Below are positions 1 to 64,000 of a stretch of DNA of 64,000 bases, in pieces. The stretch covers positions 85-64,084 of the forward strand of contig JBBSOB010000001.1 of NCBI GenBank assembly GCA_038260205.1, written 5' to 3'. A program made the translations under genes and the position numbers. Source of the DNA: Phormidesmidales cyanobacterium. Its GTDB lineage: Bacteria > Cyanobacteriota > Cyanobacteriia > Phormidesmidales > Phormidesmidaceae. The notes under the pieces are model-generated. The model searched no databases, was not told the DNA's origin, and worked only from the letters and a program-made list of their open reading frames with translations. Positions within the stretch are counted from its first letter, which is position 1. Each line of letters opens with the position of its first letter.

Positions 1-132
1 CGCAAAAAGACCATCCATCGGGGCCTAATTTAGACAGGCCGGGCGATACTCCGTAGGGGTGGCTCTGCCAACGCTTGCCGGAATTTAGCTCAGATTCAGT
101 GAAGTTGTATAGGTTAGCGTCAGCTTTAAACC

Positions 133-1944
133 ATGAGTCCTCTGATTCTCGAAGGCCGCTTTGAAATTGAAGAGCAGATCAGCCGTACGGATTTTATGGC
201 CGTGTATTTAGCGCGCGATCGCCATTATCTGCATCGCCCTCACTGCATCGTCAAGTCGATTAACTACCGACAGGCCAACATGCGCCACCGCATCGAGCGC
301 GAGGTGCATACGCTAGAGCTGCTAGGCGCACATCCCCAAATTCCTAACGTGCTGGCCTACTTTCATACCGATCATCAGACAGATCAGTCGTCGAACGATG
401 AGGAGCAAGTATTCTACATTGTTCAATCCTGGCTAGGCGGACACCCGATTAGTCGAGAAATTTCTGTCGGTCGCCCGCTGAGCGAAGGCTACGTTAGCAA
501 GCTGTTAAAAGACGTGCTGGTGCCGCTCGTATGCGTTCACGAGCAGGGCGTTGTCCATCAAAACCTGCATCCACAGCATTTAATTCGCCGCGATACCGAC
601 GGCCAGATTTTTTTAACTGAGTTTGGCACCCTTCCCAAGCTAGCTAGAAGTACCGTCGACGAATCCGGGGCGCTCACTAGCAGCGTTCCCATCAGCCCTC
701 AGCCCTACAGCGCTCCCGAACTACTTCAGCAAAACCCGCAGCCCGCCAGCGACCTCTATTCGCTGGGCCTAATTGCCATCGAAGCGCTCACCGGCCTGCA
801 CCACCAAGACTTAGACTTCGATCCGGTGAAGGGGTTGCTCTGGCGAGAACATGTTACGCATGGCGAAGGCATTGATGGCCAGGCGAGTCGATCGCTAGCA
901 GAATTTATTGACCGGTTGGTGCGGCATGATTGGCGCGATCGCTTTGAACAGGCCCAAGACGCGCTCTCGCAGCTAAAAGTAGTGCGCGATCGCCATCAAA
1001 TAGCCCAAGACAGTCGCTTTCCCACCGTAGTCGCGGCCCCTGGCAAACAGGCGACCAGCTTCGGCCGAACCACCCAAACGACCAATCTAGAAACCACGGC
1101 CCTGACCGCCTGGCCCCACGCCGCCGCCAAAACCCGACAGAATAACCGGCAGAATAATCGGCAAAACAACCTTCCCTATCCGCTGAACTTGGCCGTGGGT
1201 GGCCCCAAATCTGCGACTGAAACCGTTAGCCATCTCTCTCACCGCTATTCCTACGGCAACAGCCAAAAGACCAACCCTTATCTCGTGAAGTGGGCCATCG
1301 GCAGCGTTGCGGTTTTGATCGCCCTCGGCATCGGCGTTAAAACCTATCGCTGGGGAGAATACCGCATCAGTCGTCTGCCCCAAAGCTGGAGCGATTGGGC
1401 CGCCCCTTCTAGCCAATCCGCTTATCCAGCCGCCGACGCTGCGCAGCTTGTGCCGCTGTTTTTGGGAGACAGCAGCCTCTTACTCCAGCCCGCTGCGGCG
1501 ACTGCTTACTGGCAAATGTCTGCTGCTGCTGCCGCTGATGGCATCCAGCTATATGCACTGTCTGGCTACCGCAGCGAACCAGAAGCGCCGCCGCCTAGTT
1601 CTATAGATACCCAAGATGCGCAAAGACAGGCCCAAGAACAGGCCCAAGATCAGGAGCAGGCCCAGCAAGATGCCAAAGAAAGCGCCCGTAACGCCGCCGA
1701 CTATCACACCGGCTATGCGCTAGACATTGGCGGCGCATCCGAAAGCACCGACCGTCAGCTCTCGTTTGCCAAAACGGAGGACTACAAGTGGCTAACCAAC
1801 AACGCCAAGCTATATGGCTTTGAGCTATCTACCACCGCCTCACCGCTTAAGCGAGGACTCTTAGGAGCTGCCTCAGATCAGCCCTGGCACTGGCGCTATG
1901 TGGGAGATGCAGCTAGCCAGGCAGTTTTTGCCCCTAATAAATAG
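133..1944 (+). CDS. Membrane protein: N-terminal Ser/Thr pseudokinase, one TM helix, C-terminal VanY/M15B D,D-carboxypeptidase-like domain with degenerate active site
   Basis: Kinase scaffold motifs IVK, REVHTL..HPQIP, YSAPE and SDLYSLG are present, but the catalytic loop reads HQNLHPQH and DFG reads EFG. TM segment WAIGSVAVLIALGIGV. C-terminal SGYRS, YHTGYALDIG and QPWHWRY resemble VanY SGYRS, EHxTGxAxD and EPWHWRY. Confidence 0.85.
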   Translation: MSPLILEGRFEIEEQISRTDFMAVYLARDRHYLHRPHCIVKSINYRQANMRHRIEREVHTLELLGAHPQIPNVLAYFHTDHQTDQSSNDEEQVFYIVQSWLGGHPISREISVGRPLSEGYVSKLLKDVLVPLVCVHEQGVVHQNLHPQHLIRRDTDGQIFLTEFGTLPKLARSTVDESGALTSSVPISPQPYSAPELLQQNPQPASDLYSLGLIAIEALTGLHHQDLDFDPVKGLLWREHVTHGEGIDGQASRSLAEFIDRLVRHDWRDRFEQAQDALSQLKVVRDRHQIAQDSRFPTVVAAPGKQATSFGRTTQTTNLETTALTAWPHAAAKTRQNNRQNNRQNNLPYPLNLAVGGPKSATETVSHLSHRYSYGNSQKTNPYLVKWAIGSVAVLIALGIGVKTYRWGEYRISRLPQSWSDWAAPSSQSAYPAADAAQLVPLFLGDSSLLLQPAAATAYWQMSAAAAADGIQLYALSGYRSEPEAPPPSSIDTQDAQRQAQEQAQDQEQAQQDAKESARNAADYHTGYALDIGGASESTDRQLSFAKTEDYKWLTNNAKLYGFELSTTASPLKRGLLGAASDQPWHWRYVGDAASQAVFAPNK

Positions 1945-1966
1945 CTGACAGTGGCCCTCGACTGGT

Positions 1967-2034
1967 CAGTTTTATCAGATCAGTTTTGTCAGATCAGTTT
2001 TGTCAGATCAGTTCTGCCAGGTCAGTTCTGCCAA
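1967..2034 (+). repeat. Tandem 14-bp repeat, about 5 copies (CAGTTYTRYCAGRT)
   Basis: CAGTTTTATCAGAT, CAGTTTTGTCAGAT x2, CAGTTCTGCCAGGT, CAGTTCTGCCAA read directly between the kinase-like gene and the P450. Confidence 0.9.
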
Positions 2035-2066
2035 TAGAGTAAAAAACAACCCATTAAGGTGCCATT

Positions 2067-3548
2067 ATGACAAGTGCGATCGCCCAAAAACCGACCCTAA
2101 CCGTCCCTGGCCCTCCCCCTACGCCACTTCTAGGTGCAGCTCCCAACCTTCTCCGGTTCGCCAAAGACCCCATTGCCTACACGCGCCAGCTATTCGAGAA
2201 GTACGGCAATGTAGTTTCCTTGGTAGAAGGAGGCGGCACCCGGCTCTATTCTCACTATCCAGATTGTCCCGGCACCGTGTTTGCCTGTGGCCCCGAGGTG
2301 GTGCGTCAGGTCGCAACCCAGCCAGATGTTTTCTACAAATGTCCGCTTACTGGCCCGCTGTATCGCTTTCGCCATGAGTCGGCGCGGGCCAAGCCGCTAA
2401 ATCACTTTTTGGTGGGCCTCTTTGGCGACAACGAAGCGGCGCATAAGAAACAGCGCAAGCTAATGATGCCAGCCTTTCACCATCAGCGATTGGGCAGCTA
2501 CTTGCAAGATATGGTGGCCATCACCGCAGATGAATTGGACAAGTTGGGAGTGGGGCAGGTGCAGGATCTAGCAGCCACAATGCAACAGGTGACGCTGCGA
2601 ATTGCGGCCAAGTCTCTTCTTGGGGAAGATATTGGCCCAGAAGGCGCGAGCGCGGGAGAGATATTACATGCGGCCTTAGATATTCAGGGCAGCTTGGCGA
2701 TGGAATTTCTGCGGTATGATTTGCCAGGACTACCGTGGCGTCGCTATTTGAATCTAGTGGCAAAGTACGAGCAGTCGATGAAAGCGCTGTTGGATGCTAA
2801 AAGGGCGCGAGGATGCGACGAGCCTGATGTGCTCTCTATGCTGATGCAGGTGCAAGATGAGGAAACGCAAGAAAAGTTAAGCGAGGAAGAGTTGCTAGGT
2901 CATTTGGGCGTGATTTTTATTGCGGGTCATGATACCAGCGCCAATGCACTGACTTGGACATTATTTTTACTCTCTCAGCATCCGCAGATTATGGCCGATT
3001 TATTAGATGAACTAGAGGGCGTTTTGCAAGGAGATGCGCCAAATTTAGAACAACTTAAAAGCTTGCCGCTGCTAGAGCGCGTGATAAAAGAGAGTATGCG
3101 AGTGCTTGCGCCTGTGCCCTGGAATGCTCGGGTTACCGCTAAACCTACTGAGCTAGGTGGCTATAGTCTGCCGACCGGGACGGAAGTGTTGGTTAGCATT
3201 GCTCAAACGCATCACATGAGCGATTTGTACCCAAACCCAGCGTCTTTTGACCCAAGTCGGTGGGAGACGATTACGCCGACAGCTTACGAGTCCAATCCGT
3301 TTAGCGCGGGGCCTCGGGTTGGTATTGGTGCGGGCGGTGCGAGGTGGGAGATGAACATTATGTTGGCGATGCTGCTACAGCGATACCGGCTGGAGTTTGT
3401 GCCTGAGAACCCAATAGACCGCGCGGGAACGATTGTGATGCGGCCTAAGCATGGCATGTCGATGAGGGTGCATAAGCAGGATCGTCAGTTTGATGCGGGC
3501 GTGGGTGCGGTGCAGGGAAATATTCGCGATATGGTGAATTTGCCTTAG
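2067..3548 (+). CDS. Cytochrome P450 (heme-ligand Cys codon reads GGT/Gly in this sequence)
   Basis: PGPPPTP hinge, I-helix IAGHDTSA, K-helix KESMR (ExxR), FDPSRW meander, and heme loop FSAGPRVGIG (canonical FxxGxRxCxG). Confidence 0.9.
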   Translation: MTSAIAQKPTLTVPGPPPTPLLGAAPNLLRFAKDPIAYTRQLFEKYGNVVSLVEGGGTRLYSHYPDCPGTVFACGPEVVRQVATQPDVFYKCPLTGPLYRFRHESARAKPLNHFLVGLFGDNEAAHKKQRKLMMPAFHHQRLGSYLQDMVAITADELDKLGVGQVQDLAATMQQVTLRIAAKSLLGEDIGPEGASAGEILHAALDIQGSLAMEFLRYDLPGLPWRRYLNLVAKYEQSMKALLDAKRARGCDEPDVLSMLMQVQDEETQEKLSEEELLGHLGVIFIAGHDTSANALTWTLFLLSQHPQIMADLLDELEGVLQGDAPNLEQLKSLPLLERVIKESMRVLAPVPWNARVTAKPTELGGYSLPTGTEVLVSIAQTHHMSDLYPNPASFDPSRWETITPTAYESNPFSAGPRVGIGAGGARWEMNIMLAMLLQRYRLEFVPENPIDRAGTIVMRPKHGMSMRVHKQDRQFDAGVGAVQGNIRDMVNLP

Positions 3549-3738
3549 CGCCAGAATGGACTTTCTCTGCGATTGGGGTAGTTGATGATGAAACTGAGAT
3601 CGACAAGGATGGGGAGACTGGATTAGGCTTCGTCTTCTGACTTGACTTATGGAAAACTCCTTTTGAGGCGATCGCTTCTATCAGCCTCACAAACAAACGC
3701 GATCGCTCTCCATTCAAACGATCTGCGACTGCATTAAG

Positions 3739-5280
3739 TTAGTGAGGTGCGATCGCTCTTCTCTCACCCAGCCGCTTCAGGCCACGAGCCAACCGACTCA
3801 GCAGTATGAGCAGCACCACTATTTGCAAAGCCCAGCCAATGCCAATACCCAACGCCGCCGATTCTACGCCCGACTGCTTAGCAACGCCCAACGGCAGACC
3901 AAAGAATGTCCAAATCGCCATTTCAGCCGCGGTCATAGAGCCATCCATGCCGATATTGAGAACGCTCAAAAAGATCGGTGGGACAACGGCTATGGTCGCC
4001 ACGGTGCCGACGGCCCACACAAAAGGCGCTCTTAGCTTTGAGCCGAAAATAAGCTGCACAATGGTGGCGTAAATTAAGGCGCAGGTGCCCAAGCTCAGCG
4101 CCGCTAATATCAACGGCAAAACCGAGATCTCTTGGCCTCTATCGACGATTAAAATCCAGGGCACAATCAGCGCACCGGCGATCGCCGCACTAATGAAAAT
4201 AGAGAATACAGAAGGGCTGTTGTCGTTCCATATCCAGTCGGGGATGCTGCCGCCTCGCGCCCGGCTCCAGTCGATCAGGGTTTGTCGGGTAGGAGCGATC
4301 GCGAAAATTAGCAAGAAGGCGATTCCCACATTCAGCGCAAACGCTGCTATAGCAAAGCCAAAAACGCGGTCTCCAGTCGATGCGAACAAATCGCTTTGAA
4401 AGAAACCCCACAGCAGCACATTCAGGTAAGCCACTATGACGTAGCTAATGCGTTTGCTTAGCAGCGTTGCCTGCGGAATTCGAAACGTTCGCAGCAGCAC
4501 CCGCCAGGTTAAAAATGTACCAATGGCCAAATTACCCAGCGTAAACAAATGCGCGATTATCAAGTTACCGACAATCGGTAAGTACAGCCATTGCACCAAC
4601 CGATCCGGCTGCGATCCTGAATAAAACCCTGTAGGCAGCGCCGAATGCCCCTGAAATCCCCACCAGGTAGCAAACGAATTCCAGGTCATAAATATCGGTG
4701 TAATAGCAATTAGGGCCAATATTGCAAAGGCGATCGCGTTCAACGCCTGCTGCTTCCCAAACGGCGAAGCACTCCCCACAAAGCCAAACAGCAGCGCCAG
4801 CGTATATACAAACGCCGTACCAAACGTCAGCAAGACGTAATAGCTGATAAACCACAACACCGAAACGTCGCCCAACAAGCCCGAAATGATATGCAGCGGC
4901 ACCGCCGTCAGAGCCAAAATGGCAGGCAGCAGCGGAACGCCCAGCAGCTTACCCAGCAAAATTTCCTGCGCCGGACGCGGGCTAAGCCGAATAAAATTCA
5001 GCGTCCCCGTTCTATCTTCTTTCGACAGATCGTCAACAATATAAAACCCGCCCAGCACAAACAGCGCGTAGGGCATCATCCAGCTCAGCGCCTGACAAAC
5101 ATAGCGCTGGTCTGCGGGCACAATTTCGCCGCCGAGTCCTGCGATTGAAATGTACAGCAGAAACTGAACAATGAGTGAAAGGGCGATCGCCGCAATTACA
5201 CTACGAGACTTGAGTCGACCCCGGCATTCTCTCAAAAATTGCGGGTTACGCTTACCAATCCGGTCAGTCCATTGAGTCAT
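3739..5280 (-). CDS. ABC-2 type exporter permease, multi-TM
   Basis: 513 aa with many hydrophobic helices, an EDRTGTLNFIRLSP..ILLGKLLG motif typical of ABC-2 permeases, directly downstream of an ABC ATPase. Confidence 0.8.
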   Translation of the reverse strand: MTQWTDRIGKRNPQFLRECRGRLKSRSVIAAIALSLIVQFLLYISIAGLGGEIVPADQRYVCQALSWMMPYALFVLGGFYIVDDLSKEDRTGTLNFIRLSPRPAQEILLGKLLGVPLLPAILALTAVPLHIISGLLGDVSVLWFISYYVLLTFGTAFVYTLALLFGFVGSASPFGKQQALNAIAFAILALIAITPIFMTWNSFATWWGFQGHSALPTGFYSGSQPDRLVQWLYLPIVGNLIIAHLFTLGNLAIGTFLTWRVLLRTFRIPQATLLSKRISYVIVAYLNVLLWGFFQSDLFASTGDRVFGFAIAAFALNVGIAFLLIFAIAPTRQTLIDWSRARGGSIPDWIWNDNSPSVFSIFISAAIAGALIVPWILIVDRGQEISVLPLILAALSLGTCALIYATIVQLIFGSKLRAPFVWAVGTVATIAVVPPIFLSVLNIGMDGSMTAAEMAIWTFFGLPLGVAKQSGVESAALGIGIGWALQIVVLLILLSRLARGLKRLGERRAIAPH

Positions 5281-5339
5281 AATGATACGAGATAAGTTTC
5301 ACGAGATAAATTTCAATAGTTGCTAGTCTCTCCATCCCT

Positions 5340-6302
5340 TTAAGCCGTCTGCTTATACCCTAGCCGCATAAAGATATCTTCCAAACTCTCCTGCGTATAA
5401 TGAAACTCACTAATTCGAACGCCCTCTTGCACCAGCACTCGCAGCAAATCCGCCGCCGCTTCCTCCGACCCCGAAAAAGTTACGCCCAGCTTCCCAGACT
5501 CTCCTAGCCGCCCTCTCTCAATGCGCTCATATTTCTCCACCAGCGGATGCTCCTGCAAAAAGATCTCAATCGTCGACTGCTCACCCAATACGCCAATTAG
5601 CAGCCGCTGCCCCTCTTTTTTATAGAGCGAATCTAGCCTACCGCTTTCCACCAACCGGCCTTGCTCCATAATGCCAATGTTGGAACAAAAGTCTTCCAAA
5701 TCGCTGAGAATATGCGAAGAAATCAGAATCGTCATACCCTCCGCCTGCAAGCGCTTAATCGTTTTGCAATATTCCACGCGAGCAATTGGATCTAAACCCG
5801 AAACCGGCTCATCTAACAACAACAGCTTAGGCCGATGAATGACCGTACGCGCCAAACTCAGCCGCTGCTTCATCCCCCGCGAAAGACTGCCAATTAGGCT
5901 GTTTCGCTTATTCTCTAGCTGCACTAGCGCCAAAACATCGCCAATTCGCGGATGCAGCGCCGCAGGTTCGAGATAATAGAGCTGACCAAAATATTCTAAA
6001 TACTGCTGCACCGTCAGGTCGTCGTACAGCGGAAAATCGTCCGGCAAGTAGCCAATGCGTCTTTTAATCTCTGGGTTGGGCTGAGCGCGAATGACTGGCT
6101 TGCCGTCGATATAAATCTCGCCCACCGTCGGATTATCGGCCATTGCCAGCAGCCGTATCAGCGTGGTTTTGCCTGCGCCGTTGGGGCCAATGAGTCCGTA
6201 TACCTCGCCCTCACGGACTTGCAAACTCACTTCGCTGACTGCCGCATAGTCATCAAACTGCTTAGTGAGCTGGTGGGTCGAAATGACAAGATTATCGGTC
6301 AT
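5340..6302 (-). CDS. ABC transporter ATP-binding protein
   Basis: Walker A GPNGAGKTT, signature LSRGMKQ, Walker B LLLDEP, H-loop SSH. Confidence 0.95.
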   Translation of the reverse strand: MTDNLVISTHQLTKQFDDYAAVSEVSLQVREGEVYGLIGPNGAGKTTLIRLLAMADNPTVGEIYIDGKPVIRAQPNPEIKRRIGYLPDDFPLYDDLTVQQYLEYFGQLYYLEPAALHPRIGDVLALVQLENKRNSLIGSLSRGMKQRLSLARTVIHRPKLLLLDEPVSGLDPIARVEYCKTIKRLQAEGMTILISSHILSDLEDFCSNIGIMEQGRLVESGRLDSLYKKEGQRLLIGVLGEQSTIEIFLQEHPLVEKYERIERGRLGESGKLGVTFSGSEEAAADLLRVLVQEGVRISEFHYTQESLEDIFMRLGYKQTA

Positions 6303-6600
6303 AAGTCTTTCCCAAGGTGGCTGAATACAGCGCGAACGCTGATATTGACGGAAGTATACTCAATTCGACGCGAATGCTTCAATTGCAGTCTAGGGGCTTA
6401 CCTTACCGGGGATTGAGACGAAATGCTATAGGTCTGCACTCTGCTACCCAGTGGCGGCGGCTTTGCTGGGCTTTTGGCCGAGGCGATCGCCTTAAGTAAC
6501 TTAACAAAACCTAGCATCAGCGCCAGAGAGTAGAAGAGGCGGTTACGTCCTTTAGGTACGTCATTTAGGTAGGACTTCAAAGCAGCCTGCATACTCACGC

Positions 6601-6630
6601 AAAAAAAAGGAGCGAGCTTTCGCCCACCCC
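6601..6630 (-). terminator. Rho-independent terminator after chlH
   Basis: Minus strand reads GGGGTGGGC-GAAA-GCTCGCTCC-T8, about 35 nt past the chlH stop. Confidence 0.75.
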
Positions 6631-6664
6631 CTTTCATTCAGCATATCGTGGTTAAGGCGATCGC

Positions 6665-9600
6665 CTATTCAACCCCTTCAATCCGATTTTCCACTTCCTC
6701 GTATAGCTCCTGAAGCTTTTCAATGTTCTCATCACTGGTTTCCCAGTAGCCGCGACCATTCACTTCTAGCAGCGTCGTCACCATCCGGCGGAACGAGTTC
6801 GGGTTCAAGTCCATCAGCCGCTTACACATCTCCGGATCGTTAATGAAGGTGTCATTTGTATCCTCATACACCCAGTTATCCACCGCGTCCGCCGTCGCCG
6901 ACCAACCCATCGTGTTCACTAGGCGATTGGAGAGTTCGCGCACGCCTTCATAGCCGTTAGCGAGCATGCCCTCATACCACTTGGGGTTCAGCAGCTTTGT
7001 GCGCGCATCTAGTCGGACGGTTTCAGAGAGCGATCGCACCTGAGCATTCGCTGTCGTCGTATCCGCAATAAACGAAGTCGGCTTCTTGCCGTCCTCTCTC
7101 AAACTCGCCACCACCTTAGTCGGGTCAGAGTCAAAGTAGTGAGATACGTCAGTGAGAGAGATCTCCGAGGAATCCAGGTTTTGGAAAGTTACATCCGCCG
7201 TCTTCAGCGAAGCTTCTAACAATCCGCGAGATTGTTCCATCATCCCCGGATTGTCGCAGTTAAAGGCAAAAGACTTCCGCGCCAAATACATATCGCGCAG
7301 TTCTTGCTCTTCTTCCCAACTGCTGTTCTCCACGGCCAAATTCACGTTCGCCGCATAAGATCCCGACGCATTCGAGAAAATTCTCGTCGCCGCATCGCGC
7401 AAAGACAGGCCAAACTCTTCAGCTTGATCAATCGCATGTTTGCGCACAAAGTTCATTTCCAAAGGCTCCTCAGCCTCAGCCGCCATTTTCACCGCCCGAT
7501 CTAGCAGCGCCATCTGATTTACAAACAAATCGCGGAACACGCCCGAACAGTTAATCACAATGTCAATTCGAGGCCGACCCAATTCCTCTAAAGAAATCAG
7601 CTCCAGCTTGTTCATCCGACCTAGCGAATCTGGCACCGGCTTCACGCCGACAAACCACATCATCTGAGCCAAAGACTCACCGTACGTTTTGATATTGTCC
7701 GTACCCCAAAGCACGGTCGCAATCGTCTCCGGATAAGCGCCGTCGTTTTCAGCTCTTTGTCGATCCAACAGGCGATCTACCACAATTTTGGCAGATTGCA
7801 CCGCCGCCGAAGTCGGAATAGACTGCGGATCGAGCGCATGCATGTTTTTACCCGTTGGCAAGACATCCGGGTTGCGGATCGGATCGCCACCAGGGCCAGG
7901 CAGAATGTACTCGCCGTCTAGCGCGCTCAGCAAAGAGTCCAGTTCGTTATCGGCCACTACCTGCTTCAGGCAATATTGCAAAAACTCAAACAGCGGCTTT
8001 AGCGAATCGTTCTCGACTTTGGTGTAGCCCGCCTCGTGCAGCGCCTTTGTCCAGGGGTCTTTCGAGCCGCCAAAGTTGAACATAGAAAGCATCGACTTCT
8101 TAGAAATCCGGCCTTCTTCGTCCATCTGTTGCTCTACCATCGCAGTCACAGCGGTGCGAATGGCCGCGTTGATGTCGTATAAGAGCTGTACGTCTTCTAA
8201 GTTGCCGCGATCGCTGTTGTAATAAATCTCGTCAATATCGCGACCCAAACTCTCCGCCACAATCCGCTGCAAGCTCTTCTGTTCTTCTTCAGCGCGATCC
8301 AAAGCAGAGATATTGACTAGCGTTGCGATCGCCTCTTCCGCAGTCGGCGGCTTACCCACCACATGCAGCCCGCAAGGCAACAGCCGAGACTCAATCTCCA
8401 TCAATTTGATGTAGACCTTACCGACTAACGTATCGCGCTCTTCTTTACTCAAGCCGCCCGCATCTTCCGCCGGCAATTCAATATCCTTATCCAGGTTGAC
8501 CTGTCGCGCCTTCTCAATGATCGCATTCACAATCGGCAGGCCGCGACCGCCCTCTTTCAACGTCTGATAAGACCCAATTAGCTCGCTCAGCTCTTTCAGG
8601 CCCTTATACAAGCCCGCATTCTCAGCGGGCGGCGTCAAATAGCTAATCGTAGACGCATAGCCTCGACGCTTCGCAATCGTCGCCTCGGAAGGGTTATTTG
8701 CCGCGTAGTAATACAGGTTGGGCGTATTGCCAATTAGGTTGTCGGGGTAGCACTTCCCAGACATTCCCATCTGCTTACCGGGCATAAATTCTAGCGAGCC
8801 GTGCGTCCCAAAGTGCAGCACCGCATCCGCCTTCCAAATTTTCTCCAGGTAAGTGTAATAAGCCGCAAACCCGTGGTGTGGACTCGCCGACCGGGAGAAC
8901 AGCAGTCTCATCGGATCGCCCTCGTAGCCGAACGTGGGCTGCACACCAATAAACACGTTGCCAAAGGTCTTGCCGTAAACCAACAGGTTTTGGCCGTCTG
9001 TATTGAGCTGTCCTGGCGGTGGCCCCCAGTTCTCTTCTAGTCGCTCAGAATAAGGCGTCAGTTCCTCATATTCTGCTACCGACATCTTATGCGCAATGTT
9101 CAAGTTAGGGCTGTTGAACTGCGCCCGCGCATCGTGAATTACGGCCTGCATCAGCGCTTCAGGCGTTTCGGGCATATCCTCAATGGTGTAGCCCTTTTTC
9201 TGCATCTCTTCCATCACGCGATAGATAGAGCCAAACACGTTCAAATAAGCCGCTGTACCCACGTTGCCTTTATCCGGCGGAAAGCTAAATACCGTGATTG
9301 CCAGCTTTTTGTCTATTCTGGGCAGTTTGCGCAACCGTGCCCATTTTAGCGATCGCGTCGAAATTGCCTCAACCCGGTCTTGCAGCGTAATCGCCCGACC
9401 GGTCATGCCATCGCGACCCGACATAATAATCGGCTCAATCGCCCCGTCCAGCTCAGGAATCGCCATTTGCAGCGCCACCTGAATTGGGTGTAGGCCCAGG
9501 TCACTCGCTTCCCACTCTTCTGTCGTCTGAAAAACCAGCGGCAAAGAAACCATATAAGGACGGTTCAATCGCTTCAGCGCGTCAATGGCCTTGGGATGAT

Positions 9601-10666
9601 CTTGACGAGCCGGGCCACCGACCAAAGCAAATCCGGTCAGAGAAACAACAGAATCTACCAGCGCTTCGTCAGGATTCAGCGGATCGTAGAAAAACTGTTC
9701 TACGGGCTTAGAAAAGTCTAGGCCACCGGCAAAGACAGGAATCACGCGCGCGCCTTTGTACTCCAGCTCCTGCACAATCGCCACATAGTGCGCCTCATCG
9801 CCCGTTACCAGGTGCGTCCGCTGCAGCACCAGGCCCACGCAGGGCGCATTCTCATTGCGAGAGATCTCAGGAATATCGCTGCGCGAGTCGTACCAGTTCA
9901 AATATTCGCGCACGTCTTCAAACATGGTGGGCGCGAGCGGATGCCAAATGCCCGTATCGGGATAGGTCACCGGCTCCTCAAAGGTCAGGCCGTCATCTTT
10001 AGGCGCGCCTTTAATGTCTTTGTCTGTCAGCACGTAGCGGTCAGACAGCATCAGGAGAAAATTCTCCAGGTTCTCGGCGGAACCGCCCAGCCAATATTGA
10101 AAGCTCAGCATGAAGTTGCGAGCGTCCTGAGCTTTTTCCACCGGCAAATACTTCAGCACTTTCGGCAGCGTCCGCAGCAGCTTCAGCATGGCGTCTTCAA
10201 AGCCACTGCCTTCTTTCTTGCGCTTCTTCTTCATGAAGTCGCCGATTACGCTTTTAGACTGACCGAGCTGAGACATGTTGAAAGTACCCAGCTTGTTCAG
10301 GCGCATTACCTGCGGCATCGAAGGGAACACCACGGCGGCATCAAGGCGATCGCGATGCGGTTTCACAGCAGCTTCTACTTTCTCCGCTAGCTCTTCTACA
10401 AAAATCAGCGAGCCAATGAATATATTCGCTTCGGCAATATCTCGTTTAAATGCCTCGAAATTATCCGCGTTGCGCAGCTCCTCAATCAGGTAGCCGCTAA
10501 TTTCTATCGCAATCTGCGAATTATTGTCATTAATAGAGCGCACCGCCGCAGACAAAGAGCTTTGATACTGAGGCTCCAACACAACGTAGACAACTTTAAC
10601 CAGATATCGCTCGCCGACATTCTCGGGGGCGATGTGTCTAATGTCAGGGCGAACCTGAGTAAACAT
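6665..10666 (-). CDS. chlH: Magnesium chelatase subunit H
   Basis: 1333 aa starting [12 protein letters not shown].., with [36 protein letters not shown] and [11 protein letters not shown], all characteristic of ChlH. Confidence 0.97.
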
Positions 10667-10680
10667 GCAGTGAACTCCTA

Positions 10681-10710
10681 AAGTGGGAATGGCAAAAGTG
10701 GGAATGGCAG
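10681..10710 (+). repeat. 15-bp direct repeat x2 just upstream of the chlH start
   Basis: AAGTGGGAATGGCAA AAGTGGGAATGGCAG. Confidence 0.8.
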
Positions 10711-11081
10711 GTGAAATGAAAGCGACATGACCACCGAAACAAATGTTTACAAAACCTCAGAATTGAGGTAAAGACAGTTTTCGACAGTCATCATTAATTT
10801 TTCCTATCTTCATAATGTTTTACCAGAAAACCTTGTCATAAAAGGTTTTACGGCTTTCAAGATACAAATTGACATATTTGCGACCGATTTTTGTAAATAT
10901 TTGTTTCAACTACTTGAAGTATTCTCTCAGTCTTCCGTTGCATAAATTAAAGTTATTTATAACCGAGATAGATTATTCTTATCTATCGTTTTTTTCCAGG
11001 CGGTTCTATCGCGTTCGCATTCTAAACACCGCTATTCTAAGAAGCAGATTCAGTTGGGTCATAGCAGAGGGTGGAAAAGCA

Positions 11082-12026
11082 GTGCGAATTTTAGTTATTG
11101 GTGGAACGCGATTTATCGGGATCTATCTCACTCGGCAGCTCGTAGCGGCGGGTCATGAGGTCGTATTGCTGAATCGGGGAAATCATCCTGCGCCGGTGGA
11201 GGGATTGGAGACTATTGTGTGCGATCGCACCCAGCCCGAAGCCCTAAAATCCGCCCTTGAGCCATACGCAAAGAACCAAGCCTTCGACGCCATCTACGAC
11301 AACAACGGCCGCGAACTCGCCCATACGCAGCCGCTGGTCGATCTCTTCAAAGGCCAGTTGCAGCACTATATATACGTCAGCTCTGCCGGAGTTTATGCCC
11401 AAAGCGATCAGATGCCTCACGTTGAAGGTGATCCGGTCGATCCCAACAGCCGACATAAAGGCAAACACCACACCGAAGACTATCTCAAGCGCAGCGGCAT
11501 TCCCTTTACGGCCATTCGCCCCGTCTACATCTACGGCCCCCAAAACTACAATCCACTCGAGCAGTGGTTTTTTGATCGCCTGGTGCGCGATCGCCCTGTC
11601 CCTATTCCCGGTAGCGGCATGGCCCTTACCCAGCTCGGTCACTGCAAAGATCTGGCCGCCGCGATGGTTTCAGTTTTAGGCAACGCCCAAGCCATTGGGC
11701 AAATTTATAATATTTCGGGAGATAAGGCAGTTACTTTCGATGGGCTAGCAAGCGCTTGTGCGATCGCCGTGGGCAAATCTCCAGACGAGATCAAAATTGT
11801 CCACTACGACCCCAGCCAATTTGATTTTGGCAAGCGCAAAGCCTTTCCCATGCGCGTTCAGCACTTTTTCACCGACATCAGCAAAGCCAAAGCTCAGCTC
11901 AACTGGCAGCCCCAGTTCGATCTCATTAGCGGACTCAAAGACTCGTACGAGCACGACTACCTTGCGACTCGCCAAGCCGCAACAGACACCGACTTTTCGT
12001 TAGACGATCAAATCTTGAAAGCATAA
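11082..12026 (+). CDS. NAD-dependent epimerase/dehydratase family, CSP41b-like RNA-binding protein
   Basis: Likely GTG start at 11082 (VRILVIGGTRFIG), followed by YDNNGRELA, YVSSAGVY and KRKAFPMRVQHFF. The ORF-track upstream extension is probably not translated. Confidence 0.85.
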   Translation: MRILVIGGTRFIGIYLTRQLVAAGHEVVLLNRGNHPAPVEGLETIVCDRTQPEALKSALEPYAKNQAFDAIYDNNGRELAHTQPLVDLFKGQLQHYIYVSSAGVYAQSDQMPHVEGDPVDPNSRHKGKHHTEDYLKRSGIPFTAIRPVYIYGPQNYNPLEQWFFDRLVRDRPVPIPGSGMALTQLGHCKDLAAAMVSVLGNAQAIGQIYNISGDKAVTFDGLASACAIAVGKSPDEIKIVHYDPSQFDFGKRKAFPMRVQHFFTDISKAKAQLNWQPQFDLISGLKDSYEHDYLATRQAATDTDFSLDDQILKA

Positions 12027-12187
12027 AGCCAGTCTCTCGGTGAATTGGGGGTGCGATCGCTGCTTTGCAGGCAGTATGCTCCTATGATTTTTCACCGGCA
12101 TAGCTCTAGCTCTAGCTCCTATGCCGGTGAAAAGATCTCTTAAAAGCCTCATGTTGAACCACCATCGCTGAGTGCTCTACCCCTTAG

Positions 12188-14248
12188 ATGCTCAAATTTT
12201 TTAGCTCGCCCATTCAGTTCAAAGCACTACTCATTCTCCGCGAAACTTTTCTCTCGCTGCTCCCTGCTGTTTTGATCGTAAATTGTCTGGTGGTGCTCTA
12301 TGGTCTCACCACGCTACTCGCCAGTTGGGGTATTCCAGTTCCTCACATCGACAGAGATGCTTTCAGTCGGCTCAGCAACTTTTTAATGCCGCTTTTTGCT
12401 AGCCTCTCGCTGAGTACGCTGCTAGCCAAAGAAAAAAATCTCGATCAGACGGGAACACTGCTCATTTCTCTCATTTGTTTCTTCCGAGGTTCAGGGTTTC
12501 TCACCATTAGCCAATCCGCCCAAATCGTCTCTTATCACGGCTCTATCCTCACTAGCATTCCGCTCACCTGGATGGCCGTTTGGCTTCTACAATATTTTTC
12601 GACGAAACCTCGGCTGCGCTTCATCTCAGAACAAGACCAGTATCGAACCAACCTGAGTCCTCGTCTAGCGGATACGCTCAATCTGATTGGCCCTGGCTTC
12701 TTAACCGTTTTATGCGTTGAGCTTTTCAGGCAAGGCGTCAGCCTACTGGCGTATATCAACCCAGTAGAACAACTAGCCCTCCCGCTAAGTCCGATGGGTT
12801 CTATTCCAGAACTGATTTTGTTCCAACTGATCTCACTATGCGCCTGGTTTGTGGGGTTGCACGGAGAACACAGCGCTTCCGGCATTTTTCGCTTTCTCTA
12901 CAACACGCCCAGTAGCGAAACGATGTTCTTTCAGCTTCAAACCTTTTATATTGTCTTTGTCCCGATAGGCGGTGCAGGCGCAACCCTGCCAATCCCATTT
13001 ATTATCTTATGGTCTAAACGCCTCTACAGATTTAAAGCGATCGCCCAGCTCAGCCTATTCTTCGCCCTATTCAACATCAACGAAATGTTGCTGTTTGGGC
13101 TGCCCATTATACTCAATCCCATTTTCCTCATTCCCTTTATCTCTACCGCATTCGTTAACACGATAATCGCCCTGAGCGCCATTCACTTTGGCCTATTCTC
13201 CATCGATCCGGCTTACATCCACTGGATGCTGCCACCGCTCTATAAATCGTATGTTGCTAGCCACGGATCGCCCTTGGCCGTACTCACCGAGTTCAGTTGC
13301 ATCGTTGTAGATGGCTGCATCTACTATCCCTTTTTAATCGCCGCCGCTCAGCAATACGAAGCCGCCGCATCCCTGTCCAACCTATTTAGCAAACACAACC
13401 AAAACTTTCTCCCTGAGGCTATCAATCAGCGCCAAGAAACCGCTTTTCTGATACGCCAAAGCAACGCTATGAAAAGGGTAGTCACCAGTCAAAAACTGTT
13501 GAATCATCTCAGCGGCGGACGCTTTTTACTATACTTTCAGCCCAAAGTTGCGGCCTCATCGCTGGATATTATCGGGCTAGAAGCCCTTCTCCGATTTCAA
13601 GATCGCAAAGGAAAAATTCATCTGCCCACCTTTTTGCCAACGCTCTACCGGCAGGGACTCTCCAAATCTCTCGATCGAGAAGTTGTTGATCTCATTTTTC
13701 AGCAGCTAAACCACTGGCGCACCGCTGATGTTACGGTTCCGACTATCGCGCTTAATTTTGACAAGGATTTCCTACTCGACACCGCAGCTATCAAAGCATT
13801 TATTCAGCGATCGCAAGCACACAACGTCCGATTCTGTATCGAAATCACCGAACATACCTACGTTGCAGAAATCAAAGCCCTCGCTTCAGTCGTCTATCAG
13901 CTTCGTGCGGCCGGACATCGCATCTCCATCGACGATTTCGGCACCGGATACTCTTCGCTCACCAGTCTAGTCTCTTTAGCCGCCGACGAAGTCAAACTCG
14001 ACAGAGCGTTAGCCGTTCCTCCCACACGCGAAGTAGAGCGCGGCACTCTGTTACTGCGCGCCAGCGTTCAGCTCTGCCACAACCTTGGGTTCTCAGTCGT
14101 CGCCGAAGGCATAGAAACCCAATCTCAACTTCAGCTAGCCCAAAGCTGCGGCGTAGATGTTGTTCAAGGTTACTACCTCGGCCATCCCATGAATGCTCAG
14201 CAAATCAGTCGCCTGCTTTCAGCCTCAGCGCCCTCCATCAGTGTTTAG
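12188..14248 (+). CDS. PTS EIIC (cellobiose/chitobiose-type) membrane domain fused to an EAL c-di-GMP phosphodiesterase
   Basis: EIIC motifs WFVGLHG, GGAGATL, FNINEMLLFGLPIILNP. EAL motifs GLEALLR, IEITEH, IDDFGTGYSSL, KLDR, VVAEGIET, VQGYY. Confidence 0.85.
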   Translation: MLKFFSSPIQFKALLILRETFLSLLPAVLIVNCLVVLYGLTTLLASWGIPVPHIDRDAFSRLSNFLMPLFASLSLSTLLAKEKNLDQTGTLLISLICFFRGSGFLTISQSAQIVSYHGSILTSIPLTWMAVWLLQYFSTKPRLRFISEQDQYRTNLSPRLADTLNLIGPGFLTVLCVELFRQGVSLLAYINPVEQLALPLSPMGSIPELILFQLISLCAWFVGLHGEHSASGIFRFLYNTPSSETMFFQLQTFYIVFVPIGGAGATLPIPFIILWSKRLYRFKAIAQLSLFFALFNINEMLLFGLPIILNPIFLIPFISTAFVNTIIALSAIHFGLFSIDPAYIHWMLPPLYKSYVASHGSPLAVLTEFSCIVVDGCIYYPFLIAAAQQYEAAASLSNLFSKHNQNFLPEAINQRQETAFLIRQSNAMKRVVTSQKLLNHLSGGRFLLYFQPKVAASSLDIIGLEALLRFQDRKGKIHLPTFLPTLYRQGLSKSLDREVVDLIFQQLNHWRTADVTVPTIALNFDKDFLLDTAAIKAFIQRSQAHNVRFCIEITEHTYVAEIKALASVVYQLRAAGHRISIDDFGTGYSSLTSLVSLAADEVKLDRALAVPPTREVERGTLLLRASVQLCHNLGFSVVAEGIETQSQLQLAQSCGVDVVQGYYLGHPMNAQQISRLLSASAPSISV

Positions 14249-14398
14249 CTCACGCCTTATCTCCAGCCGTCGGCACTCGTGCTAGACAGTTGTGCGGCCC
14301 CATCGCAGCCGTGATTCATAAACTTTTTTAGAAGCAAATTTATCTCAGCTAACGTCTAGGGAAAAATGACCATGGCTATTCCTATATGAAAGCAAAAA

Positions 14399-16996
14399 AT
14401 GGCTTCAACCCTTACGGCAGAAACGTTAGACAGCGCAGAGATTTTGACACAGATCACAGGTCAGCAGGTGTTAGATCGTCACCTATCTCCTCAGATCATG
14501 TTTTTGTCGGCAATGACGACAGTACTAGTAGGCGTAGCTTATGCAGACGGGCAGCTAGCAGAGCGCGAAAAGATTTATCTTCAGAAGGTTTTGAAGCAGT
14601 TCGTGCCAACTGAAAGCAGTCTTGGGAAAATGATTTCTCTCATGCTTAAGGGTGTGCGGAAGCATAAAATTTATACTCGTCTAGATGCCATTACTACCCT
14701 AACCAGCTCATTATCTATTTCTGAGAAGCTAATTATTTTAGGGTTTGGGCATAGGTTGGCGATCGCAGATGGCCATGCAGAAGCACAAGAGAGACAATAT
14801 CTCGATACGGTAGCAAATTCGATAGGTGTACCCAACCAGCAGGCAAAGACGCTGTTCTCCTGTCTTGATGGGAGGCAATCTGAGGTTAACCCAGAAGCTG
14901 TAAAGGAACTGCGATGGTTGCTAGATCCTCAGCGCTTTCAAAACATCGATCCCGCTATTGTTAGGGCTGCTAGCTTTTTCTCCTCTAAGTTCTTGACTCA
15001 GCCAAAAAACGTATCGCCACTGGCTATCCATAAGCCATCGTACGCAAAGCTTGAAAAGTTTCAAGGCTATCAAGAGCAGCTAGGCTCAATTTGCACTGAC
15101 CTGATGCAAGTGCTGCAGGTAGAAGGAGACTACGATCTTTTTCCTACGGTGCTAGAAGATGAGGCGCGATCGCTCACCCAAAAAGTTCAGTCACAAAAGT
15201 TTCGGCTAGCCATCGTAGGTGAGTTTAGCCAAGGAAAATCGACATTTTTAAACGCGCTGCTGGGCGAAGAGTTACAGCCAGTGCGGGCGATTCCCTGTAG
15301 TGGAACGCTGACGGTGCTGAAGTACGGTGCCGAGAAGCGAGTTATTTGCTATTACAAGGATGGAACGCAAGCTGTCATTCCTTTTGACCAGTATCAGCAA
15401 CAAGCATCTATTCCAGAAGAAGCGGCCCTGGGAAATCTAGAGCTTGAGCTAGCAGAATCTAATATTGCTGAGATTGTGCTGGAGCATCCGGGGTTAGCGC
15501 TATGCCGTCACCATGTCGAAATTGTGGACTCTCCTGGATTGAACGAGCACCCTCATCGAACGGCTGTGACTGAACGGTTATTGCAAGATACCGACGCAGC
15601 TATTTTTTTGGCAAATGCGCAGCGCCCGATGACAAAAGGCGAGCGAGATTTATTACAGAGCCTGAAGCATCGCTTGCAGAAAGAAGATCCTAGTATTCCG
15701 GCTGATAATTTGTTTGTGCTAGTTAACTTTATGGATTTGTTGCGATCGCCCAAAGACGCAGCGCAAGTTGAGACGCTAGTAAAAAATGTTGTGTGCAATC
15801 CAGCAAATCCTCTAGTAAGTAACGACAATCGAGTTCATTTCGTGTCTGCGCGATCTGCACTAGAAGCAACTTTGACACAGACACCAAACGAGCATTCTAA
15901 GCCGTTCGCAGAATTCGTAAGCGCCCTCGAAACCTTTTTAGTAGAGGAAAGAGGCGAACTCACCCTTAGAAAGGGGATAATTGATATCCAAAAGCTTGCT
16001 TCAGGAATTGAAGATAGTCTCAAACAAACGACGAATATTTTGGAAGGCAAACTTAGCCTCTCAAAAGCGAAACAGCACGAAATAATAGAACAGACAGGCG
16101 AAATTAGTGGCTTTGATGTCAAGATACAAGCACTTTCAGAGTCTCTAAAAAAAGAAGCGCAATCAGAAGTTCACGGTTTATGGCAAAAATGGCGCAAAAA
16201 TGCCAGAACTCGCCTTGTCCGAAAGAGCGAGCAGTGGACAACTAACCACGAAGACAAGAACAGTATATTAAAGGACTACGCAGAACAATTTTTAGAAGAT
16301 ATTTCCAAAGACTTAGACGAGTGGCTGAAGAACACCGTCATGCAAAATGTCCTGAAACCTAAAATAGACAAGCTAAATGACGACATAGCTAAAAAGCTAT
16401 CTGCTATAGAACATGATTTACAATCTATTGACGAAGACACTGGTGCCAACCTACACACACAACTTAAGCTATCAGGTCTAGGAGTCAACCTCAAGTTTTA
16501 TTCTAAATTAGATGCTAATGCTGTAGGAGATGCTACAAACTTCTGGGATGATTTAGGTCTTAAAGGAGGTGGAATGGCTGCTGCTGGAGTACTAGCTTTT
16601 GCAGGAGTTGGTCTTTTACCAATCCTACTTATAGGTAGCGTCGCTGGAACGGCTGTCAGTTGGTTTTTTAGCAAAGATATAGAAGAGATGAAAGACGAAA
16701 TAAAGGAGGAAGTTTTCAGGAAAGGCATTAGCAAGTTCAAAGAATCTTCTCATACGATCATAGACAAGGTTATTAAAAACATTGAAGACACTTTTAGTAA
16801 AAGGACTCAAGATTTCCACAAGACAGCGGACGCTTCCGTTTCTATTTTATGTAATCTGATAGAGCAGCAAGAAAGCATTCTAAAGGAGACTTTAGCTCAA
16901 AAAGAAATAGAGTCAGAAATTATTAAGAAGAAAAGTATTCAACTGCAAGCTATTGAGATAGCTCTCACGAATCTCACTGAGACAGCATTGAACTAA
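14399..16996 (+). CDS. TerB-like domain fused to a bacterial dynamin-like GTPase
   Basis: N-terminal duplicated TerB-like motifs VAYADGQLAEREK and LAIADGHAEAQER. GTPase G1 GEFSQGKS, G2 region PCSG, G3 DSPG, G4 VNFMD. C-terminal helical stalk with hydrophobic Gly-rich paddle GGGMAAAGVLAFAGVGLLPILLIG. Confidence 0.85.
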   Translation: MASTLTAETLDSAEILTQITGQQVLDRHLSPQIMFLSAMTTVLVGVAYADGQLAEREKIYLQKVLKQFVPTESSLGKMISLMLKGVRKHKIYTRLDAITTLTSSLSISEKLIILGFGHRLAIADGHAEAQERQYLDTVANSIGVPNQQAKTLFSCLDGRQSEVNPEAVKELRWLLDPQRFQNIDPAIVRAASFFSSKFLTQPKNVSPLAIHKPSYAKLEKFQGYQEQLGSICTDLMQVLQVEGDYDLFPTVLEDEARSLTQKVQSQKFRLAIVGEFSQGKSTFLNALLGEELQPVRAIPCSGTLTVLKYGAEKRVICYYKDGTQAVIPFDQYQQQASIPEEAALGNLELELAESNIAEIVLEHPGLALCRHHVEIVDSPGLNEHPHRTAVTERLLQDTDAAIFLANAQRPMTKGERDLLQSLKHRLQKEDPSIPADNLFVLVNFMDLLRSPKDAAQVETLVKNVVCNPANPLVSNDNRVHFVSARSALEATLTQTPNEHSKPFAEFVSALETFLVEERGELTLRKGIIDIQKLASGIEDSLKQTTNILEGKLSLSKAKQHEIIEQTGEISGFDVKIQALSESLKKEAQSEVHGLWQKWRKNARTRLVRKSEQWTTNHEDKNSILKDYAEQFLEDISKDLDEWLKNTVMQNVLKPKIDKLNDDIAKKLSAIEHDLQSIDEDTGANLHTQLKLSGLGVNLKFYSKLDANAVGDATNFWDDLGLKGGGMAAAGVLAFAGVGLLPILLIGSVAGTAVSWFFSKDIEEMKDEIKEEVFRKGISKFKESSHTIIDKVIKNIEDTFSKRTQDFHKTADASVSILCNLIEQQESILKETLAQKEIESEIIKKKSIQLQAIEIALTNLTETALN

Positions 16997-17027
16997 CACA
17001 TATCTAAATTAAAAAAGGAGTTACGAC

Positions 17028-18308
17028 ATGTATATTTTTTCACCGTTAATACAATTGGGAATTCTTGCTGGAAAATACAAAATAGTTGAGACAGCAGCAG
17101 GCGTTTCGATTGGAATGGTTCGAGACTCTGGGACAGGACAGTTTGTCGCACATGCTGTTGGCATGAGTCTTAATCCGCTGACAGCCATATCACAGATGTT
17201 TGTGGGGGCGGGACAACTGTACCAAGGACATAGAGCACTGCAAGGAATCAAGGCACTTTCTACCTCTGTAGCGACACTGCAGGCAACGACGGCTGTAATT
17301 GGCGTAGGCACCGTGTCCGTTGCAGCACTCTCTGCGGTGAATCTTTGGCAAACGCTCAAGCTTAGAAAAGATGTGCGGCAGATGCGCGTTGAGGTTAGGG
17401 AAGGATTTATTGATCTCAAGCAGGTGTTTGCAGATCAAGGTGTTGAGCTAATTGAGCATATTCAGCACGTATCGGAAGATGTAGAGTTCAGGGCGCACCG
17501 GACGATTTTAGCGAGGGCTTACGGTCTGTTCGAGAAGGCCATGAATCGGCTGGGTTCAGCGGTGACGATGCAGGACTTGGGCGCGCGCCATGATGAGATT
17601 AAAGCGGCTAGAGACATGATGTTTCGGGCGCTGTCAGATTATGACAATAGTCAGCTCATGAGCGGTGTTAGCTCGGCTGCGTACATCCGTAGGCGCGAGT
17701 GTGTGTGGGCCATTGAGCAGGCGATCGCCATGACGTACGAAATGCAAAGCGAATGGCAAACGGTGAGCGATCGCCTCACCCACCTAAACACCACTATCCG
17801 ACAAGATGCCGCATTTACCCTGAGCAAAGCTGAAACCCTCGACGAACTAGACTTTTTGTATCCAGAACTCACCAGAATTCGCGATCACGATCTAGTTTCT
17901 ATCGAAGCCTGGAAAAATCGCGTTGACTGGTCTAAAACGCTATCGGTAGCAGAAATGGAACAACTGAAGGCGATCGCACCTGATGAAAATAGCGCGATCG
18001 CAGACATCACCGACCTAGAAACGCCTACCGACGACAAACCAGCCGAATACGCTTTTTATGCAGCGGCTAAATCAAACTTCGTATCAGACGCTTTATATGC
18101 CAGCTTGGTCTACTCCTTTGATTTAGAAGCGCGGCGACAAGGAGAAGACTATATTGCCAAAAGAGCAGCGCTAGCGTCCTTAAGCGCATTCAGCACTCAA
18201 AACCTTAAAAACGCCTCGCCGCTAACAGTAGCCAATCTCAATCTATACTTCGCAGCAAAAGACGAATCGCAAGCAGCAGCAGATGAGAGTACAGCAGTAG
18301 CTGCGTGA
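17028..18308 (+). CDS. Hypothetical protein, likely partner of the dynamin-like protein
   Basis: 426 aa, 31 nt after the dynamin stop, with AAGGAG RBS. Hydrophobic stretch TTAVIGVGTVSVAALSAVNLW followed by a coiled-coil-like segment. I recognise no catalytic motif. Confidence 0.75.
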   Translation: MYIFSPLIQLGILAGKYKIVETAAGVSIGMVRDSGTGQFVAHAVGMSLNPLTAISQMFVGAGQLYQGHRALQGIKALSTSVATLQATTAVIGVGTVSVAALSAVNLWQTLKLRKDVRQMRVEVREGFIDLKQVFADQGVELIEHIQHVSEDVEFRAHRTILARAYGLFEKAMNRLGSAVTMQDLGARHDEIKAARDMMFRALSDYDNSQLMSGVSSAAYIRRRECVWAIEQAIAMTYEMQSEWQTVSDRLTHLNTTIRQDAAFTLSKAETLDELDFLYPELTRIRDHDLVSIEAWKNRVDWSKTLSVAEMEQLKAIAPDENSAIADITDLETPTDDKPAEYAFYAAAKSNFVSDALYASLVYSFDLEARRQGEDYIAKRAALASLSAFSTQNLKNASPLTVANLNLYFAAKDESQAAADESTAVAA

Positions 18309-18345
18309 GCCAATAGCAAATATACGGAACAGCGCCTGACTAAAT

Positions 18346-18384
18346 GCCATTACAGCTAGCCATTACAGCTAGCCATTACAGCCA
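18346..18384 (+). repeat. Tandem 13-bp repeat x3 (GCCATTACAGCTA)
   Basis: Read directly between the dynamin partner gene and dnaK. Confidence 0.9.
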
Positions 18385-18554
18385 GGAGCCTTTTCGCCTG
18401 CCTGCCGATTTCTGCGCCAGAATGCCACCAACCCATAAGCCCGGTTCGGTAACCCCCCCTTCAGCAAACCGCCCTCCATTAAGCACTATAGATATAACCT
18501 TTTCGAACCCAATCGAACAAAGAGTCTTAAAGTTATTCACCCCTGGAGAGATAC

Positions 18555-20468
<1,914 letters not shown>

Positions 20469-20639
20469 ATCAGAAGCGGGTTGAGCATTCTAAGTGAGTG
20501 CTCAGCTCACCTTCAATTTAGTTAAGACCGCCAGATTGACCGCCAGACATAACTGCCAGACACGACCGTTTGGCCATGACCGTTTAGATACGGCGTTAAA
20601 GTAAAGAAACTAGCGATCGCGCTTAAATAATTCCAAATT

Positions 20640-20677
20640 GGGCATTGACAGCAATCAGTTGTACATGCCCTTTTTTT
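20640..20677 (+). terminator. Rho-independent terminator between dnaK and the convergent hli gene
   Basis: GGGCAT..ACAGC-AATCA-GTTGT..ATGCCC followed by T7. Confidence 0.65.
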
Positions 20678-20704
20678 ATGTCTGCTTCGCCGTCAAAATA
20701 GACT

Positions 20705-20875
20705 TTATGCCAAGCCCAGCAGGGTCAGAAGCCCCTTCCCCGTCAACAGCTCTACCAATATCAAGCCAACAATCCCGACCATGGCAGCTCGACCGTTGAG
20801 CTGCTCAGCATATTGATTAAACCCTTTCTTAGGACGCTCCATATTGGGTACTTTTGTGGGCTGAATGCTGGCCAT
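20705..20875 (-). CDS. hli: High-light-inducible protein (HLIP/SCP), 56 aa, absent from the ORF track
   Basis: Manual translation: MASIQPTKVPNMERPKKGFNQYAEQLNGRAAMVGIVGLILVELLTGKGLLTLLGLA*. It carries the chlorophyll-binding ExxNGRxAM motif and one TM helix. Confidence 0.95.
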   Translation of the reverse strand: MASIQPTKVPNMERPKKGFNQYAEQLNGRAAMVGIVGLILVELLTGKGLLTLLGLA

Positions 20876-21145
20876 AGCTATCCTTATAAAAGTTTACACT
20901 TGCCATTGTCGCCAGCGGGCGTATCTTCAGTCAATGGGACTAAGCGCTTTAAATCCTAAAGTTCTCTACATAGGTGCCCTGCCAGGGCGATTTCTTTTCT
21001 GAGCCGCTGCCTAAGAAACGTAGCATTAGTCGCAGAAGACAGAAAATGGCTAGAGGCTAGTAGCGATAGAGAACAACTTACAATGAAATTTGTTTAGTCG
21101 AGTGGCCTAGCCATTTTGGCGATCGCACCGAAGGAAAAAACGTTC

Positions 21146-21319
21146 ATGGCAAATTCAGTACAGTGGACAGCAGCAGCAGAGGCACTTTTAAAGGAAATTC
21201 CTTTCTTTGTCAGACCCGCTGCCCGCAAAAAGATTGAAAAGTTCGCCAGGGAAAACGGGGCCGCTGAAATTACGCCGGGAGTCTATCAGCAGGCCAAACA
21301 GCAGTGTGGACAAAAGTAA
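21146..21319 (+). CDS. Stand-alone PCP_red family protein (protochlorophyllide reductase B-subunit C-terminal-like)
   Basis: MANSVQWTAAAEALLKEIPFFVRPAARKKIEKFARE..EIT matches the WTxEAExxLxxIPFFVRxxARxxIE pattern. Confidence 0.85.
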   Translation: MANSVQWTAAAEALLKEIPFFVRPAARKKIEKFARENGAAEITPGVYQQAKQQCGQK

Positions 21320-21434
21320 GAGACTCCTTGGTCTGTTGATGGTAAATGATGACAAAAAAGCGGCCCCACAAAGCAAAACTCTGTGGGGCCGCTGGATATT
21401 TGAGAACTAAAGGAAACTAGAAAGAGTTAGAGCA

Positions 21435-22007
21435 CTAGCGAATCACTTCACTGTCTACTTCAATCGCGACGGTTTGATCCTCAGCGCTATCGGCGGTATA
21501 AGGAGAGGTGGCTGACTGGGCGGGTGTGGCATACCAGCTACGAAGGACTTCAAACTTGGCTCGAATATTGTCGTAGCGATCGCCATAGCGATCCATTAGC
21601 AACCCATCTAATTTGATAGCCTGGGTTCTCATCTGAGGAAAAAGTCGCGTTTTGGCCGACTGACTGGCCGACTGAGCGATCGCACTCAAAAAGCGAGAAA
21701 TCCGCTCAGTGAGATCTTGTGAATCAGCCTCTTGAACCCAAGCATCGTTGAGTACCTCCGCCGCCTTTTGGCTTCTCTCTTTAACCGTTGCGACCGTCTC
21801 AGAAGTGACCTCCTGTGCCAACGGACTCAAAGTCTGGCGACCTTCTTTAAATTCAGCAACGGTCTGAGAAAAAGCAGCCTTCAAGATTTTGGCAACGCGC
21901 ACAGAGCGAGTAGATCCTTCTTGATAAAGCACTTTGGCCTTATCGAAAGTAGAGGGGGTTTGCTCAGAAGTGAGGCTAGAGAGATCTTCGGGAGTGGTGT
22001 AAGTCAT
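21435..22007 (-). CDS. Hypothetical protein
   Basis: 190-aa ORF, helical composition, same strand as and downstream of the YkvA-like gene. Confidence 0.7.
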   Translation of the reverse strand: MTYTTPEDLSSLTSEQTPSTFDKAKVLYQEGSTRSVRVAKILKAAFSQTVAEFKEGRQTLSPLAQEVTSETVATVKERSQKAAEVLNDAWVQEADSQDLTERISRFLSAIAQSASQSAKTRLFPQMRTQAIKLDGLLMDRYGDRYDNIRAKFEVLRSWYATPAQSATSPYTADSAEDQTVAIEVDSEVIR

Positions 22008-22028
22008 GGTTTTAGCGTCTCTATTAAG

Positions 22029-22103
22029 AAAAAATTGAGTGAGAAAAAATTGAGTGAGAAAAGATCGAATGAGAGCAGATTGAATGAGAAAAGATTGAAA
22101 AAA
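22029..22103 (+). repeat. Degenerate 15-bp tandem repeat x5 (AAAARATTGARTGAG)
   Basis: AAAAAATTGAGTGAG x2, AAAAGATCGAATGAG, AGCAGATTGAATGAG, AAAAGATTGAAAAAA. Confidence 0.85.
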
Positions 22104-22133
22104 GCGCTGAATAAAAAGACTGAGGCAAAAGGG

Positions 22134-22469
22134 CTATACCGAAACGGCATCTACCGTAATGGTTTGAACATCTTCTAGATCTTGCTCGGATTTAGCAGGA
22201 GCCGAAACAAAACCAGAACGCTTGCGAGTGAGTTGTTCTGACATTAGCTGACCCATCTCGGTGACTAGTAGCGTAACGATTAGACCATCGTCTATCCAGC
22301 CCAGCACCGGAATCACATCAGGAGAAAAATCAAATGGGTTTACCAGATAAAACACCGTTCCTAAAATAACTAGCCAACGGTATTTGCTATGCTTGAGCGC
22401 CTTGCGGTAAAGATCGTGGAGTGCGCCTGAGAATGGCTGTTTTTTGTTCTTCTGCTGTTGTTTTTTCAT
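22134..22469 (-). CDS. YkvA/DUF1232 family membrane protein
   Basis: YLVNPFDFSPDVIPVLGWIDDG motif. Likely start is MKKQQQ at 22469. Confidence 0.9.
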   Translation of the reverse strand: MKKQQQKNKKQPFSGALHDLYRKALKHSKYRWLVILGTVFYLVNPFDFSPDVIPVLGWIDDGLIVTLLVTEMGQLMSEQLTRKRSGFVSAPAKSEQDLEDVQTITVDAVSV

Positions 22470-22730
22470 ATGGGTTGTTCCTTTCGCCAACACAACTATC
22501 ATCGCAGAGACAATAGGTGCTGTCAGGTAGTGAAATCCCATTAAACGCTGTTATAGCAAAGCTTTAACCGTATACGGTTTACCGCAAAAAAGAGTTTTTG
22601 CCTTCAAAATGAGATGTAGAGCCGAACCCGCACTCAAATTAGTAGCGGAGAGCCGAATCTTTTATACGGTAAATACGAACAGAGAACAAAACGGTTTTGA
22701 GCTGACTATTCAAAATTATGTTGCGCCGAA

Positions 22731-22794
22731 TCTCAAGACTGTAATATCTCAAGACTGTAATATCTCAAGACTGTAATATCTCAAGACTGTAATA
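22731..22794 (+). repeat. Perfect 16-bp tandem repeat x4 (TCTCAAGACTGTAATA) containing the moaB stop codon
   Basis: Four identical units. The last overlaps the final codons and TGA of the minus-strand ORF. Confidence 0.95.
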
Positions 22795-23287
22795 AATGAG
22801 TGAGATGAACCAGCTCAGGTAGTATCAGGGCATTCATGGCTAGATCTACGGCCTTGCTAGAGCCGGGTAGCGAAAATATTAGCGTTCTGGCATAGACGCC
22901 CGCTACGGCGCGTGAGGCGATCGCCCTCGACCCAATCTCTGCATAGCTGAGCTGTCTAAATATTTCGCCAAAGCCTGGAAGTTCTTTTTCCAATAGCTTC
23001 GCAACGGCATCGTAAGTCGTATCGCGGGGCGCAATGCCCGTGCCGCCGCTGAGCAATATCACCTGAATATCTGGGTGAGCTGCCAGATCCTGGAGCAAAT
23101 TATTGATCTGGTCAGGCTCATCTTTTAGAATTTGGTAGTGAGCGACCTGATGGCCCGCTGAGTTCAGCAAAGACTGCATCAGCGCGCCGCTTTTATCAGT
23201 TGCGATCGCACGCGTATCACTAACGGTGATTACCGCGCAGGTAACCACCGTCAAAGTCGAACCATCGGGATGAGGAAGCGCCGCCAT
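22781..23287 (-). CDS. moaB: Molybdenum cofactor biosynthesis protein MoaB/Mog
   Basis: VITVSDTR, GGTGIAPRDTTY, LPGFGEIFR, SRAVAG, FSLPGS. Confidence 0.92.
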   Translation of the reverse strand: MAALPHPDGSTLTVVTCAVITVSDTRAIATDKSGALMQSLLNSAGHQVAHYQILKDEPDQINNLLQDLAAHPDIQVILLSGGTGIAPRDTTYDAVAKLLEKELPGFGEIFRQLSYAEIGSRAIASRAVAGVYARTLIFSLPGSSKAVDLAMNALILPELVHLTHLLQS

Positions 23288-23317
23288 ATTAGCCGTTATC
23301 TGAGAGCTAGCCCAGCG

Positions 23318-23650
23318 TTAGTTCTTCGTTAAACCCAGACCGTTCTCGTCTGAGTAGCGCTCCATAAATCGCATAAAGCGATCCCATTCTTCCTGGCCTC
23401 TCATCACAAAAACAGCCTCGATTCCGGCAGGCTCGCCGTTTACAAACTTACCGTTCACGTCTTTGGTTACTAGCTCACCTTCTTCATCGACCATGTATAG
23501 CCCTGTGACCTCGCCGCCTTCTTCGGTCAGCGCTTTAGGTCGATCGAAGTAGAAAGTGGCAGTGCCATCAGAAAGGTCTTTGGCACGGGTGATCCGAATA
23601 TCTGGGATGACCTCTTCTTTGACGCCGGGAGAGAATTGGATTTCAGCCAT
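23318..23650 (-). CDS. psb28: Photosystem II assembly factor Psb28
   Basis: MAEIQFSPGVKEEVIPDIRITR..G.ATFYF, WDRFMRFMERYS..NGLG. Confidence 0.95.
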   Translation of the reverse strand: MAEIQFSPGVKEEVIPDIRITRAKDLSDGTATFYFDRPKALTEEGGEVTGLYMVDEEGELVTKDVNGKFVNGEPAGIEAVFVMRGQEEWDRFMRFMERYSDENGLGLTKN

Positions 23651-23752
23651 GATGAATTGTTGCACAAATCAATTGATGCTCTCAGTTTCCCATCTTATTG
23701 AGCCTTTAGTCGAGGGCTAGGCCGCAAACCTTGGGCGCATTTACCCAAAATC

Positions 23753-25924
23753 TCATGGGCGATCGCCCATTAAAACCTGATAAGGAGAGGCCACCGCAGG
23801 CACCTTGTCGGCCACCGTCAGCGACTGGTAAACCATGGCGCAAACCTCGGCGCGAGTAGCTACCCGGCTAGGTCGTAGCTCTGTGAGCATGGGATAATTG
23901 AAGACCAACCCTAGCTGAGTAGCTGAGGCGATCGCCTGCGTCGCATAGTCGGGGATGGCCGCGCGATCGCGATAGATTTCAAGCGATCGCCCATCCGGCA
24001 CAGAAACCGTCTGTAAGTTTAGACCAGCAACTAGGGCTAGCAAGGACTGTAGCTTGGTCAGCGGATAGTTGGGGTCGAAGGTCAAATCTGGAAAGCCAGA
24101 GATAAATTTGGCCCGATACGCCTGCTGAATCGCCGCTGCGCCCCAAAAATCTTCAGGCACATCTCGAAACTGAATCGCCGCCCGTTGAGGCGTTGGATCA
24201 AAAACGTTCACCAGCACCGTCGCAAACTGAGCGCGAGTAATGGGCGCATCGGGTCTAAACGTGCCGTCGCGAAACCCGCTGAGCCATCCCGCTTTGACCA
24301 CCGGATCGATATAGCCTCTGGCCCAATGCTGAGCGGGCAGATCGGTAAAGCTAGGCAAGGTTTTTTGCGCGCGCAAAATGAATGGTGAGGCGATCGCCCC
24401 AGCCGTCTTAATGGCAACCATGGCCTGATAAATTAACGCCGTGGTTTCGGCCCGGCTAATCGGTGAGAGCGGCTTAAGCTGAGACGGATTGGGATAGCCC
24501 ACAATCATTTCGCGGTTCGTAGCAGCGGCAACGGCGTTGATGGCATAGCTAGGAACTTGAGCGCGATCGCGATAAACCAGCAGCGCCTCCGAGCGTCCAG
24601 CCCCCAAGCCTGAGTCTAAGCCCAATCCAGTGACTAGCGACACAATCGCCTGCACCTTAGTCAGTGGCGCATTAGGCCGAAAGCTCCCGTCTGGAAAGCC
24701 GGACAAAAACCCCTGAGTTTGAGCCTGACGAATTGCCCTTGCTCCCCAAAAATCGGCTGAGACATCTGAAAACCGGAGCATCGGCTGCGTCTTCGCAACC
24801 TGAGGAAAAGCCGCCGTTATCAGAGCCGCAAACTCAGCGCGAGTCACCTGGTTATCCGGCTGAAACGTCCCGTTAAGAAAGCCCTTAACCAAATTTTTCT
24901 CAGCGAGCGCCTCGACAAAAGGCGCAGACCAATGACCCACCAAATCATCGAACCGACTGTCTAAGTTCACCTCATCTAGCGGATCTGATTTATCCGGCAA
25001 AGGTTCTGGTGGCAAGGGCTGTGGCTCCACATTGCCCAACAAAACAGCAGGCACCGCGACTGCATCGGGAATTTCGCTAGGCAAATACGCCACTGAGCCT
25101 TTGACGCGCACCGGATTGATTCGGTTGCCTGCTGTCGACAGCGGCAGCGGCGTATCGTTACGGACATCGTAGGTTTTGCCCTCGAACCAGTTGTAGCCCA
25201 AGTCCTGCGGCTGGCCAATATCTGGCTGAGCGCGGTCTTGAATCCACAGGGCGCTTTCCTGGCTGCGAGTGGCGGTGTTTTTACGCAGCACCGGCTTGGC
25301 GTCATTTCTAATAGCAAGGGCGCAGCGATTGTCCACGAGCTGATTATCAATTATCAGCGGCGCAGCTCTATCGCCTAGGGTCATGCCGTCGCCCGTTCGC
25401 TCGAAGCGGTTTTGGCGAATCTCGCCTTTGGCACCCCCAGAGATAGACAGCCCCGTAGCCCCGTTGTCCATAAACTCGTTTTTAGACACAAACGGATGCG
25501 CCGTACCGGTAATGACCATCCCCGACTGCTGGCAGGATACCAGTCGATTACCGATAATTAGCGCCGCACCGGCTGAGACTAAAATGCCGCTGCCTTGAGG
25601 ATTGGTGATGGTGATGCCACGAATTTGAGCGCGATCGCCCAAAACAATCGACACAGTCCTCGCCCCCAACAGCCCACCGCCCCTAACAATCGCCGTCCGA
25701 CTATCATCGCTCGCAAGCGTCACCCCATCGGGAATTTGCAAAGGAAACTGCTCGCCCGATTGGCCCGGTTGGCCCACTTGATCCGATTGATAAAGCCCAG
25801 CAGCTAGCTGAACGACCCCACCTCGCCCCACCTGTCGCAGCGCCTGGGCAATTGTTTTAACCGGAAAATCAACCGAGCCTTCATTGCTGTCTTTACCAAT
25901 GGGGCTAACATATAAAACAGACAT
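23753..25924 (-). CDS. DUF1565 (right-handed beta-helix) protein with multiple S-layer homology domains
   Basis: N-terminal LYVSP..G.D...GS...PVKTIAQAL..GE.FP, beta-helix repeats, then SLH repeats (GFLNGTFQPDNQVTRAEF, GFPDGSFRPNAPLTK, GFRDGTFRPDAPITRAQF). Likely start is MSVLYV. Confidence 0.85.
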   Translation of the reverse strand: MSVLYVSPIGKDSNEGSVDFPVKTIAQALRQVGRGGVVQLAAGLYQSDQVGQPGQSGEQFPLQIPDGVTLASDDSRTAIVRGGGLLGARTVSIVLGDRAQIRGITITNPQGSGILVSAGAALIIGNRLVSCQQSGMVITGTAHPFVSKNEFMDNGATGLSISGGAKGEIRQNRFERTGDGMTLGDRAAPLIIDNQLVDNRCALAIRNDAKPVLRKNTATRSQESALWIQDRAQPDIGQPQDLGYNWFEGKTYDVRNDTPLPLSTAGNRINPVRVKGSVAYLPSEIPDAVAVPAVLLGNVEPQPLPPEPLPDKSDPLDEVNLDSRFDDLVGHWSAPFVEALAEKNLVKGFLNGTFQPDNQVTRAEFAALITAAFPQVAKTQPMLRFSDVSADFWGARAIRQAQTQGFLSGFPDGSFRPNAPLTKVQAIVSLVTGLGLDSGLGAGRSEALLVYRDRAQVPSYAINAVAAATNREMIVGYPNPSQLKPLSPISRAETTALIYQAMVAIKTAGAIASPFILRAQKTLPSFTDLPAQHWARGYIDPVVKAGWLSGFRDGTFRPDAPITRAQFATVLVNVFDPTPQRAAIQFRDVPEDFWGAAAIQQAYRAKFISGFPDLTFDPNYPLTKLQSLLALVAGLNLQTVSVPDGRSLEIYRDRAAIPDYATQAIASATQLGLVFNYPMLTELRPSRVATRAEVCAMVYQSLTVADKVPAVASPYQVLMGDRP

Positions 25925-26074
25925 AGCGCGTGTTGTGCAAAAAAGGTAGAAGCCCGCAGCCAAAAGACTAAAGATCAGCGAGTTAAACTCATTAAACTAA
26001 CGGCAAGGCGCTAGCATCATATCAGCCCTCTAGATGTAGAGTTTAGTAGATAGGCGATAAACCGTAACGCGCAC

Positions 26075-26150
26075 CACTCACGCAGCAACACTCACACGGC
26101 AACACTCACGCAGCAACACTCACACGGCAACACTCACACGGCAACACTCA
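26075..26150 (+). repeat. 14-bp tandem repeat, 5 full copies plus a partial (CACTCACRCRGCAA)
   Basis: Alternating CACTCACGCAGCAA and CACTCACACGGCAA immediately before the SRPBCC start codon. Confidence 0.92.
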
Positions 26151-26163
26151 CAGAACAGCACTT

Positions 26164-26619
26164 ATGGCAGATTGGCTAGAGCATAGCGTCCATGTTGATC
26201 TAGACGTTGCGATTGAAAACGTTTGGCAGCTCTGGTCTGACCTGGAGCAAATGCCCAAATGGATGAAGTGGATCAGCTCAGTAAAAATGTCGCCAGATAA
26301 TCCTCAGCTATCGGAATGGAAGCTAGAAACAGGGGGACTGTCTTTCGCTTGGAAATCGCGCATTGTCAAGAAAATTCCGCTGCAAATTATTCAGTGGGAG
26401 TCGGTCGATGGGCTACCCAACAAAGGAGCCATTCGATTTTACGGGCGCAAAGACGGCAGCAGCACCGTTAAGATGACCGTGGCCTACGCGCTACCGGCAA
26501 TTTTAGCCAAGCTGATGATGAGCAGTTCTTTGGTAGATCGAGTTGTGACCTCAACGCTACAGGCAGATCTAGATCGCTTTCGCGATTATGCAGTGGCGAA
26601 ATATCCTAAGCAGAGTTAA
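26164..26619 (+). CDS. SRPBCC / polyketide cyclase family protein
   Basis: MADWLEHSVHV..WQLWSDLEQMPKWM..WESVDGLPNKGAIRFY, the cyanobacterial SRPBCC pattern. Confidence 0.9.
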   Translation: MADWLEHSVHVDLDVAIENVWQLWSDLEQMPKWMKWISSVKMSPDNPQLSEWKLETGGLSFAWKSRIVKKIPLQIIQWESVDGLPNKGAIRFYGRKDGSSTVKMTVAYALPAILAKLMMSSSLVDRVVTSTLQADLDRFRDYAVAKYPKQS

Positions 26620-26635
26620 CAAAAGGGCGAAACGC

Positions 26636-29224
26636 ATGACCCTATCGCCATACGCCAACGCACAGTCGGGGTTTAGGGCAAAACCCGATCCGGCTGAAGC
26701 TGCTTTGAGAGAGCACAACCTAGCCGCTCTTTTTATCCAGCATCTAGGATGGGAATTGCCGTCTCAAAATGACATCAGGCGAACACCGCCGCCCAAGGCG
26801 CAAGCGCAGTGTGTTCCGATTGCCCGTAGAGGAGACACTGTCGTCTGGCAAGTTCAGCTTGCTGCTAACACAGACTTCACGTCGGCACTCAAAGAGCAGC
26901 TCTACGACGAGATTGCAGGGATCTCTGATCTAGAATTTGCACGGCCTCTCGTAATCTTTGTAGACGCTAGAAACAGCCGCAGTCTCTGGTGTCAGGCAAC
27001 GCATCGACAAGGCTCGATTGAGAGCGCTCTGTACGTTTCGGAGCAGCCAATTGTTCTTTGGAAATTTCGGCTGGAGCGGCTGCAAAAAGAGAATGCTCAA
27101 AGAAAATATCAAAAAAGAACTCAGAACGAGTCTCACCGAGAATCCCAAAGAGAATCCTATAAAGCCTCTGTGCTTTTTCGTTCCGATGGCTCAGGGGCCT
27201 ATTTGCCTTTTCAGGTGCTGCTAGACGATCTGTGTGAAGGAATTACTGGCATTGGCAACATTACTGACTGCCAAAATTATGCGGTTTTGACGTTGCAAAG
27301 ACTGATACTTATTCAGGTGATACAGAAAAAGGGCTGGGTAGATGACGATACATGGTATCTCCAAACTCAGTTTGAAGCAGCGCTACAGTCGCAGCAAAGC
27401 TTCTTCTCAACGCGGTTGCAGCCGCTTTACCGGTGTTTAGCCCTCCCCAAAGTGGAGCGCCCCGTAGCTCTGAATCAGCAGGTCGGAGCTGTGCCTTTTT
27501 TAGGGCATTTTTTTCATACCCACCGGCTAGAGCAAAAGTACGCAAACATCAGCATCGACAATCAACCTTTTGAACAGATTCTGGGCTGGCTGATCGAACA
27601 AACCAGCGCAGATGGACTAAACCTTTGGAGCAGCGGAGCGCTCAGTCATTGTTTAGAGGCGTATTTAGCGAGTCAGTATCTCTCTGAGGAGACGGCAGCA
27701 GAGGCGCTACTGAGTTCTCCAGGGTTAGCAAACTGGATTAGCGATCGCACGCTTAGCCAGCTCGTCATCACCCGAACAAAGGCCATCAGCGATCAAAATC
27801 ATCCAACAGATATTAACGATTTACTCTTTAACGCAGATGCCAAAACCTGTCGCTGTTTAATCCAAGACGTATTACCCAACCTGCGCATTCTCGATCCGGC
27901 CTGCGGCAGCGGTAGTTTACTCGTAGGCCTCTATCAACGGCTCACCGAAATATTCAGCAATCTAATTGGATACAGTCAGCAAAACCAGGATGTGCAGCTC
28001 AAAATCTGGCAGGCGGGACTCGTAGAAGATAGCGATGACAGCCAGAGTCAATTCGCTCAGGCAAATCCCTTGCAGACTGTCCAAAAGCGCATTCTAAAAA
28101 ACATTCTCTATGGCGTCGATATTTCTATGCAGGCCGTGGAATCTACAACATTCCAGCTATTAATGCATACCGTGGCGATCGCGCAGCAGCCCAAAGATAT
28201 TGAACCCTTGGCCGATCTGGCCTTCAATATCCTGGTGGGTAATAGCCTGATTGGCCTAATTGACGTTGACCCAGAGAGATTTGAAAAGGTTTCCCAGGTG
28301 GGCGATCGCCAAGTGCTACAGGGCAGCCTGCTACAGCCTTTAGTGGCCGATAGCTATCAGACGATTTTGGCCGAGAAAAATTTGGCCGTAGAACATTACA
28401 AATCTCGCAATCAGATGCTAGCAGAAGCCAACAACGTTCCGGACTATGCCAGAGCCGCTTTGCTTAAAGAAGATATTTTGCGATTGGATATCAACGCCCA
28501 GCAAAAGTTAGACCAGCTATTGCTCAATCAAATGAGTCATCAGCTGGGCATTCAGTATAAGGTAGCGCAGCTAACCGAGAAACCGCAGCGCCGCCCGCTA
28601 ACGCCAGAAGATATTGATATTTTGCAGCCTTTTCACTGGGGCTACCACTTTAATAAGATTCTTGAAAGGGGCGGGTTTGACAGTGTTGTTTGCAGACCGC
28701 CGCAGGGCGACTTTAAACCAACTGCAACAGAATTTTTACAAAAGTTTCGAGATTTAGCGGCGATCAAAGGGATGAGTGTGCGATCGCTCAAAACCTCAAA
28801 ACAAGCCCTCGCCAAAGGCGATCCAGAAATTGCCGGAGCCTGGCTATTTTACCAAGATCAGTACGCCTACGTGGCTGACTACTTCTATCGCAGCGAGCAA
28901 TACAGGCATCAGAACCCAACGGTGGAAGGAAAAACAGTTAGAAACCGGCTGACAAGAGAAAGGTTATTTGTAGAACAATGTTCTAACCTGTTGGCACCCG
29001 GCGGAATTGGCGCAGTCGTCTCGGCCCAAAAATTTTCGCAACAGCAGAAAGCACAGTCCGTTTATAATTTTTTAAGCGAGCAAGCGATTGTTAAAGAGGC
29101 GGTAGTCAGAGGAGCGGTAGTCAGAGAATTTGTGCCAGGCGCTTCAGAAAAAACAGCCATCGTGACGATATGGCAGAAGAAGGCTGAACCACCCAAAGAG
29201 AATAGCTCTAAAAGAACGCAATGA
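26636..29224 (+). CDS. Eco57I/Type IIG-like N6-adenine DNA methyltransferase homologue with degenerate catalytic motif IV
   Basis: SAM-binding motif I ILDPACGSGSLL, YGVDI, NILVGNSLIG, PFHW..F, motif IV GFDSVVCRPPQ (canonical FDxVIGNPPY), LFVEQCSNLLAPGG. The ORF ends soon afterwards. Likely start is ATG at 26636. Confidence 0.8.
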   Translation: MTLSPYANAQSGFRAKPDPAEAALREHNLAALFIQHLGWELPSQNDIRRTPPPKAQAQCVPIARRGDTVVWQVQLAANTDFTSALKEQLYDEIAGISDLEFARPLVIFVDARNSRSLWCQATHRQGSIESALYVSEQPIVLWKFRLERLQKENAQRKYQKRTQNESHRESQRESYKASVLFRSDGSGAYLPFQVLLDDLCEGITGIGNITDCQNYAVLTLQRLILIQVIQKKGWVDDDTWYLQTQFEAALQSQQSFFSTRLQPLYRCLALPKVERPVALNQQVGAVPFLGHFFHTHRLEQKYANISIDNQPFEQILGWLIEQTSADGLNLWSSGALSHCLEAYLASQYLSEETAAEALLSSPGLANWISDRTLSQLVITRTKAISDQNHPTDINDLLFNADAKTCRCLIQDVLPNLRILDPACGSGSLLVGLYQRLTEIFSNLIGYSQQNQDVQLKIWQAGLVEDSDDSQSQFAQANPLQTVQKRILKNILYGVDISMQAVESTTFQLLMHTVAIAQQPKDIEPLADLAFNILVGNSLIGLIDVDPERFEKVSQVGDRQVLQGSLLQPLVADSYQTILAEKNLAVEHYKSRNQMLAEANNVPDYARAALLKEDILRLDINAQQKLDQLLLNQMSHQLGIQYKVAQLTEKPQRRPLTPEDIDILQPFHWGYHFNKILERGGFDSVVCRPPQGDFKPTATEFLQKFRDLAAIKGMSVRSLKTSKQALAKGDPEIAGAWLFYQDQYAYVADYFYRSEQYRHQNPTVEGKTVRNRLTRERLFVEQCSNLLAPGGIGAVVSAQKFSQQQKAQSVYNFLSEQAIVKEAVVRGAVVREFVPGASEKTAIVTIWQKKAEPPKENSSKRTQ

Positions 29225-29825
29225 GCCGATCTACTTGAAAGAACAACGCTTCTTTACTCTGAGTGTTATCTAATACATAATCTGCTCTTTTGCATTTTTC
29301 GTCCAAACTCATCTGGGCCTCTATTCGAGCCTGGGCCTGACTCTTTGTCAGCTGATTTCGATGCATTAGCCGAGCGAGTTGCTGCGCTGAAGAACAAACA
29401 ACCACCCAGGTTTCGCTAACTAGATGGGTTAGGTTGGCCTCAAAGAGCAGTGGAATAGAATATATCAAAGTCTGATGGGCGGGCAGCGCGTTTGTTTCCG
29501 CGCTGAATCTGGCGCGAACATAGGGGTGAATTTGTTGTTCTACCCACTGTCGTTCGTCTAGCTGGCTAAAGATAATTTTGCCGAGATAGGCCCGATTGAG
29601 GCTACCGTCTAGCAGCAAACTGTCGGGGCCGTAGCGATCGCGCACCCGCTCCAAAATCTCACTGCCTTTAGCTACCGCCTCTCTTGAAAACACATCAGCA
29701 TCTAGCACCGGCAGCTCGTATCGACGAGCCAAATAGTCCGAAACCGTACTTTTTCCTGTTGCAATCCCCCCCGTCAGACCAATAATTCGTCTAGAAACAG
29801 CCTCATCTTTTACGACTTTGCCCAT
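29208..29825 (-). CDS. coaE: Dephospho-CoA kinase
   Basis: IIGLTGGIATGKSTV, LDAD, LNRAYLGKIIF, IHPYVR, PLLFE. Confidence 0.95.
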   Translation of the reverse strand: MGKVVKDEAVSRRIIGLTGGIATGKSTVSDYLARRYELPVLDADVFSREAVAKGSEILERVRDRYGPDSLLLDGSLNRAYLGKIIFSQLDERQWVEQQIHPYVRARFSAETNALPAHQTLIYSIPLLFEANLTHLVSETWVVVCSSAQQLARLMHRNQLTKSQAQARIEAQMSLDEKCKRADYVLDNTQSKEALFFQVDRLIAFF

Positions 29826-31348
29826 GTCTCCAACTCCGCTATCAGCCCAGGCAGCGTATATTCTTCGGCTTCAACAGTTACCTTTTTCAACAGTTCGTGG
29901 CAGTCTCGCGAAGTCTGCGGGCCAATAGAAGCCACGGCCACAGTCTCTAGTTTATCTAGCCACTGAGGGCCAAACGTTTCTGCCATCAGCTGGGCAAAAT
30001 GTCGCACTGTTTTGGAACTGCTAAAAGTAACCACATCTATGGCCCCGTTTTCTATCGCGGCCTTGGCAGCAGGCGGAATACTCTTTGGGCAGGCAGAGTC
30101 ATAGGCAGCGACTTCTGTAACCGCCGCTCCTCTTGCGGTCATCTTTTTAACCAAAACCTCTCGTCCGCCCTTTTCAACCCGAGGAAACAACAGCTTTAGC
30201 CCTCTGGGATCTTCAGGGAAATGCTCGATCAAAGAATCTGCAATAAAAGCAGGCGGCGTAAAATCGGCAACGAGTCCGCGCTGATTTAAAAAACTGTCGG
30301 TTTTTTGTCCGACTACGGCAATTTTGAGTGAGGCTAGGGCGCGAAAGTCTTTTCCCTGCTGCAACAGCCGGTCTAAAAAGAAGTTGACGCCGTTAGCTGA
30401 TGTCAAAATTAGCCAGTCGAACTGCTCGATCTGAGCGATCGCGCTATCTACCCCATCCCAGTTCATCGGCTCACGAATCTCCAAAGCCGGTAAATCAATT
30501 GCGATCGCGCCCTTAGCTTGTAGCATCTGGCTAAACTCACTGGCCTGACCCATCGATCGAGTCACCAGTACCGTTTTTCCTGTTAGGGGCAATGGCGCAG
30601 CAGCAGGCGCAGACAAATACACCCTTAGCCCTACCACTTCGCCAATGACAATAATGCAGGGAGAAAGCTTTTGGCCGCTGACGATTTGGGCAATGCTGAG
30701 CAAAGTTCCTTGCCAAACCTGCTGGCGGGGCTGACCGGCCCAACGAATGATGGCAATGGGCGTCTCGGGTCTTTTGCCGTGGGCAATGAGGCGATCGCAC
30801 AACGCCCTAAGCTGGCGTCCACCCATAAGAAAAACGAGGGTTTGTAGACGGGCGATCGCCTCCCAATCCAAAGCCGTCAAATCATGCGCTGTAAACACGC
30901 CAAACCCGTTGCTTAACACCGGATCGGTCAACGGAATACCGGCCATTAAAGGAGCAACCAGCGCGGAGGAAAGGCCCGGAACAACCGCGAAATCGCAGTT
31001 TGCAATCTGCAATGCCTGAATTTCCGCCGCCGCCCGACCAAACACAAACGGATCGCCGCTCTTAAGTCGCACCACCTGCTTACCAGACAAACAAAGCTCA
31101 ACCAATAGCCGATTGATTTCTGATTGAGGCGTACTGGGTTGACCGCCCCGCTTGCCGACATACCGCAGCTCACAAGTCGTCGAAACCTGCTGCAATAGCG
31201 CATCGTCTACCAATGAGTCATAAACCAAAGCATCCGCTCGGCTGAGCAACCTTTGGCCCTGCAAGGTTAAATAATCCGTTGCACCTGGCCCCGCACCTAG
31301 CAGGTGGACTTTGCCCTTAGTTGAATCTGCGATCGCGCGGTTACTCAT
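29810..31348 (-). CDS. cobA: Uroporphyrinogen-III C-methyltransferase / uroporphyrinogen-III synthase fusion (CobA-HemD)
   Basis: LLGAGPG, RLKSGDPFVFGR, VVPGLSS, followed by the HemD part VLVTRS, WLILTSANGV, FSSSKTV, SIGPQTS. Confidence 0.95.
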   Translation of the reverse strand: MSNRAIADSTKGKVHLLGAGPGATDYLTLQGQRLLSRADALVYDSLVDDALLQQVSTTCELRYVGKRGGQPSTPQSEINRLLVELCLSGKQVVRLKSGDPFVFGRAAAEIQALQIANCDFAVVPGLSSALVAPLMAGIPLTDPVLSNGFGVFTAHDLTALDWEAIARLQTLVFLMGGRQLRALCDRLIAHGKRPETPIAIIRWAGQPRQQVWQGTLLSIAQIVSGQKLSPCIIVIGEVVGLRVYLSAPAAAPLPLTGKTVLVTRSMGQASEFSQMLQAKGAIAIDLPALEIREPMNWDGVDSAIAQIEQFDWLILTSANGVNFFLDRLLQQGKDFRALASLKIAVVGQKTDSFLNQRGLVADFTPPAFIADSLIEHFPEDPRGLKLLFPRVEKGGREVLVKKMTARGAAVTEVAAYDSACPKSIPPAAKAAIENGAIDVVTFSSSKTVRHFAQLMAETFGPQWLDKLETVAVASIGPQTSRDCHELLKKVTVEAEEYTLPGLIAELETWAKS

Positions 31349-31649
31349 GCTACTTCCAAACTCTCGCTTTTATTTTGAGACAAAAACGGACATCTAAAGA
31401 ATTATTTCAGAAAACCGCCGTCCGACCAAAAATATCTAAAGAAAAGCAAAATTCTTCCGGATATAAATTTTCTAGTTATTATCCCTGCCTCAAGAAGGTA
31501 GACAAAAACAAAAATAGAGTGCTTACGCGCAAGCAAGCCAAACCCACATCTGACAACATCATGGGTGTGAACAATGCATGAATACAACAGATCCATCTGC
31601 CTAACGCATACAAGACCCACTATTCAAATACTTCAAAGAAGAAATAATC

Positions 31650-32084
31650 ATGAACAAGAAAATGTTTTTGACCGCAGCAGCAGTAATCGCAGGTGCTTTT
31701 GCATTTGCGCCTACAGCGATCGCTCAAGCCATTATTACTTCACCAGCAGGAGGCACAATTCTAAATGAAAAGGCATCAAGAAATGGGCCAGAAAATGCCG
31801 CCGCCGCCATCTACGTCACTTACCAAATGGGAACTCAAATGGTTTCTACCCTCTCAGCGGCTTCTGCCTTCGGTGAAGCGGGTGCCGCAACGAGTGCAGA
31901 TAGCAACGGTGCGCGCTCCGTCAGTTCATCTGGAGAGGCTGGCAGCATCCTAGCCATTGGACAAAATCGCCAATCCCCCTTCCCTCAAGGCTCATACGTC
32001 AACTTTGGGACTTCTGATATACGCCTTGACGAGGGTGGCTTTAGGGCTGAAGATTCGAACAGAATGCCGGTTTTCCCCTGGTAA
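31650..32084 (+). CDS. Small secreted Ala/Ser/Gly-rich hypothetical protein
   Basis: Classical signal peptide MNKKMFLTAAAVIAGAFAFAPTAIA-Q, 144 aa. Confidence 0.8.
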   Translation: MNKKMFLTAAAVIAGAFAFAPTAIAQAIITSPAGGTILNEKASRNGPENAAAAIYVTYQMGTQMVSTLSAASAFGEAGAATSADSNGARSVSSSGEAGSILAIGQNRQSPFPQGSYVNFGTSDIRLDEGGFRAEDSNRMPVFPW

Positions 32085-32150
32085 GTAAGCCTATTAGCGC
32101 TCAACCAGTCGTCAAGTGCTAGCGGCTAGTCGCTATTTTTAAGCCTAGTT

Positions 32151-32188
32151 AAGGAACAGCTCGATAGTATCGGACTGTTCCTTTTTTT
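32151..32188 (+). terminator. Rho-independent terminator after the small secreted-protein gene
   Basis: AAGGAACAG..CTGTTCCTT stem followed by a T-run. Confidence 0.75.
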
Positions 32189-32278
32189 AAGGGGCAGCAT
32201 ATCCAGCGAATTATCTACCATTGCCATCGCCTCTATACCGTCACCTCTATACAATCGCCCCTACTAGTTAAAACAACC

Positions 32279-34576
32279 ATGTTATTTTGGTCTTACCCAT
32301 TGCGATTAAACCTCGCATTTTTCTGGCTACTTGTTTTAGTCGCCATCCCAAAAGCTGCCATTGCCGACGAATATCAAGACGCGATCGCAGATCCAGCCAC
32401 AGCGCACGCTCAGCCTTCACCCAAAACCAAGCTAAAACCCAAACCTACCAACATTTTTTCTAGCTTTAGCACTCGCGATCGCTCAACTATAGACAATGAG
32501 ATAGTTGCATCATCCCTCGCAGCGCCACCCAACTACGCCTTAGCACCAGGACAAACAATAGAGAAAATAGAAAACGCAGAATTAGAACAGAGTAGTGCAG
32601 ATATAGAAGAATCAAAAAAACCCGAAGAAGAACCGGAAGAAAAACCAGAAAACCTAGATCCTTCAGGTTATGCAGTACCACCCCATACAGTTCCACTAGC
32701 ATCATTACCCCCTAGCGGAACTCAATTTCGACTCAACAGGCAATGGCTAAATCACCTAAGCAAAACAGAGCTTCAAACAGGCTATCAGTTTGGCCACGAC
32801 GTGAACAGCACTTCTAGTGTCCAAGGCACCATCGCTCTAGACAGTCGCCTTCAGCGCAGCATCACCAACGATCAAGTTGTTACAGTCGAGCACAAAGGAA
32901 CCTACTTACAGACAGAATCCGTTGCCCGCTCAAGAGAAGTAACCCTTACCCAAACGCTACCTGAAACAGTAAATGGAGTTGGCATCCAGCTAAGTTTTAC
33001 CGGCGCTTGTCTGTTTCCAGAAACCACTTCCGAAGAGCGATGTTCTTATACGCCAGGGCTTAGCACCGTACAGCCCAACGATATTTTTGAGCTTCAAGAA
33101 GCTGGGAAGCTACAAGATGACGGGAAGCTAGGCGAAATTTTAACAGATGAGTCGCTAGCGGCCATAGCACAGCCAGGGTTTCAAAGAGGCGTAGATGGAC
33201 AAGCCATTGGCGTAGACCTCTTATTTCCCAACGTGGGCACGCGCGCAGGCAATCGCCTGTCCGACAAAACCTCTATCGACCGCACCGAAACATACGACAT
33301 AGTGCCATCGTTTACACTAGCTAGAAGCCGCCAAATTGTCAGAATGAACGAAAAGGAAGCGGCCTTAGGATTAACCATTCGAGGCAACACCTGGATTTCG
33401 CAAGACGCCAATATAGAAATCAATGCCTTATTACAAGCCGGGGTGGCTCTACTTCCTGATATAGTACCTCGCCTTAAAGGCAGCGATAAAACAGCAAACC
33501 CGCGGGTCAATAGCAACCTATTTTTAGCCGCCAATAATGCTCGACTGCCTCCAGGAGGCTTTACGCTATATCAAGGGGGTATCAGCAGAGCCGACTCCAT
33601 TGAGCCTGATATGCAGCCGCAGGATCTACCCTCTGCGAAATTTAAAGGCGTATGGATTGGGCTTTCGCCCGTGGTAGATTATCACATTGGAATAAAAACC
33701 AGCAGCAAAAGCCTAGATGCATTACGCCTGATCCAAACGATCGGAGCAGAAGGCAAAAGCGGCGGCAGCAGCAATTTATTTTTTTTAGCTGCAATCGATG
33801 GCGATGAATTCATTGCCGCTAATATTCAAGACACCTATATACAAATTTATCAGTCTCTCTACGAAACTGATAGCCAAACTGTAACAGTTGAAAACTACAA
33901 AGAGCAAACCAGTTATTACCCTCATATTAGGGTTACCGGAAACACAACAGATTTTGATAGCGTTTTCAACTACTATGCGGGTCTAATCGTTGAGGATCGG
34001 CTGAATGCTTATGCTGGAGCGGACTATACTATTTTTTCGCCAAATGGGTTGACGTACGAGTTAGGAAGCGTTTTTTATACTCAGCCTGATCGAGATTACT
34101 ACAGTCAGCTTAGCGGGAAAATAACCAAGCGAGTTCGGCTATCAGAGCAGGCTTCACTTTCTCTCTCTAGCGGCCTTAACTGGGCGCTCGATAGAAAAGA
34201 TCAAATTGGGGATGTTGAACTCAATTCTAGAAGTAGCGCCGTTTATCTTCAAGCAAGGGCCGATTTAGACCCAGTCTTTTTTCAAGCAATTGGCAACTTG
34301 GGCGGAATTTTACCTGATTCTGCGCGTAGCGAACTACGTTTACAATCAGGCGTCAAGCTATTAGACAAGGTAACGCTTTCTGGATTTATCACGGCCTTCT
34401 CCAAAAGCAGCAGCTATGCTCGCTACGGCACTTCCTTAGCCTGGCAGCCAGCTAATGAACAGAGTCCCGTCCTGAGTATAGGTTGGACGAATAATCGCTA
34501 TGGGTTTGGAACAGATCAATTAGGCAATGATATTTCTACTAGCGAAGATATATTCGCTATCTCCTTAAATTTATAA
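32279..34576 (+). CDS. Large exported hypothetical protein, possibly outer-membrane beta-rich
   Basis: N-terminal hydrophobic signal-like segment, Pro/Glu-rich linker, and a C-terminal region of alternating hydrophobic/polar strands ending IFAISLNL. Confidence 0.7.
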   Translation: MLFWSYPLRLNLAFFWLLVLVAIPKAAIADEYQDAIADPATAHAQPSPKTKLKPKPTNIFSSFSTRDRSTIDNEIVASSLAAPPNYALAPGQTIEKIENAELEQSSADIEESKKPEEEPEEKPENLDPSGYAVPPHTVPLASLPPSGTQFRLNRQWLNHLSKTELQTGYQFGHDVNSTSSVQGTIALDSRLQRSITNDQVVTVEHKGTYLQTESVARSREVTLTQTLPETVNGVGIQLSFTGACLFPETTSEERCSYTPGLSTVQPNDIFELQEAGKLQDDGKLGEILTDESLAAIAQPGFQRGVDGQAIGVDLLFPNVGTRAGNRLSDKTSIDRTETYDIVPSFTLARSRQIVRMNEKEAALGLTIRGNTWISQDANIEINALLQAGVALLPDIVPRLKGSDKTANPRVNSNLFLAANNARLPPGGFTLYQGGISRADSIEPDMQPQDLPSAKFKGVWIGLSPVVDYHIGIKTSSKSLDALRLIQTIGAEGKSGGSSNLFFLAAIDGDEFIAANIQDTYIQIYQSLYETDSQTVTVENYKEQTSYYPHIRVTGNTTDFDSVFNYYAGLIVEDRLNAYAGADYTIFSPNGLTYELGSVFYTQPDRDYYSQLSGKITKRVRLSEQASLSLSSGLNWALDRKDQIGDVELNSRSSAVYLQARADLDPVFFQAIGNLGGILPDSARSELRLQSGVKLLDKVTLSGFITAFSKSSSYARYGTSLAWQPANEQSPVLSIGWTNNRYGFGTDQLGNDISTSEDIFAISLNL

Positions 34577-35139
34577 AATTCAAACAAACAAGTGATCCAT
34601 GTAGGACGAAAGATTGTTTGCGCTTATTTGTGTTTAATTGACCGGCTGCGCGTAGACACCTAGATAATTAGCAACCAGTCTCTCGAAAACGCTATTAGCC
34701 TGTACAAGATGCCAGTATGTAGTTGAATGTAATCTTATGAAGATTCTTTCACATTAAGCTGCTCCAGCTGACCTACCGCGTTAGTATGTGAGACATACAC
34801 AGCTAATGCTTTCTATCTAGCATAAGCCACCTTTGGCTATAGCATTTGCACCTAGTTGTCAGCACTGCTGACGCTATTCGCTGAAATCCGGTCACATAGG
34901 CCGTTCTCTAGAGCGAGACTCCTCTAGAAACCGCTTCTTGTATCCCCTGGCTTTATCCCCTTACAGAACTGATTTTGATAGCAACTGCGTCAGCAGGGCA
35001 GCCTTTCAATAAGCCTCTCTATTTTCAGCAACCGTACATCCTAAAAACTCTCTCTAGACAGCGAGTTTCGACCATAAACTAGCGTTAGCCAGATTATTCG
35101 TTTCTGCACGACTCTCTACGCAATCAGGAGATGCAGGTC

Positions 35140-35295
35140 ATGACATTCTTGCAAAAAATCAACATTGCTTTCGTCTACGTCGCCGAAGCAGCCTACCGAA
35201 TTTTCAGTCCACATAGCGACGCATATCCGGCAACAGGCGTTCAGCCTTATAGCGGGATGCCCTACGACAAAAGAATGCACCGCCAGAACGAGTAA
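35140..35295 (+). CDS. 51-aa microprotein of the cyanobacterial xEAAxRIFSPxxDxYPATGVQP type (Norf1-like from memory), absent from the ORF track
   Basis: Manual translation: MTFLQKINIAFVYVAEAAYRIFSPHSDAYPATGVQPYSGMPYDKRMHRQNE*. AGGAG lies 9 nt upstream; an alternative ATG is at 35131. Confidence 0.8.
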   Translation: MTFLQKINIAFVYVAEAAYRIFSPHSDAYPATGVQPYSGMPYDKRMHRQNE

Positions 35296-35409
35296 ATACC
35301 TTTCAAAGAAGGCTGGCTAAAATCGTTTAACGACAGCATATCTAAAAAAGTCACGTTAGGAAGAGGTGTAAAAACTTATGCGCTTCAAACGTTCTCCTAC
35401 GAAATAATT

Positions 35410-35454
35410 AAACAAAAGGCCAGATGCAGTTTACTCGCATCTGGCCTTTTGTTT
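35410..35454. terminator. Bidirectional terminator-like hairpin between the microprotein gene and the NDH-2 gene
   Basis: Perfect 18-bp inverted repeat AAACAAAAGGCCAGATGC / GCATCTGGCCTTTTGTTT with a 9-nt loop. Confidence 0.85.
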
Positions 35455-35500
35455 AGCTGCAGCTAGTTGATTAGATCGGGTAAATCCCTAACCTAGCGGA

Positions 35501-36910
35501 TTAAACTTTTGTCATCTCTGCATTCTCAGTCGCCGAGAGATTCTGCGCATTCATTTCCTTCAGAACCAAGTCGGACAGCGCTGGAATCGAATCATCTCCA
35601 GTGATGAGCCGCGCACCACGCTGACTGGTGAAGTAATGCCAGCCCCACTGAAGCATGACCAGCAGCTTGTTATCAAATTCAATGAGGTAATAGATGTGAA
35701 TGAATATCCAAACCATCCAAGCCGGAAAGCCAGAGAACCTAGCGAAGCCTAGGTCGGCTACGGCTTCGTTACGACCGATCACTGCCAAACTGCCGTTGTC
35801 CTTATAGTCAAAGGGTTTGACTGTCTTATTTGCCATCCGGCGTTTGATCGACTTTGCCAGATAGCTGCCTTGCTGCATTGCGGTTGCAGCAGTTCCTGGT
35901 AAAGGCCCGTTACCCTGATGAGCATAATGGGCCAGATCGCCCGCAATAAAAATGTTAGGACAGCCCGGAACACTTAAGTCCGACTCGACAATAACGCGAC
36001 CAATGCGGTCTAGCTCTGCGCCCGTTTGATCTGCGATCGCCTTTCCCAAAGGAGACGCCTTAATCCCAGCCGCCCACAGCACCGTAAACGCTTGCGCCTT
36101 CTCCTCTTTCCCGTCGCACTTCAGCGTCACCGTATCGCCTTCAATATTCGTCACCAGCGTATTGATGCGAACCTCAACGCCCAATTTCTCCAAAGACTTC
36201 TTCGCCGCCACCGAAAGATCGCCAGGATAAGGGGGCAGCACCCGATCCATCCCCTCCAGCAAAACCACCCTGGTCTCACCCGGATTAATACTGCGAAAAT
36301 CTTCCCGCAGCGTTTCGTGAGCCAGTTCAGCCAATGCGCCCGATAGCTCAACGCCCGTTGGCCCACCGCCGACGATAAAAAAGGTCAACAGCGCTTCTCG
36401 ACGAGCCGGATCAGTTTCCTTCTCCGCTGCTTCAAACGCCAGAAAAATGCGACGACGAACCTCCAGCGCATCCTCAATCGTCTTCATACCCGGCGCAATA
36501 TCCGACCACTCATCCTTACCAAAGTAATGGTGGCTAGAGCCAGTCGCCATAATCAAGCTATCGTAAGCAACGGTTTCGCCCGTCTTTAGCAATATTTGCC
36601 GGGCCTCAGACTCAATGCCCGTCACCTCACCCATCAAAACCTGAACGTTCTTTTGCTTACTCAGTACCGATCGCAGCGGTGAAGAAATATCGCCCGCAGA
36701 TAGACCACCGGTTGCCACCTGATAGAGCAGCGGTTGAAACAGATGAAAGTTTCGTTTGTCAATTAGCGTCACCTTTACATCGGCGGCATCGCCCAGCGCT
36801 TTAGCCGCATACAGCCCGCCAAAGCCGCCCCCTACAATGACAACATGATGGCTCTGATGACTGGCGGTGGCGGTAATGCTAGCGGGTTTGCTCTGAAGAA
36901 CTGCTGTCAT
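35501..36910 (-). CDS. Type II NAD(P)H dehydrogenase (NDH-2, Ndb family)
   Basis: VVIVGGGFGGL, FQPLLYQVATG, IVGGGPTGVELSG, LWAAG, FIAGDLA, WIFIHIYYL. Confidence 0.93.
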   Translation of the reverse strand: MTAVLQSKPASITATASHQSHHVVIVGGGFGGLYAAKALGDAADVKVTLIDKRNFHLFQPLLYQVATGGLSAGDISSPLRSVLSKQKNVQVLMGEVTGIESEARQILLKTGETVAYDSLIMATGSSHHYFGKDEWSDIAPGMKTIEDALEVRRRIFLAFEAAEKETDPARREALLTFFIVGGGPTGVELSGALAELAHETLREDFRSINPGETRVVLLEGMDRVLPPYPGDLSVAAKKSLEKLGVEVRINTLVTNIEGDTVTLKCDGKEEKAQAFTVLWAAGIKASPLGKAIADQTGAELDRIGRVIVESDLSVPGCPNIFIAGDLAHYAHQGNGPLPGTAATAMQQGSYLAKSIKRRMANKTVKPFDYKDNGSLAVIGRNEAVADLGFARFSGFPAWMVWIFIHIYYLIEFDNKLLVMLQWGWHYFTSQRGARLITGDDSIPALSDLVLKEMNAQNLSATENAEMTKV

Positions 36911-37183
36911 GAGTTTGGCAACCGTTGGTTATGTAAGTTAACTAAAGTTTATAACTTTATAGGCAAGACTTTCCCAGTATATGCACGACGCCTCATAGAA
37001 AATTGTTCAACCCAAGCAATCTTGCCCAGCATTTTTCACTATTTTTTTCACTATGAAAGTTTTGATAGGCTAAAGTTTCGGTGGCAAATAGGACAGGCAT
37101 AGTAATTAATGCGACAATTGCCGCATGTTAATCATTTTGGCGCGAGCGGCTACATTGAGTAGGTGGCACGAGGAGAGAAAATT

Positions 37184-39010
37184 GTGGGGCTAGTTGTTCA
37201 AAAGTATGGCGGTACGTCGGTTGGCAGCGTAGAGCGCATTCAGGCGGTGGCCGCTCGCATTCAGGCGACCGTGCAGGCAGGGCATTCCGTGATTGTGGTC
37301 GTTTCCGCGATGGGAAAGAGCACCGACGGACTCGTGCAGTTGGCTAACGAGATTTCGAGCAATCCTAGCCGCCGAGAAATGGATATGCTGCTTTCAACCG
37401 GCGAGCAGGTGACGATCGCGTTGCTCACGATGGCATTACATGAAAGGGGGCAGGCCGCAATTTCGCTAACGGGCGCACAGGTCGGGATCGTCACTGAGGC
37501 TGACCATACCAGGGCGCGAATTTTAGATATTAAAACCAACCGGCTAAAGCGCCATCTAGAAGAAGGCAAAGTCATTGTTGTAGCTGGGTTTCAGGGGACT
37601 AGCCGCAGCCTAGAACAAGCCGACCACATTGAAATTACAACGTTAGGAAGAGGCGGCTCGGACACGTCGGCCGTTGCCTTAGCCGCAGCGATGCAGGCAG
37701 AAAAGTGCGAGATTTATACCGATGTACCCGGCATTTTGACATCTGATCCGAGAGTGGTGCCCGACGCCCGGCTGATGGACGAAATTACCTGCGACGAGAT
37801 GCTAGAGCTGGCGAGCTTAGGCGCTAATGTGCTGCATCCTAGGGCCGTCGAAATTGCCCGCAATTACGGTATTACCTTAGTTGTACGCTCTAGCTGGACA
37901 GACCAGCCGGGGACTAAAGTCGTTGCGCCTATCCCGCAGCCGCGGCCGCTAGAAGGGCTGGAGATCGCGAATCCGGTTGACGCCATCGAATTTGACACCC
38001 ATCAGGCGAAAGTAGCGCTGCTGCGAGTGCCTGATCGCCCTGGCGTGGCCGCTCAAATATTTGGGGAGCTAGCCACCCAACAGTTGAATGTGGATTTGAT
38101 TATTCAGTCTATTCATGAGGGCAACTCTAACGATGTGGCCTTTACGGTAAATTCTGACATTTTGAATCAGGCGAAGAGTGTGACGGCTCATATTGCGCCT
38201 ATGCTGCGAAGTACGCCAACGGCTCAGGGCGAAGTGGAAGTGCAAACGTCCGATCATATTGCCAAAATTAGCATTGCGGGCGCGGGTATGATTGGGCGGC
38301 CGGGGGTTGCAGCTGGGATGTTTTCGGCTTTGGCTGAGGCCAGCGTGAATATTCAAATGATTTCCACCTCTGAAGTGAAGGTGAGCTGCACGGTGGCAGC
38401 CGCAGAGTGCGATCGCGCTATCCAAACCCTCTGCCGCCACTTCAACGTCACAACCTCGCCCGCCCGTTTAGACCAAGATGCCGCAGCCAAGACCCAGCAT
38501 TTACCGCCGGTTCGAGGGGCCGCGCTAGATCTGGAGCAGGCTCAGCTAGCCATTCGCCATGTGCCCGATCAGCCAGGACTAGCCGCTCGAATCTTTCAAA
38601 TTCTGGCCGACCGGGGCGTTAGTGTAGATATGATTATTCAGTCGCAGCGCAGTCGATTACACCAGGGACAGATGACTAGAGATATTGCCTGCACCGTAGC
38701 GCAGGAGAATGCCGCGATCGCCCGCGATGTTTTGCAATCTGCCGCGCCAGAGCTAGAGTGTGGCGAAGTGACCATTGATAGCGCGATCGCCAAAGTTAGC
38801 GTCGTCGGCATTGGCATGATTCACCGACCTGGGATTGCCGCCATTATGTTTCAGGCGCTCTCCGCCGCCAATATCAACATTCAAATGATTGCCACCTCCG
38901 AAATCAAAATTAGCTGCGTCGTCCGACAAGAGCAGGGAGCAGAAGCCCTAAAAGTTGTTCATTCTGCCTTCAAACTCGCCGAAGCAGGAGCCGTTGTGGG
39001 GTCAGTATGA
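37184..39010 (+). CDS. lysC: Aspartate kinase (cyanobacterial four-ACT-domain type)
   Basis: VQKYGGTSV, VVSAMG, TLGRGGSDTSAV, YTDVPG, and repeated ACT domains (MISTSEVKVS, MIATSEIKIS). GTG start at 37184 with AGGAG upstream. Confidence 0.95.
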   Translation: MGLVVQKYGGTSVGSVERIQAVAARIQATVQAGHSVIVVVSAMGKSTDGLVQLANEISSNPSRREMDMLLSTGEQVTIALLTMALHERGQAAISLTGAQVGIVTEADHTRARILDIKTNRLKRHLEEGKVIVVAGFQGTSRSLEQADHIEITTLGRGGSDTSAVALAAAMQAEKCEIYTDVPGILTSDPRVVPDARLMDEITCDEMLELASLGANVLHPRAVEIARNYGITLVVRSSWTDQPGTKVVAPIPQPRPLEGLEIANPVDAIEFDTHQAKVALLRVPDRPGVAAQIFGELATQQLNVDLIIQSIHEGNSNDVAFTVNSDILNQAKSVTAHIAPMLRSTPTAQGEVEVQTSDHIAKISIAGAGMIGRPGVAAGMFSALAEASVNIQMISTSEVKVSCTVAAAECDRAIQTLCRHFNVTTSPARLDQDAAAKTQHLPPVRGAALDLEQAQLAIRHVPDQPGLAARIFQILADRGVSVDMIIQSQRSRLHQGQMTRDIACTVAQENAAIARDVLQSAAPELECGEVTIDSAIAKVSVVGIGMIHRPGIAAIMFQALSAANINIQMIATSEIKISCVVRQEQGAEALKVVHSAFKLAEAGAVVGSV

Positions 39011-39296
39011 GCCAGGACACCGCCTTATTTATAGGGAGTATCGTACTGCTGATTGTTTACCTTGTTTTTTCAGCAAAAACAGAGATGGGCACCCAGTGGC
39101 CCTGGCAGAAAGAAAGCGAGAATAGGGCAAAAAGAGGGCAGAAATAGAGCGATGGCTTGCGAATCCCTACCATGGAGGGATATCTACACTCGTAGAGAAT
39201 AGATAAACTTGCGATATTAAATAGGCGCAGTGATGGTTCGAGATTTGTTCGAGGTGAGCTGCGATCGCCCCCTCTCTTTAACCCGGAAAACATCTC

Positions 39297-39593
39297 ATGA
39301 ACAAGAATCTAATTGAGTCGTTCTATAGCTGGTATCGTGGCGCTTTGCGTCATCCCAAGTACCGCTGGTTAATCATTCTTGGCACCGCAGCCTATCTCCT
39401 TAGCCCCATCGACCTGTTACCCGATATTTTTCCAGTCATTGGGTGGCTAGACGATGGCCTTCTCGCCACGCTGCTGGTTACTGAACTCTCTTCTTTAGCG
39501 ATGGGCTATCTCAAAAAAGGGCAGGGTGCTGAAACCGGAAACGAGCCGGTAGCAACAGAAGAAGGCACCGTAATTGATGTCGAAGCTTCCTAA
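39297..39593 (+). CDS. YkvA/DUF1232 family membrane protein (second copy)
   Basis: YLLSPIDLLPDIFPVIGWLDDG motif. Confidence 0.9.
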   Translation: MNKNLIESFYSWYRGALRHPKYRWLIILGTAAYLLSPIDLLPDIFPVIGWLDDGLLATLLVTELSSLAMGYLKKGQGAETGNEPVATEEGTVIDVEAS

Positions 39594-39803
39594 GTTTAGA
39601 ACAACAAAATAAGGCCATCCAAACGCCATTGAGATTTCGCTCTGGCGACAACAGATCGAGCAAAAAGCATCAAAGTCATTGCGACCTTGCTGCTTTTTGT
39701 TTGAGCCAATTCAATCCAATACGCCATAACTAGAACCTTTGACCGTAGGGATAGCGCAGCCTGCCCTGTATCATAACCTTCTTAAAAGCTTCGCTCAGAC
39801 GCT

Positions 39804-40400
39804 ATGCCTTCTCCGCGCTCCCAGAGTTCTCAACCGCCTCATCATAGCAATACCGTATCGGATGCCCTACTTTGCGCGGCGCTAAAACAGGGCAGCGCGG
39901 ATGCTTTAGGCATACTCTACGACCGGCACGCGGGGCTAGTGTACGGCATGGCTCTCAAAGTTTTAAAAAACGCTCAGGCAGCGGAAGATCTCACCCAAGA
40001 TATTTTTCTGTCTCTGACCAAAAACACCACCTACAATCCAAACCGGGGAGCGCTGCGTACTTATTTAACAGTGCTCACTCGCTCTAGAGCCATTGATCGA
40101 CTGCGGGCAAAGGGCACTCGTGCTAGAGCCGTTACTCGACTAAAGCGATCGCACCCTCTTAGCCCCAGCAACCCCGCAGACAACCGACCTCTAGAGCAAG
40201 CTAGCCAGCAAGAAACCAGCCTGACGGTAAAAACGGCCCTATCTCAGCTATCCGCCGAAGAGCGCCAGATCTTACAGATGATGTATTTTGAAGGGCGTAC
40301 TCAGGCCGCGATCGCAAGCCAAATGCAGATTCCATTAGGCACCGTCAAAACCAGATCGCGCCGAGGGCTGCTAAAGCTACGTAAAATACTAGGTAATTAA
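39804..40400 (+). CDS. ECF sigma-70 factor (SigK-like)
   Basis: Region 2 LYDRHAGLVYGMAL..AEDLTQDIF..RSRAIDRLR and region 4 YFEGRTQAAIA..IPLGTVKTR. Confidence 0.92.
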   Translation: MPSPRSQSSQPPHHSNTVSDALLCAALKQGSADALGILYDRHAGLVYGMALKVLKNAQAAEDLTQDIFLSLTKNTTYNPNRGALRTYLTVLTRSRAIDRLRAKGTRARAVTRLKRSHPLSPSNPADNRPLEQASQQETSLTVKTALSQLSAEERQILQMMYFEGRTQAAIASQMQIPLGTVKTRSRRGLLKLRKILGN

Positions 40401-40484
40401 TCTATTACACAAACGTTTTTATACCTTCCTTTTTAATTCTGGTTTTACGCTAATCTCACCGCTAAACTTTTTTCACGTCGATCC

Positions 40485-41294
40485 ATGAGCCAAGCTATCC
40501 CTACCGATAAAAGATCGAGCCTGGTTGCTGGATTTGTTCTGAACACGCTAGACGAGCTTGAGTCAAAAGAGTTTGGACAGCTTATGAACAGCGACCCTAC
40601 GCTGCTAGAAGACGTGGCCCAATTACAGCAGTCGTTAGAAATTAGCTATGGGATTGAAGATGCCGCCCCGCCTCCAATGCTGCGCGATCGCCTGCTAGTC
40701 TCATTCACAAATCAGCCGATTGAATTAGAGACCTCCAGCGATCTATCCCATTCGCAGAGACAACCCAAGCTCCGTCGTAGCCAATTAGCGGCTGCGGTGG
40801 CGGCGCTGGCGATCGCCCTGGCGCTAAGCAACTATCTGTGGTGGCAGTCATCTCGTCAGCAGATGGCTCAGTTGCCAGATCCTCTAGATCCTATTGCTAG
40901 CGATCGCCCCACTCCAACCCAAATCCCAACCCAAACATATCAACTAGACACCACAGCCGCAGGCGTAGGCGGAACCGCTTTAGTCAAGATAGATCCAGCC
41001 ACCCGAACCGGCACCCTAATTGCTAGCGACCTGCCGCCTCTTTCCTCCGATCAGGTGTACGTGTTGTGGACGGTGTTAGCCCCTAACGCACCCTATACCG
41101 CCGATTCGAAGTCAGCTATTCTCACCGCCACTTTTACCGTAGACAGCCAGGGAGAAAGTCAAAAAGACCTTTTGCTACCCGCAGTCTTCGAGCAGCCTAG
41201 CTCGGTGGCGGCACTCGGCGTCACCATTGAGTCGGCAAAGGCACCCCAAGCGCACGAGGGCGTTCCCGTACTATTAGCCCTTTTACAGAGCTAA
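40485..41294 (+). CDS. Anti-sigma factor, RskA-like
   Basis: N-terminal LVAGFVLNTLD..E, PPPMLRDRL, one TM helix, C-terminal YVLW..TF.VD..G..GVTIE, directly after the ECF sigma gene. Confidence 0.88.
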   Translation: MSQAIPTDKRSSLVAGFVLNTLDELESKEFGQLMNSDPTLLEDVAQLQQSLEISYGIEDAAPPPMLRDRLLVSFTNQPIELETSSDLSHSQRQPKLRRSQLAAAVAALAIALALSNYLWWQSSRQQMAQLPDPLDPIASDRPTPTQIPTQTYQLDTTAAGVGGTALVKIDPATRTGTLIASDLPPLSSDQVYVLWTVLAPNAPYTADSKSAILTATFTVDSQGESQKDLLLPAVFEQPSSVAALGVTIESAKAPQAHEGVPVLLALLQS

Positions 41295-41299
41295 CCAGC

Positions 41300-43240
41300 T
41301 CACTGAGCAGCCGGTGCTTTGTCTTCGTTATTTTTGCCTTGAGTTGTCTCGTTCTTAGAGGACTCACCTTCAGCGGCCTTGTCTTCGGTTACCAGGGCTG
41401 GAACGCCTTCTTTAGGGTTCTTAACTTCAGGAAGCGACTTTTCATCTACCGCACTTTCCTCTGCTGAATTCTTATCTGTTTCTGGCGCACCCGCGAGTCT
41501 CCAAGTGCCAATGTCCCAGGTGCTTGTATCCCAGGGTGTCGGATCTACGCTTTCTAGGCGATCGCTCACTGCATTAACAACCGCTCTTCTCACCAGCGGA
41601 ATAACGGCCATATCTTGCATTAGCAGCGTATTCATCTGAACAAAGAGATTTGCGCGCTTCTTCGGATCTAGCTCTCGGCTTGCCTGCTGCCAAAGCTTGT
41701 CGTATTGGGGATTACAGTAGCGGGCGTTGTTGGCCTTTTGCCATTTATTTTGCATTGAGGCCACCTCGCTGCATAGCCACCAGCTCATATAAATAGCCGG
41801 ATCGGGCGTATCGCTGCCCGCATTGTATTCCTGCATATCGGCATAAAAATGATTGAGGCTGCGCGTCTGCGCCGGATCTGCCGAGAAAAAGTCTTCGGGA
41901 ATAATCCGCCGAATATCGACATCAATCCCCACCTTAGCCAAATCTTCTTTAATTAAAGTCTGCGTTCTTTGGCGCACCGGATTAATCGGCGTTTGAAAGG
42001 CCATACGCATTTCTATCCCGTTTTTATCGCGAATGCCGTTGTCGTTACTGTCTACCCAGCCCGCTTGATCTAGTAGCTTGTTGGCTAGCTCTGGAGAGTA
42101 GATATAGTAAAGATCGGGATTGGCATACTTTTCTGGGAAAGGCAGTAGTTGATTAGTGCGCTGTCCTGCATTTCCGTAAACTTCGTTGACGATAGTATCT
42201 CGATTAATCGCATAGTCAATCGCCTTGCGCACCCGCACATCGCTCAAAAACGGATGAGGATTGCTCACCGCCGAGCGTTCTCCCTCCTTCGTTGCTTTGT
42301 TTGGATCGCTCATGTTGAGCATTACCCGCTCGACATAAGAACCAAACGTTGCCTCAACCTTGCCCCGACCGCTGCCTGCTAAATTAATGCGATCGCGCCG
42401 ATTAAGCTGGATATTATGCGCAAAATCCGCATCCCCATCGCGCAGCACTCGCCGAGCCGCCACATAGGGCGTCAGCCCACCTTCTAGCTCAACAATTTTA
42501 AAGTACGGCTGCCCTTCTCTAAACTGCTCATTTGCCCCAAACGTCCAGATCCCATCAGCCACCGTCAAAAACCGATAGGCTCCCGTCCCAATGGGCGCTA
42601 AGTTAGCAGGCGCAGCCCGCACGTTGCCACCCGGCGCTTGAGAAAATACATGCTTCGGCAAAATCATCCCGTTTTGCCCCGTAAACGGCAGCGCCCACGA
42701 GGGATTAGGTGATTTAAAAGTAATTTTTACCGTTAGTGGATCGACCGCTTCAACTTTGGCGATCGCCTCATAGTAGGTTTCCGTCACCGCTGCCACCTGC
42801 GGATCGGTGACAAACTGATAGGTAAACACCACGTCTTCAGCCGTAAAAGGCTGACCATCCGACCAGCGTACATTCGGCTTTAGTTTCCAGGTCACTGTGC
42901 GGCCATCTTTAGAAAGCCCACCGTTTTCTGGTGTCGGAATCAGCTCCGCGAGTACCGGCACCATGTCACCGTTCGGCTCATAGGTGGCCAGCGGCTCGTA
43001 CACAATCCGCGCCGCCTCAAAGTCTTGAAAGCCAGCGGCCAAATGCGGATTAAGCGTCGTCGGAGCGCGGCTGTACAGCAGCCTCAGGGTAGAGGCATCG
43101 TCCTTTTTGCTCGCCTGAGACTCAACCGTATCTGACTTCTTGGGCTGCTGAGCACAGCTCCCTAGCCACAGCAAACCCACCAACGGGACACCCACCAAAG
43201 AAGCGCTGAGCAGCCTGCGAACCAACCGAAAAGATTTCAT
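41300..43240 (-). CDS. Peptide/nickel ABC transporter substrate-binding lipoprotein (family 5)
   Basis: Lipobox LWLGSC, TLNPHL, VRWSDGQPFTAEDVVFT, PIGTGAY, VRKAIDYAINR. Likely start is MKSF. Confidence 0.92.
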   Translation of the reverse strand: MKSFRLVRRLLSASLVGVPLVGLLWLGSCAQQPKKSDTVESQASKKDDASTLRLLYSRAPTTLNPHLAAGFQDFEAARIVYEPLATYEPNGDMVPVLAELIPTPENGGLSKDGRTVTWKLKPNVRWSDGQPFTAEDVVFTYQFVTDPQVAAVTETYYEAIAKVEAVDPLTVKITFKSPNPSWALPFTGQNGMILPKHVFSQAPGGNVRAAPANLAPIGTGAYRFLTVADGIWTFGANEQFREGQPYFKIVELEGGLTPYVAARRVLRDGDADFAHNIQLNRRDRINLAGSGRGKVEATFGSYVERVMLNMSDPNKATKEGERSAVSNPHPFLSDVRVRKAIDYAINRDTIVNEVYGNAGQRTNQLLPFPEKYANPDLYYIYSPELANKLLDQAGWVDSNDNGIRDKNGIEMRMAFQTPINPVRQRTQTLIKEDLAKVGIDVDIRRIIPEDFFSADPAQTRSLNHFYADMQEYNAGSDTPDPAIYMSWWLCSEVASMQNKWQKANNARYCNPQYDKLWQQASRELDPKKRANLFVQMNTLLMQDMAVIPLVRRAVVNAVSDRLESVDPTPWDTSTWDIGTWRLAGAPETDKNSAEESAVDEKSLPEVKNPKEGVPALVTEDKAAEGESSKNETTQGKNNEDKAPAAQ

Positions 43241-43575
43241 GAAAAACCGCGCAAAAAACAAATACTAAAGGCAACACTTAAGCGTGAAACTAACCATACC
43301 GAGCAGCGCAAGCCTTGGGCGCTCATCGACCGACTGGACACTTACAATCCATCAAGATACTAGCGCGAGTTCTATTCTTTCTAGCTCAAGTAGCGTTCGT
43401 CAGGTGACTTAAAACTAGTCTGAGTGAGCAAAGCAGTACATCGAACGGGTAGAAACACCTTGATGTTAGAGGCACTTTGATGTTTTTTCGGCCTTCAGGT
43501 TGGGGATTTTTTGCTGATTCATCCTGAGCAGACTCACGGTGCCGGAATAGTTAGTTGGTAGATGCACCCTGACCG

Positions 43576-43613
43576 TTCCCTGGCGACTCTTCGGAGTGCT
43601 AGGGAATTTTTTT
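43576..43613 (+). terminator. Orphan plus-strand intrinsic terminator with a C(UUCG)G tetraloop
   Basis: TTCCCTGGC-G-ACTC-TTCG-GAGT-GCTAGGGAA-T7. Both flanking genes are on the minus strand. Confidence 0.8.
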
Positions 43614-43670
43614 GTCTATTTTTCGTCTTTGTCTATTTTTGGAATTTGTTTAAGGTGCGATCGCTAAGCC

Positions 43671-43699
43671 AAAAAAAGGGGCACCCACTGGCAACCCCT
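43671..43699 (-). terminator. Terminator of the 43744-44238 gene
   Basis: Minus strand reads AGGGGTTGCC-AGT-GGGTGCCCCT followed by a T-run. Confidence 0.6.
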
Positions 43700-43743
43700 C
43701 TCTTTGGCTTGGATTTTTCAAAGTAAGGCGATCGCCCTCTTAC

Positions 43744-44238
43744 CTAAGCCCCTTCGCCATCACTAGCCTCAGTCGCCCCTTCAGTGTTAGATTCAGCGGG
43801 CGTTTCAGCCGCCGTATCAGTTGTATCAGCCGTTGCCGTAGCCGTTGATTCAGCCTCAGCCGCCGCAATGCCTTCAGCCGCCTCAGCATTAGCTTCTACT
43901 TCAGAAATCTCAGGCACCTCTGGTTTAGGAGAGGGTCTTGGCCCCCGCACTAGCGCTGGATTAACCGGCCCTCTAGGCGCTTCGTCATCTCGCCCGCGAC
44001 CCTTACCACGGCCCTTACCGCCACCTTTGCCACCTCGCCCTCCATCGCGGCTGTCGTTACCGTCGCGACTGTAGGTAGCTTGGACTTCACTAGCGCCATC
44101 GCCTTCCTTGCGATCGCCCTTCTTAACGGGCTTTGGCGTGTCTCGCTTCGGCGCATCCGACTGGGTTGCTTCGGCCTGCGCCCCATCTGCCTGCTTCGCA
44201 GCGTCGCGATCGCTCTTCTTAATAGGACGCTCTGCCAT
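43744..44238 (-). CDS. Low-complexity, probably disordered hypothetical protein
   Basis: MAERPIKKS.., Gly/Arg/Lys-rich middle, NPALVRGPRP motif, acidic Ala/Thr tail. Likely start is MAERP. Confidence 0.75.
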   Translation of the reverse strand: MAERPIKKSDRDAAKQADGAQAEATQSDAPKRDTPKPVKKGDRKEGDGASEVQATYSRDGNDSRDGGRGGKGGGKGRGKGRGRDDEAPRGPVNPALVRGPRPSPKPEVPEISEVEANAEAAEGIAAAEAESTATATADTTDTAAETPAESNTEGATEASDGEGA

Positions 44239-44422
44239 GATCTGTTGTGCTCTGTAAACTAAATTGCCAAACAATCGTATCACGCAAGATTGAGCGGCAA
44301 GAAATTAACCCGCTAAGACATCACTAGCCGTTAACGATAGCGTTGTAAGACCTCAGCGACTCGTCATCTAAATATTTCTGATAGCCGCGGTAGCGAACGG
44401 GCGGATAGGTCAAGCCATGTCT

Positions 44423-44809
44423 CTAGCCATCCATTTCAGGGGGCCAGTTACCTTGAGTCGCAGCGCCTTCGCTTCCTAGCAAAGGCGTATCACCTTCCGA
44501 AGAAGCTTCAATCGTCTTACCGACTTCGCCATTGTCCAAAACAGCTTCCGGATCGAAGTTCAGGCCCAGCACGTCAATTAGCGCATCCTCATCCGAATTG
44601 AGCTGATAGAAAGGCACCATTAGGTTAGATAGCTTTGGCTCTAGCGCATTCACCACGCCCAAAATCAAAAAGGAAGACGGTCTTCGCCCACCTTCGGGCG
44701 TACGCACAGAAGTCGCAGCCATCTGCACCTCTAGCCAGGTACGATTGGCACGGAAATAATCCAGCCACTTATCTCGGATAACCGACGTAAAATTCTCAAA
44801 GAATGCCAT
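44423..44809 (-). CDS. DUF5331-like cyanobacterial protein
   Basis: MAFF..F...IRDKWLDYF..NR.WL..RRP.S..ILGVVNALEP..LGLNFDP. Confidence 0.75.
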   Translation of the reverse strand: MAFFENFTSVIRDKWLDYFRANRTWLEVQMAATSVRTPEGGRRPSSFLILGVVNALEPKLSNLMVPFYQLNSDEDALIDVLGLNFDPEAVLDNGEVGKTIEASSEGDTPLLGSEGAATQGNWPPEMDG

Positions 44810-45026
44810 TTTTCAACCTGAAAGGGATCAGCCAACTTCGCAGCAATCTAACACCCTTCAGCCCTTATGACTAGACCATGATCAAATTATCTGGGTCTAC
44901 GTCCACTTCCCCCGCGTGGGCTTAGTCTGCTTTTTAGGCGTCGCGTGCGGTTGCTGGGCTATTAGCGCGGGCGTTAGGCTCTTTTTTGCATTATTTATCA
45001 TTAGCTAGATTACTAGCCGCCCTATC

Positions 45027-46097
45027 TCACTGCCGCCGCCTGCGACTAAACGGACTGCTAATTTCTAAATCGCCGATTTTAATCCCTTTGGTCACATCTA
45101 ATCCCGGTGGCTGCTGCGCTTGATGCCGAGAAATTGCTTCGTACACATCATCGGCGATCGCAATATGAGATCTTGTCACCACCGGATCAGCTTCTAATAG
45201 CTGAAACTTGTAGTAAAGCATCCGCGAAAAATCGGTTAGGCTACCGCTAAAAAACTCTGTCGGCGACACCGTCACCGAGTCGTCCTCCATAATCTGCTCA
45301 ATCAACTGCGGACTCAAAATCGACTGAAACTGCTGCACATACGCCCAGGCAATCGAGCGTAGATCCATCTGTAAATCGCCCTTTTCGGCATAGCTAGCGA
45401 CCCGCTGCGCCAGCGCGATCCATTCAGGTGCCACCCACCGGCTCAGCGCTTGCTCCAAGTCAAAAGCAGCCATGACCCGATTAACCAGCACTCGCCCACC
45501 CGACCGGCTCAGCGATCCATCGTTCAAAGTTGCCACCACGGTTTGAGCCAAATTGAGTACCGCTTCGGGTTTCCAGTCCACGTTATCCGGCGCAAACTGC
45601 TGCAAGTAAGCGCTAATTACATTGATGACCGTGACTTCCTGCTCGCGTTGCCAGATCGCCGCCTGCTCCGCCAACAGCTGCGATCCGACATCCACCAGCG
45701 CCGGATCTATCCCTAGGCTTTCAAAGGCGGCGATCGCCTCATCTGTAAATCTCTCTAGCTGAGCATTCTCAACCGTCACCGTCGAGAGATTCGCCACCAC
45801 CGCGCCCACAACGGCCCGCAGATCCATCGCCGACTCTGGCCGACCAAAAGTCACCACGTAGGCTCGCAGCACATTGAGCACCGGCTTCAAATCGTCTAGG
45901 CCAAATTTTTTCTTCTCGGATTTCTTCTGAGACAGATTGATAACAGGCGGCTTGAGGTCAGAGCTAGCTTTTTCAGGCGCGTTTTTGTCAGGCACAGCAG
46001 ACTCCAAAGAAGAACGAGAATCAGGGGCGTAGAGATCAGAAACACGGGTATCAAGTTGAGGCGACCTTCTAAACAATCGACGCAGCCAACGAAACAT
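45027..46097 (-). CDS. Hypothetical protein
   Basis: 356-aa ORF with a plausible start. I recognise no family motif. Confidence 0.7.
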   Translation of the reverse strand: MFRWLRRLFRRSPQLDTRVSDLYAPDSRSSLESAVPDKNAPEKASSDLKPPVINLSQKKSEKKKFGLDDLKPVLNVLRAYVVTFGRPESAMDLRAVVGAVVANLSTVTVENAQLERFTDEAIAAFESLGIDPALVDVGSQLLAEQAAIWQREQEVTVINVISAYLQQFAPDNVDWKPEAVLNLAQTVVATLNDGSLSRSGGRVLVNRVMAAFDLEQALSRWVAPEWIALAQRVASYAEKGDLQMDLRSIAWAYVQQFQSILSPQLIEQIMEDDSVTVSPTEFFSGSLTDFSRMLYYKFQLLEADPVVTRSHIAIADDVYEAISRHQAQQPPGLDVTKGIKIGDLEISSPFSRRRRQ

Positions 46098-46212
46098 CCT
46101 ACCGCCCCTAATACAACACGACCCTAAACCAAAACTCAGCCCATCACGGGCTTCAGCTTAATAGACCTCAACTTAGCAGAATTGTTCACCACCATCCGAT
46201 GCGCTCACCGAC

Positions 46213-46251
46213 TCTCATGGTCAGCTCTCATGATCAGCTCTCATGGTCAGC
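46213..46251 (+). repeat. 13-bp tandem repeat x3 (TCTCATGRTCAGC) overlapping the deacetylase stop codon
   Basis: The third unit contains TCA, the minus-strand TGA at 46247-46249. Confidence 0.9.
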
Positions 46252-47305
46252 GCTTGTCCATCGCTGCGATCGCCGTACGAATTGTTGCGGCTACCGACTC
46301 AGCTAGCGCCGTAAAATCGTAGCCGCCTTCTAACCCAAACAAAACGGCAGGCGTCAGATCCATACACTGCTGCGTCAACCATCCGTAGTCCTCCGGATGC
46401 AGCGCCACGCCCGCCAGCGGATCGGCCTGATTCGCATCATAGCCCGCGCTCACAATCAGCAGGCTAGCGCCAGCGCCAGTCAAAAAGTCGGACAAAAAAG
46501 CCTGAACCTGCTCATGCCACAGCGCTTGATAGTCCGCTAGCACGCTACCGGGCGGCACCGGCAAGTTTAAAACATTTTGATAGCGTCCCTTTTCCGCCAC
46601 GGCTCCCGTCCCCGGATAGGCCGGACTCTGATGAAAAGAACAATAGGCCAGATCGGGATGTGCTTCGACTAGCGCCTGAGTGCCGTTGCCGTGATGCACG
46701 TCCCAGTCGAGGATGGCCACGCGCTTAATGCCCAAGGTCAAGGCGTAGTGAGCCGCGATCACCGCATTCGATAGCAGGCAAAATCCCATCGGGCGATCGC
46801 GCTCTGCATGATGTCCCGGTGGCCGCACCAGCGCAAACGCAGGCGACTGTTGCCGCATCACCACATCCACGCCGTCTAACCAGGCCGCAACGGCTAACAG
46901 CGCCACCTCATAGCTTTGGGGCGAGGCCAGGGTATCCGCATCCAAATAGCCACCCCCTTTCTTGGCAAACGCCTTGAGCGCGGCCACATACTCCGGATCG
47001 TGAACGCGATGGACATCGGCCAGCACCGAGCGGCTAGACGGCTCGCGCCAGATAATTCGACTGGCCCAATCGCTCTTTTCTACCGTCAGATCATTATTCA
47101 GATCATTACTCAGATCATTATTTCGATCAGCGTTCATAGAACGGCTGATCCCAGGCAAATTGGAGTTACCTTCACCGCGCGTTCTCTGGCTTTTTTTCAA
47201 ATAGTCTACGACTGCTACCAAACGAGTTGCATTTTCTGGATGCTCCGTTCCCGTATCGTGAGTCAAAAAGAGATCGCTATAAAAAACGGGAAACTCATAA
47301 GCCAT
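46247..47305 (-). CDS. Histone deacetylase / AcuC family protein
   Basis: [46 protein letters not shown]. Confidence 0.93.
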
Positions 47306-47674
47306 AGTATTTCTAGAGAGTTGAATAAGCCTTGCTAGCGCCCCTTTTTGATCAGGTGCGATCGCCCCTCAAAAGGCTCTTAATATGATAGAATTTTAAG
47401 CGTACTTGTCGTTAATTTGAAGTCTATCTGCGCCCTTTTAAAACAAGCCATTCAATCTAAAAAATTATCTAAAAAACTTTTGCCTTCTGTAACAACAATC
47501 GAATTCAACAACTCGACTAAACGAACAGTCTTTCATGGGCTGTTTCGCAATTGTTTTGCAACCTATTTCTTTAACCCAGCAACTCCTTAGAAAAATACTC
47601 ACTTAAAAAACTTCTAAGCAGCTATCCACGCAGACTGAACTATCAAATTTTTCGAAAATCCTGGAGCCTTCTAC

Positions 47675-50392
47675 ATGAGTAGTCCTCAAGAGCGCATTGT
47701 CCCCGCCGATCTGCGTAACGAAATGTCGCGGTCTTACCTCGAGTACGCCATGAGCGTAATTGTAGGCCGCGCATTACCGGACGCTAGGGACGGCCTCAAG
47801 CCTGTGCACAGACGGATCTTATATGCCATGCACGAGCTAGGACTCACCGCCGATCGTCCGTTTAGAAAATGCGCCCGCGTCGTCGGCGAAGTGCTCGGCA
47901 AGTACCATCCTCACGGGGATACAGCCGTCTACGACGCGCTCGTACGCATGGCTCAAAGCTTCTCCATGCGCCATCCTTTGATCAACGGCCACGGCAACTT
48001 TGGCTCTATCGACAACGATCCGCCCGCCGCGATGCGTTACACCGAGTCGCGTTTGCAAGCGCTAACCGGCGACTCTTTGCTGCAAGATATCGAAGCTGAA
48101 ACCGTCGATTTTGCCGACAACTTCGACGGCTCCCAGCAAGAACCTGTCGTCATGCCCGCGCGGATTCCGCAGCTACTGGTCAACGGCTCCTCCGGGATTG
48201 CCGTCGGCATGGCCACCAACATTCCACCGCACAACCTGGGCGAAATTGTCGACGGCCTCGTTGCCCTCATCGACAACCCCGAACTCACCAGCCTCGATCT
48301 GATGGCGTTCATTCCAGGGCCAGACTTCCCTACTGGCGCACAAATTATCGGCTCTCAGGGCATTCGAGACGCCTACACCACCGGGCGCGGCTCGGTCATT
48401 ATGCGCGGTGTTGCCACCATCGAAACGCAGGCCAATAGAGGCCGCCCTGACCGCGAAACGATCATTATCACCGAGCTGCCCTACCAAACCAATAAGGCCG
48501 CGCTGATTGAAAAGATCGCCGACTTGGTTAACGATCTTAAGCTGGGCGGAATCTCTGATATTCGAGACGAGAGCGATCGCGACGGTATGCGTATCGTCAT
48601 CGAACTCAAGCGCGACGCCTATCCCAAAGTTGTTCTCAATAACCTCTACAAGCAGACGCCGCTGCAAAACAACTTTGGCGTCAACATGCTGGCGATTGTC
48701 AACGGCGAGCCGCAGCTACTCACCCTACGCGAATTCCTTCAAGTCTTTTTAGACTTTCGGATCGAAACCATTGAGCGCCGTACCCGCTACCAGTTGCGCA
48801 AAGCCCAAGAGCGCGACCACCTGTTGCAAGGCTACCTGATCGCGCTAGAAAATCTGGACGCCGTGATTGTCCTAATTCGCGGATCGGCGGATGCAGCCAC
48901 GGCTAAAACCGAGCTGATTGAGTCGTACGGATTTTCTTCTGTGCAGGCCGATGCCATTTTGCAAATGCAGTTGCGCCGCCTCACCGCCCTAGAAGCTGAG
49001 AAAATTCAGCAAGAACATGAAGAACTAACGACCAGAATTACTGACTTAGAAGACATTCTGGCCAATCGCAGCCGCATCCTAACCATCATCAAAGAAGAAG
49101 TGCTGCAAATTCGCAGTGCCCACGCCGACGAGCGTCGCACCATCATTGGTCAGGGGGAAAATAATCTTTCCGACATTTCTCTAATTGCCAACGAACAGGT
49201 GGCCATTCTAGTTACCGAGCAGGGCTACATCAAGCGCATGTTGGTCGATACCTTTGAGGCCCAAAACCGGGCTACTCGAGGCAAATCTGGCACCAAAATG
49301 AAGGACGACGACGGCATTGAGCATTTCGTCACCTGCTGCACCCACGACCACGTCATCTTTTTCACCGACCGAGGCATCTCTTACTCCTTACGGGCCTATC
49401 AAATCCCTGAAAGCTCTCGCACGGCAAAGGGCTATCCGCTCGTGCAAATGTTGCCCATCCCCAAAGAAGAAAAAGTCACCTCTGTAATCGGCGTCAGCGA
49501 GTTCAGCGACGATGAGTATTTGGTTATGCTCACACAGGGCGGCTTTATTAAAAAGACGGCGCTCTCTGCCTTTAGCCGCATTCGCACCAACGGCCTGATT
49601 GCCATCTCGTTAGAAGAAGGCGACGAACTGCGGTGGGTACGCAGAGCTAGAGCTGAAGATAGTGTTTTAATTGGCTCCCGGCGCGGGATGACGATTCACT
49701 TTAAGACGGATCACAGTCAGCTACGCCCGCTCGGTCGGCCAACCAAGGGCGTTCGCGCCATGTCGCTAAGAGAGGGCGATAAAATTATTAGTATGGATAT
49801 CCTTTCCTCGCAGGTGGTAGAGGCCGTTGAAAGTGCCGCCGAGGGAGAGGAAGATACGACAGCGGATATGGGGCCTTGGGCGCTGGTTGTCGCAGCGGGT
49901 GGATTGGGCAAACGCGTTCCTGTCTCTAACTTCCGTTTGCAAAATCGGGCGGGCATGGGCTTGGTCGCTATTAAGTTTCGCAGCAACGACGATGAATTGG
50001 TCGCTTTGCGGATTGCTGAGCCAGACGATGAGCTGATGATTGTCAGCGCTCGAGGCGTGATTATGCGTCAGTCGGTTAACGCCATTTCGATTCAGTCGCG
50101 AATGGCGACCGGGGTGCAGTTGCAAAGGCTCGATAGTGACGATGCGATCGCGGCTGTAGCCCTTGTTCCCCATTTAGATGATGATGAAAATGCGCTGCCT
50201 TCGGAAGAGGTCGCTGAAGCGATCGCCGACACCATTGCCGAAACCGAAATCGTTGAAGAACTAGACGAAACCGACATAGAGGTTCCGACCGTTGTCAGCG
50301 AAGCGGTTGAGGATGCCGTTGCGGAGACAAAGGCGATCGAGACCGCTCAGGAAAACACGGGAGACGGAACCGATTTAGAAGATGCTAACTAG
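47675..50392 (+). CDS. gyrA: DNA gyrase subunit A
   Basis: [16 protein letters not shown], catalytic AAMRYTE, GyrA-box-like [10 protein letters not shown], acidic C-terminal tail. Confidence 0.97.
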
Positions 50393-50474
50393 TCAAACAA
50401 CTGAATATTTTTGAGCTGAATGTTTTGAGCTAGGCGCTAGCTAAATAACTAACGTACAGCGAAAGCACAGCTCG

Positions 50475-50516
50475 AAAGACTGTGAGGTCAACAAATACCG
50501 ATCTCACAGTCTTTTT
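50475..50516 (+). terminator. Terminator after gyrA
   Basis: AAAGACTGTGAG..CTCACAGTCTTT followed by Ts. Confidence 0.75.
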
Positions 50517-50741
50517 GCTTTGAAAGAGCGTAAAATTTCGAATCAACTGCCTATCGATAGATGCGCGTTGACGTTCATTCATAGTTTTGTTAATTAAATT
50601 CAGTAATCCGAACAGTTTTTATTTGAAAACTGCGCAGGCGCTGTACCCTTATTGCTTAATCAGCAAATCCATACCAAGTTTCGCTGATTAAGCTGATTTA
50701 ATGACGCTAGCTACGCTTAGAAATTTCACTACTCTCCAAAT

Positions 50742-52481
50742 ATGACTCCTCCAATACCTTTACTAGAAATGGGTATTAGCTTGTTCAGTCCGGGTTCAGC
50801 CCAGGTTCTAGGCCAAGTTACTACTAGAAGAAATAGTCCGCTAGACGCGATCTCAATCGGCTTTGGCGCTGGTCTAGGCGAATTTTTGCCTAAGCTGCTA
50901 GGCGCTATTGCCATCTTAATCATCGGCTTGATCATTGCCTATGTGGTCGCGCTCGTCATCAAGGGTCTGCTCCACAAAACCAGCATTGATGACCGCATTG
51001 CCGCTAATATTACCGGCCGTCCGGCCTCAGAAGTGCCCGCGGCCAAATGGGTCAGCGACATCATCTTTTGGCTAATTGCCATTATCACGGTCGCCGCCGC
51101 CCTCGACGCCCTCGATCTCAACGCGGTTTCCGCGCCGATCAACGACACGCTCGGCACCGTCCTAGAGTATATTCCGCGTCTCTTTAGCGCTGGACTGCTG
51201 ATTGCCGTAGCTTGGGCGATCGCCACTCTCGTCAAAACCATCGTCACCAGAGGACTAGAACGGTTTAACCTAGACGACAGACTCGCCGAAAATACCGGCG
51301 TCGATCCCCGAGAGAACTCGGTACAAGTACACGAAACCTTAGGCAACGCGCTCTACTGGTTCGTCTTTCTACTCTTTCTACCGCTCATTCTCAATGCCCT
51401 CGAACTTAATGGTCTGCTAGCACCGGTCAATGGGCTAATTGACCAGTTCCTCGCGGCAATTCCTCAAATCCTGACAGCGCTGCTTGTCTTTGGTGGCGGC
51501 TGGCTCTTGGCCAAAGTGGTTCGGGGCATTGTGACGAATCTACTCGCCGCAACAGGTATCGACAATGTAGGCCACAGATTGGGCCTTTCTAGAAGCAACT
51601 TCGGCACTGGCCTGTCGCTGTCTGGCCTAGTAGGAACCCTAGTTTATGCGCTGATTCTGCTAACTGCTGGGATCTCGGCGCTTCAAGAGCTGAACATTGA
51701 AGCTATTTCTGTGCCTGCTGTCAGTATGCTGCAGCGGATTCTAGACTTTATTCCGCTACTATTGGCCGCTGGCGTCGTGCTAGCCGTGTTTTACTTCATT
51801 GGCAACTTCGTCAAAGATTTGGTCTCCAGCTTGCTCTCCAGCGTTGGCTTCGACGGCATCCTAGATTCTCTTGGCCTGCCGGACATTGGTAGTGCTACAA
51901 CTTCCACAACTGCTCCCTATCAGCCGACTCCAGGGACGACTGTTATCCAGCCCACGTTAGGAGAGACTACGATTCAGTCTGCGAGTACTGCCTACACCAG
52001 CGACAGCACTCCTGGAATCGATCCTGCTACCGTGACCATCGGTCATCAGTCACCTTCTGAAGTTGCTGGTGTCGTTGCGCTGGTCGGCGTCATGCTGTTT
52101 GGTGCGGTGACCGCCACCGAAATTCTTCAGCTAGAGCAGCTCACGCTAATCGTGCGCGCCATTATGGAGATTGCCGGTCAGGTGCTAATTGGCGCACTCA
52201 TTCTAGCGATTGGTCTATACGTAGCGAACCTGGCTTATCGCCTGATTAAGAGCAGTGGCGCTCGCTCTGCCGGGTTGCTGGCACAGATCACGCGCGTTGC
52301 TATTCTGGTGTTCGTCGGCGCAATGGCCCTCGGTCAGATGAATGTGGCTCCTGGCATTGTGAACCTGGCCTTTGGTTTGCTGTTAGGTGCAGTAGCGGTT
52401 GCGATCGCAATTTCCTTCGGTCTAGGTGGCCGAGACGTTGCGAACGAACAGCTCAGAAGCTGGCTCAAACAGTTTAAGTAA
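50742..52481 (+). CDS. TM-helix-repeat membrane protein (mechanosensitive-channel-associated / CmpX-like)
   Basis: Repeated units such as FLPKLLGAIAILIIG, YIPRLFSAGLLI, AIPQILTALLV and FIPLLLAAGVV, ending AFGLLLGAVAVAIAISFGLGGR. Confidence 0.85.
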   Translation: MTPPIPLLEMGISLFSPGSAQVLGQVTTRRNSPLDAISIGFGAGLGEFLPKLLGAIAILIIGLIIAYVVALVIKGLLHKTSIDDRIAANITGRPASEVPAAKWVSDIIFWLIAIITVAAALDALDLNAVSAPINDTLGTVLEYIPRLFSAGLLIAVAWAIATLVKTIVTRGLERFNLDDRLAENTGVDPRENSVQVHETLGNALYWFVFLLFLPLILNALELNGLLAPVNGLIDQFLAAIPQILTALLVFGGGWLLAKVVRGIVTNLLAATGIDNVGHRLGLSRSNFGTGLSLSGLVGTLVYALILLTAGISALQELNIEAISVPAVSMLQRILDFIPLLLAAGVVLAVFYFIGNFVKDLVSSLLSSVGFDGILDSLGLPDIGSATTSTTAPYQPTPGTTVIQPTLGETTIQSASTAYTSDSTPGIDPATVTIGHQSPSEVAGVVALVGVMLFGAVTATEILQLEQLTLIVRAIMEIAGQVLIGALILAIGLYVANLAYRLIKSSGARSAGLLAQITRVAILVFVGAMALGQMNVAPGIVNLAFGLLLGAVAVAIAISFGLGGRDVANEQLRSWLKQFK

Positions 52482-52495
52482 GCGTTATTCGCCCA

Positions 52496-52533
52496 ACTCA
52501 GATCTTTAGGAAACGACCTTGATCTGAGTTTTT
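52496..52533 (+). terminator. Terminator after the TM-helix-repeat gene
   Basis: ACTCAGATC..GATCTGAGT stem followed by TTTT. Confidence 0.7.
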
Positions 52534-52689
52534 GGGCCACTAACCCAAACGGCCTTTAGTTAGAAAGTTCTGACTGAAGGCTGTTTTTGTATGCGTTGAG
52601 CAGCAGACATCCGCTTGATTTCGCCAGCTTCGATACAATGTCAGCATCTAGGTACACAGATATCGTTCTTATCAGCAGCAATTTATATT

Positions 52690-52896
52690 ATGAAAAGCGA
52701 AGACCTCGCGAAATATATAGAAGCCACTGACAGCATGGGAAAGCCCTGGCTGCTAATTCAGCTACGGCTAGCCAAACTCAAAGAACGACGCGACGAGCTG
52801 AGTACTGAAGAGTTCAACGCGCAGCTTGCCGAACTGCATGAAGCGCTGATGAGACTAGGTGAATGGTGGGTCGGACAAGAACAAGACGTCTTTTAA
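52690..52896 (+). CDS. Small conserved-looking cyanobacterial hypothetical protein
   Basis: MKSEDLAKYIEATDSMGKPWLLIQLRLAKLKERR..LMRLGEWWVGQE, 68 aa, directly before ppk1. Confidence 0.8.
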   Translation: MKSEDLAKYIEATDSMGKPWLLIQLRLAKLKERRDELSTEEFNAQLAELHEALMRLGEWWVGQEQDVF

Positions 52897-52941
52897 GAAT
52901 TTTTCGAGTATCCGATTTTTTGAACATAAATTTTCAAACCC

Positions 52942-55239
52942 ATGAGCAAAGCTTCCAACGACTCCAAGAGCAACCGTCAGCTAGAAACCAAATCGGACGC
53001 CAAAGAAAAAGATAAGAAGGATCACAAGGTGGAGAGTAAGGCAGACAGTCAAAATAGTCGTAAAGCCGACAGCACACTGGAAGACACCTCAACCAAAGCT
53101 GCCGCCAATCGCGCGAGCGAAAAAATTCAGCTCGACAATCCCAAATGGTATCTCAGCCGAGAACTTAGCTGGCTAGAGTTCAATCGCCGTGTCCTTCACG
53201 AAGCATTAGATAGCCGCACCCCGCTGATAGAACGACTCAAATTTCTCGCTATTTTCAGCTCCAACCTAGACGAATACTTCATGGTGCGCGTCGCTGTCAT
53301 CAAGCAGCAAATCGAAGCCGAGGTCAATAAGCGAACACCCGATGGTCGCACGCCGACAGAGCAACTGCGAGATATTGGTAAACGGCTGCGCCCGATGATC
53401 AAGCAAGCTCACCAATTCTTTCAGCACGACTTGCGGCCTCAGCTACTAGAGCAGGGCATTTATCTGCTGGACTACGCCGATCTCAACGCAGAACAACGAG
53501 TCTATCTGGATCGATACTTTAAAGAGCAGGTGTTTCCTGTGCTAACGCCTCTTGCGGTTGATTCGGGTCACCCTTTTCCCTACATTTCTAATCTCAGTCT
53601 TAACCTCGCCGTCGAAATTCAGGAAATAGACGCGACCGAATCCCATTTCGCCCGTGTAAAAGTTCCTAAAGTACTGCCCCGGTTTGTTCAGCTTCCCACT
53701 AAGCTAGGCCCTAAAATGCCCGCAGAGGAAGGGAATAAGCCGGCCGCAGCTCACTGGGCAGGCGTACCTATGGAGCAGGTAATTTCGCATAATATTGCGG
53801 CTCTCTTCTCAGGCATGGAGGTTAAAGACTGCTATCCCTTCCGCATTACCCGCAACGCCGATCTTTCTGTAGAAGAAGACGAAGCCGATGACTTAATGCT
53901 AGCTATCGAGCAAGAGCTACGTAAGCGCAGAATTGGTGGCTCGGTTGTTCGCTTAGAGATAGAAACTGGCATGGAGCCGGGAATGCGGACGACCTTGATG
54001 AATGAGCTTAAAATTCAGGAAAAAGATGTTTACGAAATTGAAAGTCCCCTGGGTCTAGCTGATTTGATGAGCTTCATGAGCCTGCCTCTGCCTGATCTAA
54101 AGGACAATCATTGGACAGCCGTCACGTCTCCCTCATGGAAGGCAGCCATTAATGAAGAAGGCAGCAGCGTATTTTCGCTGATTCGGCGGAGCGATCGCCT
54201 CGTTCATCACCCCTACGACTCTTTTACTAACTCTGTCCAAGCGTTCATCACGCAGGCCGCTAGCGACCCCAGCGTCTTAGCAATTAAAATGACGCTGTAC
54301 CGCACCTCTGGCGACTCTCCCATCGTCAATGCACTGGTCAAAGCCGCTGAAAATGGCAAGCAGGTGGTCGCCCTAGTAGAGCTAAAGGCTCGCTTCGACG
54401 AAGAAAACAACATCAACTGGGCCAGAACGCTAGAACGAGCGGGCGTTCATGTTGTCTACGGACTGCTGAATCTTAAAACCCATACTAAGGTATCTCTGGT
54501 CGTTCGTCGCGAAGAGAACAAGATTCGTCGCTATGTCCATATTGGCACTGGTAATTACAATCCCAAAACGGCCCGTCTCTATACCGATATAGGGCTGATG
54601 AGCTGCCGCGAAGAACTCGGCACCGATTTGACGGATCTGTTCAACTATCTCACCGGCTATTCCAAGCAGCAGGACTACCAAAAGCTATTAATTGCGCCCA
54701 CCGGTTTGCGATCGCAAATGACCGAATTTATCCAGGCGGAAGCGGCGATCGCCAAAAGCGGAAAACCCGGACGCATCATTGTCAAAATGAACGCCCTAGT
54801 CGATCCTAAACTAATCGCCGAACTCTATAAAGCCTCCCAAGCTGGCGTAGAGATAGATCTCATCATCCGAGGAACTTGCTGTCTGCGTCCTGGAATTGTC
54901 GGCATCAGTGAGAACATTCGAGTCATCAGCGTTATTGGTCGCTTCCTCGAACACTCCCGCATTTTCTATTTCCACAACGACGGCGACGAACGCCACTACA
55001 TTGGCTCTGCCGACTGGATGCCCCGAAATTTAGATCGCCGAGTAGAGGCTCTTGTCCCTATCGAAGAGCCTGCTCTTAAAACCCGGCTTTCAGAGCTACT
55101 GCAAGTCTGTATGGACGATAACCGTCAAGCCTGGGATATGAAGTCAAACGGCACTTACGAGCAGCGGCGTCCCAAAAAAGGTGAACCCAATCGCAGCACT
55201 CACAAAGTACTGATGAAAAAGGCTTTGGCCCGAAAATAA
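52942..55239 (+). CDS. ppk1: Polyphosphate kinase 1
   Basis: SRELSWLEFNRRV, FSSNLDEYFMVRV, HHPYDSF, KMTLYRTSGDSP, KTHTK, GRFLEHSR, SADWMPRNLDRRVE. Confidence 0.97.
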   Translation: MSKASNDSKSNRQLETKSDAKEKDKKDHKVESKADSQNSRKADSTLEDTSTKAAANRASEKIQLDNPKWYLSRELSWLEFNRRVLHEALDSRTPLIERLKFLAIFSSNLDEYFMVRVAVIKQQIEAEVNKRTPDGRTPTEQLRDIGKRLRPMIKQAHQFFQHDLRPQLLEQGIYLLDYADLNAEQRVYLDRYFKEQVFPVLTPLAVDSGHPFPYISNLSLNLAVEIQEIDATESHFARVKVPKVLPRFVQLPTKLGPKMPAEEGNKPAAAHWAGVPMEQVISHNIAALFSGMEVKDCYPFRITRNADLSVEEDEADDLMLAIEQELRKRRIGGSVVRLEIETGMEPGMRTTLMNELKIQEKDVYEIESPLGLADLMSFMSLPLPDLKDNHWTAVTSPSWKAAINEEGSSVFSLIRRSDRLVHHPYDSFTNSVQAFITQAASDPSVLAIKMTLYRTSGDSPIVNALVKAAENGKQVVALVELKARFDEENNINWARTLERAGVHVVYGLLNLKTHTKVSLVVRREENKIRRYVHIGTGNYNPKTARLYTDIGLMSCREELGTDLTDLFNYLTGYSKQQDYQKLLIAPTGLRSQMTEFIQAEAAIAKSGKPGRIIVKMNALVDPKLIAELYKASQAGVEIDLIIRGTCCLRPGIVGISENIRVISVIGRFLEHSRIFYFHNDGDERHYIGSADWMPRNLDRRVEALVPIEEPALKTRLSELLQVCMDDNRQAWDMKSNGTYEQRRPKKGEPNRSTHKVLMKKALARK

Positions 55240-55316
55240 TCTGAAGACAATTTGTGGCAATAATCTATAGAAATAATCTCCAAAGATTATCTCCAAAGAT
55301 AGCTTGCAGAGGCAGT

Positions 55317-55532
55317 CTACTCGAACTTTTCTAGCTGATCTAACTTCAGCCAGGCATTAGGCGTTGGCACTCGGCCAAACTTCACCAGCGCATAGTCATC
55401 GCGAGTGTCTAGTATTTCGCCCCTCGTGTCAAACACGTATTTAGAAAGACGGCGATCGCTCGCTTTGGCTTCTACGCTATTCTCAAACTTTTCCTTCACC
55501 AACCGGACAAAATCGCCTTTCTTTACGGGCAT
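55317..55532 (-). CDS. ndhO: NAD(P)H-quinone oxidoreductase (NDH-1) subunit O
   Basis: [21 protein letters not shown]...[28 protein letters not shown]. Confidence 0.93.
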
Positions 55533-55609
55533 TGCTTAACCACGCTCCACATCAACGTTTACTACGGCTTATTGTATCGCCTCTCAATTACGATCTGCCG
55601 CTGACATTT

Positions 55610-56521
55610 CTAGCGCTGACATTTTGGGCAATAATGCGCTGAGCGTCCGGCCAGCTTCAGTCGGACAATTTCACTACCGCATGTCCGGCAAGACTCGCCC
55701 TCACGGTCGTACACCCAGGCAACGCCACCATAGTTGCCGTTGGTTCCATGCACGTCCCTAAAATCGCTAAACGTGGTGCCGCCCGCTTCTATGCTGGCCT
55801 TTAGCACCTGCTGAATCGCCTCATGCAGTTTAATAATCCTTTTTTGACCGAGGCGATCGCACCTCACCTCCGGACGAATACCGCTGACAAACAGCGCCTC
55901 ATCCGCATAAATATTCCCCACACCCGCCACCAGCCTCTGATCGAGCAGCGCATTCTTAATCGGTCGCTTTCGCCCCTTCAGCGATCCGGCCAAATACTTT
56001 GCCGAAAAATCTTCCGAAAAAGGCTCCGGCCCCAGCCGCGTCAGCCCAGTCATCACCGACTCTATCGCTCGCCCAGGCGGCACCCACCAAAGTCGACCAA
56101 ACGTCCGCTGATCGACATAGCGCAGCTCTCGATTGCCCTCAAAAAATAGCCTGACTCGGCAATGAGACTGCACCGGCTCATCTCTGTTCACCCACAGTAG
56201 CTGCCCGGTCATCCTGAGATGAACCCCTAACCAGCCTGCCGCCTCACTCTCTTCACTGCGCTTACTAACCGGAGCGCTGCCTACAGAAGCAGCCATACCA
56301 GCAGCCGTAGAACGCGATCGCCGCAGCTCCGCCGTCAAATATTTACCGCGTCGGTGCCAACTCTCAATCCAGGCACCCGTTATACCTACCAAAAAGTCAT
56401 CAGCCAGCTCAGGGAATTCGATGGTACGTGCTAAACATACCTCGCCTCCTCGAACTGGCTGATTAAGTGAGACTCGATTAAGTCCCAAACGGACGGTTTC
56501 TACCTCAGGTAATTCAGGCAT
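55610..56521 (-). CDS. mutM: Formamidopyrimidine-DNA glycosylase
   Basis: MPELPEVETV, HLRMTGQ, H2TH motif GVGNIYADE, C-terminal zinc finger C..C...R..CPKCQ. Confidence 0.97.
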   Translation of the reverse strand: MPELPEVETVRLGLNRVSLNQPVRGGEVCLARTIEFPELADDFLVGITGAWIESWHRRGKYLTAELRRSRSTAAGMAASVGSAPVSKRSEESEAAGWLGVHLRMTGQLLWVNRDEPVQSHCRVRLFFEGNRELRYVDQRTFGRLWWVPPGRAIESVMTGLTRLGPEPFSEDFSAKYLAGSLKGRKRPIKNALLDQRLVAGVGNIYADEALFVSGIRPEVRCDRLGQKRIIKLHEAIQQVLKASIEAGGTTFSDFRDVHGTNGNYGGVAWVYDREGESCRTCGSEIVRLKLAGRSAHYCPKCQR

Positions 56522-56563
56522 TAGTCAACCTGCAATCCTTTAGCGGAGTTTTTGCCGCATCGT

Positions 56564-56869
56564 CTACTTCGTGTTGTCGCCTTCGCCAGGAATCTTGCCT
56601 TCAGCTACGTTAGTTGTTTTACTATTGCCTTTCTTGTTTTTAGAAGAAAGCGTGCCTGCCGCTGCCGACTTTTTAGGCGGCGCTTCCACTTCTACCAGCT
56701 CCGACTCCGCAAAGTTGTTAGTATTCACACCTGCGTAATTCACTAAACCAAAGCGCACTACCACAGGGTATTTGATCCCGCTTTGATCGACGGAAGCTAC
56801 CGAGCCAACTTGGCGGAACCAGTAGGACTCAGGACGAAGAATTCTAACCTTAGAACCACGCTGAACCAT
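56564..56869 (-). CDS. psaE: Photosystem I subunit IV (PsaE) with a C-terminal extension
   Basis: [49 protein letters not shown] followed by about 35 extra residues. Confidence 0.95.
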
Positions 56870-57156
56870 GAATACTAACCCTCTCAAAAATGTTAGACAA
56901 AAGACGCTTGCCTCAGCTTGCCTTTAGCGTAACTAAACAGGCTAACCAAAGAGCTACTTGCTATAAAGAGTACTACTCTGAGCGGCTTTGAACTCATTTT
57001 TACGGTTTAAGTTTTATTGCTAATAAACGATAATTTTTGCGAAGCCAGCCAATTTATATTTTTTGCGGTTACGCAAAGCCTCAGGGTTCTTCACCACCTC
57101 TCAGCACCTACTAACAAAAGAAAACTGCCAGGCAACCCTAACAGCTTTCTATCTAA

Positions 57157-57195
57157 ATAGATTTATAGGATAGATTTATGGAATAGGTTTATGGA
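57157..57195 (+). repeat. 13-bp tandem repeat x3 (ATAGRTTTATRGR)
   Basis: ATAGATTTATAGG ATAGATTTATGGA ATAGGTTTATGGA. Confidence 0.85.
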
Positions 57196-57276
57196 GCATC
57201 ATTTCGAAAAACGACTCCCTAAAGAAAAATACTAGGCGCTAGTAACGACCGCTACTGATAGCTATAGCATTACAGC

Positions 57277-58260
57277 TTAAGTGTTGGTCTCAGGCGATGA
57301 CAAAATGAGCGAGCTAGGAATATTGCCTAGCGCTGACGGTAGGGCCGTAGAAGCCGTAGGAACAGGAATAACGGGGACATTGGGCAGCAGCGTTTGATTG
57401 CCAGATATGGGAGGCAGCGGCGGCACAGGAACAGAAGGGGTCGAAACAGGTAGAGCAGGCGCAGGGCTTTCGGCTGGCGTACTCTCTGTGATCGATTTAG
57501 AAACTTCAATTCCGTTTTCTTCTAAAATTACTCTTGGCTCAAAGGCCAGCGTCTCAATCCGCTTGACGCGAACGCTACCTCCAGCAATGCGATCGCCCAC
57601 CTTTACGTACCGTTCTGGCTCGCTACCCGAACGTAAAATAGCGTAAGGTTCGTTCCCTAACTGAACTACACCCGAAACCGAAACCGCTTGAGCAATCACC
57701 GGCTGGGCCACCCGAGGCAATATTGCAATCGGAGAAGGGGTAACCAGGGCTCGATTAGCCGGTCGAACTCTGACTGGAGGAGGCGTGGGCGATCGCCTAG
57801 CCGTTACGGCGGCGGCCCCACCCCCATTTCTAGCCGGGCTGGTTCCAGCACTGGCACCTCGGCTAGCACCAGATCCTCCAGAACTAGTGATTCGGCTAGC
57901 ACCAGAGTTTTCCACGGCACTGCCATTACCCGCAGCGCCCACTGGCAGCTCAGCTAGCTCAGGGGGCGGCGGAATCGGTAGCGTCGCAAACGGATCGTTG
58001 CGGCTACGCTGAACCTTCAACGTCCGCGCACTCGCATCGGTTGATTTGATCAAGTCAGCAGAAACGGCGGCCCCTGCCGACTTAACAGTAGGATCGGCAA
58101 AGGCTTCAGCATCCTCAGCGCCAGTGGATAGACTAGAAACGGCCTCGCTAAGACTGGTCGGATCGAGCGGGTCGATCACGGCAACATCGGGGCCTTTAGG
58201 AAAAAACTGACATCCCGTTAGTGGAACAGTGGCAAGTGAAATGAGTAGCAAACGCCGCAT
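57277..58260 (-). CDS. Pro-rich lipoprotein, possibly pilus- or secretin-associated
   Basis: Lipobox VPLTGC, DPF motif (RNDPFA), and a compact beta domain VSGVVQLG..YAI..ERYVKVGDRI..VRVKRIE. Confidence 0.75.
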   Translation of the reverse strand: MRRLLLISLATVPLTGCQFFPKGPDVAVIDPLDPTSLSEAVSSLSTGAEDAEAFADPTVKSAGAAVSADLIKSTDASARTLKVQRSRNDPFATLPIPPPPELAELPVGAAGNGSAVENSGASRITSSGGSGASRGASAGTSPARNGGGAAAVTARRSPTPPPVRVRPANRALVTPSPIAILPRVAQPVIAQAVSVSGVVQLGNEPYAILRSGSEPERYVKVGDRIAGGSVRVKRIETLAFEPRVILEENGIEVSKSITESTPAESPAPALPVSTPSVPVPPLPPISGNQTLLPNVPVIPVPTASTALPSALGNIPSSLILSSPETNT

Positions 58261-58400
58261 GTTCTAATCCCTCCCAGGACTGGCTTGATGGTGAGCTAGA
58301 TTATCCTAAGTGCGCACACCGGCTTAGGATAGACAAAAAGCAGACAAAAATTAATGCGTTAATCAAAAAGCTAGCAATACTAATTGAAATACCGATAGAT

Positions 58401-59177
58401 TTAAGGTTCCCCAGCAGGCTGCATGATAACTTGCAAATGCTTCAGCCCTCTTTTAACCCGGCGTGAGACTGTCACAGAGCTGATACCTAATCGTTCGGCC
58501 GTTTCTTTTTGAGTCAGATCGTGTAGAAACACAAATTCAACGACTTCGCGCGTCCGCTTTTCTAGCTGCGAAAGCGCCTGCTGCAAGCGAATTTTATCTT
58601 CCTGTGCGAGCTGAAAACTGCGATAGCGAGCATCTGGTAGCAAATCGCCTAGAGAAGATGCCCCACCATCGTTTTCCTTGACTGGCGCATCCAGACTCAG
58701 GAGATTTCGATTGCTGCTAGCAATGCGTACCTGCTGCCATTCTTCTACCGTAATTTCCAGTTCATCCGCCACTTCTTGATCGCTCGGTCGTCGATTTAGC
58801 TCCTCTTGCAGATGGCGAATTGCCCTAGCCGACTGATTTTGCAGCGACTGCCATCGACGAGGAATTCTGACGACCGTACCGCGATCGCGCAGATAATGTT
58901 GAATTTCGCCTCTTATATAGGGAATGGCAAATGAGCTAAACGCATAGCCTTTTTGCAAGTCGAACCGCTCAGTCGCACGAATAAGCCCAATGCTACCCAC
59001 TTGCATCAAGTCATCAAACGTCTCGCCAGAGCTGTGCAACCACCGATGAGCTTCGCACCTGACAAGACCAATGTTTATTTGCACCAGCTGATTTCTCAGA
59101 AAAGGAGAGGGATTTTTTTGGTAGTTAGTGAGTATTTCGAGCGACTGACTTTTAAGTGCTTGATTAGAAGAAGGCAT
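58401..59177 (-). CDS. sigF: Group 3 sigma factor SigF
   Basis: NQLVQINIGLVR.EAH.W, DDLMQVGSIGLIRA.ERFD..KG..FSSFAIPYIRGEIQHYLRD, and region 4 LTQKE.A..LGIS.VTVSRR. Confidence 0.9.
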   Translation of the reverse strand: MPSSNQALKSQSLEILTNYQKNPSPFLRNQLVQINIGLVRCEAHRWLHSSGETFDDLMQVGSIGLIRATERFDLQKGYAFSSFAIPYIRGEIQHYLRDRGTVVRIPRRWQSLQNQSARAIRHLQEELNRRPSDQEVADELEITVEEWQQVRIASSNRNLLSLDAPVKENDGGASSLGDLLPDARYRSFQLAQEDKIRLQQALSQLEKRTREVVEFVFLHDLTQKETAERLGISSVTVSRRVKRGLKHLQVIMQPAGEP

Positions 59178-59721
59178 AGATTAAAGGGGCCTGCAAAAAA
59201 TAGCAATAGCCTCTTGGCAGGATGCGCACCCAGGGAAATAACGCCGCATGCGGCTAATAAAAATCCCAGCAGAGATGATGTACGAAAAATGTACTAAAAA
59301 AAGGAAGATGCCAAGTTGACCTTTCCAGCCTAGTTAAGGTTCTTTCTTCAAACAATCGCGTTTCTACGGAACTAAATACCTTTTGGTGCCACCAAGACAG
59401 CTTAGCCAATGCCCTTTTTTTGACTGATGCCAAATATATTTCGAGCGCACTCAACGCTGTTGGCAAAGGTCAAGCGATCGCGCGATCGCGCGTTACTTTC
59501 ATACTTTCTACACAGACCTCAAAGCACTCTAAATTAGATAGAGCAAGACAACAGAAGCGATAAGTCAGTAGAAAAAAGCAAACAAGCAATCAATAAAAAA
59601 GGAGACTATCCAATCAGATAATCTCCTCATTATTCAATCGTCTGAAAATTTAGACGCTGACTCTTTACTATTTAGGCTTGAGCTAAACCGCTAGCCAAAC
59701 AAAGCGGTTAGCTATGTAGAA

Positions 59722-60558
59722 CTACGTATCGTAGCCAGTCGCGATTCGACCGTAGAAAATGCCCTGCAAGCGCACGTCATCGGATGCCGTTGTACCCATA
59801 TCTGTGTCAGAAGGCTGCTCCGAAATAAAGGTTCCACCAATTTCGCCAGTTGCGCTATCTACCTTAGAAATCTGCAAGGAGATAGTACCTTCACCGACAT
59901 CAAACGCCTTCACATTTTCGCGGGAGAGATCGGCCGCATCTGCACGGGCCGGGAGGGCAACCGCGTTATCGTAACCGGTAGTCAAACCGCGTGCCTTCGG
60001 ATCTAAGAAGTTAGCAGTTCGGTAAGAAGGAACTCTAAAGCCGCCTTCAAAGTCGGTAGAAGTGGTTACCGCGTTCAAACCCGGTTGAGACTGGGCTTTG
60101 AGACCTTTAATAGTGAATAAAAACGGAATTTGCTCGCCGCCTGGGAGCCGAACGGTAATCGGCTGGAAATCCATCCCTAGCTTTGCACCAAAGAGGAGGC
60201 TGCCATCGGGTTGGAGTGTTACATCGCCGCTAATCTGTTCAATAGAAGTGGTGTAGCGCGTTAAAGGCTTACCCGGCACAAACTCAGCGTCTTTGCGCTT
60301 GTTTGACGACTCTTGCTTGACGAAGAAGCTAGTGGGTTCTAAGCAAAGGTCTACTAGCTTGTAAGTGATACCATCTTCGATGGGAATTTGGCCACGACGA
60401 GTTTCGTCTACCTGAGGACAGCTATTTGCCAGTCCGGTGTTACGAATTTGGTCGTAGGTGAGTGGAATGTCACCCGATGCAGTGGGTGCTTCGCTACAGG
60501 CAGTTAGAACACCTAAGCAAAGGGCAAAAAATGCAGCGAGCAGAGCGCGATACCTCAT
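59722..60558 (-). CDS. psbO: Photosystem II manganese-stabilising protein
   Basis: MRYRALL..lipoprotein-type leader, LTYDQIRNTGLANSCP, LCLEP, GMDFQPITV.LPGGE..PFLFT, FLDPKARG, EQPSDTDMG. Confidence 0.97.
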   Translation of the reverse strand: MRYRALLAAFFALCLGVLTACSEAPTASGDIPLTYDQIRNTGLANSCPQVDETRRGQIPIEDGITYKLVDLCLEPTSFFVKQESSNKRKDAEFVPGKPLTRYTTSIEQISGDVTLQPDGSLLFGAKLGMDFQPITVRLPGGEQIPFLFTIKGLKAQSQPGLNAVTTSTDFEGGFRVPSYRTANFLDPKARGLTTGYDNAVALPARADAADLSRENVKAFDVGEGTISLQISKVDSATGEIGGTFISEQPSDTDMGTTASDDVRLQGIFYGRIATGYDT

Positions 60559-60830
60559 GGTCAACCTCAAAGACGTTTTGATCGTTAAAAAAGTAAGGGA
60601 AAATTATTACCCTACTTTACACCGAGACCGCCCGGTTTGAGACGCTCAGGCAATCTCTGTAAAGGCTTGCACCGCTGACGACTAATCGCGTAGGCTCTGA
60701 CAGGTTGCTTAAGATTAAGTTTAAAAAAGTTCACATAAGCTGGCCACGCGCTCATTTAGACCAGAGCACTATCTGGCGACCCAATCCACCCCATCCATGA
60801 ATTATCCAAAAGGGCACAAAATAGGTGAGC

Positions 60831-61142
60831 ATGTCTGTCTCTTCTTCCGATTTACCCGAAGATCTCCAGCAGCTAACGCAGAGAGTCCGGGCCACCGCTC
60901 AGGTTCGAGCGGGCGACTGTATTGCGCTGTTAGAGCTGCTGCGACTGCTAGAGAGCCTGCATTTTGAAATTCGCGACACGCTGTTTCGCGATGCGCTGCC
61001 GGACAATCGCCAGCGTTTGTACCGACTGCTAAGAGATATTGAACAAGAAGGCGGCTGGCCTTACATTAAGCGAATGCAGTTGCTAGCGTTACTAGAGCAT
61101 TTAGATGAAGAGGGTAATGAAGTGGCTCAAGAGGATGTTTAA
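60831..61142 (+). CDS. Conserved-looking cyanobacterial hypothetical protein
   Basis: LLELLRLLESLHFEIRD..F..ALP.NRQ.LY.LL.DIE..GGWPYI.RM.L. Confidence 0.8.
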   Translation: MSVSSSDLPEDLQQLTQRVRATAQVRAGDCIALLELLRLLESLHFEIRDTLFRDALPDNRQRLYRLLRDIEQEGGWPYIKRMQLLALLEHLDEEGNEVAQEDV

Positions 61143-61475
61143 AGTCAGCGATAAGTAATCTGCGTACTTACTTAAAGCCTCTGTAATGCCACCGAGTTTT
61201 CAAATCTATTCTGCTGGCGACCTTCTAGGGTTGTAAACAATCAATACTTTTTAGGTGTCACAGCCGGTAGGTAAATTTTCTGAATCTCTGCGTAGGATAG
61301 CGGAGATTCTATAGATGTCTGTAGCGATCTGCTTAAGGGACATCAAAAACAGCGATTCAGTTTAAGTTGGGCAAATATGGTCTTCGGAATACGTTTTAGT
61401 GGTGAAAGAAGCGGGGCGCGCATTCAGCTAAAAAGCAGGCTCCACGTTGGTCAAGCCGCTCCAAAGGAGCCTTGC

Positions 61476-63098
61476 ATGCCTCAAATCTGGCGATCGCGCT
61501 GGCAGAATAATCGTTTTTTTAGCGCCCATTATCCCAGTCAGCTAGCCGCTAGCTTATTAGCTGGAACCCTGGCTATGATTGCCCAAGGAGCCATTTCAGC
61601 CCCAGTGCAGGCGGCCCAGCTCAACCGGTTTTGCCAGGTGCCTCAAGCAGACGCCGACCAAAAAGCAGCGCTTCGCGAAGCCGGTGCTCAAGGTGATGCC
61701 ACCGCCCAAAGTCAGTATGAGGCGATGTCGCAACAGCACGCCCAAGAAGTGCAGAACTGTCGCAAGTCTCAATGGCCAAAAAATCAGGGCGTTTGGCTGC
61801 GGCTGTATCCTTGTGACTTGCAGCCAGGCAGACTTGATGAGGTAATGGATCGAGTCGTGAACTTGGGGTACAACCAAGTCTACATTGAGGCCTTTTCTAA
61901 TGGGCAGGTGCTGCTGCCAAAAAATAATAATCCGACGGTTTGGCCAAGTGTGGTTCAAGCTAGCGAGTATGCGGATAGGGACTTGTTGGCAGAAGCGATC
62001 GCAGCGGCCAAAGAGCGCCATATCAGTTCCCAAGCCTGGTTATTTACCCTAAATTTTGGCTACTCCTACGGCCAGCGATCAGATAGCAGACAGGTACTTG
62101 CTCGTAATGGCGCGGGAAAAGACACCTTAGATATCTACGATGCTGGCAACAGCGGCACCTCTGAAGCGGCCTTTATCGATCCGTACAACCGTCAGGCGCA
62201 AGAAGACTATTTGCGAATGGTGCAGGCCGTAATTGCGCGAAAACCAGACGGCGTTTTGTACGACTATGTGCGCTACCCTCGTTTGGTCGGGGCGGCTTCG
62301 GTGGTTGATAAAGTTAAAGATCTGTGGATTTATGGCCCCGCTTCGCAGCAGGCGTTGATTCAGCGCGGCGGCAACGGCAAAGGCACCGAACTTATTCGTC
62401 GCTTTTTGGAGCGCGGATATCTCATTGATAGCGACATTGCTCAGACCGACAGCCTTTATCCGACCGAGGGCGAACCCCTTTGGCAGAGTCGAAATCCGCC
62501 TGCAGTTGCTCCCAAAGATTTGGGTTCACCGGCTTCTAGGCGGCCAGGTCTGCAAGAAGAACTTTGGCGGCTGAGCGTTGCCCACGCTATTCAAGGCGTT
62601 GTTGATTTTTTGCAGATAGCGGCCACCCCCACCAGACAGGCCGGATTGCCCGCTGGCGCAGTCTTTTTTCCAGGTGGAAATCGTGCGGTCAACAGCGGCT
62701 ACGATTCTAGATTGCAGCATTGGAATCGGTTTCCTAGCTGGATAAATGCCTATCCTATGTCCTATGCCGTCTGTGGGAATAACAACACCAGCTGCATTGT
62801 GGATGAGGTGAAGCAGGTGCTGAAAGTACGCAGCGCGGCCACCGTAAAACCAGCGATCGCAGGCGTATGGGGATCGAACCGCGATCGCCCCTCATTGGAA
62901 GCTCAAATGGATGCGCTTAAAAGCGCCGCTCCTCAGATTGATACGGTGAGTCATTGGGCCTTTGGCTGGCAGGACGCGGAGTTTGATCGCCAGCGCAAAT
63001 TCTGTAGTGCGCCGCAGAGCGTCAATCGAGATTCGATTTTGAGAAACAGAGGCAGTGAGGAGCAGATGAGCAGTCAGCCGCTTGGCGAGTCTGAGTAG
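61476..63098 (+). CDS. Glycoside hydrolase-like family 10 (DUF187/GHL10) exported protein
   Basis: AAGGAG RBS and ATG at 61476, signal-like segment, GVWLRLYPCD, GYNQVYIE.F, FIDPY, DGVLYDYVRYP. Confidence 0.75.
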   Translation: MPQIWRSRWQNNRFFSAHYPSQLAASLLAGTLAMIAQGAISAPVQAAQLNRFCQVPQADADQKAALREAGAQGDATAQSQYEAMSQQHAQEVQNCRKSQWPKNQGVWLRLYPCDLQPGRLDEVMDRVVNLGYNQVYIEAFSNGQVLLPKNNNPTVWPSVVQASEYADRDLLAEAIAAAKERHISSQAWLFTLNFGYSYGQRSDSRQVLARNGAGKDTLDIYDAGNSGTSEAAFIDPYNRQAQEDYLRMVQAVIARKPDGVLYDYVRYPRLVGAASVVDKVKDLWIYGPASQQALIQRGGNGKGTELIRRFLERGYLIDSDIAQTDSLYPTEGEPLWQSRNPPAVAPKDLGSPASRRPGLQEELWRLSVAHAIQGVVDFLQIAATPTRQAGLPAGAVFFPGGNRAVNSGYDSRLQHWNRFPSWINAYPMSYAVCGNNNTSCIVDEVKQVLKVRSAATVKPAIAGVWGSNRDRPSLEAQMDALKSAAPQIDTVSHWAFGWQDAEFDRQRKFCSAPQSVNRDSILRNRGSEEQMSSQPLGESE

Positions 63099-63152
63099 AT
63101 GAGTAAGTAGGTAGCTAGGTAGGTGTGGGTGGGCTGGGCAGGTTGAGGGCAT

Positions 63153-64000
63153 TCACGCTGAGACTAGATCGCCCAGGTAGCCTCTGGGCGTAATGAACCA
63201 ACCGGCGTAGCTGCGGCTGCTGCGGTTGCCGATGATGACGGTGGTGAGCATGTCGATGGGGCAATCTAGCATTTCGCCGAGCGTGGTCAGGGTGATTTTT
63301 TCGTCTGGGCGATAGAGCGATCGCGCCAAAGCCACCGGCGTATCTGCCCCGCGGTGCTGCAAAAAAGTATCGCGCGCAAACTCGATTTGCTCAGTTCGCG
63401 TTTTGGACTTGGGATTGTAGAGCGCCACGATAAAGTCTGCGCTAGCCGCTGCTTTTAGCCGAGTTTCAATCACGTCCCAGGGCGTCAGCAAATTGCTGAG
63501 GCTAATGGCACAAAAGTCGTGCATGAGCGGTGCGCCCACTCGAGAAGCCGCCGATTGCAGCGCGCTTACCCCCGGAAAAACTTGAACTGCGGGCGTTTTG
63601 CCGTCCCATTTTTGAGCGCGAAGTTCTTCGAGCACCAGGCCAGCCATGCCATAAATGCCGCAGTCTCCAGACGAGATGACCGCGACGGTCAGCCCCCATT
63701 TTGCCAGCACAATAGCCCTTTCTGCTCGCTGACGCTCCTGCGTAATCGGCAGCGCTTCAACGATTTGCCCAGGTTGCAGCAAAGACGCAATCAAATCGAC
63801 ATACAGCGCGTAGCCAATCACCACATCGGCATCGGTAATGGCGGCTTTTGCAGCGGGCGTAATCTGATCGAGGCTACCGGGGCCTGTGCCTACTAAGTGC
63901 AGTCTGCCCGTGCGCCCGGTGTAGCCAATTTCGGCCTGAGCGATCGCCACGGTCACCGCACCTTTGTAGTCAAGATGCTTTACGACTTGCTTTTTCACCC
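63153..64000 (-). CDS. cobJ: Precorrin-3B C17-methyltransferase, probably a CbiG-CobJ fusion; 5' end lies outside the window
   Basis: LVGTGPG, VISSGDCGIYGM, PGVSALQSAA, HDFCAISLS.LLTPW, YNPKS, TPRGY. The preceding AVTVAIA segment resembles the CbiG C-terminus. Confidence 0.93.
   Translation of the reverse strand, partial: VKKQVVKHLDYKGAVTVAIAQAEIGYTGRTGRLHLVGTGPGSLDQITPAAKAAITDADVVIGYALYVDLIASLLQPGQIVEALPITQERQRAERAIVLAKWGLTVAVISSGDCGIYGMAGLVLEELRAQKWDGKTPAVQVFPGVSALQSAASRVGAPLMHDFCAISLSNLLTPWDVIETRLKAAASADFIVALYNPKSKTRTEQIEFARDTFLQHRGADTPVALARSLYRPDEKITLTTLGEMLDCPIDMLTTVIIGNRSSRSYAGWFITPRGYLGDLVSA

Follow-up and report, generated by a model that had tools for sequence, protein, structure and literature searches.

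The 603-codon open reading frame of the window (the whole analysed stretch of 64,000 nucleotides from a Phormidesmidales cyanobacterium) encodes what is probably a bitopic inner-membrane receptor or scaffold that signals without catalysis and descends from a cyanobacterial receptor Ser/Thr kinase with a zinc-less VanY/LdcB-type (LAS-fold) periplasmic sensor. It begins with an ATG and its frame is unbroken (Table 1). A Pfam search returned a Pkinase match at residues 12–272 (E 3.8e-18; 66.3 bits against a cut-off of 31.7) and a VanY match at residues 450–592 (E 2.7e-18; 66.5 bits against a cut-off of 25), and the same architecture is common to about 90 homologous protein clusters from Phormidesmis-type cyanobacteria. 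The AF2 model of the kinase domain (pLDDT 88, pTM 0.87) gave Stk1, PknA and PknB as the top Foldseek matches (E ~1e-16, TM 0.6–0.8), while that of the ectodomain (pLDDT 83) matched LdcB, VanY and VanXY (E 3e-8 to 1e-5). Moreover, the protein contains a single hydrophobic segment, at residues 387–402. The layout given in the preliminary description, an intact frame of 603 codons (ORF list) with one transmembrane (TM) helix between a kinase (PF00069) and a VanY (PF02557) fold, was recovered in full, the two folds by Pfam, AF2 and Foldseek and the helix by hydropathy.

Table 1. Features of the receptor-like gene and its 3' flank, in window positions; residue numbers (aa) are those of the encoded protein.
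Feature	Position	Strand	Basis
Predicted bitopic double-pseudoenzyme CDS (pseudokinase - TM - degenerate VanY/LdcB-like)	133..1944	+	ORF list, Pfam, homologues
Hanks-type kinase fold, aa 5-290, predicted catalytically dead	145..1002	+	phmmer vs StkP/PknA/PknB, AF2, Foldseek, dN/dS
Degenerate G-loop ISRTDFMAV, aa 16-24	178..204	+	StkP alignment; T19-D20-F21 family-wide instead of GxGxxG
Beta3 (VAIK) Lys41, present in query	253..255	+	StkP alignment; absent from most of family
Remodelled catalytic loop HQNLHPQH, aa 142-149	556..579	+	Alignment to StkP HRDLKPQN; near-invariant over ~90 clusters
EFG for DFG, aa 163-165	619..627	+	StkP alignment
APE, retained, aa 194-196	712..720	+	StkP alignment; P195 and E196 invariant
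Post-kinase motif DSRFPTVVAAPG, family-specific, aa 293-304	1009..1044	+	Conservation profile; Ser294 and Thr298 invariant
Low-complexity cytoplasmic linker, unconserved, with NNRQ repeat, aa 305-378	1045..1266	+	Conservation profile, repeat search
TM helix core W387-V402	1291..1338	+	Hydropathy maximum and sequence; kept in family and sister clade
Periplasmic juxtamembrane motif KTYRWGEYRISRLPQSWSDW	1339..1401	+	Near-invariant K, W, G, R, P, W, W
VanY/LdcB-like (M15B, LAS fold) ectodomain, aa 450-592, predicted non-catalytic	1480..1908	+	Pfam, PDB alignments, AF2, Foldseek, dN/dS
Q/A/E/D-rich low-complexity insert, aa 483-520	1579..1692	+	Replaces helix-loop (RSxxxQ...PPGYS) between SGYRS and His motif of active M15B
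DYHTGYALD, Tyr524 at first Zn-ligand His position, Asp531 ligand kept	1699..1725	+	LdcB and cyanobacterial VanY alignments
QPWH, catalytic Glu of ExxH replaced by Gln583, His586 ligand kept	1879..1890	+	LdcB alignment
Short intergenic stretch, partner gene absent	1945..2066	.	Synteny; ~600 bp missing vs related locus L001 in alignment

To describe the kinase half, we read its motifs residue by residue from the alignment to StkP. Here, the GRGGM of StkP is matched by SRTDF in the window's protein (the query), and the Gly-rich loop is absent. In the catalytic loop, the catalytic Asp is replaced by Asn, the Lys by His and the Mg-binding Asn by His. The first residue of the DFG motif is unconstrained, with position 163 occupied by E, Q, H, D, G, K, Y or C across the family. 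In the query, Lys41 and the alphaC Glu57 are both present, and the salt-bridge pair is thus present by sequence. However, a lysine at position 41 was found only in the query and its closest subclade (14 homologue clusters, P0001–P0014), with T, V, I, M or R elsewhere. This confinement to one nested subclade weakens Lys41 as a sign of retained ATP binding. By sequence, a pseudokinase is defined by the loss of at least one of the VAIK Lys, the HRD Asp and the DFG Asp; two of the three are missing in the query and all three in most of the family. The domain thus has the fold of a Hanks kinase and lacks the G-loop, HRDxKxxN and DFG motifs, and it is predicted to be catalytically incompetent.

The ectodomain motifs were read against LdcB (4mph and 4ox3) and intact cyanobacterial VanY proteins, with LdcB 4mph giving a sequence match at E 6.6e-13. 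The reference motif SEH(H/Q)TGxAxD (SEHQTGLTMD in LdcB and SEHHTGYALD in the cyanobacterial proteins) reads ADYHTGYALD in the query. Tyr524 is invariant in the family, and His is kept at this Zn-ligand position in 121 of 143 representative VanY relatives. The adjacent His525 was considered as a shifted Zn ligand and ruled out, given that its counterpart in SEHH is the second His, which is no ligand; moreover, position 525 is variable in the family (H, Q, V, A, P, S, T or G). The other ligand of this motif, Asp531, is lost in a clade of 11 clusters and, counted over the family, in about 12. As for the ExxH motif, its Glu is retained by most of the family and has been lost independently in at least five clades, among them the query's subclade. 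Between SGYRS and the His motif, the family has an unconserved segment of 4–47 residues, where intact relatives have a conserved stretch of about 37; SGYRS itself is retained in the query, and its Arg is variable across the family. As judged from these motifs, the ectodomain has the M15B fold and lacks the H-x6-D, ExxH and SxxRS...Q/PPGxS signatures, and it is predicted to be no competent Zn carboxypeptidase. Among the best 150 representatives, no more than about a dozen are fused to a kinase fold. The fusion's ectodomain would descend from an active-type enzyme, because the nearest stand-alone cyanobacterial VanY proteins retain SGFRS, SEHHTGYALD and EPWHWRY.

These alignments to StkP, LdcB and the cyanobacterial VanY proteins bear out, position for position, the kinase and peptidase motif changes listed in the preliminary description, though two of its statements need a narrower scope. 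A VAIK-type Lys that was reported as kept is indeed found in the query but is not a feature of the family, and the exchange of the catalytic Glu for Gln, also correct for the query (Gln583), is subclade-specific and recurrent rather than ancestral. Its label 'D,D-peptidase' is not established, since the closest solved relatives (LdcB) are L,D-carboxypeptidases.

Residues 291–305 form the most conserved block of the protein (mean top-residue frequency 0.79), and the invariant Ser294 and Thr298 within it could mark a candidate docking or trans-phosphorylation site. The linker that follows (residues 306–378) has a conservation of 0.07 and a gap fraction of 0.54 in the family alignment, and includes a tandem repeat at 1134–1171.

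Selection on the gene was followed in 11 orthologue pairs, where dN/dS was 0.08–0.16 for the kinase domain and 0.12–0.18 for the VanY domain. A three-taxon decomposition of the pairwise values gave about 0.13 on the window's own branch. In a codon comparison of 15 CDSs, T19-D20-F21, the H142-Q-N-L-H-P-Q-H149 loop, Y524, S294 and T298 are fixed despite 2–4 synonymous codons each (2–3 for the three G-loop residues), and positions 41, 163, 525 and 583 drift. Variants of the gene in four metagenomes include SNPs and an in-frame 3-nt indel, which cluster in and just upstream of the ectodomain insert, with no frameshift among them. Simple decay to a pseudogene, for which dN/dS near 1 would be expected, is ruled out by the low values (0.08–0.18) together with replacement motifs that stay fixed through synonymous codon turnover. 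In this respect, the earlier view that both halves have lost canonical catalytic residues in an unbroken frame holds well, and the gene is under clear purifying selection, with the substitutions themselves conserved among homologues.

A cyanobacterial sister lineage (P0269, L024 and L025), alignable with the query from end to end (31% identity, E 7e-79), carries a canonical kinase with GGYG, VxK, HRDIKPAN and DFG motifs. Its ectodomain is already degenerate (SDYHTGYAxAIG), and the TM segment and juxtamembrane motif are as in the query, the latter in the form GVKGYQW. This active-kinase clade also has QDSGLPTHVVAKGP, which is related to the post-kinase motif. The same ectodomain on a canonical kinase is what is expected if the ectodomain is a sensor, and the analogy to PASTA kinases drawn in the preliminary description gains support from this combination. 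In another member of the sister lineage, L026, the kinase motif is HRNIQPAA and the alphaC Glu is replaced by Ala; judged by these residues, this is a second kinase inactivation, independent of that in the query family. Since a Tyr-substituted ectodomain is found on an intact kinase in the sister lineage, the ectodomain would have become non-catalytic first, and the death of the kinase would have followed later, at least twice.

In all 14 core-clade loci examined, including those of the two closest relatives, the receptor gene is directly followed by a conserved gene for a protein with two TM segments. This partner (86 clusters) is confined to the same taxa as the receptor family, and its soluble domain, which is conserved, is predicted to lie in the cytoplasm. 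Synechococcus sp. PCC 7335 is among the genomes with both an orthologue of the receptor and the partner. It gave no Pfam family above threshold, no PADLOC match and, even at E 10 with a profile, no sequence relative in the PDB. At the window's locus, the gene is missing, and no homologue of it was found anywhere within the 64-kb window. Where it would stand, TRF identified a 14-nt tandem repeat, TCAGTTTTGTCAGA, in 4.4 copies at 1966–2027, and a terminator-like hairpin lies at 1952–1968. Short-read contigs from the four metagenomes all break inside this repeat, short of the junction between the gene and the P450 gene, and low-depth partner-like contigs are found in three of the four samples. 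An adjacent partner is also absent in distant members of the family (Romeria and Leptolyngbya SIO4C1) and in the sister clade. The surroundings are syntenic housekeeping DNA (M1 peptidase, thiC, SSF and P450) and not a defence island. No kinase, phosphatase or FHA protein was found as an operon partner, and no conserved neighbouring kinase, FHA or cell-wall gene that would point to a specific pathway, in the window or in related loci. An M23/LysM gene occurs near the Romeria orthologue.

In the mechanism that we favor, the ectodomain would bind, but not cleave, either a cell-wall enzyme or a ligand that resembles a peptidoglycan stem peptide, and the conserved juxtamembrane and TM segments would relay this binding across the membrane. 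The D-Ala-D-Ala or muropeptide proposed in the preliminary description is a candidate for this ligand. The cytoplasmic pseudokinase would then pass on the signal by protein-protein contact instead of phosphotransfer. As candidate contact surfaces, we suggest the remodelled HQNLHPQH loop, the intact C-lobe and the invariant DSRxPTVxAAPG motif, the last of which could serve for docking or trans-phosphorylation. In most genomes, the contact of the pseudokinase is probably with the co-inherited 2-TM partner. Because the partner gene is absent from the window's locus, the receptor there must act alone or via other partners; this loss could also mean that the module is being dismantled in the lineage.

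The direction of signalling might be reversed, with the degenerate LAS ectodomain as an effector that binds and either activates or inhibits a periplasmic amidase or peptidase, in the manner of FtsEX-EnvC or DipM, and the pseudokinase as an input module that answers to an active Ser/Thr kinase or the 2-TM partner. We regard such an inside-out regulator as rather unlikely, although the regulation of autolysins by inactive LAS (LytM) domains is well established (PMC10336132, PMC8416486, PMC9662197), and although the invariant Ser294 and Thr298 could be a phospho-input. Moreover, the conservation of Tyr524 and Asp523, neither of which drifts, points to a specific interface with a protein or ligand, and the M23/LysM gene near the Romeria orthologue would suit this role as well. 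However, an intact kinase on the same ectodomain in the sister clade is a more natural fit to the outside-in logic of a receptor kinase, the surrounding genes include no conserved hydrolase gene, and the known regulators are M23 and not M15B domains.

Cryptic or new catalysis in one or both domains seems improbable. As a point against the favored reading, however, 'dead' may be too strong a word for the ectodomain of those family members that retain Glu583, as the invariant Asp523 and Tyr524, with Asp531 and His586, could form an altered metal or ligand site. In the cytoplasm, a further such point is that the three conserved histidines of the HQNLHPQH loop might take part in chemistry, for instance in a SelO- or SidJ-style reaction, these two being pseudokinases with new activities already on record (PMC12599244). 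The strict conservation of the replacement residues would be in keeping with this, as would the fact that most of the family retains the ExxH Glu and His and also the Asp ligand. Nevertheless, residue 583 is Gln in the query, and constraint is retained despite the loss of this Glu in at least five clades and the loss of Asp531. Further against catalysis, the SGYR Arg varies, and the helix-loop ahead of the His motif is either gone or free of constraint. On the kinase side, an invariant Asp sits in the G-loop, and the beta3 Lys and DFG Asp positions drift with no alternative Lys or Asp conserved. As regards the window's genome in particular, the two-gene module might be the functional unit and the receptor ORF a relic bound for loss that has so far simply escaped disruption since the partner gene was deleted. 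This would agree with the adjacent partner in all 14 other core-clade loci, the roughly 600 bp missing here and the absence of a homologue from the window. Yet it is very improbable, given an intact frame, a branch dN/dS that is not elevated, metagenomic variants with an in-frame indel but no frameshift, and the persistence of the receptor without an adjacent partner in Romeria, Leptolyngbya SIO4C1 and the sister clade. Additionally, the partner could sit elsewhere in the genome, and three of the four metagenomes yielded partner-like contigs at low depth.

Returning to the non-catalytic receptor or scaffold as the favored reading, its inactivation steps survive in close and distant relatives and so offer a testable system for how a receptor kinase becomes a scaffold. 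It also bears on the reuse of a peptidoglycan peptidase fold as a sensor and on how cyanobacteria might monitor their unusually thick cell wall. On a broader and more tentative view, Leptolyngbya/Phormidesmis-type cyanobacteria may possess an undescribed trans-envelope signalling lineage, in which the cell-wall sensor of a receptor Ser/Thr kinase is a zinc-less M15B fold. The kinase half would have been silenced at least twice independently, and in Phormidesmidales an output that needs no phosphorylation, through HQNLHPQH and a dedicated 2-TM partner inherited along with the receptor, would have taken its place. The extant stages would then be an active kinase, a half-dead kinase, a dead kinase with the partner and, as in the window, a dead kinase without it; if true, this is a natural series for how a receptor kinase turns into a pseudokinase. 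Public annotations of family members as 'D-alanyl-D-alanine carboxypeptidase family protein' or 'serine/threonine protein kinase' probably name activities that the family does not have.

Bacterial pseudokinases have barely been studied, with seven conserved families described so far (ActPs1-3, GLW, CP1, DYD and DLHK), and the present one would be a further, membrane-bound family from cyanobacteria, with a pseudoenzyme at either end of the receptor. Like the query, these are conserved Hanks-type families without catalytic-triad residues, several having a TM segment C-terminal to the domain. By their published descriptions (PMC12599244), however, none fits the combination of TM, VanY linkage, HQN and cyanobacterial restriction, and membership was rejected. 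CP1 occurs in cyanobacteria and proteobacteria, is without a TM segment and is always linked to COG3899; DLHK likewise has no TM segment and keeps the HRD Asp; GLW is proteobacterial with GLW in place of HRD; and the ActPs and DYD families are from actinobacteria and firmicutes (PMC12599244). The bacterial pseudokinase literature searched held no matching family, 'VanY' and 'carboxypeptidase' being absent from both the review and the atlas of bacterial pseudokinases and 'HQN' from the review. Matches to antiphage kinases (PADLOC PD-T4-6, up to 162 bits, and NCBIfam MAD6) reflect the generic kinase fold and lie far from the cut-offs and context of such systems. In fact, a PD-T4-6-type defence kinase was rejected because of the missing catalytic residues, the TM and VanY architecture and the housekeeping locus.

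Among membrane-bound pseudokinases, mycobacterial MviN is membrane-tethered and linked to peptidoglycan biology, and it serves as a scaffold once a flanking Thr has been trans-phosphorylated (PMC12599244). Ser294 and Thr298 of the query could work like this Thr of the MviN/MurJ (ActPs3)-FhaA system. ActPs3 differs in its VALT and LSIDHPSR motifs, its activation-loop deletion and its actinobacterial origin, and in MviN the fusion partners are a flippase and a carbohydrate-binding domain instead of a LAS domain. EssB/YukC of the T7SSb is a monotopic protein with a cytoplasmic pseudokinase in which all catalytic motifs and the G-loop are degraded, and acts by scaffolding and dimerisation (PMC12599244). 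In contrast to the query, it is part of a secretion machine of Firmicutes, is unrelated in sequence, and its outer domain does not have a peptidase fold.

On the periplasmic side, LdcB, VanY and VanXY (MEROPS M15B) share the fold and clear homology with the query, which has retained the PWHWRY core along with two of the ligands, the Asp and the second His; these enzymes are set apart by the query's Tyr for the first Zn His, Gln for Glu, low-complexity sequence for the substrate-side helix-loop and fusion to a kinase fold. Catalytically inactive LAS/LytM domains are known to act as regulators (PMC10336132, PMC9662197). EnvC, NlpD and DipM (LytM, M23) are likewise LAS domains with lost metal ligands and regulate cell-wall enzymes, though they are of M23 and not M15B type, occur as soluble proteins, as lipoproteins or bound to FtsX, and carry no kinase fold.

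The PASTA receptor kinases (PknB, StkP and Stk1/PrkC) have the same N-in bitopic layout, with a Hanks-type domain inside, one TM segment and an extracytoplasmic domain drawn from the repertoire of cell-wall enzymes and binding modules; StkP, PknA, PknB and Stk1 are also the best sequence and fold matches of the query kinase. The query differs in having no PASTA repeats by Pfam, an M15B/LAS ectodomain and a kinase without the G-loop, the HRD Asp, the loop Lys and Asn, and the DFG Asp. Correspondingly, the NCBIfam model PknB_PASTA_kin (NF033483) gave 72.8 bits against a cut-off of 450, over the kinase region only. The sister clade, with its intact kinase, appears as a direct functional analogue of the PASTA receptor kinases.

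By Pfam, the kinase and VanY domains of the receptor are recognized with almost equal strength; they are separated by a low-complexity linker, which is not conserved, and one hydrophobic helix (W387-V402). Because a signal peptide is absent and the N-terminal domain is large and folded, the kinase fold must be cytoplasmic and the VanY fold periplasmic. With 103 copies of HIP1 (GCGATCGC) and such genes as chlH, dnaK, gyrA, and ppk, the window is ordinary cyanobacterial chromosome, and the nearest sequenced relatives of its organism are MAGs of Phormidesmis and 'Leptolyngbya foveolarum'. At five homologous loci (L-numbers in the table), the gene directly 5' of the receptor on the same strand encodes an M1 aminopeptidase with HEAT/PBS-lyase-type repeats (~870-900 aa), and the window probably starts in the intergenic region after this gene. 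Other genes of the window are included in the table.

Coordinates of the receptor, its segments, and the genes compared (window nucleotides unless a locus or aa is given)
Feature	Position	Strand	Remarks
Receptor ORF	133-1944	+	603 codons, intact, at window's start
Pkinase domain	aa 12-272		Pfam, E 3.8e-18
VanY domain	aa 450-592		Pfam, E 2.7e-18
Kinase fold			dN/dS 0.08-0.16
VanY fold			dN/dS 0.12-0.18
Post-kinase linker and TM helix	aa 291-400		dN/dS 0.16-0.55
Periplasmic juxtamembrane segment	aa 401-449		dN/dS 0.02-0.24
Partner gene	L002 10150-10548; L018 12079-12477; L001 5139-5651
M1 aminopeptidase-HEAT/PBS-lyase gene	L001 198-2888; L002 5034-7718; also L003, L010, L020
Sister-lineage ORFs compared	L026 6001-7467; L024/L025 6001-7470; L021 900-2366
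Cytochrome P450 gene	2067-3548	+
PTS EIIC-like membrane domain with C-terminal EAL (c-di-GMP phosphodiesterase)	12188-14248	+	686 aa; unusual pairing
N-terminal TerB with dynamin-family GTPase domain (bacterial dynamin-like protein)	14399-16996	+	865 aa
ORF after dynamin-like gene	17028-18308		426 aa; no Pfam match
Eco57I-like methylase-type ORF	26588-29224	+	weak Pfam match
Large ORF	32279-34576	+	765 aa; no Pfam family at E <= 1e-5
Large ORF	45027-46097	-	356 aa; no Pfam family at E <= 1e-5
Large ORF	57277-58260	-	327 aa; no Pfam family at E <= 1e-5

Residue alignment with StkP bears out the preliminary description of the kinase half, in that IGRGGM of the G-loop corresponds to ISRTDF, HRDLKPQN to HQNLHPQH (nt 556-579), and DFG to EFG (nt 619-627), and the β3 Lys (K41), αC Glu (E57), and APE said to be kept are all present. 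Likewise, when set against LdcB (4mph, 4ox3), VanY-B, and intact cyanobacterial VanY proteins, the ectodomain has the two substitutions described earlier, with Tyr524 at the first Zn-ligand position (ADYHTGYALD for SEH(H/Q)TGxAxD) and Gln583 in place of the catalytic Glu (QPWH for EPWH); Asp531 and His586 are retained. Here, we rejected His525 as a shifted Zn ligand, for its counterpart is the second His of SEHH, not a ligand, and the position varies across the family. AlphaFold2, run with the family alignment, gave confident models (pLDDT 88 for the kinase domain and 83 for the ectodomain); the PDB entries most similar to them are Stk1/PknA/PknB for the former and LdcB/VanY/VanXY for the latter, whose list also has Hedgehog N-domains further down, as a LAS fold would lead one to expect. 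The receptor is classed as a pseudokinase by the standard sequence definition and its ectodomain, by motif, as a degenerate M15B domain; with both Tyr524 and Gln583, the receptor is very unlikely to have peptidase activity.

Our search of 5.8 billion clustered proteins found about 90 Pkinase+VanY clusters with 42-81% identity to the receptor, all of them from Phormidesmis, Synechococcus sp. PCC 7335, or MAGs of related marine and terrestrial cyanobacteria, and by this sequence record the receptor belongs to a family rather than being an accident. Conserved family-wide are the replacements for the G-loop (L-S-x-T-D-F) and catalytic loop (H-Q-N-L-H-P-Q-H), APE, an invariant αF Asp (D207), and R270, presumably the Arg partner of the APE Glu, as are the ectodomain motifs DYxTGYAxDIGG and PWHWRY. 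Variable are position 41 (Lys solely in the receptor's subclade and T/V/I/M elsewhere), the DFG-Asp position (E/Q/H/D/G/K/Y/C), the SGYR Arg, and the Asp ligand, which is Ala or Ser in one clade (11 clusters). Although most members keep the ExxH Glu, an NJ tree with approximate rooting shows at least five clades with independent losses, the receptor's among them. Moreover, the segment from SGYRS to the His motif, about 37 conserved residues in active M15B, amounts to 4-47 unconstrained residues in the family, and in the receptor is a Q/A/E/D-rich insert. In aquaculture metagenomes, variants between strains are concentrated in and just upstream of this insert (window 1585-1740); among them is an in-frame CGC insertion after 1585, and no frameshifts were seen.

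The preliminary description had itself named simple decay, with dN/dS near 1, as the outcome that would overturn its reading. Nei-Gojobori estimates for 11 orthologue pairs taken from genomic loci are low in both folds (see table), and a three-taxon decomposition of pair distances gave about 0.13 for the window's own branch, and therefore no visible relaxation. Among 15 CDSs, T19, D20, F21, C38, H142-H149, S294, T298, Y524, T526, G527, and Y528 are fixed or nearly so, the fixed replacement residues using 2-4 synonymous codons each, and positions 41, 163, 525, and 583 vary non-synonymously. Since the replacements persist despite synonymous turnover while these four positions change, selection, as read from the codons, targets the new motifs and not remnants of the old chemistry. 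Together, dN/dS and this codon-level constraint rule out simple decay.

The closest stand-alone relatives of the ectodomain are membrane-anchored cyanobacterial VanY proteins, in which SGFRS..Q, PPGYSEHHTGYALDIGD, and EPWHWRY are intact. We searched 1.84 billion representatives exhaustively with the ectodomain by phmmer; of 143 further representatives among the top matches, 121 have the canonical His/Asp/Glu, the long proteins among them being VanY+M23 fusions, and only about a dozen of the best matches are kinase fusions. One of the fusions is P0269, a representative from the sister lineage, whose kinase is fully canonical (DQGGYG, CVLKEL, QQEA, HRDIKPAN, DFG, and APE; Pfam kinase score of 117 bits versus 62-66 for the receptor family). 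It aligns with the receptor over the whole length (31% identity, E 7e-79), shares the TM and juxtamembrane motif (GFGVKGYQW), and has the family's post-kinase motif as QDSGLPTHVVAKGP; its ectodomain reads SDYHTGYAIAIGD, with His to Tyr and Asp to Ala already replaced. Metagenomes yielded three further sister-lineage loci, of which L024 and L025 have intact kinases. In L026 (71% identity), HRDIKPAN has become HRNIQPAA, the G-loop is weakened (GGYG to GSYG), and the αC Glu is lost, with DFG and the β3 Lys kept; this is apparently a second, independent kinase inactivation in progress. Judged by their many HIP1 sites, these loci are cyanobacterial, and they are under constraint (omega 0.05-0.10, with dS near saturation). 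Distant pseudokinase members read HGNITPES and GFG (Romeria/Vasconcelosia LEGE 07310) or HQNVQPSS (Leptolyngbya sp. SIO4C1). The most economical order of events from these sequences would be fusion, then loss of the ectodomain zinc site, and then kinase death at least twice. The stand-alone cyanobacterial-type VanY P0363 (279 aa) also has Tyr at the Zn-ligand position (GEYITGYAVD, EPWHWRY), and so the exchange also occurs outside fusions. There may be another fusion lineage, to judge by P0360, a 352-aa fragment of an N-terminally truncated kinase-VanY fusion in which DFG is intact and the ectodomain still more degenerate (SDYHTGYGLA, QPWRW).

At all 14 other core-clade loci, including the two closest relatives and PCC 7335, an ORF of roughly 132 aa lies 30-390 nt 3' of the receptor on the same strand. 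This partner combines two TM helices with a strongly conserved C-terminal domain (RPYFLLEPRQLTVYNLLG..KRYTFDSWE.VKADSRRIYIDD.GITKKV.V.PWLV), predicted to be cytoplasmic because of the positively charged N-terminus and the two helices. It has no relative in Pfam, PADLOC, or the PDB, and forms 86 clusters (56-100% identity) restricted to the receptor's cyanobacterial taxa, many from contigs that match receptor-bearing ones in size. The name 'UPF0005' given to a member in one NCBI record is apparently a mis-annotation. No partner was found beside the receptor in the distant members (Romeria and Leptolyngbya SIO4C1) or at sister-lineage loci, nor any homologue in the whole 64-kb window. Here, 122 nt separate the receptor stop at 1944 from the P450 gene, which in L001, the closest relative, follows the partner (compare L001 4994-5714), so that about 600 bp are missing relative to L001. 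Within the gap (1945-2066) are 4.4 tandem copies of a 14-nt repeat (TCAGTTTTGTCAGA, 1966-2027) and a hairpin resembling a terminator. In four metagenomic samples, the contigs with the window's organism all break inside this repeat; low-depth partner-like fragments occur in three of the four and none in the fourth. A partner-sized 125-aa TTG ORF (2000-2377, +) was dismissed, having no similarity to the partner and overlapping the P450 start in another frame, and is almost certainly spurious.

Two enzyme folds without their canonical chemistry, strongly selected replacement motifs, and the presence of the ectodomain on a live kinase in the sister lineage underlie the mechanism we propose. The ectodomain would bind, without hydrolysing it, a peptidoglycan stem-peptide-like ligand or a cell-wall enzyme; its signal would be relayed via the conserved juxtamembrane and TM segment, and the pseudokinase may pass this on through contacts between proteins. 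Candidate interfaces for these are the remodelled catalytic loop, the intact C-lobe, and the invariant Ser294/Thr298 motif, and the putative usual partner on the cytoplasmic side is the 2-TM protein. The main rival would reverse the direction, with the receptor controlling a periplasmic hydrolase from the inside out. Catalysis of a cryptic or new kind is also conceivable within the family, as Asp523 and Tyr524 do not drift but stay conserved and Glu583 is retained by most members, but the receptor itself combines Tyr524 with Gln583. For the proposed signaling by non-catalytic folds, precedents are the membrane pseudokinase scaffolds EssB/YukC and MviN (PMC12599244) and, as LAS-fold regulators, the inactive LytM factors (PMC10336132, PMC9662197).

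Unlike PASTA kinases, to which it had been likened as a possible analogue, the receptor has no PASTA repeats and scores 72.8 bits against a cut-off of 450, and on both counts we rejected its assignment to that group. Nor does it match any of the seven described bacterial pseudokinase families, judged by their published descriptions. A 2025 review (PMC12599244) and the bacterial STK atlas are both silent on VanY and carboxypeptidase, and the former does not mention HQN either. Public names for family proteins are 'D-alanyl-D-alanine carboxypeptidase family protein' or 'serine/threonine protein kinase'. As the closest solved relatives of the ectodomain are the L,D-carboxypeptidases LdcB, the D,D-peptidase ancestry originally assumed is not established. 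In terms of sequence motifs, what sets the receptor apart is the combination of a receptor pseudokinase with a degenerate LAS domain, in a lineage whose evolutionary intermediates are unusually complete.

Follow-up and report, generated by a model that had tools for sequence, protein, structure and literature searches.

Restriction-modification and defence genes are usually regarded as mobile and of fast turnover, and the domesticated forms known so far, the orphan methyltransferases, stay catalytic. The 64,000-nucleotide stretch of cyanobacterial DNA analysed here (the window) contains a gene that departs from both expectations, and it raises the question of why a methyltransferase homologue that has lost its catalytic and target-recognition parts should be kept among housekeeping genes. 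An earlier note on this DNA had proposed a domesticated pseudo-methyltransferase. That proposal is supported by the motif losses, the selection (dN/dS 0.11-0.18) and the conserved synteny with an SRPBCC gene described below.

The pMT gene and its neighbourhood

The gene, here termed pMT, spans positions 26636..29224 of the plus strand and encodes an 862-aa, catalytically degenerate homologue of the Eco57I/Type IIG-like gamma-class methyltransferases. The reading frame is open over this entire length, as the earlier note had stated. The start at 26636 matches the N-termini of the orthologues (MTLSP...); a longer frame starting at 26588 would run into the upstream gene. The upstream gene (26164..26619, plus strand) encodes a Polyketide_cyc/START-like protein of the SRPBCC type (Pfam PF03364, E 6.7e-17) and ends 16 nt before pMT. 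The TGA stop codon of pMT (29222-29224) overlaps by 17 nt the convergent gene coaE, encoding dephospho-CoA kinase (29208..29825, minus strand; Pfam PF01121, E 7.7e-60). Both the short gap and the overlap had been described correctly.

The wider neighbourhood encodes MoaB, Psb28, an SLH protein, SRPBCC, CoaE, CobA/HemD, DnaK, NDH-2, aspartokinase and a sigma factor. Consistent with the earlier note, no R, S or helicase gene was found within approximately 10 kb, and the surroundings contained no brx, pgl, drm or other defence genes, all neighbours being housekeeping genes. A promoter and terminator scan of the window gave signals at background level, with no terminator-like site between SRPBCC and pMT.

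Family assignment and predicted fold

The pMT protein matched the Pfam family Eco57I (PF07669) above the gathering score (E 2.7e-7) and the PADLOC profile REase_MTase_IIG (PDLC03628; E 1.7e-30). A sequence search of the PDB gave weak matches around motif I only, and the structural relationship came from a fold search. The AF2 model (pLDDT 88.5, pTM 0.92) was matched by Foldseek with a probability of 1.00 to BREX PglX, CamA, BsaXI, MmeI, DrdV and LlaGI as best hits, and M.TaqI was also among the matches. The modelled fold is thus that of a gamma-class DNA methyltransferase, of Class I (Rossmann-like). As in the Type IIG/IIL enzymes of the Eco57I family (MmeI, DrdV, BsaXI), an N-terminal alpha/beta domain is followed by a helical domain and the gamma-class fold. 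The fold and motif I of the gamma class are present in pMT; motif IV, motif X and the target-recognition domain of that class are not.

Domains and motifs of pMT

The domains described below are all on the plus strand. The N-terminal alpha/beta domain (residues 19-135, 26690..27040) is under the weakest constraint of all parts of pMT (median dN/dS 0.23) and is missing in several genera, where versions of 620-700 aa begin near residue 190, directly after the SRPBCC gene. The search for a PD-(D/E)xK nuclease signature in this domain yielded IFVD(110)...SLWCQ, which contains no E-x-K and in which D110 is not conserved, bearing out the earlier reading that no such motif exists. In the helical domain (residues 189-400, 27200..27835) the NGGLF element has degenerated to PFLGHFF, and motif X (xYYTP), which precedes motif I in this class, has disappeared: the segment EALLSSPGL aligns to AYYTRPEI of longer relatives, and these columns are hypervariable. 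The earlier view that the enzyme scaffold is retained therefore held for motif I and the fold but not for motif X and YLNGGLF, which are also degenerate.

The SAM-binding loop of motif I (DPACGSG, residues 420-426, 27893..27913), which had been reported previously, is nearly invariant, and its residues D420, P421, C423 and G426 were found in 79/79 family sequences. The acidic, ribose-binding residue of motif II (LYGVD, residues 491-495, 28106..28120) is conserved in 67 of these 79 members and replaced by alanine or glycine in the other 12, always together with a change at A422. The Asn or Asp of motif III is kept in all 79. The most constrained part of pMT is a helical hairpin insertion (residues 546-665, 28271..28630) that ends in PFHWGYHF. 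It has a median dN/dS of 0.06 and the highest column conservation, is shared with the long active-type relatives, and contains helices at residues 574-597 and 603-636 in the AF2 model.

Motif IV, which reads NPPW in the relatives, is reduced to RPPQ in pMT (28694..28705); the codons AGA CCG CCG CAG confirmed the remnant at the position given in the earlier note. The Pro-Pro pair is mostly kept across the family. The former catalytic Asn site, however, is occupied by 14 residue types, including A, V, R, Q, C, T, Y and H, with an entropy of 3.0 bits (70th most variable of 662 sites), and the aromatic site by 13. The Asn of NPPW was absent from 77 of 79 clustered proteins and from 50/50 sequences drawn from genomes across the order. 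The two proteins with Asn at motif IV, P0044 and P0074, were considered as surviving active members and rejected, as both lack motif X and NGGLF. Residue C686, immediately before the lost Asn, was likewise considered as the new nucleophile of a C5-type methyltransferase and rejected; it is Cys in genus g1, but Ser, Thr or Ala in other genera.

Residues 666-850 (28631..29185) make up the C-terminal half of the fold, and the protein ends with its last strands, whereas the long relatives continue for a further 340-380 aa. The alignment of pMT to one of these (P0082, 1138 aa) stops at approximately residue 760-800 of P0082, and the remaining 340-380 aa of P0082 match profiles of Type IIG and Type II methyltransferases in their C-terminal portions. 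Since pMT ends with the methyltransferase fold, it has no target-recognition domain, as had been suspected.

Relationship to active-type methyltransferases

The nearest relatives of pMT are proteins of 1100-1330 aa that carry NPPW and a recognition domain. Long cyanobacterial relatives linked to SNF2 genes are 32-35% identical to pMT over residues 24-800, including the hairpin insertion and PFHWGYHF. Unlike these relatives and the Type IIG/IIL enzymes, pMT lacks a target-recognition domain, the catalytic Asn, an intact motif X and NGGLF, a PD-(D/E)xK motif and a helicase or nuclease neighbour. The NPPW relatives adjoin SNF2 helicase and Uma2 nuclease genes, the upstream SNF2 helicase being DrmD/BrxH-like. 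They are patchy and mobile, occurring in 7 of 95 cyanobacterial genomes outside the order and being nearly identical among Nostoc, Coleofasciculus and Microcystis, whereas pMT is a vertically inherited core gene. The net charge and pI of the shared domains did not differ between pMT and the active-type relatives, and composition therefore does not demonstrate a loss of DNA contact by pMT. The same genome also encodes, on contig C322, an Eco57I-type methyltransferase of canonical form that has both GNPPY and a recognition domain.

The best structural matches of pMT were to BREX PglX (BrxX; 8c45, 9ewz), and its motif I region matched both NCBIfam BREX_1_MTaseX and PADLOC DrmMI of DISARM. The NCBIfam score was nevertheless 36.7 bits against a cut-off of 500, no brxA/B/C, pglZ or brxL lies nearby, and drmA/B/C and drmD are also missing from a locus with no helicase within approximately 10 kb. 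The C-terminal specificity region and the NPPY/W of PglX and DrmMI are absent from pMT.

Distribution, descent and selection

Within the Phormidesmis/Leptolyngbya PCC 7375/Leptothoe order of filamentous cyanobacteria, the gene was found in 143 of 151 genomes, in 113/116 of the high-quality ones and in 17 of the 18 genera, mostly as a single copy. In the phylogenetic tree pMT forms one clade (100% SH-aLRT) that follows genus labels and recovers genus g1 as a clade. Almost every genome of the order has an uninterrupted pMT frame; the stops seen in a few hits lie at ORF ends or in draft assemblies.

Pairwise dN/dS was 0.11-0.18 at dS up to 1.4, a value in the range of the neighbouring coaE (0.10-0.26) and thus not that of a pseudogene, and every domain of pMT stayed below 0.25. 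The sub-clade depleted of SAM-pocket residues, which reads DPYCSSG and LFGVA at motifs I and II and would presumably not bind SAM, keeps the gene at dN/dS of approximately 0.16-0.18, which argues that SAM binding is not universally essential to pMT. The earlier note had named, as signs of a recent pseudogene, orthologues that mostly retain NPPY and a copy evolving neutrally; instead, almost all orthologues across the order lacked the Asn and the gene was under purifying selection. A recent pseudogene is ruled out by the dN/dS values and the order-wide conservation. In combining missing catalytic residues with purifying selection and conservation among species, pMT shows the pattern expected of a pseudoenzyme.

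Linkage of pMT to SRPBCC

The SRPBCC gene lies directly upstream of pMT in all loci for which upstream DNA was available, with a median gap of 24 nt and a 4-nt overlap of the two genes in 13 loci. The zeta-carotene desaturase gene crtQ precedes the pair, as crtQ-SRPBCC-pMT, in at least 11 loci belonging to several genera. The SRPBCC-pMT pair persists where the linkages to crtQ and coaE are broken. The SRPBCC-coaE synteny proposed in the earlier note was accordingly borne out order-wide for SRPBCC, but the coaE link holds only in part of the order. The longer family members that were checked included no SRPBCC-pMT fusion.

The SRPBCC gene itself belongs to the cyanobacterial core: 99 of 101 genomes of the class carry it. 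Genus g5 has crtQ-SRPBCC and no pMT, indicating that the SRPBCC protein does not depend on pMT everywhere, and the adjacency might simply preserve the site at which pMT once inserted, and not be a sign of shared function.

Discussion

The retention of pMT by selection as a core gene despite the loss of its catalytic and recognition parts indicates that it probably does a new, non-enzymatic job. The motif losses, the selection, the phyletic pattern, the synteny and the agreement of the model with known folds were observed directly. They favour, with moderate confidence, the reading that pMT is an exapted, non-catalytic protein of the methyltransferase fold and a probable operon partner of SRPBCC; its lack of catalysis, its co-transcription and partnership with SRPBCC, and any binding of SAM are what we infer from these observations.

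The gene would descend from a mobile N6-adenine DNA methyltransferase of a Type IIG-like kind. At the base of the order, or close to it, one copy may have inserted at the 3′ end of an ancestral crtQ-SRPBCC operon. This copy would then have lost the target-recognition domain, the NPPW Asn, motif X and NGGLF, and thereafter have been passed on by vertical descent, remaining a single-copy core gene that purifying selection maintains and presumably no longer methylating DNA. It is predicted to be co-transcribed with the Slr0941-type SRPBCC gene, whose product is START-like and lipid-binding, and in many species is probably translationally coupled to it. The most likely role of pMT would be that of a non-catalytic partner of the SRPBCC protein, in which the helical domain, methyltransferase core and hairpin insertion may form a scaffold or ligand-binding module, and the SAM pocket in most lineages may hold a structural or regulatory ligand. 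The more specific proposal, that pMT is the dedicated partner of a START-like protein of the Slr0941/AT1G02475 type in the carotenoid and lipid-droplet pathway, forming a two-protein module for SAM/SAH sensing or lipid-carrier anchoring, is tentative, and we hold it with clearly less confidence.

The remaining readings differ in how much of the old enzyme they retain. Approximately 85% of members keep motifs I, II and III intact, which leaves room for methyl transfer to a substrate other than adenine. On such a reading pMT would act without the NPPW Asn on a non-DNA substrate, be it a lipid, a prenyl or carotenoid-type molecule presented by SRPBCC, a protein or RNA. The operon with a protein that binds hydrophobic ligands, joined in many genera by zeta-carotene desaturase, and the family-specific constraints at C686, G691 and T696 near the old active site would suit such an enzyme. 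We nevertheless regard it as unlikely: motif X, which in the gamma class helps to form the cofactor pocket, is hypervariable, positions 687 and 690 of the substrate-pocket loop are among the most variable, the constraints at C686 and T696 fail across the order, and purifying selection continues in the 12/79 members that have lost the ribose-binding acid and A422. That pMT still methylates DNA at N6-adenine, through a non-canonical motif IV and with specificity borrowed from another protein, is very improbable. The retained fold, motif I and mostly kept Pro-Pro pair speak for it, but the diversity at the Asn and aromatic sites, the lack of a recognition domain and of a nearby S-subunit gene, and the loss of motif X, even in the Asn-bearing P0044 and P0074, speak against it.

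Two further readings dispense with both catalysis and SRPBCC. As a remnant of defence, pMT could serve as a decoy for phage anti-restriction proteins such as Ocr-like DNA mimics, or could regulate or partner the active methyltransferases of the genome. Its ancestors were defence-type, Type IIG-like enzymes beside SNF2 helicases, PglX in complex with the phage inhibitor Ocr is among the nearest solved structures, and the GNPPY methyltransferase on contig C322 is a candidate partner in the same genome. A single-copy, vertically inherited core gene of low dN/dS in a housekeeping context with no defence genes nearby is, however, atypical for defence, and pMT is constant while active partner methyltransferases vary; this reading is given little weight. 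The loss of several catalytic motifs, and of the N-terminal domain in several genera, might be taken for the decay of a functionless pseudogene or selfish remnant. This is scarcely credible given the intact frame in almost all genomes of an order-level clade, the low dN/dS over large synonymous distances and the confidently folded model.

Methyltransferase-fold pseudoenzymes with a degenerate (D/N)PP(Y/F/W) motif or cofactor site and a selected non-catalytic role are known in METTL14 (EPPL), which acts with METTL3, and DNMT3L, which acts with DNMT3A. These pair with an active paralogue, whereas pMT has no linked conserved active paralogue; unlike them, its constant partner gene encodes a lipid-binding SRPBCC protein and its ancestor was a prokaryotic defence enzyme. 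The orphan methyltransferases Dam and CcrM likewise descend from restriction-modification systems and are fixed in the chromosome and inherited vertically; they have kept catalysis and DNA recognition. As judged from its sequence, pMT appears to share their origin and fixation but to have lost the catalytic Asn and the recognition domain.

A literature search for a described dead restriction-modification-type methyltransferase in cyanobacteria or Phormidesmis returned nothing relevant. In public records pMT genes are labelled 'DNA methyltransferase' or 'site-specific DNA-methyltransferase', labels that would distort methylome and defence-system inventories and call for an annotation warning. 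A Type IIG-like enzyme stripped of its recognition domain and catalytic residue now belongs to the core genome of an entire cyanobacterial order, tied to a START-like lipid-binding gene, and thus provides a clean natural case of bacterial pseudoenzyme exaptation and a way into what the Slr0941/AT1G02475 family does. If true, the partnership with SRPBCC would represent the recruitment of an immune gene into pigment and lipid metabolism, as a previously unknown module.

The pMT gene and its predicted structure

At 26636-29224 (+) the window has an uninterrupted 862-codon reading frame encoding the degenerate methyltransferase homologue pMT, and all features given in the earlier note are present. 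Motif I (DPACGSG) is retained at residues 420-426, the position of motif IV is occupied by RPPQ (AGA CCG CCG CAG, 28694-28705), and the gene lies between an SRPBCC gene of 151 aa (26164-26619, +), whose stop is 16 nt before the pMT start, and the convergent coaE (29208-29825), which overlaps its end by 17 nt. The proposed Eco57I/Type IIG relationship was supported by Pfam (Eco57I family, E 2.7e-7) and PADLOC (Type IIG REase-MTases, E 1.7e-30). NCBIfam models of BREX and MADS proteins matched only around motif I, far under their cut-offs, and the G+C content was unremarkable relative to the flanks.

The AlphaFold2 model of pMT, generated from an alignment of 95 sequences, was confident (pLDDT 88.5, pTM 0.92). 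It comprised an N-terminal alpha/beta domain (residues 19-135) followed by a poorly ordered linker, a helical domain (residues 189-400), and a methyltransferase fold that is interrupted by a long helical hairpin (residues 546-665) and whose last strands form the end of the protein. Foldseek matched this model in the PDB only to gamma-class N6-adenine DNA methyltransferases with helical N-domains (BREX PglX, CamA, BsaXI, MmeI, DrdV and LlaGI). The linker (residues 136-188, window 27041-27199) is low-complexity and charged (QKENAQRKYQKRTQNESHRESQRESYK), poorly modelled and highly variable in length among orthologues; in some of them this region or the N-terminal domain contains tandem peptide repeats, such as the TSAQ repeats of the orthologue P0048.

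Loss of catalytic motifs across the short family

Among 5.8 billion clustered proteins, about 80 clusters of 760-890 aa proved 83% to 39% identical to pMT (the short family); they came from Phormidesmis, Leptolyngbya foveolarum and related MAGs. The next matches jumped to 1020-1320 aa at 30-35% identity and came from Microcystis, Microcoleus, Nostoc and Nodularia. Motif alignment cleanly separated the two groups. Long relatives have NPPW at motif IV, AYYTRPEI at motif X and YLNGGLF in the helical domain, whereas short proteins have replaced the Asn of motif IV by A (30), V (10), R (8), Q, C, T, Y, M and others, have nothing recognisable at motif X, and read PFLGxxF in the helical domain. The former Asn site holds 14 residue types (3.0 bits of entropy) and is the 70th most variable of 662 sites within an otherwise rigid block (GGFD..C.PP.G.FKPT). 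The loss of NPPY described in the earlier note is conserved across the short family, save in two members, P0044 and P0074; since both are without motif X and NGGLF, their Asn looks like a chance return. The same division emerged when 1.84 billion representatives were searched exhaustively with HMMER: close matches of about 860 aa or less had no Asn, and nearly all others had NPPW or NPPY.

The 340-380 aa by which long relatives extend past the end of pMT match the C-terminal parts of Type IIG/Type II methyltransferase profiles and are thus the recognition domain, which pMT lacks as the earlier note had suspected.

A long-type protein of 980 aa from the representative library, P0128, still has motif X (AYFTPPEI) as well as the C-terminal recognition region yet reads IITHPPW, an independent change of Asn to His outside the domesticated clade; motif IV reads SPPW, SLPW or HPAW in a few other sequences.

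Long relatives sit behind genes for an SNF2-type helicase (best PADLOC models HKD+Snf2, DrmD and BrxH) and a Uma2 nuclease. In Coleofasciculus (L120:22-7942) and Nostoc (L124:130-7438) the conserved block consists of genes for an SNF2 helicase and a Uma2 nuclease, in some cases a 231-aa ORF, and finally a methyltransferase of 1150-1330 aa; some of these methyltransferases have a Schlafen/AlbA_2 domain at the C terminus or DUF559 inserted. The long relatives are nearly identical across orders, and the block is probably an uncharacterised mobile defence system. The window's own genome holds a canonical Eco57I-type fragment (locus L002, G000:C322:4638-5210 region, ORF 493-2079, -), truncated by the end of its contig. 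It includes QPFHWFVEF...GGFDVTIGNPPY and a further 330 aa or so at the C terminus; in contrast to pMT, it is an ordinary active-type relative.

Distribution, phylogeny and selection

Counting one genome per species, pMT was present in 143/151 genomes of the order (113/116 high-quality genomes, 17/18 genera), almost always as one copy; named members of the order include Phormidesmis, Leptolyngbya foveolarum, BC1307, PCC 7375, Heron Island J, Leptothoe, Adonisia and Vasconcelosia. Elsewhere in the class, only 7/95 genomes had a close homologue of any sort, all of them open frames of 1090-1350 aa. A branch with 100% SH-aLRT support set all short sequences apart in the maximum-likelihood tree, which also recovered genus g1 of the order as a clade. 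Very short branches separated the long relatives of Nostoc, Brasilonema, Coleofasciculus and Microcystis, which belong to different orders, as expected for mobile genes.

Pairwise dN/dS of pMT was 0.11-0.18 (dS 0.25-1.4), and in the same genome pairs was 0.10-0.26 for coaE and 0.06-0.12 for cobA/hemD. By domain, the median was 0.23 (N-terminal), 0.12 (helical), 0.11 and 0.10 (methyltransferase halves) and 0.06 (hairpin insertion). This constraint, together with the distribution, excludes the neutral pseudogene that the earlier note had set against its own reading. Selection maintains pMT, which is inherited vertically as a core gene.

Genomic context

The SRPBCC-coaE synteny raised in the earlier note held throughout on its upstream side only. 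Wherever upstream sequence was available, in both genome collections (107 locus entries, some genomes being counted twice), SRPBCC was the immediate upstream neighbour of pMT, in the same orientation. Downstream, coaE-cobA/hemD followed pMT in the window's genus and in part of the other genera; the Leptothoe/PCC 7375 group did not have this arrangement. The SRPBCC stop and the first plausible start of pMT were a median of 24 nt apart, and 13 entries had a 4-nt overlap.

SRPBCC is itself a core cyanobacterial gene (99/101 genomes of the class), and in other orders the gene before it encodes an amine-oxidase-family protein of about 480 aa and zeta-carotene desaturase type (crtQ). No pMT followed SRPBCC in 26 loci outside the order; a same-strand 360-aa alpha/beta hydrolase often does (L134, L139, L159), making crtQ-SRPBCC-hydrolase a recurrent arrangement there. 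Several genera of the order have crtQ-SRPBCC-pMT on one strand (L037, L044, L041, L038, L034 and others; in L037, crtQ 4151-5515, SRPBCC 5523-5948, pMT 6133-8463), which places the dead methyltransferase at the end of a carotenoid-linked operon. Two genomes of genus g5, in the same family and 99% complete, have crtQ-SRPBCC but lack pMT; an unrelated convergent gene comes next (L162, G005:C72:1-12000, SRPBCC 4485-4934). This reflects either the pre-insertion state or secondary loss. In the simplest history, a Type IIG-like gene would have inserted once at the 3′ end of a crtQ-SRPBCC operon. Since then, the link between SRPBCC and pMT would have proved more durable than that between crtQ and SRPBCC and than any junction further downstream.

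The window's SRPBCC gene is probably of the Slr0941 type, since slr0940 is crtQ in Synechocystis. The cyanoglobule proteome includes Slr0941, listed there as a START-like lipid-binding protein whose homologue in Arabidopsis is AT1G02475 (PMC12223511).

The 16 genomes of the window's genus differed from nine other cyanobacterial families in their desaturases. CrtP, the phytoene desaturase of the plant/cyanobacterial type (TIGR02731), was above cut-off in 0/16 versus 9/9, and a bacterial CrtI-family desaturase (TIGR02734) in 16/16 versus 0/9 (G000:C195:8147-9265 in the window's genome); CrtQ was absent from 16/16, the best match being about 25% identical. This looks like a genus-wide replacement of CrtP/CrtQ by CrtI, of the kind known from Gloeobacter.

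Further decay and the function of pMT

In several genera, pMT is 620-700 aa long, its start corresponding to about residue 190 and lying directly behind SRPBCC, so the N-terminal domain is dispensable. The motif II acid, presumably the ribose-binding residue as in M.TaqI, is changed to A or G in 12/79 members, and in 12/12 of these A422 of motif I is also changed (to Y, N, H, D, V, C or G). Pairs within this sub-clade nevertheless gave dN/dS of 0.16-0.18, so what selection protects in this function does not everywhere require an intact SAM pocket.

The missing recognition domain, the freely varying catalytic and aromatic residues and the loss of motif X make N6-adenine DNA methylation by pMT very unlikely. 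Motifs I-III are intact in 85% of members, and these may have an altered enzymatic activity on another substrate; the sub-clade with a degenerate SAM pocket speaks against this, as does the lack of any new residue conserved across the order at the old active site. The protein is functional, as purifying selection, its core status and its confident fold show. pMT is very probably dead for DNA methylation and exapted. Its tight and durable linkage to SRPBCC makes a joint role the most economical hypothesis, and a partnership with the SRPBCC protein is tentatively proposed.

A literature search found no description of the pMT family, nor of a similar dead core gene of Type IIG origin, and public records label its members 'DNA methyltransferase' or 'site-specific DNA-methyltransferase'. 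Rather than founding a new category, pMT joins two known kinds, the methyltransferase-fold pseudoenzyme and the domesticated RM gene.
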